Assembly: GCA_002633005.1 (NCBI GenBank)
Contig: NMRA01000132.1
Span: forward strand, 664,882 to 728,881
DNA length: 64,000 nt
Source of the DNA: Phoronis australis
Taxonomy: Eukaryota; Animalia; Phoronida
Direction: 5' to 3'
Shown here: positions 1 through 64,000 of the stretch, piece after piece
How positions within the stretch are numbered: position 1 is the first letter of the stretch
Layout: every line of letters begins with the position of its first letter
Made by a program: the position numbers and the translations under genes
The notes under the pieces: generated by a model
Database searches by the model: none
Seen by the model: the letters and a program-made list of their open reading frames with translations, nothing else
What the model was told of the DNA's origin: nothing

Positions 1-815
1 ATGAACAAGCTGGTCTCGTTTGAGCCTGTGTTGGATGTCTAGTGGAAAGTGAACAATGCAGCATGGTCATATATCCCTTGTTCTTAACGTTCACCATTCC
101 ATAATTACTGTCAAATTAGGGAAAATGGGGTCACTCTTACCACAGAATAGAACACCAACTCCCCCTGTAGTCAGCTACTCAAAAATGGCCATGAAGGTGC
201 ACAGCCTCATTTGGACAGTTTGCTAGGTTTGTTTTTTATGGGAAAACTGTTTATGGGCACTCTGAGTATATCGCACTACTCTTTTCAATGTGGCACAAAT
301 TAATTGCCGAGATATTTTTGAATGACTGATTACATTGCCAAGTGTTAAGTTATAATTGTTGTGTTCTCATAGCGGCACAACGCAAAAGTTATGAAATGAA
401 GTAAACTTTTCTTGTTGACAAATCTAACACTTGTTTGTTGGGTTGTGTGAAGAGCATTTTATGCATCAGCTAGTGTTCCATCGAAAGCTAGAAATTTTTA
501 CATTTTTTTATTAAACAGAATTTCAATTATTGTTCATTTTAGCATGGTCCATAGCTCATGGCTGTTTTTTAACCTGCCATTGTAAAGTTTAGCATTTTAA
601 TGATGCAGTGAACCTTAGAAAAATGGAAAACCTCAATCTTGACTGTAATTTTTGTGTGAAATTAAAGAGGGATTATTTTAGCATGAAACCGAGACATTGT
701 ACTAACGGCTTCAAACACATTGAGTGGTACTATATCAACAACAATTTCTAAAGTTTGTGTTTTTGATTGTATTGTGTTACCAGGTAGAGACTTCATTGGC
801 ACTTGTTCTTTCCAG

Positions 816-3800
816 AAATGATGAAACTTATGAAAGATGTGGCCAAACTAAGAAAAGGGTTGACTACAGAAGAGCGCAATTTGTTGTCGGTGGCATACAA
901 AAACGTGATTGGTGCCCGGCGAGCCTCGTGGAGAATCCTCAGCAGTCTGGAAGCAAAAGACGACTCGAAAGACGACGACAAACAAAAGGATAGTCAGAAA
1001 AAGGAAATGATCCGCAGCTACCGGCAAACAGTGAGTTCATGCGAGTGCAAATATTCTGTTGGAGATGTTTTGAACTCTTGATTGTGCTTCCTTGCAATTG
1101 AAGTGGTTGGTTAAGTCATCAAAAAGCTTGTATTACCCGGTGTAAACTGTCTTGGAAGTTTTCTGACACTGATTAAGTAGAGTGGTAGTGTGGAAAAACA
1201 ATTTTGCGTTCCAGTCGGCTGTAACTTGAACTAGGTGCAATATCAGGTCAGCTGTTGTGTTGTGGAGTTAAGCCATCATTGTGCGTAGAAGTGACTTCTT
1301 GATTGATCTTTGACTTGGTCTAGTCATGGTGCATAGAGGTTCAGTAAAGAGTGTCCTAATTTATTTATTCGCCCATACCACCAGTTACGAGGTCACTCAA
1401 AGCATGGTGTTGACATAAAAGTTACGGTTTGCAATTTTAGTTTATAATTTGTTTTGCAGGTGGAAGGGGAACTGAAGAATATCTCTAATGAGATTCTGAC
1501 GGTTTTAGATGAAGACCTCATTCCATACGATGAACTTGCAGAACCCAAGGTCTTTTATTACAAGATGTGAGTAAAGAAATTTTGACGTTACGTGTAAACT
1601 ATTATGTAGCAATGAAGACCAATTGTAGTATGAGTCCTGGAACGTGCCTCTAAAATTCACAGTGCTAAGAAGCACTTTGCAGGTGTTGAAATTATGGGAA
1701 AACTGATGACCTCAAATGTTCTTGTAAATCAATCTTTTGCCACAATTCTGATGCTTTTATAAGACTCGGCATGTATTCAGTGATTGGCAAAAGACCCAGA
1801 CACATTGGCGGGGGTCAAACTTGATGGCAGTTTTAAGTGTCCTTAGTTCCACATTGACTGACAGTGAAGCATCTACGTGGTAGTCCTTACCAGTATATGT
1901 GGGAGTTAAACAATTGGCATCGTCTATGTCTGAGGTGTTGTGGTTTAGATCCAGGGTGCCCATCAGAAACCATAGACACATTCAGATGCCATGTGCAAAT
2001 CAGTTGCATTCAATTCCCTTGTAGATGTCTCCAGTTGGCTTAGCAATTTCAAAAGCTCCTGAGCATTGTAAGATGGTTTACTCACAAAAGTGATCATGAT
2101 TACCATCCTACCGTGGAAATTTGCTGTTGGTGTAGCTCGTAATCTTGTGTCTGGGTTACGACTAGCCATTTGTTGCCTCCGCACAGGCTATTAGGTACAA
2201 ATTTACTGAACTTTACCCTTATGATAAGCAAGTCAACCATTGAGTGAATTTTGGGATATTAGTGTGTTTTCAACTGATCAATCACCTACCAGTGATGAGA
2301 GGTTATGTGTTGAGCTCGTAACTTTCCTTAAATCTGTTTGGGGTAGCACGTATCATTTTCGGCTGTTGTTAACAGGTAAGTGGGTGTGTGTGGTGTCAAT
2401 CATTCGCTGGCTGTTACTTATCTGTCTTTGTTTTAAGGAAAGGGGATTACTATCGTTACCTTGCTGAGTTCGCAAAGGATTCGGAGAAGAAGTCTGCTGC
2501 CGAGGCAAGCCTTAGCTCATACGAGCAGGCGACTGATCTAGCGCAACAGAAGGACGAAAAAGGGGCGCCCCAGTTGAAGTCTACCAACCCAATCAGACTT
2601 GGATTGGCACTCAACTTCTCGGTGTTCTACTACGAAATTCTCAATGACCCCACCAAGGCGTGCCAGCTGGCAAAGAAGGCATTCGATGCTGCCATTGGAG
2701 AATTGGACACACTGCAGGATGAGAGCTACAAAGATTCAACATTGATAATGCAACTACTAAGGGATAACTTAACACTTTGGACAAGTGATCAGAACGGTTT
2801 GTAGCTTTGTTTTGATACAGTGCTTTGCTAGCATACTAAGTATGCAATGACAGTGTTCTCCATGGCCTGTTTCAACTCCCTGCAGTAACAAGTTTGAATT
2901 TAGCTGTGACGTGGCTTGCTCAACAATTAGCACTATATTCAGTAATGCTATTGACAGTACACTGGTGTCAAATACTGCATATAATGCGAGCCATTTGGGG
3001 ATGTTGTTCGCCAGCATCTCATTCATCGAACAGGAGCGAAGGAGTTGATTTTTTTGGTAAATTATTAAGTAAAGGTATAGTTTTTCAAACCAGGCTATGG
3101 AAAAAACTGAATGATGGCAATGCGTCGCTAATTTTTCAAACAGGTTGCAGGCAATTGGTCATGGACAACACTGGTACTGTTAACCCTATTTTTGATTTTC
3201 CTTGAAACATCAGAAATACTGGCCCACTGAAATGAAGACTTGGGACAATGCTTTAGAATGTTACTTTGATCATGGCTAGTATCTCTGTAAGTTGTGGGGA
3301 AGCAAAACTCAGGATATGGCTACCTACATATTGACAATTAGAATATAATGTAGTTTAAACATGAAGTCGCCTGTAGTTTAGGTGTTTAGAAATTTGTATT
3401 CTAAGTAAGTAATGGCTATTATCACAAAAATGGCTGCCATTGATTATGACCAATTGTTTATTTGTTTAAGGCATGAAATGAGATTTTCAGTTGAGAAATC
3501 AGAAAATTCTTTTTGGGCTGAACTGTGCAGTTAAAGTTGTGTCATGAAACGTGAGGAGACTTATCAAAGTTAACCTTTTTGAGTCTATCGAGTAGTTAGC
3601 CGTAAATTTATTATTTGAGTATCGCAAGATGAAGAAGCCCTCTATACCTTCCTATAGTTGTGCATGGGTTTGTTGGTGAAATGTTTCAATGGCTTTGTTC
3701 AAGACAATGAATGGATTTAGCAGATAAATGTTTGCGATGTTCGTGAAGCGCAAGTAAATGGACATTAGTTGCTTTTTATTATAGTCCGTAGCCAAAAATG

Positions 3801-4702
3801 TTATACTTCTTGTGTGTATGTTTGTATTGTTTATACATATTGCAGTCATCTCCATCTGGCATCTGGCAAGTGTGTTCTTTATGACTACAATGAGGCCACT
3901 GTTGTGTTACTTAGTAACAAGTTTATTTTTTCCTGTTTGCTTCCGTATCACCCAAGTACCTGGATCATTACGTAATTTAGCAGTTATGCTTTTTTCAAGA
4001 AGGGGATGTTACCTAATAATTTCCGGATGGCTGTATCCTGTGTGCCTCGTTGCAGTTAAAATATTGCGGTTCCTTTTTGGTAGCTGCCTCTGTATCTGCC
4101 AAATTGTTTGAAAAGTGAAATTTGGTGAATATCTTCCTATTGACTAGACCATGGATAATGTTGGTTTTTGGACACATCTGAATGCCTCTACACCCCTTGT
4201 GGCAGTTTTTCGTTGCACCAGTCTCAATGTATTGGCCAAATTAGGTGAATTGTGGTCTGTAAAGTTGCGCGATAGGTTTCTTGTGATGAGAGCATGGGTG
4301 GTAGTGTTTTTCAAAGGCACGAATTCGACCAATGCTATGCCCACTAGTGGCAGTTTTGTTCTGGGCCTCCATTGACATCTACCAAATTCGTTAAAGGGTT
4401 ATCATGAAATTTGGTAGGTAAGCTCTTAATTCGCTTTCAGACCAATCAGGCTTTTACTGTGCCCTCTTGCGGCAATTTTACCGTTTTACATCTGCCTTTG
4501 AAATAACCATAGATACCCCTTGGAAGAACTTCATAAACTTAAAAATCAATGCTGTGTATTATTCATGTCATTTGCATCTTAGAAATGAACTACCAATGTC
4601 AAGTAATGGCTAGTGAGCAGTTATGAACAATATCGATTCTCTTTTTTAGATCAAGACCAAGATGTCACCGTTCAAGATCTTGAACAAGAAGCGCAGGGTT
4701 GA
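816..4702 (+). CDS. YWHAE: 14-3-3 protein, epsilon-type, gene A (5' partial; first coding exon upstream of window). Exons 816-1030, 1460-1566, 2438-2796, 4650-4702
   Basis: Translation has [55 protein letters not shown] and [22 protein letters not shown]. All junctions are GT-AG and in frame. Intron positions, the 107-bp third exon and the acidic last exon ([17 protein letters not shown]) fit the epsilon-type structure; orthology is inferred from structure only. Confidence 0.9.
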
Positions 4703-5860
4703 AATTCAAACAACATTAGGAACCCATGGACTTCATAATTATTATTATTATTATTATTTTCCTTCATTATACCACGATGCAGAAGTTTGTAACCGGATAT
4801 GTTTTGTGCAAAAGCAAGATTTTCGTGGTGGATTGCGCTTCGTTTTGCATCAAATGAAATTCAAGAAACAACCCTGAGTGCAAGTGATGGTGGATAGTGG
4901 TGGTTTTAGTTGTTACAGTCCCTCGCATGGAACCTAGTGTAGAGGCCACAAATGTCTTTAAAATTGAATTGTATACCAGTGTTTTGTACCAAATATATTT
5001 GAATGGTTAGTATTATGTTTGATGGATTTAATATTATTTTTATTTCAGCTATTAATTTTTCAAGGCTTGTATATTGAAGGTGTATTAAATCTTGATGTGA
5101 GTGGTTGTGTAACCATGTTTCTGTTCTTAGTTGTATATCTCGTCCCTTGTTGCCAGAATAGTTTCGATTTCTGTAGGTAGCCGTTACGCGCTGTTGGAGT
5201 ATTTGTTTCTGAGGGAGTAAACGTTTCGCCAGATTTTCATTTAAATTATCTTCGTTAATTGTTACCAAAACCACCGTCGTGTTATAGCTGCATTGTGCTA
5301 TTTTAATGAACGTAGCGAATACCTAAGGAAATGACTTGAACAGTGAATAGTAGTGTAACATCATCCATCAAGAACTTTTGTCTTGAGTGTTTTCACATAT
5401 TTTCACAAATACCCGTTATGGCAATTGCGTCAGTTCAGTTGTTTATGGGTTCCTGTTAAATGTCCGTGTTAGTTCAGTAGGTTAAGAGAAGTATTATCAG
5501 CATGCTTGCAGTGTGCTGTACCCAAAGGCATAGCTAGCCGTTTTCAGTTGGTGTCTGCTGGCCTTTCGTTGAGTGCCCAAAGTAACTTGTCGATGTACTC
5601 TCATGGTGGATATGCTACATATTGAACAGGAGATACGACTTATCAGACCTAGAGCATTAGCAAGAAGTTGACGCACTCTAACGCAAATTTTGCAATACGA
5701 TTGTGAATGCGGTAGCTACGCCCTTTGTTGTACTTGTCCAATCATCACTCGTAGTTTTGCCAAGGATCTTTGCCAGCTCTCCCGTTATGTATTGGTAGTC
5801 AAAACTACTTGCATAGTGATTATTTACTGGACTTGCTACTTATGTCAGTAACAGCTTATG

Positions 5861-5866
5861 AATAAA
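5861..5866 (+). promoter_or_regulatory. Candidate polyadenylation signal of 14-3-3 gene A
   Basis: AATAAA about 1.16 kb after the stop, followed by a GT-rich tract (gtctgtgtttcttgt). Confidence 0.55.
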
Positions 5867-8736
5867 ACACTGTCTCACAAGTCTGTGTTTCTTGTACCAA
5901 AAGGTGAAATATCCTCTGGCACTTATGTCAGTACTTATTAATTGTGCGGAACAGTTTGGTGTGTGGTGTCGTATTTGAACTTGCACCAATTGCATTAAAA
6001 CTATTGTGTTTGCACCTTGGTTTCGTTCTCACTTCTGATCAGGTTCTGTTTTTGTTAAACAAATCTCTTGTTTGTGACACAAACATCAAACACTTGCTGG
6101 TAGTGACACTTGGAACATTTGTGTTAGTGAAGATGGTGGTACCAGACATTGATGCTCATGATAGATCTGCTTTAATTGTTGAATTATGGCTCTGTGTATA
6201 CCAACAGCGAAAGTTGTGCCACGTTACTCATCGTTGAGTACAGGCGTAGCCACGAGGGAGGACAACCTGGCAAAAGCCCCTTGTTGCAAAAACGCCTCTG
6301 GTCGAAACTCGCTTTAATTTTAAAGTTCGTCACCCTGTTCAAACCCACCGCGTCGCTAAGAAGTTTTGGTTTCCCTCCTATTGAGTATTGGATTGGCCAG
6401 TGTGCAAGAGCATCAATAGTGTGTACGAACATCTTGTTCATGTTCTTCACTGTTCACAGTGATTGATTTTCAGTTAGTTTGTGGCTCATATCAGAGCTTT
6501 GCAGTTGGTATGCATGCGCGTGCATGTCCAACAATTGTTGACTTTCACTTAGGGCGGTATGTGGGGACTTGGGTCAGGTGGTCTCTCATCTGGCAGTGGC
6601 TTGCTGGCCTGTAAGACAATATTTTGTTAAAACTTATGAGAATAAATAAAACTGCAACGTAAAAGCTGAGCACATGGCTCGCATCAGCTCATGAAGATAC
6701 AGTTGAACTATTTGGTAGTTCATTTACTGTTCACACCTTGAAGTAAGCTATGTGTTCACTTGTCTGAGCTGGTAGCCCTTCATCTGAGCTAAGCCCTGCA
6801 ACCATTTTCCAATGCAACATAAGACTCATTCTCCACAAACAATGATCACCAGATTACTCCACAGATTACGGTATTGAGCACCAGAAGTTTGCTTTTGTGT
6901 TCCTGTTCATTTACCAGCACCTTTGGCTGACTTGGAACTTGGTAATTGGATTGATTCTTAATTTTCGGATACTATGTTTTATGATGCGTTCCCAGGGGCT
7001 TTAAAAGTACGTGTGATTTTTATGAAAAAGAACTACCTCTATTTGAGACTTCATATTGATCAGTTGTATCAAATGTAATTAGATTATGTTGATGCCATTG
7101 CTTTGCTATGAACATACGTAAATTTCTTTCTTTTTTTTGCTAAATTTACTTAAAATACACGATCACATGGCCCAATTAATTGGTTTGAAATTTTCAGACT
7201 TTTCTTTCATAAGCTGTTTCAGAGTTCCGTAATTTTTATAGTCTTGAAGATGTTAGTTTTAATGCACAACCCTGCATAAACTTAAGTGTGAATAATACCG
7301 TTAAGTTGTTTCGTCAACATTATCCAAGAGAGTCTTGGATACTTCACACCTGGTTTTACCAGGTCAGTGGCGAGTTACATAGATGCAAGACCAAAGTGTA
7401 TGGTGAGAGCACTTGGCATCTGACAAAATGGCGTGCGCTGAAAGGAGTAAATATTTCTCTCTGCGAGTACCTCTTTTGTCTTGCGTCTACAGAATGTAGC
7501 TTGGATTTAAGAAGTTTATAGTACAGAGTTGGGGAAAGGAAAGATGAATCTGAAATAATATTAAATTAGGTTTGAAAAGACCAATGGCACCTTCTGTAGA
7601 TGCAAAACATGAGTAAAACTAGCATGATAACGCACTTTGTCGTGTATGGCAGTATTTCGCGAAAACTTGCATGATATTGTTTTTCACACAAGAAACCAAG
7701 GCAACGCCATCGTGTTCTTTTTTTTGTTTGAATTGAAATGGGGTTATGATAAATGCCCTAGAATTCACCTGGTGGCCATATTGCCTTGGGGATTGAAATT
7801 AACCTCTCATGTCAAGCAACTTCGTGGTCTTGACTAATGACCTGTCCTGGAACCTAAAATTCATTTTAATCTGAGTATAAAACCAGATGAGATTGATTTC
7901 ACAACAGTGAATGAGCATGGGTTTACTACCTCTAACTAAAATAACAACAAATTGAAATGTGATGTAAATGGATTGATTTATGTTCAGTTCACTAGTTTAT
8001 GGCTTTACACAGTACACACAATAGGGAGGTTATATAACAGGTCTGGATTCACTGTTAATAGTGGAGTAACTCAGAAAGCACAAAATGTGTTCCATTATTT
8101 GGAATAACCCCCCCCCCCAGAGTCTCCTGTTTAAAAAAACTGTTTCGGCCATATACTACATAATAAAGTTGGTCTGATCTTGTTCCGTACTAAATATGAT
8201 TCTATGCTTGAAAAGAACTGATAGGCTACTGCTTTTCTAAGACTACAAGCTCATGAGGTTGCTTGTCATGGTCTGTTGGCTTCAGTCACCAAGACTCCAA
8301 CTGTCTGGGGATTCAAGGCAAATTGTAACCAAACTGTTTGTAAAAAATATTACTCAACATGCATCTGATTATGACTGAAAAAGGCATTTGTGCTTAATTT
8401 TTGGCATCATGGAAGTTACTGATTTTTTTATCAGATAAAATGAAAAATAATTTAATGATAAGTCGTGAAAATAATATTGAATCTGGCACGGACATATGTA
8501 GAATGAGCGAGTCCCTGGTACAAATGAATTGTGCTTTAATCGCTGCGTTATAGCAGGTACAAGTGACATAGCAGTGACATTCCTGGATGTTCTGGATCCG
8601 CTCCCTGTGTACTTGAAACAAGAGAAGGAAGATTGTTGTCGGATTATGAATTGACACATTGCCTCCATGTTGACAACATACAGTTACTGTCTTTCTATAT
8701 TTGAGTGGACAATCCGTTCTGAATCTTGTACCTAGT

Positions 8737-9585
8737 TACTTGGCGAAATAAATTTCGCCAATTAGTTGCTCTTCCACTAAGTTTGTTTTTTTTTGTTTGT
8801 TCGCACGATACAGGTCGCAATTTTCGTCGAATCCTCACGAAATTTACACATAACACGTACTTCCGGAAGTACAGGAAGCCTATTGTTTTTCGTCAAAATC
8901 GGATCCAAGATGGCGGCTGTGGCGGCCATTTTGTTTTCATTTAAAGGTTCAAATGCTTCTGGAGGCTACAATTTTTTACGTAAAAGGCTAAGAATCGGCA
9001 CAGTAAATGGACCGGAAGATTTCTACATGTATACCGGAAATTGTTTACTTCCGGTTAAAGATGGCGGAAATATCGGCGATTGCGCATGCGCACCTCGATT
9101 TTGGCCTAAAAATGTTTTCTCCCGTAGAGGGCGCATTATCAGACCAATTCTTTCGAATTTTTACAGGTATTAGTTTCTTATGACATGCTATTATACAAAG
9201 CCAAAAAACCGGAAGTTGCTTTCAAGATGGCGGATCTGGCGCATGTTGACCCATTTTCAGTCGTGCTGGAGTGCGATTTTANNNNNNNNNNNNNNNNNNN
9301 NNNNNNNNNNNNNNNNNNNNNNNNNNNNNNNNNNNNNNNNNNNNNNNNNNNNNNNNNNNNNNNNNNNNNNNNNNNNNNNNNNNNNNNNNNNNNNNNNNNN
9401 NNNNNNNNNNNNNNNNNNNNNNNNNNNNNNNNNNNNNNNNNNNNNNNNNNNNNNNNNNNNNNNNNNNNNNNNNNNNNNNNNNNNNNNNNNNNNNNNNNNN
9501 NNNNNNNNNNNNNNNNNNNNNNNNNNNNNNNNNNNNNNNNNNNTTTTTGGTTAATTTCGCCAAGGTTCGCTACTCGTTAGTAGTT
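8737..9585 (+). mobile_element. Non-autonomous repeat, HINE/Helentron-like (spans a gap)
   Basis: 5' palindrome TTGGCGAAAT..ATTTCGCCAA, with ATTTCGCCAAG recurring near the far end. The body is homologous to the inverted copy at 24650-25525 (shared tacaggtcgcaattttcgtc, ggaagcctattgttttt, tggcggccattttg). Confidence 0.6.
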
Positions 9586-9718
9586 GTTGGTTAGGCCAGG
9601 GCCTAACAGACCCCCAAACTACAGCAGCTGGGTTTAGTCATAACAAATGAAGCTCGTAGTTGAAGCGCAAAGTTTGATGGTGGTAACTGCTGGTTGAGGT
9701 GAGTTGAGAGTATGGAAC

Positions 9719-9875
9719 CAGGGGCGGATCCAGGATTTTGTGTTAGGTAGGACCAGTGCAGAGTATTATCCAGGATTTTGCCATTCAGACCTTCTTACCC
9801 CCGAAATGCCAGATGGAATCTGAAAAATTTTAGGGGGGCCATGGCCCCCTTCGTCCCCCTCTAAATCCGCCACTG
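9719..9875 (+). mobile_element. Short MITE with CAGGGGCGGAT...ATCCGCCACTG ends
   Basis: Imperfect terminal inverted repeats; a related copy lies at about 44260-44420. Confidence 0.6.
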
Positions 9876-10001
9876 GGAACCTTACAACTGTACATGGCCC
9901 TCTGTCTAAAGTTGATTTGAGCACCCCTCGAGTTTGTAACTTGGTTCTTGGGGGTGAATGAACCTGCTTGGAATTATCTTGGTACATTGTTTCTATCACA
10001 G

Positions 10002-13000
10002 AAATGGTAACATTCATGAAGCGAGTTGCCTTGCTGGATGTTGACCTTGGCGTGGAGGAGCGCAACCTCTTGTCTGTAGCCTACAAAAATGTAGTAGGTG
10101 CTCGGAGACAGTCGTGGCGAATTCTGTTGTCAATGGAGGAAAAGAAAGCATCTCAAGGGGAAGAAGGGAGTGATGGAATGTTACCCCTGATAGTGGAATA
10201 CAGGAAAAAGGTGAACCATTTGTACAAGCATGAATTGAAAACATCTTGAGATTTAGTAAGATAATTTTGTCCGTTGTGAATGTTAATCAAGGTGGACTGA
10301 GCAGAGCAGAAGTATTGGCAGTGGAAATGATGAAAACTTAGGAATGGGCATTGTTCAAATGGATGCGATTGTTGATGGATTTTGTTATCAATTGGCACTG
10401 GTGTGGCCGGGGGATTGTGAAAGAGCCCTCCTTCCGGTCAAAGCTCCTGTCAGATTAAGGTTGCCTTCCTTGTTCATTACTAAGTGCCCCCCACTTCCAA
10501 ATTGCCACTCAGTTCAGCCCCATTCACTGTTGAATACTTTTGGCTACGCCAGTGCCAATTTGCAGTCTTCGTTTCTTAATGTGACGGAAGAATTTTGTTG
10601 AGAAAACATAAAAAGCCTGTCATGACTTGAAAGGAAACATCAGGCGACCTGTATGGTATCTATGAATTCATGCTATCTGTTGTTTGAACCGTTATCTTGC
10701 AGATTGAAGGAGAGCTGACCAGCACATGTAATGAACTCATCGACCTTATCAATAATCACCTGTATCAAAAAAACCCTTCGTCTAACTTCGACTCTCAAGT
10801 TTTTTATGTGAAAATGTAAGTATACTAGTACACCTCCATAATCCTTGGCAATACGTCGGGTATGCACACTGAAGGCGTACATGCGATTACCCTGTAATGA
10901 GGATAATCACCCGATTGACTTTTTAATCCATGAAATAAAATATTCTGAAACAGTATGTATGATAGAACCATCTACTAGATTCGATGTAAAATCACAGCCA
11001 AAACTGGAATTATCTCCCTTTCAGTGTTTTTGTCACATATATGCAAATTATAGGTAAGGTGACCTAAGCTATGTTGTGACCTTGGGTCTCAGTGGATGAT
11101 TTGTAACATGAAGACTAGGAAATTGCACTGGTAATAAAGTAGAATTGATTACGCATGAGTAAAGGATCAACGAACATAAACAAGGACAAAGTTTATTAAC
11201 ACTACAGTTTCACTCAAAAGTTATGATCACTAATTACCTCCCGCCATTCGTCTGTTCCTCCCTCCTTCCCTCCTCTGTCTCCTGTTACAAAACTCATATT
11301 TCATGAGAGTAAAAGGCCCAATTCTGTTTTAGTTTTCAGGCGGCTTTTAAGCTTTAAAACAAGACAAAATGCAGCTTTAATTTTCCGGAATTGCAACTGT
11401 GGTCACTCTAGATGTTGTATACTGAGTGCATTACTTGTTAATCTGTCTCGAACTTAAATTACCTCAGAAACATTGCCCATATTCACAGATGTGCTTAAAT
11501 CATAAACTTGTGCTTGCTTACTTTAAACTTTTTGCAGGTTAGGTGATTACTATAGATATATGGCGGAGTACTCACAGTCACCAGAGAAAGATGAATACTC
11601 TGCACAAAGTCTTAAAGCGTACAAAGAAGCCAGCGACCTTGCCAGAGAAAAACTCCTTGCAACTAGCCCTATCAGACTGGGTCTTGCTCTCAACTTCTCG
11701 GTGTTTTACTACGAAATCTTCAACAAACAGCAGCAGGCATGTAAGCTAGCAAAGGCTGCATTTGACGAAGCCATGGCTGAAGTGGATACCGTCTCCATAG
11801 AAGACCACAAAGATTCAACATTAATAATGCAGTTATTACGTGACAACTTGACTCTGTGGACAAAAGATCTACCAGGTAGTCTTGCCTGATATGCCATGCC
11901 TCTGTGTTGTAATATTATGGGTATGAAATTCCGGGCTCCGCTATCCATAGGGGGGAATTAAACAATTGTCTTCTCACCCAGGACCATAACCCTTTGTTAA
12001 GCTGGGTTTAGTTACTATCCGACTGGGACGGCTGTATGACTAAGAGCAGGGTTAACAAAGAACTACATTACACTGACCTTCAATACTGTGTGTGAACCAC
12101 ACTGGTGATTTACATCCATCCTAAAAATTGTAAGCCTCTATACTCCCCATGATGGCGTTTTCCCGTTGCTCCCAACTTGTTCGATTCTACAGCCCAACAA
12201 CAAGATGGGAAGATGACCCCTGTAGCCAATATCTTACACGAGTGATTAACTCCATTCTGGCATTTATGGTCAGAGGGCCAGCTCTCTTTTGTTCGATAAT
12301 TGCTTTGATCTCCAATAAGATCGTATCTAGTCTTACTAGGTTGTGCTGTTCAAAATAAAAGTTAAGTTACAACATTATTTGAATATAAACCAATAGCATT
12401 TCTGAATTCTTCGTCAAATGCTGATCATGTTAAGTTTTTGAATTGCCAAAATCACCCAGCTACAACCGAAGTTACGACAATCTATTCTTTCCGTACACGG
12501 CCATTTCGCTCTGGGTTTGATTGTGTTCACACCTGGTCTGTAATGAGCCTACTAGATAATTGGCCTGCTTGTTGTCATACCACACAAAAGACTGTGCTTG
12601 GAAGTTAACAAAGGATTTAGATGTTAACACATGCTCACAACCCTCCGTTTCTGGTAAAGTCAGTGAACGGGAGAACTCCGTAATGCTCTAAGCCAAAAAT
12701 GGAATGCTCGTTGCTCTGTAAGACAGACAACGGTCTGAGAAATTAGTCTGTATGTACTCCTGTGTTTCACATCAACTTTCTGTCGTTACTGACAGACCTT
12801 TGAAGACCACTCTTTGTAGTAAAGCGATTAAATATCATTAAGAATTTTCATAATACTGGTTTCTATTCAAATTTACGGATTCTCGGATCTTTGCTATTTT
12901 CAACTATTTTAATCCCCCTTTAACCCACTTAAGTACCTTCATCTTGGTGATTATAGACAAGTGTTGATTTTCCTGCTAATATCAGTCAAAACCATGTTAT

Positions 13001-13632
13001 TTTCAAAAACGAATTTACAAAATCCATTCTTGCCAAATATCAATCTTCACATATGTATCGTTGCATACAATAGTTACCAAAATGTGGCCAGTGTTAATTG
13101 TTTATTATCCATTTTCCTTCTGTATTTTTGCCATAACTTTGGATGACTTCAAGTTTTTTGAAACCTACTCTATCTGTAGAATGACTGACTTTGTTGAAAG
13201 GAAATCTTTTAAAAATGTCAACACAACACATAATTGGCTTTTTACAGAAGTTGTCTACGCTACTTATTTTGAGAATCGTCCCTGCATCAAAACTACTTGT
13301 GTACAAATGACATTAAATTGAACCTTATATCACTAGTATGCAATAAGCCTGTGGCTTCAATTTAATCACATAAGCTAGCAAGATACCTTTGTAAGATTTC
13401 TAACTGAAGGTGACTCCCGACGAAGAGATCTCACTTCCAGTTTGATGAGGCAACTTCTCATAAATCTTTGCCCTGGGGTGCGGTACTCACGTGGCTTTTT
13501 CTCGGATCTGTAAAAAGTCCAAAGCTGTATTAGAAGGCTGAAAATGTCATCTCGATTTTTAATATACACAAACTTTGTTTTCCAGATGAGAACAACGTAG
13601 AGTTAGAGGATGTGGAGCAGGAAGCTGACTAA
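10002..13632 (+). CDS. Divergent 14-3-3 paralogue, gene B. Exons 10002-10210, 10703-10815, 11538-11875, 13586-13632; no intact first exon found
   Basis: Translation has [55 protein letters not shown] and [20 protein letters not shown]. Intron positions and phases equal gene A; the last exon encodes [15 protein letters not shown]; no stops in the assembled frame. Confidence 0.85.
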
Positions 13633-14083
13633 TATATCTTTATGAAGACTGCTCAGAACGGCCATTCAGTGTAATTGTCCTCTACTGGCTTCACTGCACT
13701 CAACTTCATCCTAGAACCAAGTGGCACAATCCTCCAGCCTTAAATAAGGGGGTAATGGGGATCCTGCGCTGACTCATCACATTAACCTTTGACCACTGCT
13801 GGCAACAGGTGGAGCTTTTGCTTTACCAATCCCTTGCAAGTTATCTCGTTATTGGATGAGGTTACTGTTACTTGAATATATATACCCAGCCACTAACATA
13901 TAATCATTCATAATAGCCTCTAGTTACACTCAACTGCGACCATTCAGACTTTATTGTTGAGACGAACAGTTTCAGTCTTATCCCTTTCTAGGTGACTTCA
14001 TTGGACTGTCATTCATATTGTATTCTGGATCTGTCGATCATTAACAAATGCTAGAGTGGGACAACGATTACTTGACCACACCT

Positions 14084-14354
14084 GGGGTCCATTTCATGAA
14101 AGTGATTTGAGACTGAAATCAGAAGTTTGGTCTTGCACAAGTATTTCTGAAAAATAACAAAATCCTACTTGAACAAAAGTACAGTCTCTGAGAATACACT
14201 AATAACTGCTAGTTACTGCGCAGAGATGTACTCATAATTACTCTGCTGCTAAACCTTTGTTTTAGATAAGCTAAACCTTTATTTAGCAATTGTGAAGTAG
14301 AAGACTAAGACCAAATTTTTGTCCAAGTCCAAAGTCATATTCATGAAATGAGCC
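14084..14354. mobile_element. Small MITE with imperfect TIRs
   Basis: ggtccatttcatgaaagtga ... tcatattcatgaaatgagcc form inverted ends. Confidence 0.45.
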
Positions 14355-15970
14355 TTGTCATTTGTTTGCGGGGTAGCATCCCAATGGATCGCTGGAATAG
14401 CCGTTGCAGATTGATGAATTTAGATGAGTATCACATACTTTTGCATTTTAGCTTATCACTACATCAGGAAATGCCTTAAAATTTGAGCCAGTGGTTGTGA
14501 TTAAATTTTGTGTTGCATAATTATTCATGTAATCCTGTGATAACTCCTCGTCAGAATTCTGTGATTGTATACATAGTATTTTCTCAGTTCTTGCTGTTGA
14601 GAATTTTACATATTTTCATCTAAGAAAATCTGGTGTCCAATGGAGTTATTAAGATACTTTTGCGTTGTGTGAATACATTTTAGATTTCGTCACCGAGTAT
14701 TTTAAACAGCACCTACATGTACTTTTATTGTTCAAGCTTTTGACTCATTTACTATTAATGATTTAATCCTTTTTATCCATTAATTAGCCACTAGGAAGGT
14801 TTGAAAGACTTTTAGACACGTGTGTCGTGGGATTTGCTATCGTGCATGTATAACATGTGTGTAACATTCTGTGTGCCTCTCTCATATCATAAGATTTTAG
14901 TGAGCACAGGTACAATGCATCAGTTATGTGCATGTGTTGGGAGGTATTTTGAAATGACCTTGCCTGCTCTGTGCGTCGGCATTCATTAAGATATGTTTGG
15001 TCATTGTTAGGGATGTATCTCAAAGAATGGTTGTATATTGGATAAAAATAGGTCTACGGATGGCTTAAAGCCTATCTTCAATGGTAACACCTGTAAATTT
15101 GGTTCCCTCAGTATGTTAAGAGCATTGCTTTGAGCCAACTAGTGCCATAATTTTGCCAAATGTAATGAACTGTTAGGCGTATTGGCTTGCTTTTGTCTAC
15201 GTCACCGCAAGAATCACCTTTTAATTCAAATAGCTGTGAATAACACCCACACGCAATGGTCACCCCTATTCAAAACAACTGTTATCGGCCTTTTGTTGTT
15301 TGTGCTGGGATCTCACGGTGACGCAACATGGCACGATAAGGCAGCTTCACCTGTTATTTGACGGGCTTACATTTGCGAGATTGAACTAGCGTGTTCTTTT
15401 ACTAAAGCTTTGCTAGGACTCTCTGGTTAGCCCAATACATCTAAAATAACAAAATTCCGTTGACATTTGGCTTTAACCTTTTTCACAAAATCAGACAGAG
15501 ACTAAAAGTTGGAAAATCTGTCTTAAACTCAAAGTTAAGACAGAAATCCGTAGCCAGCTGGGAGCAGACTAAAAGTCAAAGCCAATAGACAAAAAAAAAA
15601 CTTTGCTAGACTCTTGAAAAAACAGGCCCTTGGTCTTGGAATTAATTTATGACAACAAAAACGATAGTTACTGATTATCTGTATAAGTGTCCATGCTTTG
15701 CAAACAAATATTGCCTCACAGATTCAAGCTTCTAACCGGGGTTAACATCTTGGGTATAATGGTGTGTGTTAAAAAGTAATTGGACATCATGTCTTGTAGT
15801 CAAATCTTGAGTGCCAGTTTTGAATGGACTCGAGCTGATATTTAATACACGATATCGTAAAATATATCGTCAGTATTTGATTGTTAAAGCTCAATACATT
15901 TTCTGATACCACTCATTCAAGGACTCTTTTTAACTGATTTCAAAATTTTGTATCACGTGTCTCACTTTTT

Positions 15971-16235
15971 AAAATACAGAAAAATTAGGTCACATTCTGG
16001 AATTTGCTTACTTGAGTTAGCGACGTTGCGTCCGTCTCTCACGGACTTCATTTTGGGCAGTTGTGTTATTATCGTTCTGGCCAGTAGGTGGCGTTTTAAC
16101 CAGACGACGCGGCATCGATATCGGGACACTATCCCACAAGTGTGACGGATAAAATCTTAATCCACCCTGTTTATTCAGAGACGGATGCCATGTTGCTAAC
16201 TCAAGTAAGCAAATTTCAGTATTTTTCTGTATTTT
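15971..16235. mobile_element. Foldback MITE
   Basis: Arms aaaatacagaaaaat..ctggaatttgcttacttgagttagcgacg and catgttgctaactcaagtaagcaaatttcagtatttttctgtatttt are reverse complements. Confidence 0.65.
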
Positions 16236-16295
16236 GTTACCTCAACTGGATGTCTCATAACTTATACGCTTTTATGCCACATTCATAGTTGCATG

Positions 16296-16879
16296 CTCGC
16301 TGGTTCCCTGCGTGTTGCTAGGTGGTAGCCAGCACGCAGGTATCACTTAATTTTCCTCAGGAAATTTTTTACACCGGCGTTTTTGATTGGCTGGTCGAAT
16401 GTTCAACAGGCTACGCTTTACACAAACAAACTGGCATGACTGATGGAGGAAGCATAAATGTGGTCTGTTGTACAGACAAATCGGTGCTTAAAATTAGTGT
16501 TCAAGAAATGTGAATCCCAGAAAATTGCGGTTGCGCCTTTTCGGAGTGCATCCTTCTACTGTTGCTGACTTCTGTTTACGTTGCTGTCCTGTATTCATAT
16601 AGTATGAATAACACTAATTAAATTGGCCAGATGACAGCGTGCTTATTGTACATGTATGTGCTTCAACACGCAGCTATTAAAACATTAGGTCTACTGCAGA
16701 AAAAAATAGTTGCTGCTACCTCACTTGCATAACAAGGCTAAAAATCGTTCATAGTCCGCTATTTTCTCTTTTTCTTGTAAAGCTAACCAATGACTGCCAA
16801 GGTTACATCAACCAGTGATAAAGCGCATTCTACTACCTACGTGCTGGCGACCACCTAGCAGCACGCAAGGAACCACAAG
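16296..16879. mobile_element. MULE/Mutator-like non-autonomous element
   Basis: About 45-bp imperfect TIRs (tggttccctgcgtgttgctaggtggtagccagcacgcaggta / tacctacgtgctggcgaccacctagcagcacgcaaggaacca), flanked by the 9-bp direct repeat AGTTGCATG (16287-16295 and 16880-16888). Confidence 0.7.
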
Positions 16880-18070
16880 AGTTGCATGTTGCCTATAACA
16901 AAGATACCTTTTGAAATCCACACAGCTTTGCACTACAATCAACATTACTCACTTTGTCAGAATATTCTCTAAAGTTGCTTTTACAACTGTTGTTACTAAT
17001 TACGTGTGAAATGTAAATTTTAAATATTGTCCGTACCATTCGTGTCTACTTCACTACTTTGATAATAAGATAATAGGGCACAATTACTACAATTGCTTCA
17101 TTTCTAAAATCGATCCATTTGCACCAACCCTGTGCTTACTTTGGCCATATACAAATACCCGGTAGGCTAAAGGTTGCAGTAAATAGACTAATAGATTTTA
17201 CCACGATAAGTGGAACTTGCAGGCTAATTCCTTATCTCTGTGATTGTTTGGCCAAATTAGTTAAACACAACATATAGCGGTGATGGAAATATGAAGTAAG
17301 TTGAAAATTGCTAAATGTTTTTAAGAATGAGTTTTGTGGTGAAAAATGATCCACCGCAAATCACTGAACCGTGTCCAATAAATGTGATGTGGTGCTGGGG
17401 GAATAACACTGCGATGCCATGAGGTACGTCATAAGTACACACGTCACCGATTTGCAGAATTTTTTGTTTTCACATTTACAAGTTGTCATTGAATACAACT
17501 GCACTATGTTTAGTGTAGATTATGTTAAAATAGCATTGTCGTTTAGTTCCTGCTATACATTAGCATAATTAGGAGCCTGCAAATACATTTTTAAAGCCAT
17601 CTTAAAATGCTGTGAATTGTTTTTTGTCATTGGATTATTATGAAACTTACAGTGTAAGATACACACTCATTGTTTTATATTTTAAAATAACACCGTACAT
17701 TAAAGGGGAACGTAACCATTATTTATGTTGGATTTAGTAAAAAGTTCCATAATTATCATGGAGATACATTTCCATGTTAATTATAGAAGCAATAGTATGT
17801 GACATGAATGGCCAAGTAACAGGTCCGCATCTTAGTTCTGCATTCACTGCCATAGACAACAATATCCTAGTGATTATTGAACAGTCTTTGTCGAATCAGA
17901 ATCATTTTGAAATTGATTCGATTAAACATCGACCTAGTGGCCATTGCATCAATAGCAATTTGATAAGTAAAAGGCCAACAGAAATTTCTTTAAAAAAGTT
18001 GGGAAATGTCCAAAAACTTTTCTTTCAGTCTCCCCATATGTAATTCTTAACTGGTGTGGAAATGTGTATC

Positions 18071-18230
18071 ATTCCCAAACATTTTTAAGTCTGGTCAGCG
18101 CGCCACCTGTTGGCCACATCACGTGACCTAATGAATATAAGTCTGAAAAGATTTCTGCCCCAACCAGAACTCTAACCCAGGACCTTCTGTAAACCATGCA
18201 GACGCTCTAGATGACTGAGCCATCGGGACC
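18071..18230 (-). mobile_element. Degenerate tRNA-derived SINE-like repeat
   Basis: Minus strand reads ggtcccgatggctcagt (A-box-like) ... gggttagagttc (degenerate B-box). The body cttttcagactta..ttcattaggtc..tgatgtgg.caacaggtggcg recurs on + at about 50829-50910. Confidence 0.55.
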
Positions 18231-18834
18231 ACTGGTCTGGATTACCATACTTGGTCATAAAGAATGGCCAAGTACCCAGCTTGCCAATCTGCAAGTTTTG
18301 CAATGCTTAAAAGTATCAAATGGTTTAGTTGCTGAAAGGCATGTTTGATAGCGATCTTGGTGAAGACTGTGTTTGTAGCAGAGCCTCTCTCTATTTGTTT
18401 TTTCTCGGAAACCTCGCAGGTGTGATGATTTCCTCGCTGAGACATCTCTGTTTTTCTTCACTGACAACATAATGAGAGATTTTCAATTAGCAATGTGGCA
18501 GCTGATGCTGTAGGACTGGATACCAGTGACATCTAGAGGATAAGGAGGCACTTTATAACTTTTGTTTAAAACGCATCACGTCTAATCACATGCATTGTAA
18601 AAAGAGTTTTTTCACGAAGACAACTTGTTCCCCAGTGCCACCCACTGTGAAGACGAAGAACCTCCTGGTACAGCTAGGTGGCTATATGAGTCACCAGTTC
18701 CAAATGTTCAGTCACAATTGCTTCGTGAAATTCTCCCATTCAACACCTATGAAACAACATAAACCAAATGCTTCATAATACCATTTTAATGACATACAAA
18801 TATAATTATTTTCATAAAATTCACACAAATGCAG

Positions 18835-21800
18835 TTAACGTCCTTTTCTTTTCCCCTTTTTTCCACTTTTTAAATTCCTTTTTTCTCTCATGTTGTCCTT
18901 TTTCATTCTTGGGTCAACAACTCTGAAACGTCCTTTGACCCCAGCTGGTCGTGAAACGCGTTTACCACTTGCCCTCTTGGCCACAACGTACTGTACTTCA
19001 GGTTTTTTCTCCTTCATCAACCCAGCTTTCTTGTATATCCTGCAATATTCAATGACCATTGAAATTCCAAAATTAAGGATGGTTTCTCCATTTCAGACAC
19101 AAAAACTCACAGAAAGGTGTATTTTCACATCTTAGGCAAAAAACTCAGATTTCTTCCAAAATTACAGAAGTGGCCCACAAGTTAGAAGGACCTCAATGTG
19201 TCCCAAATTAATGAGTGTTTACTGAAGATTAGAGGACGTGATTTAGAACACCAAAAACACCCTTTCAACAAAATGCAAACAAATTTTGCACTTATTCATT
19301 TAATGGTGACGAGGATTCCACTGAACAACGGAAAAACGTCATGCACATTCCCAGCTATTTGAGCTTACATCACCAGCTCAAAATGACTATAGGTGGAGCC
19401 ATCTTCACTTGGGACTTGAGTCGTTACACAAAGTATTTTGTATTGTTAAAACGAAGACACTCACTGTCGTATCTGCTGCATTTTTTCCTTGTCCGTGACG
19501 TCAACAGCGTCTGATATGACTTCAGCTTTCTTGCGAGCTCTTTCTAACCTTTTGGCTGCCTACAACAAATTAACATCAAAATAAATTTGAGGCAGGTAGA
19601 CATGAAATCTTTGAAGAAGAGCTTGTTGACCAATAAGAGGGATCTCGTAAGTGACTCCTGGGTTTCGTAAAGTGCGCCCCAACAGTGGCCAGCGCACATC
19701 TGATACACCTCAAGTCAGGCCACTTGTCCACTCTCTGTAATAGACAACCTGCGTCAAAAAACTATCTTTCTGCTTTCATCAGGAGCAAATGCTTGTGGGC
19801 CAAGATGGAGGATAATCGTAGTGTTTCAATTATCCTGCGCCGTAATCGACTGGAATTAATAACTTGACTGACATGTCAAAACCATGCATTGCTTTAAGAC
19901 ATAACATTAAACTTTAGTACAAATAATGTAATTTCAATAGAGTATAAGTTTGAAGTTGAAGCGCAGCCTACCTTGCGCTTCTTCCTGCCTTTAGCCTCCG
20001 CTACTTTCTTGATGGGTCGAGCATTGATCGCTTTCATTCTGTCTTTATATTCCTCTACTTCTTCCTGAAACAAGCAAGGGGAGATTACTAATAAAAAACA
20101 CTCGACCAACCAATTTGTAACAACCAATAATCATTTTGTTTGCTGAGTGGAAATCTAAAAAGTCTGAATATCAACACACATCCACTGGCCAAAGATAGAT
20201 TCTGCTGTGTCTTCAAATTAGCAAGGTGTGAGAATTAAACTAAGCAATGAAGGAAAACAATAAGTCAGCACCACCCTTCCAGTTACCCATTCACACAAAG
20301 ATATCCCACTAACAACAATGACGAGCATTTTGCCTCAGGGAGACCAAACTGTCCCCCACCACCTTGGGATGCTCACATTTTTAAGCCTATAATATTACGT
20401 GGTAATGAAATTATGTGTAAAATAAGCCGGGTGAATACCCTTGCTTTACCTCCAACACCTAAACAAAAATCTTCAAATGAGAAAATTTTGCTTCAAAAGT
20501 GAACCTCACACAGAGCATGACTAACAGTCATGTAGCTTCAACACTTCTCTCTATGAACTTGAAAATGCTCAATTTTCCACTGACAGTTAACAAATTGATA
20601 TTTTTGTCATCACTATAGTGCTGATAGTTTTATAATTGCTATGGGCATGCAGCAGTGTTTGCGTAACCCTAATGGGCAATCACAGAACTATCAGAACTGA
20701 GAAAGTCACAATCAAGTGCTAACATACAACACCGTACTGTAATGGTTTCAGTTCCTGGTTTCAGTACTAACCCATTTACTGCTACATCTTCTAACAACGT
20801 TTCCAAACTGCTTACAGAACCAGCAAGTCCCAAAGCTGTACGGTAAAATATAATACTGTGTCAGCACTCAAAGCAACCCGCAAGTACCGACAACATGGCG
20901 TACCTTAGTCACTGGTAAATTTCTCCGCATGAACTTGGTCTCCTCCTTGGTGAACCACTCTGGAAGATTCTCATCGTTGAATGTATACCTGCAAACAGAA
21001 CCGTCCCTGACTTCAAGGTCGCTTGTCAAGGTCACTCGCCAACAGGTACACAGATGAAGCTTACAGAAACCAGACCGCTCCCTCTTGCAGGGGTACTTCT
21101 ATATCCCATTACTCAGTCAATGAACACCAAAAGGGCAAGCTTAAGTAACGGCTGCTGTCATTAACCATTCACGCAAACTGAGCACACAACCTCACATTGG
21201 CAATTTGTTACAAATTTTCATTGAATAATACAAAACGCTAGATGTACTTTGGTATACAAAAACATAGCTTTATTCAGCTGAAATTGAATATTGAAATTTG
21301 TGCTTTTGTTTGTTAAATTTCTCTTTTGCATGAAAGTCTGTAGTTGTCTAATATACTCTTGGTAAGGGTCATCAACAATGCAACTACTGACGCCACCTAT
21401 GGGATGCGCAATCTATGGTTTGGACGAAACAAAATCGTGACTTAAAAATTATTTATATTCCACATTTGAAAGCAAACCTTTGGCGTTTTGAAATTAAACT
21501 ATGAAAGCAAACATCAGTTAGTTGGAGTTGGTGTTTATGTGATCATGGGCCTTACATCACTGTTTGAAAATTACAATTTTGACCAAAGAGTTTTTCTTCG
21601 AGCCAACAAAAATACAGGAAACACCTAAAAAATATTGAAACATGCATAGAAAAAATACCGAAGGCATAACTTTAGGGTAGGTATCTCTGAGTAAGTTGTC
21701 AAATTAAAAGATTAACTTGCATCAACATCCACACATAAGATGGAGCCATAATAAACTACCTGTTAAATCCCTCGTCAATAATGTCCCTTCTACGTTTCCT

Positions 21801-24800
21801 TGACGACGCCATGGCAGCGCCAATAGCTAGACTTTCTGCATCTAGTTTGGTCTTCTTTAAACCTTGAAGATGAAAAAAAGAAGTCGCTCTAATCACAGCT
21901 AAGAAGCAAACACCTGACTTAGACCTTGCCAGAAATGAATCTCAATACCACACTCGTGCCAGTCAATATCGCAACAATTTACACCTGTATGCAATATTAG
22001 GAGCTTATGTAAAGAAACACACGTCTCAATGATTCAACTTGACTTGGAAACAAACCTTCAAAGATTAAGAAAAGAACAACTATGATAAAGGGTATTCTAA
22101 GAGTTGTGAAAACAACCAGAATCTCTTCTTACCAGATAAACTACTAAGTTTCCCAGAAATCAATTTATAAGAATAGTTAAAGTATTTAGAGAGCAAACCA
22201 TGCACGTTTGATAGTGCTGAAACAGTTTTGCAAAGATGGCAACTGAAGAACCCTCATTACTACAATCTTTGGCAGTGAGAAAACTTTAAACACCCACCAG
22301 AGGTCCCTGCCGGCACAATTTCAAAACCGTCTTTCTTCTGACCCAGCTTCGATTTCTTTACACCCTTTTGGCCGGTCATTACATCACGTGCGTCCAAATC
22401 GTTTGCTGCGTCCGAATCACTGTCCGAGTCCGTTTCGTCACTACTTTCACTAGCGTGACCTGAATCACTATTGTTACTGTTGCTCGTAGTGACGTCCTTC
22501 ACCTTGTTGGCTTTACTCTCTTCCAGTTGTGATATTCTGTCTTTAGCTTTGGATTTGCCTGAATCGTGTAAATTTTAAACATTTTATAAGCATTTTAGAC
22601 AGAATAATCGTAATATTTACACTTTTTTATAGGCTGACAAACTGCACGCCTTCTTAAAAACACATTATGCAGCCCATTGAGTTTGAATAAAACTGTAAAG
22701 TACCATAAATTATTTTATAAAGTGGTACCACAAATGATGTTACCAACGTTGGAATTGTAACAAGCATTCGTCATAGGGTAATTGAATAAAAGAAGTCTGA
22801 TGAAGATACAGTTTTTACACAATAACTTGCTGCTCTGCTGCTTCACATTATTGTTTTTTTTTCTACATACAACCAAACCTCTGGAAATCGGTCTCGCATT
22901 ATTTCTAGGTTCTCATTCACTCCCTTAACATACATTCACTAGTAAGACCGAGCTCAGAGGAACAGTGGACGCCTTTACGCAATGTTCGACTATCTGCCAG
23001 TGTTAGCCAGGATTTGATCACAGATCTCCCTAACAGCAGTTTGGTGCTCAAACAACTAAGCCACAGTCTCCTCTTCATCACTTGGGCATTAAGTCTATCC
23101 TAAGTGACACTCTTCATCACTTGGGCATTAAGTCTATCCTAAGTGACACTCTTCATTACTTGGGCATTAAGTCTATCCTAAGTAACACTCTTCATCACTT
23201 GGGCATTAAGTCTATCCTAAGTGACACTCTTCATTACTTGGGCATTAAGTCTATCCTAAGTGACACTCTTCATTACTTGGGCATTAAGTCTATCCTAAGT
23301 GACACTCTTGATCACTCACCTTGAATGCTGCCTCCTTTTTTCATGTAATCTTCCGTCATCGTTTCAATCTCTAAATCTTCATCCGCATCGTTCTCAAGAT
23401 CAGCAAATACATCCTGAAAAATACACAACAGCCAGAAGGCCATGAAACAGACTAAGCAATGACTCTTGTTTTCATAATGAGTAGCCAGAAAACAAGACAG
23501 CTGGAATACAAGTAAGAGGCCACATTACAAAGACCAAGTGAACCGACATTTCAAATTACTGGTCTTATATTGTCACTAATAGTTTGTACAAACCTTTTCA
23601 AGATAAGTTGCAGTTGTTGTTAAAATTGACCACTGATGACGGAATGCAATATGTTGAAACATTTTAACATGACTGGCATAACCAACACAGCACTTTCATA
23701 CACTTTTCATACTCTCGTAATATGATTATGTAATATGTAAACAACCCAAGCTTAATAGAGAGCAAAAAGGTAAATTCCTACTTTTTCAAACCACATCTCA
23801 GTTTTCCGTTTTGCTTTCAAATCCTTTTCCTCCAAATCCACAAGTAATGGATTAGATTTTTCATCGCCACCTTCATCTCTGAAATGACATAAGAGAGTTG
23901 GCAAAACTACCAATTAATGATTGTTGACTGCACACAACTCATCAGATTATTATACCAGGGTAGACATTATATACAACATGAAAATGGTCAGATAACATCT
24001 GTTAGGGATATGTCAGAAAACAAAATTTTGTGCACTCCCCTTCTAGTGATATAACTTTTGTTGGTGACATTTTATGGCAAACCTTTACTCAAAAGCTCCA
24101 TTCCACGAACCTGCTTCATAGTCCAACCTCAGATTTGTAAAAGTTTCTGAGTATCTCTACTTTCACTGGTCACCAATAGACATTTTGCACCACCTGACCA
24201 AACCACCATGACCTATTTATGAACTTCGATTATGCACAGTATTTAGTTTTTTGAAATGATTGTACATTCGTTACAAATGTAAGTATGACAATAAAAAACT
24301 CATAAAGTATCAAACAGGAGCGCTGGGAGGAGCGACACTTGGTAGAATTAATCGAAAAGACGACGATGGGGAGGACGACGACAATCATGACGATCAAAGC
24401 AGCAATTATGAATAACACAATAACATTCATGTGACTAGCGAAGAAATCAAATAGAGAGCATACAATCAACTACAATAAAGAACAATAGATGGCGCAACAT
24501 GACGGACGAGCCATGCTTTGTTCCCACATTCCAAAGTAGGTGGCGCTATGTGACAGTCTGCAGAGAAAAGTTATGTTTACAATAAGTATTTGGCATGGAA
24601 TTCCAGTCTACAGCAGGACAGTGCTGGCTAGGTCAGTCGGGGTCAACTAGGCATAACCAAAACAAAGTGAACTGAAAGCCAGCCAGCTGGGTCCTTGCAT
24701 AGGTGACCGAATTGGAACAACGGTATCCGAAAATCTCGAATCATTCAAAAAGTAGACGTCGTAGCGCAAAATGGAAAATATTTTCTGGAAGCCCGTTCAC

Positions 24801-27800
24801 AACTCTATCTAAAGTGATAGTTTGGCAAAAATCAAAAACATTTTCGAAAAAATTCATTGAAAATTTGCCGTTTTTTTTGAAATTCAAAGTCAAATAACTC
24901 GAAAACGGTAAGTCTGAGAAATACGCTCTCGCAGACTTTTTGAAAAGCCATACTTGAAGGAATCCACATGCAAGAATTCACGTCATTTGCTCTTCCCGCT
25001 AAAAACGCGACAGCAGAACGATTGAAACCGTGTGAACATGCGCCACAGCCACCATCTTGAAAGTGACTTCCGGTTCAATAAACTTTTACAAAAGCTTATT
25101 AAACTCAACAAACACGTGACCAGTTTGAAAGTGATTTGGTTTGCAAATGCGCCCTCTACAGGTAAAACATTTTTTTGGCCATATTTCGGGGTGCGCATGC
25201 GCCACTTCCAATATTTCCGCCATCTTTGACCGGAAGTCAACGATTTTCAGCACACTTGTAGCACTTGCGTTCTTGTATAATAGTAACGATTCTCAGCCAT
25301 GTACGTCGAGCATTTGAGTGTGAAATCGGATACAAAATGGCCGCCACGTCTGCCATTTTGTATCCGATCATGACCAAAAACAATAGGCTTCCAGGAGTTT
25401 CGGATCTACACGTCGTGCGCAAATTTCATGAAAATCGGACGAAAATTGCGACCTGTAGAGTGCAAACAAACAAAAAAAACTTGCTGTCAGACCTACATAC
25501 TTGGTGGAAGAATTCCGCCAAGTAATCACTCAGCCAAAAACAAACTTTTAATAATATTCACATTTTGAAATTACATGAATGGGATGAAGAAAATGACAGT
25601 AAAGGGCACTAACCCAGAATCTTCATCACTGTTTTCATCATTGTCCTCCCCATCATCATCATCACTCTCATCACCAAATCCAGCTTCCTTGTCACTGTCA
25701 TCATCTTCATCCTCATCACTATTATCGCCACCACCGTCATCACTCTCAAATTCAAGATGGCTGCTGTCATCCCTTGAGTAGCCGGTAGTGAGCTTCCTTT
25801 TCCTGATCAAAGCGCCATCTATCTCCTCATCATCTGATGACTCATCTAACATTTCTCCCTTGTCAACACAAGCCTGTTGCTGCAAGATCAAAAGAATAGC
25901 ATATGCCAAAAATATTGATATTATATAAAATAAAGTAACACAAAATAATTTCATACAGAATTTTGAGGATACTTCTAATAAAAACACAGAGAGACCATTT
26001 TAACAGAGACCATTTTAAGCTAAGTATTTTGGCGTGGAACTTCTTTAAATTAAAATTTTAGCAAAGCCAGCAGGCGTTCTTTTCCAACTAATTACACTGG
26101 AGTTCCAAATGTTTACCCTGGTGGTCTCCAGTAACAGTGTTTGCCTTTGAAGACCTCCAGCTTATACATACAAGACATAATTTGTTTTCATTATACTATA
26201 CTAATTGTGTTTAAATTAATAAATGCGACACATCTCTCATCAAAGTAGAAGAGCTTAAAACCGTCATTTGTCTTATTTTGACAACTGACTACATTGTCAG
26301 CATCACTAAACCTTCTTTTAGAGCACCGAATTTCAAAATTGTGAATTCAGTATTCCAAAAACGATAAAACAGAAGAGAAGCGAATTCAGGTGAAAGTGTC
26401 TTAGCTCCATGAACACGAATGTGACGTACGAACATACCACGCACTAGTATGTCGTGTCCTCCAACACGCGAGAGTCTTGTACATACATATGCCACATCCG
26501 TGCTTCTCCAATGTCCCGTGGGTGAGTGAAGAGTCACAGCATGGTCGACCACCACAAATGCTATTCCTTATTATATGATTAACCACGGACAAATGAGCTG
26601 CAATATCTGACAACTTTTCACACTAAACGTTATGGGGGATGACTAGTGCTGCGATAGGATGTCCCAATTTTACGTAGTATGTATCGACCAATAAGATCGA
26701 GATCATCTAATGAATACATCATTAGATAGTGTTCACGAGTGTTCTAAGTTGACAGCTAATCGACTGGCGCAGTTGTTTTTTGGGTGTTTTTGATATACAA
26801 ATGGTGATTTTAAGCCCTTTTAAGTTATATCTGTACTTGGCATTCTGCCAGACTGTTACCATACCTCCTTCTTCTTGATCTGGTTCAGGTCAAACAAGTT
26901 AATGTCGTCCGATACCTCCAACCTGTCACCAGGGATCACCATACTCATACTCATCTTCTGCTGAAGCTTGGCCTTCTCTTTGCGCACTTTCTTGATTTTC
27001 CTACAGCAAATCACCGTTTGATGTTAGCCTGCACACTTTCTCAACAAAATGTATTAACAAAACAGAATTAATACAATTACAGAGTAGTGCATCATGGGTG
27101 AAGTGATACTACAGACTTGTGCTGCATCACGAAGGAATGTGACCAGCAAGTACATTGTTAAAGTACTGTTACCCAACGAGTCCTGCAGCTTGGATAGCAG
27201 ATAAGACGTTTGATTTTTTATGATTAATTGATTGAAGTTATCCCTACAGAGGGCGCTAGCATAGTTACTCTTCTTCATTGTTAGTGTACTTATTTAACAA
27301 CAGGTTTCACTTGCATTGATTAGTGGTTATTAAATAATAAAGTAATTACTGGATTTAATCATTCTCTCCCCATCCATGCATAATCACAAAGCATAGCTAC
27401 CTTTTAAACTAAACCCACAGTCCACTTCTGACAAACGCCATACCATCAATACAAAAGGAATGACAGTATTTTTGATGACCAAATAACACTCTCTGAATGT
27501 GGTTTTAGACATTCTTGGTACCATTCCTATGTTAGTAAGTTTCAGTGTTAGACGTACAAAGGCCCAAAGGTGATGAGGTCATGGTAAATGGACGCTTTCA
27601 GTAGGTAGCCAATCACAACAACTGAATCTACTGAACAGTCAAGTCCTCAACACGGATCAGGATCTCACATCAAAACTTAAGACTTGACCCAGGCTCGTGA
27701 TATTTGTAAATTATATTAATTTACTCAAAGCAGCCCTGCAGCTGGTTAATTTGCGAGTCGAATTTTCAGTAGATATTAGTTCCCTGGGTCAGATGTCTCT

Positions 27801-30800
27801 TGAGTATTCTGAACCCCTAACAAGGGCACACTGCTGATAATTCACCAATTTGAAAACTGCAATACACAACATATTTTAATACACAAACTAATAAGTAAAC
27901 TCCTTTTTCCTTTATTTCTCTACATGATTGTCATGTTATTTGTATCGCTTACTGCATTTTAAGCAAACTCGTGAACATAGTAATAGTTGAGTGAACCATG
28001 TTTACCTTTTGAGAGCCTTGACTTCCTCAGACTTGAGTTCAGCCAGCTGCTTGTCCAGGGCATTCTCTTCATCATCACTCGCGTCATCTGCCTGTCCCGG
28101 CTCATCTGTTTGAGCCTCACTGTGCGAACGAAAATTTAACCAACATTTTATTCTCCCAAATACATAACACTGATTAGATAATCAACAATTACTGACATTT
28201 AAAATTAAACAAGAGAAACGCAAAAAGCTGGTAAGTGCCCAAAATCTGGTAAACAGACATCCAGATCCCAGAATAAAAAATTACCACTAAGGGACAAAGC
28301 AGTAGATTCATTTCAACAACTGCCAGACGCGGTCCTATCTACAATACAACTGTGTGTGTTCCAGCATCATCAATATTTGCATTGTTTGATAGTTTCAAAC
28401 AACAGTACAAAGGGCCGACGTGCACCAACTTGGTGCACTGCTAACAGCAAAACTACAAAAAGGGCGCTCACTATTTCAAACACTTGCTAACAGCAACGAC
28501 ACTAGTCTTGTAAACCTAAATTTGTCAATTACATGATGCAGCACTGTGACTGTCTTCACAGAATTGTCAGGTACCATCTTTTAGTTACTCAAAACACATA
28601 CATTCAATATCAAATTTCTGCCTGGGAATTAAACACTGTTGGCTTGTCCACAACAAGAATAAAGACAACAAATTCCTTTTAAATCACTGGTTCTACTAGA
28701 AAAAGATATGCTAGTTCTACGAGAAAGACATGAGCCATTTTTGGTAGTATGAGACGTGCTACTTCTATTACTATTAGATGTGGAGGTGATGTGCTGGTTT
28801 TACTAGTAAATTAGAAGCGTTAGTTCGACTGGTAAGAGATGGTTCTAGTTCTGCTACTATGAGACGCACTAGATCTACTAGTATGAGATGTGCTAGTTTT
28901 ACTAGTAAGACATGTGCTAGTTTTACTAGTAAGACATGTGCTAGTTTTACTAGTATGAGATGTGCTAGTTTTACTAGTAAGACATGTGCCAGTTCTACTA
29001 GCACCAGACACTACTTCTTCCACTACAAGATTTGCTAGTAATATTTGTATGACCTGTGTTTACTCTACTGGAACATACTAGTACGTAATAGTTCTACTAG
29101 TACAAGACATACTAGTCTTACTAGTACAAGACATACTAGCATTATGGGTATAAGACATGCTAGTCCTACCAGTGCGAGACGCACTATTCCTACCAGTACC
29201 AGATGCAAAAGTTCTACCAGTACCAGACGCACTAGTCCTACCAGTAACAGACACACTAGTACCAGTACCAGACGCACTAGTCCTACCAGTACCAGACGCA
29301 CTAGTCCTACCAGTACCAGACGCACTAGTCCTACCAGTACCAGACGCACTACTCCTACCAGTACCAGACACACTAGTACCAGTACCAGTACCAGACGCAC
29401 TAGTCCTCAGGGCTTGGAATGACCAATGACAAAAAACGCGGAAACTTTTACGGCCCAAAACAGGCGTGCTTCCCAGCCTTGAAATAGTCGATGTGAACCT
29501 TTCGTCGACAAAAATCGGTAGGACTAAAAAAAAAAAACGTTACTACCATCAGTAGCATGCGTCTGCGTTTTTTTATCTCGTCCATCCTCCACTCCCACCC
29601 CCACACATTTTTGGCTGCAGAGTCGTAGTATTTGTCACTGCGGTTTACAATCACACGAGACGCCATTGAAAATCCCACCATGGTATCCCAGGTGCCCCAG
29701 CAATGTTGACAATATACGTTCCTCCGAAACATACAGAGCAACTTCCGCTTTTCGAGGTGAACGTCGTCTGCAATGCCGCGGTAAGAAAGGACTTTGCTGC
29801 AGAAATTTTACATCACATTCGATTTTTTTTTACGTGGAAATATAATAAAATGCGCGGACAGAGCATTTGAAAAAAGCGGAAATCCGCGTTTCTGCGGAAA
29901 ATTCCAAGCCCTGAGTCCTACCAGTACCAGACGCACTAGTCCTACCAGTACCAGACGCACTAGTCCTACCAGTACCAGACGCACTAGTCCTACCAGTACC
30001 AGACGCACTAGTCCTACCAGTACCAGACGCACTAGTCCTACCAGTACGAGACGCACTAGTCCTACCAGTACGAGACGCACTAGTCCTACCAGTACCAGAC
30101 GCACTAGTCCTACCAGTACCAGACGCACTAGTCCTACCAGTACCAGACGCACTAGTAATACCAGCACCAGACACACTAGTACCAGTACCAGACGCACATG
30201 TCCTACCAGTACCAGACGCACTAGTCCTACCAGTACCAGACGCACTAGTCCTACCAGTACGAGACACACTAATCCTACCAGTAAGAGATACACTATTCCT
30301 ACTAGTATGCGACGCACTAATCCTAGTACAAGACACATTAGTTCTCTTACATCAGTGACTCTTCTCCCTCTCCCTCTCCCTCTTCTTTATAAGTGCGTAA
30401 AGCTTTCTTAAGGTTCTTTCTCCATGTTATTAAGGTCCTGAAAAGAAAAGAATTATTATTATTCGTCCACTGTGCATTCTCACCAAATATACCCTTACAA
30501 TCACGTCCTAAAACTTAAGTAGACTAACTGCCCCTCCTTGCAATTTTGGTCTAAATCACACCCAACCTTATGTGAATTTTGAAAATTATGCCAAAAATAT
30601 ACTAAATGCATTCGTAGGCTGTTGCCAGCAACGTGACTTGAACTTTAAAACGTGACCAAATGACAGACAATTTGCAGCTACTGGATCAGCTGTAAACATT
30701 GAATCAAATTTTTAATGACGCTTCTTTAAAGTCAGCAGTGTGTGCAACTACAACATAACAGTAGGGATAAAGACAATCTAAGCAACTTTCAAGTTCTTCT

Positions 30801-33800
30801 GTGCAACATCAAAGAAAAGTAATAACTCGAACACCGTTATATAAGCTTTTATTCATTTAATTTCGCCAGTTATTTTTATAACCAGTGTCGATGCCATCAC
30901 GTTTTTACCACACTCTTCGTTTATTAATGAACATTAAAATCTCACTAATTTGGAACACAATCTGGCAGGAAGATGAAATTATATTTTCTCTTTTTCATAA
31001 ATAATATACAGGACCAGAATAATGGAGGCAATCCATACTATGTAATGGTGCAGTTCCATAGCCAATCAGCAACATGATATCTACAAGTTATCCAATGCAC
31101 TGAGTGAACCAATACCAGAGCTTGCTTTAAACAAACTACAGCTAGATAAAAGTTGAGGTATTTATAATTGGACCATGATGTTAGTCTATTTAGTCAATAC
31201 TGAACAGTTCTCAATCAGGGGATTGAATTATGTGTTTTAGATTTTTTTAATTAAAAAACCAAGCCGTTTGAAACTCTGTACAAAATACAAAAGTCCATAC
31301 TATGTTGTAGTATTGACTCATGGTGATTTTAAAGGACAATGCCACCCGATTTAATTAGTCTTTTTTACCGTTTTAATCGGTCTATATCCACATCGCCTCT
31401 TATACGGTCGACCTCACCTTGCCGAGAGGTGCCGCGTTAACCTGTGTGGAAGGTGAGAAACGACGCAGCGACGTCAGTGGTTCATTTGCAGAATGAATGC
31501 CGTTATATTGCGGTGCATCGTTCCCGCTTCAAGTTGTCCGAACTATGAAGCTGCAAAGAAAGCGCCGGGTTTATAGTTTTTTCGACTTCCTCGAGAGCCC
31601 GAAACGCTTAGGAAGTGGCTCGCGGTAGTGAAGAATGAAAGGTAAGCTGTTAATAGCAAGTATGAGGCCGTGGAACATCTCCGTGTCTGTGGCCGGCATT
31701 TCGTCGACAGTGATTTCTCTGACAAATGCCGGCTTACCAAAGAACTATCCGTACGTTCCGTTGCCTGTGCATGTTCAAGGCGCCTGTCTAGTATTTCTTG
31801 ATCAGTGTATTCCGGTTCGACTGAACTGAAACCTAACGATTCGACCCGTGGAGTCTTCGTCGGATGAGCTCTTGACTAAGTAGGGATTGGCGCCACGCGA
31901 GTTGCCATGTAAACGTTTATTATTCTGCGTTCTGTTTCAAAGTGAATTATTCTCATCCTAACCAATGCTTATATGGAACTGAAACAATTAGTCTGTCTCA
32001 TTAGATACAATTTGTAATGCCTTGGACTGCTTGTGAGTGCAAATGTTTTGAGAAGCTAGCAATGAATAAACCGCTGCGTTACCGGTTTTTGATGCCGGCA
32101 ACAAAGATAATTGACCGGGCACCGAGGCCGTGTGAGCGCATGCTAATTCAGTGTTTGCTGAAAAGAAAGCGGTTGTGAAACAATACTCGATTTTATATGC
32201 TATGGTCAAATGTTAGGGTGATCTTTATTTTGAAAAACAAATACATTATTCAAATCATTGTTACTGCACAACCTTTGCCCTGACGGTCTGTGGAAAAGGA
32301 ACCCGACTGGTGGCCGGCCCCCGACAAGTAAGTAGACTTTCAGTTTCGTGGCTAATTCAAATAAGAATTATGTGCACATTATTTCTTTGGCTCACTACTA
32401 TAGTCTTTTCGTGACGGAAGGTTTAGTGGCCAAGTCAAGCTGGTTTATGTTAGTGCCAGTCCCGGCGGCCGCGACGGGCCTGATCGGGTTCCGAGCCACT
32501 GGCCGGGATAACAAGCCATTTGTGTGTTTAGAACTAAAAAAATCACAAGTATAAACAACACAGATCTAAATTCTCCTGTCTGTATACTTCGAATTTATCT
32601 CCGAACAGACCCCAAACTCCTGCTACGGACCTTGGTAAATTGGCCTGCCGAACTTTGTAGGCTACGGTGTGTCCAAATACCAGTAAATCCGTAACAACTA
32701 AATAAAAAAAACACGTTTTTATAAGAACTCGGTGTATTTTTAAGGGTTTATATCGAAGTGTGATGATTTATTGGTGTTGAACGATGAATTCAAGCGAAAA
32801 GCTGACACCAGTAACCCGTGTTGTGAACTGCTGAACAGACTGCGCGTGAAACCAATTACGTCATTGGATAATTTCAACACCTCCGTCTGCCGTCAGGTGT
32901 CAGGTAACGCAATCGAACGTGCCGTTATCGAGTAGAACTACTCGATTTAAATTGATATAAAATAGGTTGTTTTTTGGGTGGCATTCTCCTTTAAGCTGGA
33001 TAACATATCTAAACCATACAATATTAAGCTGTATCGCTTCACTGCTTTGTAACAATTCACTAAGGGAAAAGGAAAACGGAATGATTGCCCAAGACCTATT
33101 AAAGACGGCGAAACAACAAATTGGATTAAAGCGAAGAGACCTGATTTCTTTCTTTCCCAGAACTTTGACATCTTTACAACACTCCCTAATCTCGTCAGTC
33201 GTAAGTTCATGTTTGGCTACCTCAGAGTCATCAAGAACGATCTGAAAGGAAATATGAAACATAACTGTGTGCGTCTCGTATTGCCACGCTGTCAGCATTT
33301 TGTGGAATACAAGACTACCAGTTCAAAAATACAAACATGACAGCATTTTTGAAGCACTCAAACTACAGCCAATTCTGGATTTTTCCACACACATCTACAA
33401 TTTGAGAAATCAGAAACAGCTCGATACAATACCTCGGACAACATATCACCTGTAGGTTGCATGTTGTGACTTAAATATTTCATTGTTTAGTCTGAAAAGA
33501 TTTGACTGTCCTGAACAGAGGTCATATCCAGGACTGATATTCTTATCAAAATTACTATTTCCACATTGAACAGTAATCAGAGTTAGTGTAGTTAGCAAAG
33601 GCTGCATGATTGGAAAGATATCCAGATATACTTCGGTTACATGACATGACCAACATGTGGCGTGTTGACAAACTCTATCTTAATACTAATGCATAATGAC
33701 AAGCTCGTAAATACATCTTCCTTTACCGTAGAGGACAGTGACCATGTATTTACAGTCACTCATGACTACAGTAGACGGTGACTATGTATTTACACAGTCA

Positions 33801-36800
33801 CTCATGACTACAATAGACAGTGACCATGTATTTACACAGTCACTCAAGACTACAGTAAACGGTGACCACGTATTTACACAGCCACTCATGACTACAGTAA
33901 ACGGTGACCACGTATTTACACAGTCACTCATGACTACAGTAGACAGTGACCATGTATTTACACAGTCACTCATGACTACAGTAGACGGTGACTATGTATT
34001 TACACAGTCACTCATGACTACAGTAGACAGTGACCATGTATTTACACAGTCACTCATGACTACAGTAAACGGTGACCACGTATTTACAGTCACTCATGAC
34101 TACAGTAGATGGTGACCATGTATTTACACAGTCACTCATGACTACAGTAAACGGTGACCACGTATTTACACAGTCACTCATGACTACAGTAGGCGGTGAC
34201 CATGTGGATGAACACAAAGTCATTCATCACTACAGTAGACAGTGACTATATGCATAAAGACTGCCGTAGATGGTGACAGTGTGAATAAACACAAAGTCAC
34301 GTCACACATGACCACAGTAGACAGTGACCACCTTTGCATACCTCGTGAGTATCTGCCAGAAGCTCCAGGTGGTTGTTGGCCTTGATGAAATCGGACACAT
34401 TCAGCGTATGATGTAGAGATATCTCCCCTTCAGCGTAACCCTCGGCTCTCCTAGAAAATTGAAAGGAAACGAGTTAGCCTTTTCGTACCAACTTAGGGGT
34501 TTATGCACTATTGCCAAAACAGCACAATTCTCTATTCAACAGTTGAATCCAGTACTCCACCAAATGTTTTGATTAGGCTTTAAAATGTAACCTTATCTTG
34601 TGATGTTGATGGTCATTCAGCAAACAAAGGACTCCATGACAAGGCCCTGACATAACTATTTCAGCAGGTGCAAGCACAGAAAGAATTATCCCAGTGCCTA
34701 TTCACATCTAGACATAACTATTGAAGTGTGATGATGCAGTCTTCTGTCAATAAAACACCAAAACAGTAACATGGCTGAAACAACAGGCAATACACTGTAT
34801 TCATGTCTCTTTTTAGGTTTTAAAAACGATGCATTCTGCGCTTAATCATAGCGCAAAGTGTGATGTTTCCGCCTGCCTATATATTATCCAAGTCTCAAAT
34901 GCATTGTTTTTTTAAACCTAAAAAGAAGCTCACCATTAAAATGAAGACTGCATGAATAAGGTCTATATTAACAGTTCTAAGGATTACAGAACATGTCCCA
35001 AGTTATTGGTATAACTGCTTACTTTTTGATCTTCTCTGGGTGAATCAGGTTAAGGGTGTTCCCAGGCCCTGTGTCAATCTGTTTGAACACATACTTAGGG
35101 TCAAGAAATTTGGGATCAAGTTTGTCGGGAGCCACAAACTGCTGGCAGACAACGAAGATTTCAGCAGACTCGAGGCGAGACGCTTGTGGTTTTGTGGCGT
35201 GCACTTTCTTGAACAGTTGCTTGAAAACCCACAAGAGGGCGTGATAGTCCTGGGATCGGAAAACCTTGGTGACAAACCAGCCACCTTTGCGTAGAAACTC
35301 CGTAGCTAGCTTTAATGCTTGCAATGTGAGCTCAGCTGCAAAAATTACATTTGTTTAGTGATCATGGTTCTGTCTGATAATTGATAACGGTAACTAGTAA
35401 ATGTTTATCATGAGAGAAACATGCATCCTTAAAAAGATACTGCAAAATCTACAACACACATTTTTACGTGTAATTTTTCTCAAATAAGTGAAACTTGAGA
35501 GCCAAGCTAAATTAGAAATGAATCAGTTCAGTTAAGTAGCAAAAATACAAGTTTAAAAACTTTTGACTTTGGAAACAGTTACGTCCTTAACTAAAAACTG
35601 TGCCTGCTCATTCAGAAAAAGGAATGATTATCGAAAAATAAAATATTAACGTAGATAGTATCTAGCATATTATACATTAAATAAAATGAGATAACACGGT
35701 AACATCATGGAATTTCAAATACTTAACACTCACAGCAGTTAGTGGTAATAGTCTAATATAACGTGCCCGAATTTTGAGAACCAGTTTCCTCCACTAAACA
35801 ACGGGCATCAAACTGGTTCTCAAAATACGGGCATGTTATATCAGACTATTGCCCAGTCAGTTTTAATAACGTGATAGACTATTGCCACAGAATCTTTGCC
35901 AGCTCATCTACTCAGACGCACCTTGTGAGTATGCATCCTGAATCCAATTCTTGCCTACATTTGGAGCCCCATCATGAAGAACACAATCAGCTTTCCACGT
36001 TTTCAGCTCCTTTTTCAAGTCCTGCAATAACAAAACATTACTATACACACTTCCGAGAGTAATACAACAAATGGCATCTGATACGTCGTTCAAGAAGCAT
36101 CAAATGAGTAAGCACGATAAGACATTTGATTACTTCATGACTATGTGGTCAAGGTTACTCCTACAGAGGGAGCCTGTGTAGGTAAATTTACACAATTAAT
36201 AACAGGTTACATTTGATAAATATTGACTGTTACATAATAGATTAATTACTAGATTTCACCATCCTTTCTTCATCCACGCACTCACAAAACATGGCTACAG
36301 TGCGTCACCGTTAGGCGTAGCCAGGAATTTTCGCACCCTAGCATACGAGGTTACCTTGTTTTGGTAAGCTCATTTAACATTTCGTGACCCGGGAATTTTG
36401 CCAGGTCACATTTAGCGAGTTGGCACTACACTAAACGTCGAGCCCCCGAGTTATTTGTTAAACTAAAGCCACCAAGTCTATGTGGCACTCACTTGTCTAC
36501 ACTTCTCTGTAGTAATATCACCGATGAATGTGGTCACGTTCTGATGAACAGGCTTGATGGGTACTAAGTCAATTCCTGCAATCATCAAGAGACAGAGCAC
36601 ATTGGTTAGAGTCTTCATGAAAGGCTATTTCAAAACATTTCACAATTTGGAACAAAAGTATGAAAATATAGCATCAAGACAGGAATAAGAAACAGTAAAT
36701 TTGCTTGAATCTCAAACAAATTTTTTTCAAATCTGCTTTGCCATAACATAAATTCATTTGAAAATGTGTTGCTTTTCCATGGCAACATAGCTAGGTTTTC

Positions 36801-38863
36801 TTTTTTCCAACATTGAAGACGGGGCAAAATACATTGAGCTGGAGGCAGGTTGCAAGTTCCATCTTGTGCTATTTAGCAGGCCAAAAACGAAAATTGATTT
36901 AGGTGCTTTGCTCTGATAAAATGAATCTCGTAACATTCTTTACTGCTAACAATTAGAACATGAAAACCACAGCACATGAACGCATTGTGACTTGAGATGG
37001 TAATCAAAATAGAATCCTATCATGACGAGGAATGTTATCGGACTGATTTTAAGAGAATAAAAGACCTAATTCGGTTTTCATTTTTATAAAGCCAAACAAG
37101 ACAAAAAGTAACTTTAAGTAGCTAAACCTAAATTACTTGTCAATTCAGCTTCCCAAGGAACCCAATAACTGAAGAAAAATAACTCAATGAGTATACCTAC
37201 CATTACATAGTGATCATGTAGAGTTAACATAGGATGAAGTATGCGCTCCTCAATTTCAATCTGCCATAATTGCTAGGATATGTAAGTTTGATCAATTCTC
37301 TTTGAAAAAACATAGAACACGTTTCCCTTACAACTGTTTCCATTTGAAGCCAATAGGCCGACTGGTTATGAATGCTTTACCTATAATAAGACTGGAGACT
37401 GGTGTGTGCTGTGCTGCCACCTGGAGCCAGCCACCAGGAGCTGCGCACAAGTCGACGCATACTCTTGACTTCTGCAGAAATTCAAACTTTCTGTTGAGCT
37501 GCAGTAACTTAAAGGCTGACCTGGCACGATAACCTAGAAAAGTAAAAACAACAGAATAAATATATTTGGGAACACAAAGAGTTGCAATGCAACCTTAATG
37601 AATACATAATTCCAAGTTCATGCATACATTATCCTGAGATGAGGCGGAATTCCAAATTCAAGCACAACACCAGGACACTGGCAGTAGCTTTACTCATACG
37701 ACACACTAGGAGCGACGCCTTGCCCGTCTGGAAACCAATGTGCAGACATGAGGGCATTGCAGGAGGAGTGTGGACGACATGGAGGTGTGAGTAACTCTCT
37801 CTCACCCATCTGCAGAGGTACGGTAGAGCTAACCAATAGGTGGTTGTTGTGTGACTGGATTGGCAACTTCAGAAAGAGAAAATACACTGAAACAAATGCT
37901 ACAGCTGTTGCAACATTTAGAGGTGAAGTCATCACGACCAGAACTGCCCAAATCCCCTGCCAAGAATAAAAGAATAATGGCAGATACCGTTGCATTGGAA
38001 GGACACTGAAAAGGAATCGTTCAGGTCAAAATAGATTTTCAACAGGCACCCATCGCCATCCTGAAGAACAGCTGACCATAGCAGGTACCGGCAGGCATCA
38101 TCCAAAAAATCTCTTCAGTTGAAGGTCAGTGCTTAGATATGGTGCAGATCATGGGTATGGTTTGTAACTGGTCTCATCATATTCATTTCCGTCTATGACG
38201 TAAACGAGAACTTCTTACTCATGCAGGGAGTGTAGTTGTGTAGTGAGATGTTATTTGACCTGTCTCACCGCTGCGCTGGCTTTCTGCCACGCATGCCCTC
38301 TGTTGGCATTGAAGGACGACTATTGTACGTCTAGGACTAGGAGACTGCCGACGTTGACTGTCCCGGCCAATATGCCGGTGATGGCTGAGGGCACAACATG
38401 AACATTCACTGATTCAGCAGCCCTGTGGGCCATACAGGTGCTGGGTTGTAGGGCAGGATTGATAACCAGACCGCACACCAACCAGACATATTCAGCTCGG
38501 ACCACAGAATGTAAGGTAAGACTGTGTAAGAGTGATGTAACTTACACTGTAACTTACAGTGTAACTGTAAGCCATCTTGAGATTTTACTGCAGCCCAGTC
38601 ACATTGAATCTCTTGCCGTGGAGGGCAAAAGTCAAGTCAAGTTCCTCTGGGAGCAAGCACACTACACCAGCGCAGGTATTCACAATGCTAGCGCTGAAAT
38701 CTTGATTATTTACCCCGAACTAAAACATTGACATTGTACTACTGTATCGTGATAACCATGCCTGGCTTAGTTTAGTAGAGTGGCTTTAAAACTCACCCGT
38801 TTCCTTAGCCAGTTGGTAGAACTTGTCTTTCCTGGCCTTCCCAATTTTTGCTTTCTTCCCCAT
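18835..38863 (-). CDS. FTSJ3: FTSJ3/SPB1 pre-rRNA 2'-O-methyltransferase. 19 coding exons: 38797-38863, 37381-37533, 36493-36575, 35922-36021, 35023-35335, 34342-34450, 33141-33241, 30351-30437, 28006-28119, 26865-27000, 25614-25879, 23782-23878, 23320-23413, 22298-22558, 21760-21862, 20904-20988, 19972-20064, 19465-19559, 18835-19039
   Basis: Translation has [44 protein letters not shown] (SAM motif), [34 protein letters not shown], an acidic middle, and the Spb1 C-terminus [13 protein letters not shown]...[16 protein letters not shown]. All junctions are GT-AG with consistent phase. Confidence 0.95.
23072..23309. repeat. Minisatellite, 39-bp unit x ~6
   Basis: Head-to-tail ctcttcatYacttgggcattaagtctatcctaagtgaca with no spacers. 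Confidence 0.95.
24650..25525 (-). mobile_element. Second copy of the HINE-like repeat family (see 8737-9585)
   Basis: Minus strand starts ttacttggcggaattcttccaccaagta (palindrome) and is colinear with 8737-9280; it ends near ctagtt. Confidence 0.6.
28690..30340. repeat. Minisatellite, 24-bp unit accagtaccagacgcactagtcct, interrupted by a transposon at 29408-29913
   Basis: Near-perfect units at 29220-30260, progressively degenerate towards 28690. Confidence 0.95.
29408..29913 (-). mobile_element. ~0.5-kb non-autonomous DNA transposon, TIR CAGGGCTTGGAAT, 6-bp TSD AGTCCT
   Basis: Perfect 13-bp TIRs; agtcct lies on both flanks; homologous copies at 59050-59576 and 61694-62200. Confidence 0.85.
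31333..32990 (+). mobile_element. Kolobok-like DNA transposon (TTAA TSD) with decayed THAP domain
   Basis: TTAA|AGGACAATGCCACCC ... GGGTGGCATTCTCCT|TTAA (14/15 TIR match). A single frame from 31511 reads [44 protein letters not shown], the C2CH THAP signature with two stops. Confidence 0.8.
33733..34330. repeat. Minisatellite, 42-bp unit x ~12-14
   Basis: Tandem cagtagacRgtgaccatgtatttacacagtcactcatgacta. Confidence 0.95.
35747..35850. mobile_element. ~100-bp hairpin MITE (copies also at ~60270-60358 and ~61591-61667)
   Basis: aatagtctaatataacgtgcccgaattttgagaaccagttt / aaactggttctcaaaatacgggcatgttatatcagactatt are inverted arms. Confidence 0.75.
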
Positions 38864-39220
38864 ACTTAAGCTGATAAGATCGAAAGCCTTAAGTCAATTT
38901 GAATAGTTGAAACAATCCAAATTTTCAGATTAAATTTAACATGTGTATCACGAACCACATGCACATGTGTACTAATGAGTGACGTTAACAGCCTTGCGTT
39001 CCGTAAAACTAGAATCTCGCAAAAACGAAGAAACACACAAAACTTCGCGAGATTTTTCTCTGGATTATAAACGAAGCACGTGGTCTCATTAGCTTCCATT
39101 GCGAGGCTTTTGCATCTACGAAACTCAGCCTAAAGCAAATTTCGGTGACGTACTTCGCATAAACTTATCCCGCCATATTGGTAGAAGCGTTACCGGTGTT
39201 CGTATGTGAAAGAAACTTGG
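38864..39220. promoter_or_regulatory. Candidate bidirectional promoter FTSJ3/EIF3C (duplicate at ~45000-45356)
   Basis: CpG-richer stretch between divergent genes containing TTCGCGAGA (39044), CACGTG (39077), TGACGT (38980, 39146) and YY1-like CCGCCAT (39170). A possible 5'UTR-exon donor g|gtaatt lies at 39220. Confidence 0.55.
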
Positions 39221-40324
39221 TAATTGTTTATATTGTGCTGCATTTTGAACAAATTAATCTTTCTTTTATAAGAAAATTGACGATTTGATTCTTAGTGTGT
39301 TTCTTTTTCCAATTAAACTGACTCGATTTAAGATATGGACCTCCATATTTTTGCCTTGTGCACAATGGTCAATGCCACGAACAGGCAGCATGGCCGAAAG
39401 GCGAAATTCTGAAAATTAATGTGCTTCATTTTGCCATTTTGGACGATATTCACTGGCTCATAACTATTAACACACAGAATAATGAACGTGGCACTTATTT
39501 CTTTCTGGTGATATTCAACAAACAGCTGAGCCAGCTGTATTTGACTAATGTGGGCACTTCAAACAAGATCAAGTCCGTGGGGTCCCCTATTATAGACTTC
39601 CCTTACTTTGGTAGGCCTATACAGTAAAATTAAATGGCGATATATGAATTTATTCGCTTTGTTATTGATTGGCTACCACAATGCACTCACATTTTCATGA
39701 AAACGTTAAGATTTGTTGAGGTATTCAACAACAAAGTTCGCCTCCTCAGCATTTCCTTTGACAGTTTGGTACGAAATGTATCTGCAAAAACACAAAGTTT
39801 TCTTGAGCCAAACAGATGTGTGCGATAATAAGAGTTTTCTGTTGAATAAAACATGTCTAATATTAATGACATTTTCCAAAATATGAGAATTATTGAGAAA
39901 TGTTTGGCCCTTGTAGGGCCTACCCATTTCGTGGGCTGTGAATATCCATATGGCAAATATTTATTGTTATCTCAAACTCACAGGCCGTCCAAAAATGTCG
40001 CAACTTTACTTGCTAGAGTTGTTCTTCAGCAATATCTCTGATTTGTACATATTTTCAGTTGTGCATCTTTTATTTGTGTGCTTTGGTCTGTGCGCAGCTC
40101 CTGGTGGCTGGCTCCAGGAGCACAGCACAGACCGTCACTTTCATCTAATTAATGTTACACCCACAGAGATAATTTTATGGTTATCGAAGTTTCTCATGTG
40201 AATGCTTGAGAAATGTTGTAGTGAAGAAAATTAGCCCCCATTCTATGTGACATGGGGAACTATTCTAGAAGACCTGTGCATTTTGTCAACGGTCCCAAAA
40301 TCTGCTTTGCAGGTAAATTCTACC

Positions 40325-41034
40325 ATGTCACGTTTCTTCGCTGCATCGTCATCAGAGAGCGAGAGCTCGTCAGATGAAGAGGAGGTACTACCAACACAAC
40401 CTCAACAAGTCAAAAGGTAACGTAACTAGCGATATCACATTGAACTTGAACTTATCCAGTACCCTAAGAGTATACCACTGACATCAATACAGGGCTGAAT
40501 TCCATAAGACTACTGAAAGTTTGGCGACATCATGCAAGTCTTCACGGGATATTGGCTTCCATCACAAGGGAAGCACATGGTCTCACTAGGTTTTAGTGAT
40601 AAGCGTCTGTGTTCCGGAACTAACCCGTAATCACGTACGACTATTTTACTTGGACAGTATTCATAGTAAAGTCATGTTCTCAAGTCTGTGATGAAAACGT
40701 TGAGCTTGGTATTATGAAACCAGTGTTATTAAATGCTAGGACCAAGGTCTTGTACAACTAGAATGCTGCATCTGAGTAGTTGACTTGTTGATGACCCTTG
40801 GCCTTCTGTTATTGTGATCTTTGACCTTGTAATGAAATCGTTGTTGTCGAATAGTATTCATGCAATTGTTTTCCGCGTGCTTCAGGGCCCAACTGCTGTC
40901 AGTGAGTGATGAAGAAGATGATGTTAAACGCGTGGTGCGTAGTGCCAAAGATAAACGGTTCGATGAGATGCGCAACATTATCAAGCAGATGAAGAACCAC
41001 AAAAAGATTAAGGACATGTCCAACATCCTCACAG
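40325..41034 (+). CDS. EIF3C: EIF3C coding exons 1-2 (40325-40416, 40886-41034), alternate-haplotype copy ending at a gap
   Basis: [20 protein letters not shown]...[20 protein letters not shown]; near-identical to 46459-47168. Confidence 0.85.
40681..40752 (+). ncRNA. Degenerate family-2 box C/D snoRNA copy (allele at 46815-46886)
   Basis: C box GTGATGA, TGAGCT, guide variant TTAAATGCTAGGA; the D box reads CCAA here and CCGA in the other copy. Confidence 0.45.
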
Positions 41035-42085
41035 GTGAGCCAAGGTCAAGGCTGCCATGTTTACCGTGCAAAGACACAGGCTTTTTGGTTTGCTTTCTTG
41101 TAAAGGCTTATATTTTACTTTGCTCGTTAAACCCCTTCCAGAACGTCTTTANNNNNNNNNNNNNNNNNNNNNNNNNNNNNNNNNNNNNNNNNNNNNNNNN
41201 NNNNNNNNNNNNNNNNNNNNNNNNNNNNNNNNNNNNNNNNNNNNNNNNNNNNNNNNNNNNNNNNNNNNNNNNNNNNNNNNNNNNNNNNNNNNNNNNNNNN
41301 NNNNNNNNNNNNNNNNNNNNNNNNNNNNNNNNNNNNNNNNNNNNNNNNNNNNNNNNNNNNNNNNNNNNNNNNNNNNNNNNNNNNNNNNNNNNNNNNNNNN
41401 NNNNNNNNNNNNNNNNNNNNNNNNNNNNNNNNNNNNNNNNNNNNNNNNNNNNNNNNNNNNNNNNNNNNNNNNNNNNNNNNNNNNNNNNNNNNNNNNNNNN
41501 NNNNNNNNNNNNNNNNNNNNNNNNNNNNNNNNNNNNNNNNNNNNNNNNNNNNNNNNNNNNNNNNNNNNNNNNNNNNNNNNNNNNNNNNNNNNNNNNNNNN
41601 NNNNNNNNNNNNNNNNNNNNNNNNNNNNNNNNNNNNNNNNNNNNNNNNNNNNNNNNNNNNNNNNNNNNNNNNNNNNNNNNNNNNNNNNNNNNNNNNNNNN
41701 NNNNNNNNNNNNNNNNNNNNNNNNNNNNNNNNNNNNNNNNNNNNNNNNNNNNNNNNNNNNNNNNNNNNNNNNNNNNNNNNNNNNNNNNNNNNNNNNNNNN
41801 NNNNNNNNNNNNNNNNNNNNNNNNNNNNNNNNNNNNNNNNNNNNNNNNNNNNNNNNNNNNNNNNNNNNNNNNNNNNNNNNNNNNNNNNNNNNNNNNNNNN
41901 NNNNNNNNNNNNNNNNNNNNNNNNNNNNNNNNNNNNNNNNNNNNNNNNNNNNNNNNNNNNNNNNNNNNNNNNNNNNNNNNNNNNNNNNNNNNNNNNNNNN
42001 NNNNNNNNNNNNNNNNNNNNNNNNNNNNNNNNNNNNNNNNNNNNNNNNNNNNNNNNNNNNNNNNNNNNNNNNNNNNNNNNNNNNN

Positions 42086-45000
42086 ACTGGTTATGAATGC
42101 TTTACCTATAATAAGACTGGAGACTGGTGTGTGCTGTGCTGCCACCTGGAGCCAGCCACCAGGAGCTGCGCACAAGTCGACGCATACTCTTGACTTCTGC
42201 AGAAATTCAAACTTTCTGTTGAGCTGCAGTAACTTAAAGGCTGACCTGGCACGATAACCTAGAAAAGTAGAAACAACAGAGTAAATATATTTGGAAACAC
42301 AAAGAGTTGCAATGCAACCTTAATGAATACATAATTCCAATTTCATGCATACATTATCCTGAGATGAGGCGGAATTCCAAATTCAAGCACAACACCAGGA
42401 CACTGGCAGTAGCTTTGCTCATACGACACACTAGGAGTGACGGGTTGCCTGTCTGGAAACCAGTGTGCAGACATGAGGGCATTGCAGGAGTGTGGACGAC
42501 ATGGAAGGTGTGAGAAACTCTCTCTCACACATCTGCAGAGGTACGGTAGAGCTAACCAATAGGTGGTTGTTGTGTGACTGGATTGGCAACTTCCGAGACA
42601 GAAAATGCACTGAAACAAATTCACGACCAGAACTTCCCAAATCCCCTGCCAAGAATAAAAGAATAATGGCAGATACCGTTGCATTGGCAGGACACTGAAA
42701 AGGAATCGTTCAGGTCAAAATAGATTTCAGACAGGCACCCATCGCCATCCTGAAGAACAGCTGACCATGAGCAGGTACCGGCAGGCATCATCCAAAAAAA
42801 TCTCTTCAGTTGAAGGGTCAGTGCTTAGATCTGGTGCAGATCATGGGTATGGTTTGTAACTGGTCTCCTCACATTCATTTCCATCTATGACGTAAATGAG
42901 AACTTCTTACTCATGCAGTGAGTGTAGTTGTGTAGTGAGATGTTATTTGACCTGTCTCACCACTGCGCTGGCTTACTGCCACGCATGCCCTCTGTTGGCA
43001 TTGAAGGACGACTATTGTACGTCTAGGACTAGGAGACTGCCGACATTGACTGTCCTGACCTGACCTGACCAATATGCCGGTGATGGCCGAGGGCACAACA
43101 TGAACATTCACTGATTCAGCAGCCCTGCGGGCCATACAGGTGCTGGGTTATAGGGCAGGATTGATAACCAGACCGCACACCAACCAGACGTATTCAGCTC
43201 GGACCACAGAATGTAAGGTAAGACTGTGTAAGAGTGATGTAACTTACAGTGTAAGACATCTTGAGATTTTACTGCAGCCGAGTCACATTGAATCTCTTGC
43301 CGCCAAGTGGAGGGCAAAAGTCAAGTCAAGTTCCTCTGGGAGCAAGCACACTACACCAGCGTACGTATTCACAATGCTAGCGCTGAAATCTTGATTATTT
43401 ACCCCGAACTAAAACATTGACATTGTACTACTGATAGGGAGGACAAACAAAAAGTAGGTCACGGTGCTCCATATCTGCCTCCGTGTAAAACCCACGTCGC
43501 TAAATTACCCAATTTCAGACTTTAAAGTTAAGTATAAGACAATTTTGTGTTATAAATCCTTACCTTAGTCTTTATTTGTAAGTTTGTAATCTTTTTGTCT
43601 CAAATTATCGCTGATAAATCATTTTTTGTAAGCTTTTTTTAGCGCACGATTTTCCGCCGTGCGATCAACTTTCGAAAAAGATACAAACATGAAATTTGGA
43701 CAGGATGTAGTTTAGATGCGTGCGCATCTCCTCAAGTTGTTTTCTCGAAGTCAAGGCCAAGTTTTCATGGCGAGTTTTCGATCGTCCGGAAGGCCTAATT
43801 TTGGTCGGTTGGGAGATTGATGTTTTTCCAATTGCGCAATATGCCCCCCCCGATTTTTAGATGAGGAAATTATTACTCTTTTAATTGGTAATTATTTAAT
43901 TTTCAGAAATTCTGCCAAACTGCTGCGCATTGGCACTTTTCAAACAGCAGTCGTTAGTTCACTAAGTCGCCGCATGTCAGCGCCACCAGCGGTTACGTTG
44001 AAGTCCAATGGCATCGCAACTTCACCGTTCGAAATAAAGTTGTTACAAAGTTTCTGTTCAAGCGTAAATGATGAAATCCTTCATGTTAAGAGTGATTTGT
44101 TTTCCCAAATGGTCTTTTGTCTACTTTCTGATGTTTTTTGCCATGATACGATCTAATAGTACATGGGTGGCACCCAGCACTGAAAAAAGTGGGGAGCTAT
44201 AGCCTCCCCCAGCCCCCTGTCACTGTCAGGCAATCATGTGTTGCCCATGTAGCAGTATTCAGGGGCAGATCTAGGATTTTTAGATAGGAGGGGGGCAGGG
44301 CAGAGTATTAGGCAGGATTTTATCCGTAAGATATTTGCACCCTCAAACTGCCAAATGAAATATGGGAGTTTTAGGGGGGCGACGGGCCAGGCCCCCTTGC
44401 CCCCCCCATATCCACCAATGTGATCTTGTGATTTGATGTGAAATTTCATCCTAGCTCAGATGTATTTATTTCTGAGCTGATGTGGTGTCTTTGCTCTTTA
44501 CCTTTTAAGCTGTGTAATCCATTGTTTTCATCAAACACTGAGCCTGTTCTATATGCTATAACAACACACTTAAACAGCAATATCTCTGTAGAAATCGATC
44601 CAAAATTTGTGTAATACACACCACCATGTTTGTCTCAATGAGACGAATCTTTTTATATGCAGCACATGTATATTCCTTTATTTTTTTATGAAATTATGTA
44701 AAAAGGCAGATATTTTACGCATAATCGTCGCGTTTCAACGGCCATTTTCTCGTCAACCGCTCATCCAATTTTTCTGATATTTGCACCATTTCATTTCTCA
44801 TACCACCAAGGGCTTTTCAAAAATGTATGACACATGGGTATTGTAAAAAAATTTAAAAAACGTTGTCCTCCCTACTACTGAATCGTGATAACCATGCCTG
44901 GCTTAGTTTAGTAGAGTGGCTTTAAAACTCACCCGTTTCCTTCGCCAGTTGGTAGAACTTGTCTTTCCTGGCCTTCCCAATTTTCGCTTTCTTCCCCATA

Positions 45001-47285
45001 CTTACGCTGATAAGATCGAAAGCCTTAAGTCAATTTGAATAGTTGAAATAATCCAAATTTTCAGATTAAATTTAACATGTGTATCACGAACCACATGCAC
45101 ATGTGTACTAATGAGTGACGTAAACAGCCTTGCGTTCCGTAAAACTAGAATCTCGCAAAAACGAAGAAATACACAAAACTTCGCGAGATTTTTCTGTGGA
45201 TTAGCCACGAAGCACGTGGTCTCATTAGCTTCCATTGCGAGGCTTTTGCATCCACGAAACTCAGCCTAAAGCAAATTTCGGTGACGTACTTCGCATAAAT
45301 TTATCCCGCCATATTGGTAGAAGCGTGACCGGTGTTCGTATGTGAAAGAAACTTGGTAATTGTTTGTATTGTACTGCATTTTGAACAAATTAATCTTTAT
45401 TTTATAAGAAAATTGACCATTTGATTCTTAGTGTGTTTGTTTTTCCAATTAAACTGACTCGATTTAAGATTTGGACCTCCATATTTTTGCCTTGTGCTCA
45501 ATGCCACGAACAGGCAGCATGGCCGAACAGAAAGGCGAAATTCTGAAAATTAATGTGCTTCATTTTGCCATTTTGGACGATATTCACTGGCTCATAACTA
45601 TTAACACACAGAATAATGAACGTGACACTTATTTCTTTCTGGTGATATTCAACAAACAGCAAAGCCAGCTGTATTTGACAAATGTGGGCACTTCAATCAA
45701 GATCACGTCCGAGGGGTCCCCTATTATAAACTTCCCTTACTTTGGTTGGCCTATACAGTAAAATTAAATGGCGATATATGAATTTATTCGCTTTGTTATT
45801 GATTGGCTACCACAATGCACTCACATTTTCATGAAAACGTTAAGATTTGTTGAGGTATTCAACAACAAAGTTCGCCTCCTCAGCATTTCCTTTGGTACGA
45901 AATGTATCTGCAAAAACACAAAGTTTTCTTGAGCCAAACAGATGTGTGCGATAATAAGAGTTTTCTGTTGAATAAAACATGTCTAATATTAATGGCATTT
46001 TCCAAAATATGAGAATTTTTGAGAAATGTTTGGCCCTTGGCCTTGTAGGGCCTACCCATTTCGTGGACTGTGAATATCCATATGGCAAATATTTATTGTT
46101 ATCTCAAACTCACAGGCCGTCCAAAAATGACGCAACTTTACTTGCTAGAGTTGTTCTTCAGCAATATCTCTGATTTGTACATATTTTCAGTTGTGCAACT
46201 TTTATTTGTGTGCTTTGGCCTGTGCGCAGCTCCTGGTGTCTGGCTCCAGGTGGCAGCACAGCACAAACTCACTTTCATCTAAGTAATGTTACACCCACAG
46301 AGATAATTTTATGGTTATCGAAGTTTCTCGTGTGAATGCTTGAGAAATGTTGTAGTGAAGAAAATTAGCCCCCATTCTATGTGCCATGGGGAACTATTCT
46401 AGAAGACCTGTGCATTTTGTCAACGGTCCCAAAATCTGCTTTGCAGGTAAATTCTACCATGTCACGTTTCTTCGCTGCATCATCATCAGAGAGCGAGAGC
46501 TCATCAGATGAAGAGGAGGTACTACCAACACAACCTCAACAAGTCAAAAGGTAACGTAACTAGCGATATCACATTGAACTTGAACTTTTCAAGTACCCTA
46601 AGAGTATACCACTGACATCAATACAGGGCTGAGTTCCATAAGACTACTGAAAGTTTGGCGACATCATGCGAGTCTTCACGGGATATTGGCTTCCATCACA
46701 AGGGAAGCACATGGTCTCACTAGGTTTTAGTGATAAGCGTCTGTGTTCCGGAACTAACCCTTAATCACGTACGACTATTTTACTTGGACAGTATTCATAG
46801 TAAAGTCATGTTCTCAAGTCTGTGATGAAAACGTTGAGCTTGGTATTATGAAACCAGTGTTATTAAATGCTAGGACCGAGGTCTTTTACAAGTAGAATGC
46901 TGCATCTGAGTAGTTGACTTGTTGATGACCCTTGACCTTCTGTTATTGTGATCTTTGACCTTGTAATGAATTCATTGTTGTCGAATAGTATTCATGCAAT
47001 TGTTTTCTGCGTGCTTCAGGGCCCAACTGCTGTCAGTGAGTGATGAAGAAGATGATGTTAAACGCGTGGTGCGTAGTGCCAAAGATAAACGGTTCGATGA
47101 GATGCGCAACATTATCAAGCAGATGAAGAACCACAAAAAGATTAAGGACATGTCCAACATCCTCACAGGTGAGCCAAGGTCAAGGCTGCCATGTTTACTG
47201 TGCAAAGACACAGGCTTTTTGGTTTGCTTTCTTGTAAAGGCTTATATTTTACTTTACTCGTTAAACCCCTTCCAGAACGTCTTTA
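42086..47285. repeat. Near-identical tandem copy of 37361-41151, including FTSJ3 exons 1-2 at 44933-44999 and 42106-42258; probably an uncollapsed haplotype
   Basis: Colinear with scattered SNPs and indels plus one 1.4-kb insertion; the two copies are separated by an N gap. Confidence 0.85.
43435..44874. mobile_element. hAT-like non-autonomous element with nested MITE, absent from the other haplotype
   Basis: TIR TAGGGAGGACAA/TTGTCCTCCCTA; flanking duplication CTACTGA (7 bp, or ACTACTGA 8 bp if the terminal A is counted as TSD); empty site at about 38737-38750. Confidence 0.85.
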
Positions 47286-50200
47286 ACCTTTACCAGCCAC
47301 TAGTTTGAGTAGAACACATAAGAACTTTGTTCTGTTTTAGCAATGTAGAAATCATCCCTGTATTCAGACGTTGGCTTGGAAACATAAAAGTCGCAAATGT
47401 GAGTGATGCAGTGGAACTGAACAAAATGCACCCACTTACAATTGGTTGCTTATGCTATCATCGTTATGTGTCGGCCATTTGCTGGTATATCTCAGTAACC
47501 CTTGATGGATGTTCACGAAATTTTGCAGACGTGTTTCTTTCATGGATGGGGTGGCACAGGAGAATTTTCGAACAATAATATCAGGGATATGGAATGAACG
47601 TTCACGATTGGTACATTGTGACATTTGCTCTGTGTGACTGACTGGGCTAATGATGAAAACCTTCGAGCCTAATGTATCTGATATCTTGTGATATTAAATG
47701 ATAGGACTGAAGCCCATGTAATCATTCACTGTATTCTGTTTGGAAGAGGTCCTTATCGTGATACTACCTCGCTTGAACTCTTTGTTGTAGATTTTGAGGG
47801 TCTTTGCAAGGCATTTGATAAAGCCAAGAAGGTTGTTGAACAGGAGGGAATACCCAGGTTCTATATTAGGTGTGTGGTGGAACTTGAGGACTTTGTCAAT
47901 GAGGTAATTTTACTCTAAATGTGCCACTGGTTAATTTTATTCAGAGGGTGGATATCTCACAGGTTTTGTTGTGCAATTCATCGCTTTTAAAACTTTCAGA
48001 AAGAAAGAAACTAATCGGTTAAGTTCCTTAGCGTGAGATTTTTGAAAATTTGGATATATACATCAGAGGATGAACATAGTCATTCATACAGATGGAAAAA
48101 TGAAATACTGTTTTTTCGTAACAACTTAGCTGAAATTGTTAATTCAAGTATTTCTTCCAGGAGATAAGGTTTCTGTTTTGTCGCTATCACTGTTGAAAAA
48201 TCTTTGTGTTATTACTATAATTGTAACCGTGGTTGTTGCTGTGACCAAGCTGTATTTACAGCTTGTGTTGCCAATGACAACTAACACACCAATGACATTG
48301 GTTGCAGTGCTGGGAGGACAGAGATGGCAGGAAACAGATGAGCAAAAACAATGCCAAGGGTCTTACTACACTGCGTGGTAAACTGAAGAAGTATGTGAGG
48401 GACTTTGAGAAGGATATGGCTGAATATAGAAAGGTGGGTGTTTGTCAACAGCTGAGGGCTGTTCCAGTAAAATCCGTGTGGGAGGGGGGGCGGACGGCAG
48501 TAGAAATAAAAATTCATGGGTGGTGGTCTTCAGAAAAAAACTCAAATTATGGGTGGTCGTTCCTGTAAGAAGTGATGCATTAAAAATGGGTGGTATTTTT
48601 TAACCTGTTAATGTTGACAGGTTGGTTACTTCAGCCATCAAAACTCAAAAAAATGCAATTGGCATGTATACTAACTTATCCCAATACAAAAAGCCCATAT
48701 TGCCAGTGAACAGAGTGCAATATGTTCACTAAGCCATTAATCAAGTCATGGGCAACTTGATTTGAGCCAGCTGTTTGTCTGCAGTCCTGTTGAATTGAAA
48801 AGTTANNNNNNNNNNNNNNNNNNNNNNNNNNNNNNNNNNNNNNNNNNNNNNNNNNNNNNNNNNNNNNNNNNNNNNNNNNNNNNNNNNNNNNNNNNNNNNN
48901 NNNNNNNNNNNNNNNNNNNNNNNNNNNNNNNNNNNNNNNNNNNNNNNNNNNNNNNNNNNNNNNNNNNNNNNNNNNNNNNNNNNNNNNNNNNNNNNNNNNN
49001 NNNNNNNNNNNNNNNNNNNNNNNNNNNNNNNNNNNNNNNNNNNNNNNNNNNNNNNNNNNNNNNNNNNNNNNNNNNNNNNNNNNNNNNNNNNNNNNNNNNN
49101 NNNNNNNNNNNNNNNNNNNNNNNNNNNNNNNNNNNNNNNNNNNNNNNNNNNNNNNNNNNNNNNNNNNTGCAACACTAAACTGGTGTTAACACATATAAGA
49201 AAATTGATGATTTTTAAATAAAAAGTATGAGGAGTAAGAAAAACAAGTTCCAATATTCACTTGACCTAGAAGTATAAAAGAGTTCGTGGAGACAGAGATT
49301 CATAGATCCTTATAATTGAAAAAATGTTCATTGAAATTATAGACACATGGTGAACAGAGACACCTGGTGGCTGCCAAAAGTATTGCTCACAGGCTACTTT
49401 AGTTTTTGACAATGTTGGACAAGACAACTAGTTCTTGTCTGTCAATCATCTAAGTTCTTAACAGGTCCTCCTGGAGGCAATTTGTTTGCAAGTGTTGGAT
49501 TTTGTATTTTAACTTATTAAAAATAATTAAAAAATTATGGGTCATGGGTTGGAGAAATAAATGAAAAATATGGGCGGTGGGTACGAAATAAAAGTGCCTT
49601 CCCCCTCTCATACAGATTTCGCTGGAACAGCCCTGAGTCCTGAAAGACTGACTAGAGCTGTTTTGTTGTTTTAATGATTTCTTAGTAAAACCATTAGTGG
49701 TGGGCATGAAAAACTTGCTTTTCTGGAAACACAGGTATTCAGAATGGCATCAGGTAGTGCAGCTATAATTGTGTACCTTTGATAGCCCTGTGTGTATAGT
49801 AAACTTTGCTCTTGTCACAAAAACAATGGGCGACTGTCTAGAAATTCAAAAATGTAATGTAAAATTTGACAAAAAATGGTAAAACTAATGTTAGCAAATA
49901 ATGAGTATTGTAACAGTTTAGCTTTCATATTTTTCATGGTCACAAGCTTGAGATGCGTGTTCAAGATCAGTTAAGCTCAGTCTCGGTGTTAAAACATGCA
50001 GCTCAGTTCAGTTAGGCAAAAATGGCCTCTTTATGTTTTCATTGAACATTAAGAAAATGTAACGTTCGTGTTCCTTAAACCTAGAGTGTGTGTATTTGTA
50101 GAACCCTGATGAAGGCGAGGAAGTGTCGGAAGAAGGTAGGTCTTCGACTCTAGTACAGAGAAAATACATCAAAATCAGTGTATGGTGAAGTTATTACAGT

Positions 50201-53200
50201 GAAACAATTTGTTGACTGTATTTTTTTGACAGTTTACATAAATAATTAAGTTCCTTTACTGTGTCGCAAAGCTCATGGACAAGTGAAACTGCGTGTTGCA
50301 TGAAAATATTAAAGTCATGAATTTGGGGAGCATGGATGTCTGTCTATACATATGATGTGTCTTTAATAGAAAGTTTTGTTTGATTCTTATAACAATCCCC
50401 TGGTCACTGATAAGACCAATCACTGGTGTAGCATGGAGTTTGGTTCTTGCGTTAATGTAGTGTGATTATGCTCTCCAGAAGTTGAAGAGGAGTCTGAGCC
50501 AGAGCCCGAACCAACCACCTTCGTGGCACACGCACCGCCCAAGCCCGACTTCAAGAGTAAACCTCCGCGGGAAGTTGGCTCTGGCGACGAGTCGGACGAC
50601 AGCACAGACTGGGGATCGTCCGAATCGGAGTCGTCGTCGTCTGAGGACGAGGATCAATATAAAGATAATCCATCTGCTAAGTTTCTCAAGAAGTAGGTTG
50701 GATTTGGTTTGTTTTAAGGATGTTGTTGAAAATGGTGTCTTGTGGTTTTGTACATTGGCTGAGCTGATGAAGTAGGCATCAAGCTCTGTATCAGGTTAGA
50801 CATAAACTGTGTCTCTGTATGAATATGTAGAAATCTTTTCAGACTTAGGTTCATTAGGTCTCATGATGTGGTCAACAGGTGGCGTGCAGACCAGACTTCA
50901 AATGTTTGCGATCTGTATTTGTTTCTATAGAAAACCAACTGAGGTTGACAAGGAGAAGGCAGAGAAGCCGAAGAAAGAGAAGAAGAGGAGAGAGAAGAAG
51001 GTGGAAGAAGAGGATGATGAAGAGTGGACAGAAGTGAAAGGGGGTGCACCAATGATTCAGGTGAGAGGCCTTGGCATATGTATTCCTATGAATGTCTAAA
51101 GCATCCATGTTATAATGGTTTGTGGATGATCTGACTACTTCAGTGCTCCCTGGTGGCATTTTTGTGTCGAGTTCATTATCTACCACCTTCCTTGATGGAT
51201 GTTCATGAAACGTGGTATGTGTTTTTGTAGAGTCGCCTGGTATCAATTTTGTTTTTGCATTTGCCTTGCTATCTACCAAGTTGGACAGCCGTAGTGCCCT
51301 CTGTTGTCCATTTTTGTTACTGACAAGACATTGGATGTCTATTGTTGTAAAAATGGCTTGACAGTTTGATACAGCGTAGAGCTGTATGGCTTGGATGTGT
51401 CAGCACCAACCAATTTTCAGCTTTGACCAAGTTGGACTTCCTTTATATATTACGCGATACTGTTCAACAATCCTAGAGGCACAGTGTTTGCGGCGCAGTA
51501 GTCACAGGCGAATTTTGATTCCTGTCTTTGCGTTGCTCTTGTTGAGAAACGTCTTTTCAAAAGATGTCGTGTTGGATTGTATAGTTAAAGTTGTCATTAT
51601 CATTGTTATCATTCTAACAACTGCTAATGCACCTACTTCTCAGGAGAAGCCCAAAATGTTTGCCAAGGATCAGGAGATCAATTGTGAGGTGGTCATAAAG
51701 AAACTCATGGAGATCATAGCCGCTCGTGGCAAGAAGGGCACCGATCGCACTGAACAGATCGACCTCTTGACTGAACTGCAGGAGGTGGCCAAAGCCAACA
51801 ATCTCGGTAACGGCATCCACGTGAAGATTATGTTCCACATCATTGCTGCTGTTTACGATTACAATCCTAACATCTCCACGTGCATGAAGTCGGATATCTG
51901 GCTCAAGTGAGTTTTTACACGTCATAATTTAGTTTAGAAAAAGAGACGTCAAAGAAATTTGCTTTTTTTGTCATTGCCAGTAAGAAAGTTGGTGGAAATG
52001 CTTCTTTGTCGGCTGTATGGGAGTTAAGCGAGCTGTTATGGCGGTCCTTCCTGGGGAGCTCAGATTAAAGATTTTTTACTTCGAAAGTTTTCTGTCCTTG
52101 GTAGTTCTAATGGCCTGTGATTGATGGCTGTGGCGTTCTTTTATTTGCGGTTAACTATAATTTTGTCATTGATCATTGGGTGCATAGCACACTGGTACTT
52201 GTTGTTTGTATTGACACGCATGTGTTTTCTTTCTCCCAGAAATNAGACGTCAAAGAAATTTGCTTTTTTTTGTCATTGCCAGTAAGAAAGTTGGTGGAAA
52301 TGCTTCTTTGTCGGCTGTATGGGAGTTAAGCGAGCTGTTATGGCGGTCCTTCCTGGGGAGCTCAGATTAAAGATTTTTTACTTCGAAAGTTTTCTGTCCT
52401 TGGTAGTTCTAATTGCCTGTGATTGATGGCTGTGGCGTTCTTTTATTTGCGGTTAACTATAATTTTGTCATTGATCATTGGGTACATAGCACACTGGTAC
52501 TTGTTGTTTCTATTGACACGCATGTGTTTTCTTTCTCCCAGAAATGTCTAACATTTTTATATTTCCTGATGATGATATACACAGACCTGTCCTGAAATTT
52601 TGATGACAGACTTGTATCTGAAGACAAAAGAATGGAACTGAAATGTTTTTCTGAGATTTTGTTGCCAGATTTTTCCCAGATTTCTCACTTGAGTCGACTG
52701 TGTTGTCGTTGCTGTACAGGTGTTTGGGGAATATCAGGGAGTTGCTGGAAATGCTTATAGAGCACTCGGATGACATCACAGTGAGCCAGTATATCCCAGA
52801 GGACCGTGAGAACGTAGAAACGGCACCCTACCGGGTGAGGGGCTGCATGATGACCATGGTGCAGCGGATGAACGAAGAGTTCACAAAGATGTTACAGGCG
52901 TGTGACGCTCACAGCACAGAATACGTCGACAGGTAAGTCAACAACGCACGTTTTCAGTAAAGGTGATTAATCATCTCGTTTTGTGTCAGTTGTTCGTCAT
53001 GAATGTGAAATTCAAGTTGCGTTTCTGTACAGGTCCTATGGTAGCTCTATGGATTGGTGCTTTGGGTGTTTGTTTTCTCCTATGACGATTTCCACAGACC
53101 TGTCCTGATGTTTGATGACAGATTTTATTCCGAGGAGATCCCTGTTGCTTAGTAATGTCTAACAATCGATATTGGTGCTTTTGTTCTCTCATGCTGCTGC

Positions 53201-56200
53201 ACAAATGTCATGCATTACAGACTGAAGGATGAACAGATGGTGTGTGACATCATAGATCAGCTGATTGTTTACCTGGAGAAGATTTCCTGTACCACAGAAG
53301 AGCTTTGTAGAGCCTACCTTATAAAAGTGGAGCATGTCTATTACAAGGTAAGGGTAAGACGGCCTCTGTTTACCTTTAGGCACGAATTTAACTTCAAATT
53401 TATATATCCGTGCTATGCTGTTTCAAGATCTCACAAACGGAACATACTTGAGAAAAGCACTTTGTTATGGATGTAAGACAAAGCTACGTTTTCACTTAAA
53501 ATGACACTAAACCCTGTTTTGATGATTTCAACCAATCCTCGTTGTGTCACCTGCTAATGGATCATTGGCGTCAATCTTGAAAGATATAGGTTGGAATCGA
53601 CTAAAAACTCCCTATCTCACAAATTGGATATTACGGTTGGTGGTGGGTGCTCTGTTCCCGCCATTGCCGTGTAATTCGGTAAAAGCATAGGTCTCACTTG
53701 CCCACTGAGCAGACTTTGAGAGGAGTCTTCAAATTTCCCTCCAAACTTTTGAGGGTTGTTGAAGGTTGAAGGTTGCTTTGTTTCAAAGCACTGGATGGGA
53801 AAATCTGTTAATAGACCTAAACTGGGTTTGGTATCATTTTAACCCAGTTGTGTTAAGCCTTTCACGATGAAATATGAGAATTTCTTTGAGTAGTTTATAT
53901 TTGTGTTTGTTTTTCCTGGCAGTTTGACAGCAAGACTCCCGAGGAGAGCAAAGAAATAGTTGATGAGAAATGCCAGTATATCTACACGCACGATAAGACA
54001 GACCGTATCCGTGCACAGGCCATTCTCTGTCACATATACCACAATGCGTTGCACGACCGCTGGTTCGAGGCACGTGACCTCATGTTAATGTCCCACCTAC
54101 AAGACACCATCCAGCACTCGGATGTACCAACGCAAGTATGAAACATTTGTGTTGACTCTGATTGTGTCTTACTAAAGTCAAGTAGAAAGTTTGATGTTTT
54201 AATTTGTCTGTGTGACGAATGACCTAGGAGGCTTTTACATGTTAAAACCTTGATACTCTGCGATACTATAGAATGAGCACCAATACCGTGTATTTTGAAA
54301 GCATGAGTTGTTGCCATTGTCGGCCAAAACTCGGTTATCTCCTATGATGATATCCACAGACCTGTCCTGATGTTTTGATGACAGATTACTTCTGAGGGGA
54401 TATGATCCTATAACTGGAAATGTGGTTGATCTTTCTGCTGAGATGTGTTGACTAGTTTGAAGTTCATAGTTCTTGTAAGCGTATTGACTTCTCTCTCTAC
54501 TCTTGTTGAAAAACATAGTATGATGACATGGTAGACTGTATTTGTCTCAACACGTTCCTTGACCTACATCAACTTCTTAAGTTCAATTTCTGTTTACTTG
54601 TCATATGACTTTGCATTAATCTTTGGACTTGTTGCTACAAATATTATGTGTTATGCGTGCTTGCGTGCACTAGTTTAGTAGTTCTATGGTGAAGAGTTGC
54701 TAAACACTGTGCAAATCAAAAATAAATCAATTTCCTGACTTTATGTTAATGAAAACGTAGTGTCCCCATCTCGGAGACTAATACAGATAGTCTGAAGCCG
54801 AAGTGCTGGCATGTCGCCATTGGCGGATTTGCATTATGCCACCGCTGGATGAGTAACAAACAGTCAATTAGTCACTAATGACTGTTTAGGTAGTTGACGA
54901 GGGACAGATGGCCTATTGTACATGTCATCATTGAAGTTCATATCGTTTCCCAGATCCTGTACAATCGCACTATGGTTCAGTTGGGTCTGTGCGCATTCCG
55001 CCAGGGCATGATCCGTGACGCACACAACTGTCTTGTAGACATACAGAGTGGAGGACGGGCCAAGGAGTTACTAGCACAGGTAAGAGGACATGTGATGCAG
55101 TTGCTCTTTAATGGAGAGCACTGCTGATGTGCAGGGAGGGGCTTCAGGTGCCTGTCCGCTGTCACTGAATTAGAATGACGTAATTGCTCTATTTTGTTGA
55201 CACATTCATTAAGTTCACCTTGGCACATGCAGCAATCTCTTTAGAGAAATGTTGTCAATTTGCTCACATATCCTGAAAAATCTTGCGCTTTTTATCACAA
55301 TGACCGTCGGGTATCTTGATATGCCAGTGGCAGAGAGCCTGCCAAAAATTAGCCCCGCTAACGTGGAGTTGAGTGGTTATTGCAGTAATGCTCTGGCTCT
55401 TCTCTCATTGTTCTATTTCATTGTGAATATGCCGACTAATGATGACAACCACTGAGCCTTTACTTCTGATGTTAAGTGAAGTTAAATGATAGGACTGAAG
55501 TCGGCAATTAGATTTAGATTTAGATTTTTTACTATTTATTGAATACGCAGCATGTAATACAGAAAATATGCAGCTTGTAATGTAGAAAAAAGTCAGCTGC
55601 GATATTGTAACGCATAAATACCTGTTATGTTAAATAATGGTGTGACTCGCATTCACACCACAAGCATGCAAGCTGCATGCATTACCTTATTGCAATGTTA
55701 TTCGTTGTCAACATAATTACACCTTTTCCATTTTTTTGAAAATATTCGATTTTTATAATGTTGTGTCTTGTTCGCCTGGATTGAATGAGAGAAAATCATG
55801 AAATAAGGAACTGAATTCAGTGACGGCGAAACAAAATTTTTTTTACAAAACTAATGAGTTGGCCACATAAGCCAATGAGTTTGTTGCTCAAAAATAGTCA
55901 TAGTGGGGAACAGCTGAGTGATTATTTGGAGCACTCGCTGGGCGACAACATCAAAAATCCCCATATCTTGCTGGATGGAACTCGTTCTGCATGATTGGCT
56001 GAGCGTCGCACAATATGTGATCAAAGTAGTAATATGTAGTTCAAAGGCCAAGAGAACTTCTAAGGAGACACATGGACGTAACTGGCTCATTAATGATGCC
56101 TTCTCTGCTGTAGTTGTGACCATATTCAGGGCTTGACGTAAACGAGTACACGGTTGAAAATACGAGTAGAAAAAGTAAAATACGAGCAGGAAATTTATTA

Positions 56201-59200
56201 TTTGAATGAGCACAACAGATTTTTTTGTTGTCACGTTTTACAACTCGAGTGCAAATTGAGTATGAGGTCACTCATGTTTCCGTGCGGGCATTTTCACCTG
56301 TGTTGAGCGCCTGTGTTTCACCCGTTATGTTCTCTATTTCAGGGTTTGTTATTGCAACGGCAACATGAGCGAACAGCTGAGCAGGAGAAGATTGAGAAGC
56401 GTCGTCAGATGCCATATCACATGCACATTAATTTAGAACTGTTGGAGTGTGCCTACCTGGTGTCGGCCATGTTGTTGGAGGTGCCCTATATAGCTGGTGA
56501 GTGTTGGCTACAGTAAGAACAATCTTTAGCTGGTTTTTAAACAGGTTTGCTGCACAAATCTTTCAAGTTGTTGGTCAGTGTTATGCTCGTTCTGTAACCC
56601 TCAGCCCTCTTTACTGTGATATTGAACTCCTGTCAAACAAGAGTAAAATGAGCCAGCCACTGGTGTAACCTAGTTACATAGTGTAATTGTTTGAAATTAT
56701 TAGTAGTAACTCACAAAACGATCTTAACAGTGTTATTAGCAAATACAAAGGTTTTTAAAGATGACAAATGGCTTAATCGGTAGTTTGCCATCTGAAAATA
56801 AGTTGCCTGTACCCGGTCTGTGTTTATTGGTTTTAAAAACGAGCAAAACTGTCAAACTCACATTGATTTAATAACATGATACACATTGTTTTGCAGACTT
56901 GTGATGAAAATTGACGAGCCTTTACTTCTGAGTTTTTCTGAAGTTAAATGATAGGACTGAAGTCTGCATTTGGAAAATGTTTCGTTGACATGGCAACGCG
57001 TTTTATGCCACGTTATTTCAATAATATACCTTTATAATTCGCCCGCAGCCCACGAATTGGACGCACGTCGACGAATGATTAGCAAATACTTCCACCATGT
57101 ACTGCGAGTGAGTGAGAGACAGACTCTAGTAGGTCAGCCAGAGAGTATGCGTGAACACGTGGTACAGGCGTCCAAGGCCATGAAGCGCGGCGACTGGCGT
57201 GCGTGTAAAGGCTACATTANTTGGGCCGTAAAAGTTTCAAAGTTTCCGCGTTTTTTGTCATTGGTCATTCCAAGCCCTGAAATTGAGCCAGCCACTGGTG
57301 TAATCTAGTTACATAGTGTAATTGTTTGAAATTATTAGCAGTAACTCACAAAACGATCTTAACAGTGTTATTAGCAAATTCAAAGGTTTTTAAAGATGAC
57401 AAATGGCTTAATCGGTAGTTTGCCATCTGAAAATAAGTTGCCTGTACCTGGTCTGTGTTTATGGCTTTTAAAAACGAGCAAAACTGTCAAATTCACATTG
57501 ATTTAATAACATGATACACATTGTTTTGCAGACTTGTGATGAAAATTGACGAGCCTTTACTTCTGAGTTTTTCTGAAGTTAAATGATAGGACTGAAGTCT
57601 GCGTTTGGAAAATGTTTCATTGATATAACAACGCGTTTTATGCCACGTTATTTCAATAATATACCTTTATAATTCGCCCGCAGCCCACGAATTGGACGCA
57701 CGTCGACGAATGATTAGCAAATACTTCCACCATGTACTGCGAGTGAGTGAGAGACAGACTCTAGTAGGTCAGCCAGAGAGTATGCGTGAACACGTGGTAC
57801 AGGCGTCCAAGGCCATGAAGCGCGGCGACTGGCGTGCGTGTAAAGGCTACATCATCAATGAGAAGATGAATGCTAAAGTGAGTTTTTGTCTGATAACCAT
57901 TACAAGTGATAAGATTCCCTTGTGAAAACTGCAGTACTTGATACCCCTTGGTAACAGTTAATCAGTTCTATTGAATGCAAAACCATTTTGATCATCCAGG
58001 GTTTGGAATTTTCTTTTTTTAAGAGGATTTCCTCTTTTTAATTTCGATTTTCTCTTCTAGTTTTCTCTTTTCGTCACTTTTTATCATTATTTTGACTTTA
58101 ATCATGCAGAAACGTATATTTCAGATAAATTTTACTACATACAAAACATTTCTATCACACAAGCGTATTTATTTGTGGAACGATACATCACGTGGAAATT
58201 TTTCCTCGTTTTTGTCATTAGTCATTCCAAGCCATGTTTACCAGAACAAACTGAAACCAGGTAGGAAGTATAAGTGCCTCAGAATGTCATGGATCTCATT
58301 GTGATTGTGCTGACTAATGATGACAACCACTGAGCCTTTGTGTCCGACAATCAGTGACGTTGAATGATAGGACTGAAGTCAGCTGTTGGATAAAACAATT
58401 TGACCCTATTATGGCCAAAAACTGATGTAAAAAAAATCTAGCTACTAAACATCACAGGTCGTTCTGTACCAGGTCTGATAAAGTAACTTACCAAATGGAA
58501 TGAGCAAAAAGTAGTGAAATCGACAACATTTATTTCTGATGGATAAGGAATGATCCTCTGCCCTCGCCTACTGTTTCATTCATTTTCCGTCTTAAAAGCT
58601 CGCGTTGTATGGCAAAGTTGTACGCCGGAGAGAACTGGAAGCGCCACTTTAACTGACTCACTAATCATTTCAGTTGTGTTATATTTATATTTAGTATTGA
58701 GTGGAATCACTGATTGCCTGGATCAATATTACATGACCTCTCATCTCTGACTGACTTAACTGAGCTTGTTCCCCGTCTCTCATGCAAGGTGTGGGACCTG
58801 TTCTATGAGAGTGACCGCGTGCGTTCTATGATCGTGGACAAGATACAGGAGGAGAGCCTACGTACCTACATGTTTTCCTACAGCAGCGTCTACGACTCGA
58901 TCAGCATGCTTACATTGGCCGAAATGTTTGAGCTTGACAAGTCTGTTGTTCACTCTATCATCAGTAAGATGATCATCAATGAAGAGCTAATGGTACGTGT
59001 TGGGGCTGTTGTTAATGTATTGTGTCGTATTACGTAGTATTGTATTATACAGGGCTTGGAATTTTCCGCGGAAACACGGATTTCCGCTTTTTTCAAATGT
59101 GCTTTCCGCTTTTTTCAAATGTGCTTTCCGCTTTTTTTATAATATTTCCGTGTAAAAAAATCGGATTTGATATAAAATTTCCGCGGCAAATTCCTTTCTT

Positions 59201-62200
59201 ACCGCGGCGTTGCAGACGACGTTCACCTCGAAAAGCGGAAGTTGCCGTTGCTCTTTATGTTTTGGAGGAATGTAATTTGTCAACATTGCCGGGGCATCTG
59301 GGACAGTGTGGTGTGATTTTCAATGGCGTCTCGTGTTATTGTTAAGCGCGGCGACAAATACTGCCGCTCTGCAGCCAAAAATGTGTGGGTTGGGAGTGGA
59401 TGGGCGAGCTAAAAGGACGCAGACGCATGCTTCTGATGGTGGTAACCTTTTTTTTTAGTCCTCCCGATTTTTGTCGGGGAAAGATTCACATTAGCCATTT
59501 CAAGGCTGGTTATCGAATTTGGGCCGTAAAAGTTTCTAAGTTTCCGCGTTTTTGTCATAGGTCATTCCAAGCCCTGATTATATTACTCAACCTTGTCATA
59601 TTGCATTATATTACACTATATTACACTATGTGTCATATTTCACAGTATTACACCTTGTCATTTGGCATTGTATTATAAAATTTATTGGGCGGAGTGTTTC
59701 AAAAAGATGAAATGCTTTAATTATGCAATCGTGATATTGTGCAGCAGTTGGTAGGCAAAAATAGAAGTAATCACATGGCTAGTGACAATTTAGTGAACCT
59801 GTTGTTATTTTGTTGTTTAACTAACCTGTTGTTATTTTGTTGTTTAACTAGCCTGTTGTTATTTTGTTGTTTAACTAGCCTGTTGCCAGTGTAAACAGTA
59901 GTGGTTTCATGTAACTTCCTCCCTGGATTGTATATTTATGCTGCATTGTATTTGACTCACACTGTATTTGGTTGGTGTCATGTCCGTTGCTATCCATTTT
60001 AGATTTGTGCTTTGATTCATTGGGCCATGAATAGTCATAACTCCCATGGCATCGTTACCTAAATCCCTATTGAGTATTAAAATATTGCCTATTGAATGGC
60101 ACATGGTCTAATATCACTTGTTGAGGTCACTGATGACTCCAGGTGACACTTAACTCATTGCCATGTGTGTCTATTGAATGCTGGTTGATGATGACCCATT
60201 CTGAGCCTATTTTCTGATTTTACCTGAGGTTGAATGATAGGACTGAGACCAGCGGGCATGTTTAGAAGCCTGATATAACGTGGTCATATTTTGAGAACCA
60301 GTTTATGCTCATTATTCAGTGGAGAAAACTGGTTCTCAAAATGCAGGCACGTTTTATTACTGTCAAGCGTGAATGCATGTTACATGGAAGATCAACTATT
60401 TAGGCACACACTGGCACTTCTTTTTGAAAATTTTCTCCCTAACGTTACTGTTGTTGTTTATTTGTCTATTGGATGTTGTTTGCAGGCATCACTAGACGAA
60501 CCTACTATGACAGTCATGATGCACCGTACAGAGCCTAGTCGACTACAGTCACTAGCCCTGCAGCTGTCTGAAAAAGTGTCTAACCTAGTCGACAATAATG
60601 AGCGAATGATGGAGATGAGGTCGGGCACGTACTTTTACCAGAAACAAGGTGAGAACCCCTTTGAACAAAAGTTAGCCTTCAATTTTTAACATAAAATGTT
60701 AATTATGTTCGTTTCGTTTATGTGAAGTTGTGGCCTTACAGAACAGTTCCTGGTGTGATTTGATGACTGTATGATGATTTACACAGACCTGTACTGAATG
60801 AAAACTGAAGACAGGTTATGTAATCTGAGAAAATCGTTTTCAGCAATCGTAGGGAACAAGTGAATGTCTTTAACACTAACGAATGCCCTGGGACAGGGAA
60901 CAAAACTTGTTAGGTGTATGTATTTTTGAGTTTATTCACTGGGGCCTTGTTGATTGCCCGGTGCGTTCCTACAGGTGGAGGTCAACAGAATTATCAACAA
61001 AATCAAGACAAGCAACAGTGGGGTAAGAAAGAGAACCAACAACAGTGGCAGAAGAAGGATGGACAGCAGTGGAGTGAGTAGCATTATGTGGTCGCCTTTA
61101 TTAACTTCTTTTTTCAGATATTTATTATCATCAATGAACAAATACAAAAACAAATAAGTACATCCATTCATTAATGCGTGCACACCTCAGGAGAGGCCAT
61201 TCTCGTATCTCGTATAAAGTAAACAACTGCTACGATGAATTAACTTCAACAATAAAATTTTCCCATTTCCCAGAGAAACTGTCACACACCAAATTTTTAT
61301 ACGCAGTTAATTTTTCAGCATCATTGTACTCATAAATATATGTAACAAACTTGTGAATGGTATATTTTTGGTACAAGTTTGTAAGTGTACGGTTTGGCTA
61401 GTAATAGCAAAATGTTAAATAGAAAATGATGTGTCTCATAAAGTCAAAAAATAACACATTTGTAATTGTAAGAGAGACAGTTGGAAAGCTGAATGAGACA
61501 CGTTTGAAATATTTTTCTTTGCCTTCTTTATGCGCTCATCTTCTTGTTAATGAGGACGACTTGTGTGCTATTGAGTTTACACTTGCCAGCAATAGTCTGA
61601 TATAACGTGCCCACATTTTGAGAACCAGCTCGATGCCCGTTATTCAGTGGACAAAACTGGTTCTCAACCGATCACTCACTTGTCTCGAACAGTCAGGGCT
61701 TGGAATTTTCCGCGGAAACGCGGATTTCCGCTTTTTTCAAATGTGGTTTTCACTTTTTTTATAATATTTCCGCGTAAAAAATTGGATCTGATATAAAATT
61801 TCCGCGGCAAATTCCTTTCTTACCGCGGCGTTGCAGACGGCGTTCACCTCGAAAAGCGGAAGTTGCTCTTTATGTTTCGGAGGAACGTAAATTGTCAACA
61901 TTGTCGGGGCATCTGGGACAGCGTGGTGGGATTTTCAATGGCGTCTCGTGTTGTTGTAAACCGCGGCGACAAATACTGCAGCTTTGCAGCCACAAATGTG
62001 TGGGTTGGGAGTGGGCGGACGAGCTAAAAGGGCGCAGACGCATGCTACTGATGGTGGTAACTTTTTTTTTTTATTTTTTTTTTAGTCCTCCCGATTTTTG
62101 TAGGGGAAAGGTTCACATCGACCATTTGAAGGCTGGGTAGCGCGCATGATTTGGGCCGTAAAGTTTCCGCGTTTTTTGTCATTGGTCATTCCAAGCCCTG

Positions 62201-62288
62201 TTATCTGAACACGTGTGCTTATCTGATCATATGCTTTGTGTTCATTTCAGGTCGGAGTCGGAACTATAGGCAACAGAGGGCGTACTAG
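46459..62288 (+). CDS. EIF3C: Eukaryotic translation initiation factor 3 subunit C. 18 coding exons: 46459-46550, 47020-47168, 47791-47903, 48308-48433, 50102-50135, 50479-50692, 50931-51060, 51644-51906, 52720-52932, 53221-53347, 53923-54135, 54954-55079, 56343-56496, 57684-57877, 58789-58992, 60486-60648, 60975-61073, 62251-62288
   Basis: Translation has [78 protein letters not shown] and the PCI domain [34 protein letters not shown] junctions are in frame through TAG at 62286-62288. Confidence 0.95.
47643..47716 (+). ncRNA. Box C/D snoRNA family 2 (EIF3C intron 2)
   Basis: Terminal stem tgggct/agccca, C ATGATGA at 47650, D' CTGA, guide AATGATAGGA, D CTGA at 47707. Confidence 0.85.
48456..49633. 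mobile_element. PIF/Harbinger-like MITE (spans a gap)
   Basis: TIR GGGCTGTTCCAG/CTGGAACAGCCC with TGA on both flanks. Confidence 0.75.
51944..52542. repeat. ~298-bp direct duplication joined at a single N (assembly overlap)
   Basis: 51944-52241 is repeated at 52245-52542 with a few SNPs. Confidence 0.85.
52565..52625 (+). ncRNA. SNORD25: SNORD25/snR56-like box C/D snoRNA (intron 8)
   Basis: C ATGATGA; guide CACAGACCTGT before D' CTGA is complementary to 18S ACAGGUCUGUG; C' TGATGA; D CTGA at 52618. Confidence 0.85.
53076..53138 (+). ncRNA. SNORD25: SNORD25-like box C/D snoRNA (intron 9)
   Basis: Stem tctcc/ggaga, variant C ATGACGA, guide CACAGACCTGT-c-CTGA, variant D CCGA. Confidence 0.8.
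54338..54400 (+). ncRNA. SNORD25: SNORD25-like box C/D snoRNA (intron 11)
   Basis: Stem tctcc/gggga, C ATGATGA at 54344, guide CACAGACCTGT, D CTGA at 54392. Confidence 0.88.
55431..55505 (+). ncRNA. Box C/D snoRNA family 2 (intron 12)
   Basis: Stem gccgact/agtcggc, C ATGATGA, GAGCC, guide AATGATAGGA, D CTGA at 55495. Confidence 0.88.
56646..57853. repeat. Haplotype duplication of intron 13 and exon 14 (56646-57219 vs 57280-57853) joined at a single N
   Basis: Exon 14 occurs twice (from 57049, truncated at the N; 57684-57877, complete). The second copy is preceded by a transposon end. Confidence 0.85.
56892..56968 (+). ncRNA. Box C/D snoRNA family 2 (intron 13; allelic duplicate at 57527-57602)
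   Basis: Stem tgcagact/agtctgca, C GTGATGA, GAGCC, guide AATGATAGGA, D CTGA at 56957. Confidence 0.88.
58309..58383 (+). ncRNA. Box C/D snoRNA family 2 (intron 14)
   Basis: Stem gctgact/agtcagc, C ATGATGA at 58317, GAGCC, guide AATGATAGGA, D CTGA at 58373. Confidence 0.88.
59050..59576 (+). mobile_element. CAGGGCTTGGAAT-TIR element with 6-bp TSD ATTATA
   Basis: Full TIRs; attata lies immediately on both sides. Confidence 0.85.
59795..59886. repeat. 27-bp tandem repeat x ~3
   Basis: aRcctgttgttattttgttgtttaact repeated. Confidence 0.85.
60180..60253 (+). ncRNA. Box C/D snoRNA family 2 (intron 15)
   Basis: Stem gctggt/accagc, C ATGATGA, GAGCC, guide AATGATAGGA, D CTGA at 60243. Confidence 0.85.
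60766..60832 (+). ncRNA. SNORD25: SNORD25-like box C/D snoRNA (intron 16)
   Basis: C ATGATGA at 60771, guide CACAGACCTGT-a-CTGA, C' TGAAGA, D CTGA at 60825. Confidence 0.82.
61694..62200 (+). mobile_element. CAGGGCTTGGAAT-TIR element (third full copy)
   Basis: Full TIRs and colinear with 59050-59576; no matching TSD visible. Confidence 0.8.
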
Positions 62289-64000
62289 GGCTTCTTGTAA
62301 TTAACATTAATATTAATTACCCAACGGCCTTACCTCCGATCACTGGATGCTAAAATCACCAAACTGACACACTCTCGCTCAACTTTAGAGGGCGTGACCT
62401 TCGAACTGCATTTTGGTCCATATAGTGCAGCTGTTTCTGAGCAAGTGTTGGAGTGACTGACATGTTTTTACAATACAGCTTATTTATTTGACAATGTTAT
62501 GGTGTGGACATTGTATTGTTCACAGGTATCCTTGGCTGCCTCTCAATTATGTGCAAGGAACTTGTGTTTGATGGGTTACATTGACTATTAGAAGAAAGGT
62601 TTTGTTTCTGGCTAGAGGGAAGCCCACCGCATCTTAAAGGCATATTGTCATTTTCATGGCAGAAAATTCATTTTTGGGATTTTTGATTTTGACAAACCCT
62701 GTGAAGTTATTAACTTTGTCCAGAGCTTTGAAATTAAAATCCGTTGTGTTTTATTTTATCACAAATCGCCAGTTGTAGCTGTCACCTGCCAAGACTAATA
62801 AGCAGTTAAATATTAAATTCCCTGCCATTTATCAAGTGGGATTTAGCTTTGCTAGCAGAACATTTGACTGTGACTGCCAATGTTCTAAGTTTGAATCTGC
62901 ACTGGGGGTGGTCTCTGAAAACTACTTTTCTAGCCAATAGTGTTGCTTTAAGGCTTGTAAGTAGGTTTAAACCTAGCTGTAGTGAAACAGGCCACTTGTT
63001 CATCTGTTTTTGATGATTGAGTCTAGTAAGTCAGTGATACAGGTCAAAAATAGTCTTGCCCATTATGGTTCATTGTTCCAGCTTCCATGATGGTGAAATT
63101 TGTTTGTGTCAAGCTATGTTGATCTTTTTGTCCGAATAATTTTATGGTGTTCTGCACATAACCATTTGTCAAATTAGTACTCTTTATCCTGTTAAATTAT
63201 GTGTTTAACTTGAGTATTTAAATGTGCAGTCATTCAGCTAGTGGTTGTACTGGGAGTTGACTATCTCGTGTAAGGTTGTATTATTGAATGGGTGGATTAA
63301 AGTATACCCTTAAATTTTGTGTTGTTTTGTTTCTGTTATGGTATTGGTTTTCACTGCACCTAGTGGTGTTGTAAAACAGACCCATGAATGGGGCTCTAAA
63401 CATAGGCGCAAAAAAAGATAAAACAGGAAGAGCGTAGGGAATTGTTGAGTTTATTAATTTGCCCCGGTAATTAAAATTATAAGGATGAAAAAGATTTAAA
63501 TGTGTGCAGTTTTAGTGTTGGGGGGGGCTCAGATCCAATTTTAAGTGTGAAATTCGGAACACGGCGCATTCGTTACGGAACTATGGCTAGGTTTAGGCTC
63601 TCCCGCGATGTCCGAGGCGACCGGCAGCGGCGCTGGGCACTACGACTCCGTTTCCATCGTCTGCTCCACTGTGCAATGAAGAAAATTTACTTCATTTTTT
63701 TAAGAAAATGGAACCTGAATGACGATGAAAAAACAAAAGCTTCTGGTAAGATGTAAATTTTAATCGAAGCCTTAGTGAATCACTCAGAAACTCATTAATT
63801 CTCTCTTTGTCAAACCTTAACTTAAGACGATTTCCAAAGCAATCCCGTTATTATTGCCAACACGAAAAACGGATTTGGTCTTTTGGGCATTTGAAGACTA
63901 TTTTAAATACAACAAATTTGTTAAGAACCGATTGCACAAAATATAAAACGTGTAATAAGCATTACAAAAAGAAGTAGGTTTCGCGCGCAAACGCTGTGGA

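What the first reader, a model, noticed from the sequence alone, without database searches (positions are those of the whole stretch)
47643..60253. Unnamed multicopy box C/D snoRNA family with a bipartite match to the 28S peptidyl-transferase region (or U2 A48)
Seen: five intact intronic copies (47643, 55431, 56892 with allele 57527, 58309, 60180). Each has a different but self-complementary terminal stem, canonical C and D boxes, the invariant D-guide TTRAATGATAGGA, and an invariant GAGCC in the otherwise variable D' guide. Known: the nucleotide paired to the fifth base upstream of box D is methylated, and some C/D snoRNAs use extra base-pairing next to the target. Inference 1: conserved 28S GUCGGCUCUUCCUAUCAUU pairs with AAUGAUAGGA (10 bp) and its adjacent GGCUC pairs with GAGCC, predicting Am at the A equivalent to E. 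coli A2518. I do not recall this as a canonical yeast or human site. Inference 2: U2 UCUUAUCAGUUUAA pairs with the guide using one G-U and one bulge, predicting Am48; this would explain the conserved TTRAA. A dual rRNA/snRNA guide is possible.
Basis: partly seen in the sequence, partly recalled or inferred. Interest (0 to 1): 0.8.

Follow-up and report, generated by a model that had tools for sequence, protein, structure and literature searches.

The report
Ordinary rRNA methylation-guide snoRNA copies
Five copies of a small RNA gene sit in introns of a translation-factor gene and likely guide methylation of one ribosomal RNA adenosine already measured as methylated in fruit flies, so this is likely an ordinary guide with a known nematode look-alike.

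Summary
Five box C/D snoRNA loci and one allelic duplicate lie in introns of an invertebrate eIF3c gene; a sixth, decayed copy was missed. All six intact sequences share the guide AATGATAGGA and the motif GAGCC.

The 28S prediction holds but is not new. The predicted adenosine is human 4464 / yeast 2887, which is Drosophila 28S-Am3420. That site was mapped by RiboMeth-seq and nanopore sequencing and assigned to snoRNA:CD47 (PMC11014333).

The family is not unnamed in substance. The Rfam ceN53 consensus (Caenorhabditis) carries the same guide core and GAGCC. Window copies reach only 27 bits (cut-off 50), but relatives in NOP58 introns of another animal reach 44 bits. GAGCC fits the known 'extra base-pairing' next to the target.

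The U2 A48 idea is weak: 8 pairs with a G-U, then a bulge, about 4-6 kcal/mol weaker than 28S, and tested only on a recalled motif. Expression and methylation in this species are untested.

The small gain is that a site listed as fly-only is probably shared across protostomes.

The parts
47643..47716 (+). Box C/D snoRNA copy 1 (box C 47650, box D ends 47710), intron 47169-47790
55430..55506 (+). Box C/D snoRNA copy 2: box C 55439-55445, GAGCC 55454-55458, D' 55466-55469, putative C' 55476-55482, D guide 55485-55494 (fifth base T55490), box D 55495-55498
   Evidence: inside RNA-seq splice joint 55076-56340
56892..56968 (+). Box C/D snoRNA copy 3
   Evidence: inside joint 56495-57048
57527..57603 (+). 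Allelic (assembly) duplicate of copy 3
   Evidence: core 100%, flanks 96% alike to copy 3 across the N at 57220; the exon behind it is duplicated too
58309..58383 (+). Box C/D snoRNA copy 4 (D' is CCGA)
   Evidence: inside joint 57877-58789
60179..60254 (+). Box C/D snoRNA copy 5
   Evidence: inside joint 58991-60485
46822..46879 (+). Decayed sixth copy: mismatch at guide position 6, box D CCGA, 3-bp stem; likely a pseudogene
40688..40745 (+). Allelic duplicate of the decayed copy (box D CCAA) in a haplotype-duplicated segment
   Evidence: 46.1 bits; not in the model's alignment
46459..61078 (+). Host gene, eIF3 subunit C (start codon 46459; 3' end not determined)
   Evidence: Pfam PF05470 in 5 and PF01399 in 1 of 8 exons tested; PDB eIF3c E 8e-28; spliced reads

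Best explanation
These are five paralogous intron-encoded box C/D snoRNA genes in an eIF3c gene, predicted to be released from spliced introns and to direct fibrillarin to 2'-O-methylate the 28S rRNA adenosine equivalent to human A4464 / fly A3420, likely helped by GAGCC pairing just upstream of the target. Shown by the sequence and calls: boxes, stems, intron position, 10-bp complementarity and the identity of the predicted position. Inferred from established C/D snoRNP biology: processing, protein assembly and the D+5 rule. Inferred from yeast experiments (PMC3116282): GAGCC, which sits out of guide register, grips the adjacent rRNA GGCUC and raises methylation efficiency. The genes are likely orthologues of nematode ceN53 and functional counterparts of fly snoRNA:CD47.
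For: 10 of 10 contiguous Watson-Crick pairs, starting at the base next to box D, to one site that is the best hit in 3 of 3 LSU sequences; the next best LSU hit is 7 bp. Duplex -12.9 to -14.9 kcal/mol. The 28S motif occurs in 44 fetched loci, of which those scanned are LSU rRNA. Nine landmark bases from the cross-species table fit only when the predicted A is human 4464: 9 of 9 in 35 of 40 loci and 8 of 9 in the other 5, against at most 6 of 9 for any other shift from -12 to +12. Fly Am3420 = human 4464 = yeast 2887, MethScore 0.98-0.99, lower on fibrillarin knock-down, nanopore-validated, guide CD47 (PMC11014333 supplement). GAGCC lies 8 nt after box C in 6 of 6 intact sequences but 6-8 nt before D', so it is not a canonical guide. 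Its complement lies 1 nt from the main duplex; chance 0.008-0.04 depending on the window allowed (computed after the fact). Extra pairings of 4-11 bp in the second guide region stimulate methylation 2-5-fold in yeast. Relatives in another animal keep guide and GAGCC and score 39.9-44.4 bits on ceN53 (3 of 4 copies scanned).
Against: No expression or methylation data for this species: the RNA-seq runs are 151-nt paired libraries and show no discrete small RNA. This organism's own 28S was not available; the target was read from other eukaryotes' rDNA found by searching for that motif, so its conservation in those loci is partly by selection. A second fly study (RibOxi-seq2) did not detect position 3420, while detecting 3422; it recovered 30 of 42 28S sites and says it misses close neighbours. 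ceN53 scores are under the cut-off, and ceN53 is the top Rfam family for only 2 of 6 window sequences and is not listed for copy 4. The CD47 sequence could not be seen. GAGCC was part of the search pattern for the relatives; only L004a was found without it. The CCT of GAGCCT can also pair inside the snoRNA.
Confidence: 0.87

Rival explanations
1. Dual guide: the same D guide also methylates U2 snRNA A48, which would explain the kept TRAA upstream of the 10-bp core.
For: T and R at guide positions 12 and 11 are kept in all window copies, in the relatives and in the ceN53 consensus. Guides that act on both an snRNA and 28S exist (PMC3884663 passages).
Against: Over guide positions 2-11 the duplex is -5.9 against -10.9 kcal/mol for 28S. 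Position 13 is A, not T, in 5 of 5 aligned relatives and is the last base of the putative C' box. The neighbouring U2 base has its own guide: human scaRNA28 for 47U, fly mgU2-48. In flies, which express CD47 strongly, the U2 sites reported are Um48, Cm41 and Cm28, though that method can miss adjacent sites. The copies have no UG-rich element. No real U2 sequence was obtained, so the test rests on a recalled motif.
Confidence: 0.06
2. The guide (also) targets an adenosine near the 3' end of 18S rRNA, which would pair TTRAATGAT without a bulge.
For: In the one full SSU sequence held (L031) the guide finds 11 contiguous pairs with one G-U (9 for the TTGAA copies under a one-wobble limit), -11.7 to -12.2 kcal/mol.
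Against: The same region in the only other SSU 3' end held (L016) does not pair (-2.0 to -3.5 kcal/mol). No adjacent GGCUC explains GAGCC there. L031 is an unidentified eukaryote, not this animal.
Confidence: 0.04
3. The 28S target is right, but GAGCC(T) is kept for pairing inside the snoRNA (with AGG of the D guide and part of box D), not for extra rRNA pairing.
For: RNAalifold predicts AGCCU paired with the guide's 3' end and box D in 10-11 of 11 sequences, and this would explain the invariant T after GAGCC, which rRNA pairing does not.
Against: With boxes C and D blocked, only CCT(A)/(T)AGG is left, -2.6 to -5.1 kcal/mol against -8.6 for GAGCC on rRNA. The helix has no change on both sides. 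The first G is unexplained, and ceN53 has A after GAGCC.
Confidence: 0.15
4. The copies are unexpressed relics or chance repeats.
For: No mature small RNA seen; 0 depth over copy 3 and its duplicate in 4 of 4 runs. One copy has clearly decayed.
Against: Boxes, guide and GAGCC are invariant while spacers and flanks have diverged, and the stems are kept by compensatory change. The libraries are unsuited to 70-nt RNAs.
Confidence: 0.03

Closest known systems
Rfam RF01641 ceN53 (Caenorhabditis box C/D snoRNA CeN53)
   Same: Consensus has AAAUGAUAGG directly before the last guide base and box D, GAGCC at the same place after box C, and similar length (74 positions). By the D+5 rule it points to the same adenosine (inference).
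   Different: Window copies score 20.2-27.2 bits and relatives up to 44.4, under the 50-bit cut-off. CeN53 is made from a UM2 promoter-linked precursor (PMC2527325 passages), whereas these are multicopy intronic genes. I found no paper that states a target for CeN53.
Drosophila snoRNA:CD47 (FBgn0086057, formerly Me28S-G2017), guide assigned to 28S-Am3420
   Same: Same target nucleotide (human 4464, yeast 2887); intronic box C/D guide.
   Different: One gene listed for the site, about 90 nt, in RpL3; here five copies of 59-61 nt (box C to D) in eIF3c. Its sequence was not seen, so homology and GAGCC are untested.
Extra-base-pairing C/D snoRNAs such as yeast snR75 and snR76 (PMC3116282)
   Same: Short conserved element in the second guide region, out of register with D', complementary to rRNA beside the target.
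   Different: Different target; the effect has not been tested for this family.
SCARNA28 / mgU2-47 and fly mgU2-48 (U2 methylation guides)
   Different: They methylate the neighbouring U; human scaRNA28 is about 200 nt with a UG-rich motif. These copies are short and lack it.

Membership tests
Box C/D methylation-guide snoRNA | Box C (RUGAUGA) near the 5' end and box D (CUGA) near the 3' end | tested here: met
   6 of 6 intact sequences
Box C/D methylation-guide snoRNA | Terminal stem closing the C/D motif | tested here: met
   6-8 bp; 6 of 6 pairs with changes on both sides
Box C/D methylation-guide snoRNA | Antisense element of 10 nt or more to rRNA directly upstream of D or D' | tested here: met
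   10 Watson-Crick pairs to LSU rRNA of other eukaryotes; this species' rRNA not held
Box C/D methylation-guide snoRNA | Intronic, same strand as a spliced host gene | tested here: met
   Splice joints span 4 of 5 loci; the fifth by GT/AG ends
Box C/D methylation-guide snoRNA | Accumulates as a discrete small RNA | tested here: inconclusive
   151-nt paired RNA-seq; no shared read ends
Box C/D methylation-guide snoRNA | Binds fibrillarin/NOP56/NOP58/15.5K and methylates the target | not testable with these tools
   Needs immunoprecipitation and Nm mapping
Rfam RF01641 ceN53 | Score at or above the gathering cut-off (50 bits) | tested here: not met
   Best 27.2 bits, E 0.073; relatives 44.4 bits, E 4e-7. 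Not filed as a member; called ceN53-like
Rfam RF01641 ceN53 | Same D-guide core and GAGCC in the same position | tested here: met
   cmscan alignments
Drosophila snoRNA:CD47 orthologue | Same target nucleotide | tested here: met
   Predicted target maps to fly 3420
Drosophila snoRNA:CD47 orthologue | Sequence homology beyond the guide | not testable with these tools
   CD47 sequence not found in the supplements searched
Box C/D scaRNA guiding U2 | Contiguous complement of 10 nt or more to U2 at the D+5 register | tested here: not met
   8 pairs with one G-U, then a bulge, on a recalled motif only
Box C/D scaRNA guiding U2 | UG-rich Cajal-body element | tested here: not met
   None in the 59-61-nt bodies; not universal among C/D scaRNAs

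The most novel reading that the evidence does not exclude
A short, multicopy intronic snoRNA, shared by nematodes, flies and lophotrochozoans, that uses one guide to methylate both 28S A4464 and a not yet described U2 adenosine next to the branch-point recognition region, without any Cajal-body signal.
Probability: 0.06. Interest if true: 0.5.

Novelty: new member of a known kind. Interest (0 to 1): 0.2.

Why it matters
Modestly. The six-species table in PMC11014333 lists 28S-Am3420 as fly-only, and a 2026 preprint calls the 3415-3420 cluster fly-specific. A guide for the same adenosine, in five copies here, in several copies in NOP58 introns of another animal and in the nematode ceN53 consensus, suggests the mark is widespread in protostomes and absent from the vertebrates mapped so far. 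It also gives ceN53 a testable target, suggests widening that Rfam model, and offers a clean invertebrate test case for extra base-pairing. No new mechanism is needed.

Tried and rejected
No whole genome is held for the window, so its own 28S, 18S and U2 could not be read.

Attempts to obtain a real U2: an Rfam U2 search in 5 genomes found 0 of 5. A pattern scan of viral contigs gave 31 matches; 20 of the 31 were scanned against Rfam with no hit, and the printed flanks of all 31 look like unrelated DNA. The 28S motif was absent from viral contigs.

Expression: no RNA holder was listed by the run search. Laying reads gave sense-strand depth 6.8 and 2.8 over copy 2's bin in 2 of 4 runs, with none in the bin upstream. 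Other intron bins were covered similarly and no ends were shared, so this is uninformative.

D' guides as canonical guides were rejected: no shared target, best hits 6-8 bp at different places in the window copies.

Planarian RiboMeth-seq covers only the 5' 1626 nt of 28S and lists the 3' half as unknown.

Literature searches for a stated ceN53 target or for this site in other species found nothing relevant. These blanks are weak: one search missed even the paper that holds Am3420, and the original nematode snoRNA papers did not appear in any listing.

Weak Rfam hits to SNORD59, SNORD99 and SCARNA18 (21-25 bits) were set aside as likely box-driven; their alignments were not printed.

Earlier-scan look-ups by sequence and place returned nothing.
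Full report
OBSERVATION. A strict pattern of box C, GAGCC, the guide AATGATAGGA and box D matches six places on the + strand and none on the - strand; the guide+box D 14-mer is expected about 0.0007 times. Bodies are 59-61 nt from box C to box D, closed by 6-8-bp stems of different sequence. In an alignment of 6 window and 5 related sequences all 6 stem pairs show changes on both sides (the structure was derived from this alignment, so the control is lenient). Cores of the five distinct intact loci are 70-83% alike and flanks about 50%, except 56892/57527, which share 96% flanks across a single N and are one locus assembled twice. A model built from the alignment found no further intact copy. 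It confirmed a decayed locus at 46822 (guide mismatch at position 6, box D CCGA; itself in the model) and its allele at 40688.

HOST. The gene is eIF3 subunit C: 6 of 8 exons tested match Pfam PF05470 or PF01399, and one matches solved eIF3c at E 8e-28. RNA-seq joints with GT..AG ends span four of the five loci; the intron of the 47643 copy is inferred from sequence. The best named protein matches to one exon are nearly all molluscan (52-70% identity, among 30 hits of 54 candidates), so the animal is probably a lophotrochozoan; this is a rough placement.

TARGET. No genome is held, so I used eukaryotic rDNA found in other collections (44 loci; LSU identity). The guide makes 10 contiguous Watson-Crick pairs to one LSU site, the best in 3 of 3 LSU sequences, with the fifth base before box D opposite an A. 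To number it I took nine neighbouring modified bases from Table S4 of PMC11014333. They fit when the A is human 4464 / yeast 2887 / fly 3420 (9 of 9 in 35 of 40 loci with enough flank, 8 of 9 in 5; 4 of the 44 loci dropped as too short), and at no other shift. In an E. coli 23S the aligned base is an A 34 nt before the A-loop U, which agrees with A2518 given the recalled standard numbering. Its place at the helix 90/91 junction of domain V is recalled, not tested.

THE SITE IS KNOWN. In Drosophila, 28S-Am3420 is a high-confidence site: MethScore 0.98-0.99, lower after fibrillarin knock-down (p 0.029), nanopore-validated, and assigned by snoscan to snoRNA:CD47 in RpL3. It is listed as absent in human, yeast, Arabidopsis, Xenopus and Dictyostelium. 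Against this, a RibOxi-seq2 preprint (PMC13228274) did not detect 3420 but did detect 3422; it recovered 30 of 42 28S sites and states that it misses closely spaced ones.

THE FAMILY HAS A NAMED LOOK-ALIKE. Rfam gives nothing at gathering thresholds. Below them, ceN53 (RF01641) is listed for 5 of 6 sequences (20.2-27.2 bits) and is the top family for 2 of 6; its consensus has the same guide core and GAGCC at the same place. One metagenome scan returned 4 loci from another animal, with copies in introns of a NOP58 gene next to SNORD70; these loci probably come from one species. Three of the four copies scanned score 39.9-44.4 bits on ceN53 (E down to 4e-7) and share a further UAUCAU that was not in my search pattern; the fourth was not listed. 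This bridges the window copies to ceN53, but the cut-off of 50 is not met, so I call them ceN53-like. CeN53 is an expressed C. elegans RNA (PMC2527325). I found no stated target for it.

GAGCC. It lies 8 nt after box C in all six intact sequences but 6-8 nt before D', and the D' guides share no target, so it is not a second guide. Its complement lies 1 nt upstream of the main duplex (-8.6 kcal/mol; chance 0.008 within 3 nt, 0.04 within 20 nt, computed after the fact). The decayed copy's change keeps a G-U pair. This matches the extra base-pairing of PMC3116282: 4-11 bp, often in the second guide region, 2-5-fold effects. The segment it covers includes the U49 target Cm4456. A rival is weak pairing inside the snoRNA, which would explain the invariant T after GAGCC; both may hold.

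U2 AND 18S RIVALS. The first T of TTRAA is the last base of the putative C' box and is A in the relatives; TR stays unexplained. The adjacent U has dedicated guides in human and fly, and fly U2 mapping reports Um48, Cm41 and Cm28 (with the close-site caveat). A scan also showed an 11-bp match near the 3' end of one 18S that fails in the other 18S end held.

EXPRESSION. Not shown. Three RNA runs and one contig set were laid twice; they confirm splicing but are unsuited to 70-nt RNAs.

PAPERS SEEN. PMC11014333: passages, section 19 part 1 of 2, supplement rows and part 7 of 95. PMC13228274: a passage, sections 6 and 7, supplement rows (one scanned file could not be searched and may bear on site 3420). 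PMC3116282: abstract, sections 8 and 9. PMC11649923: passages, supplement rows and part 1 of file 4. PMC2527325, PMC5733568, PMC3884663, PMC6412121: passages only. The D+5 rule and intron processing are established knowledge, recalled.

VERDICT. A real, well-formed multicopy snoRNA family of an ordinary kind. Its most likely target is a site already measured in flies, and its nearest named family is ceN53. Interest 0.2.

Noticed in passing
window 52562-52632, 53078-53142, 54337-54402, 60765-60830 (+): Four U25/snR56-like box C/D copies in other introns of the same eIF3c gene (best 41 bits on snR56, under its cut-off); their D' guide has an 11-nt match to SSU rRNA.
   Followed up: partly
window 44055-44145 (+): A box C/D-like element upstream of the eIF3c start codon with no clear rRNA complement (best 9 nt) and only a weak Rfam hit.
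   Followed up: partly
window 38000-41150 vs 42689-47300; 56645-57219 vs 57280-57877; 51963-52243 vs 52265-52545: Segments 91-99% alike on either side of N gaps: both haplotypes assembled in tandem, which inflates copy and exon counts.
   Followed up: yes
L001:460-532, L004:655-727 and 1028-1100; Rfam ceN53 consensus: UAUCAU just before GAGCC is complementary to the snoRNA's own D guide (a mimic of the target); it is kept in nematodes and the NOP58 copies but mostly lost in the window copies.
   Followed up: partly
L002:1765-1856 and L004:1751-1842 (-): SNORD70 above the Rfam cut-off in a NOP58 intron of the related animal.
   Followed up: no
window 55420-55639: Sense-strand reads begin within or near copy 2 and run about 130 nt past it in 2 of 4 runs, with none in the bin upstream; could be a 3'-extended precursor or a mapping gap.
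   Followed up: no
window 60126-60154 (+): Weak SNORD48-like stretch (17 bits, E 7) just upstream of copy 5, without a downstream box D of its own; may be chance or a relic.
   Followed up: partly
window 47500-47520 and 51190-51210: A stretch of about 19 nt is shared by two introns; the 47480-47630 region folds into hairpins, but no H/ACA family matched.
   Followed up: partly
window 59050-59576, 61694-62200, 60285-60343: Interspersed repeats and a short inverted-repeat element in introns that draw many reads from elsewhere in the genome.
   Followed up: no
L005-L048: Eukaryotic rDNA is common as contamination in prokaryote genome records: about 230 stretches estimated in the collection.
   Followed up: no
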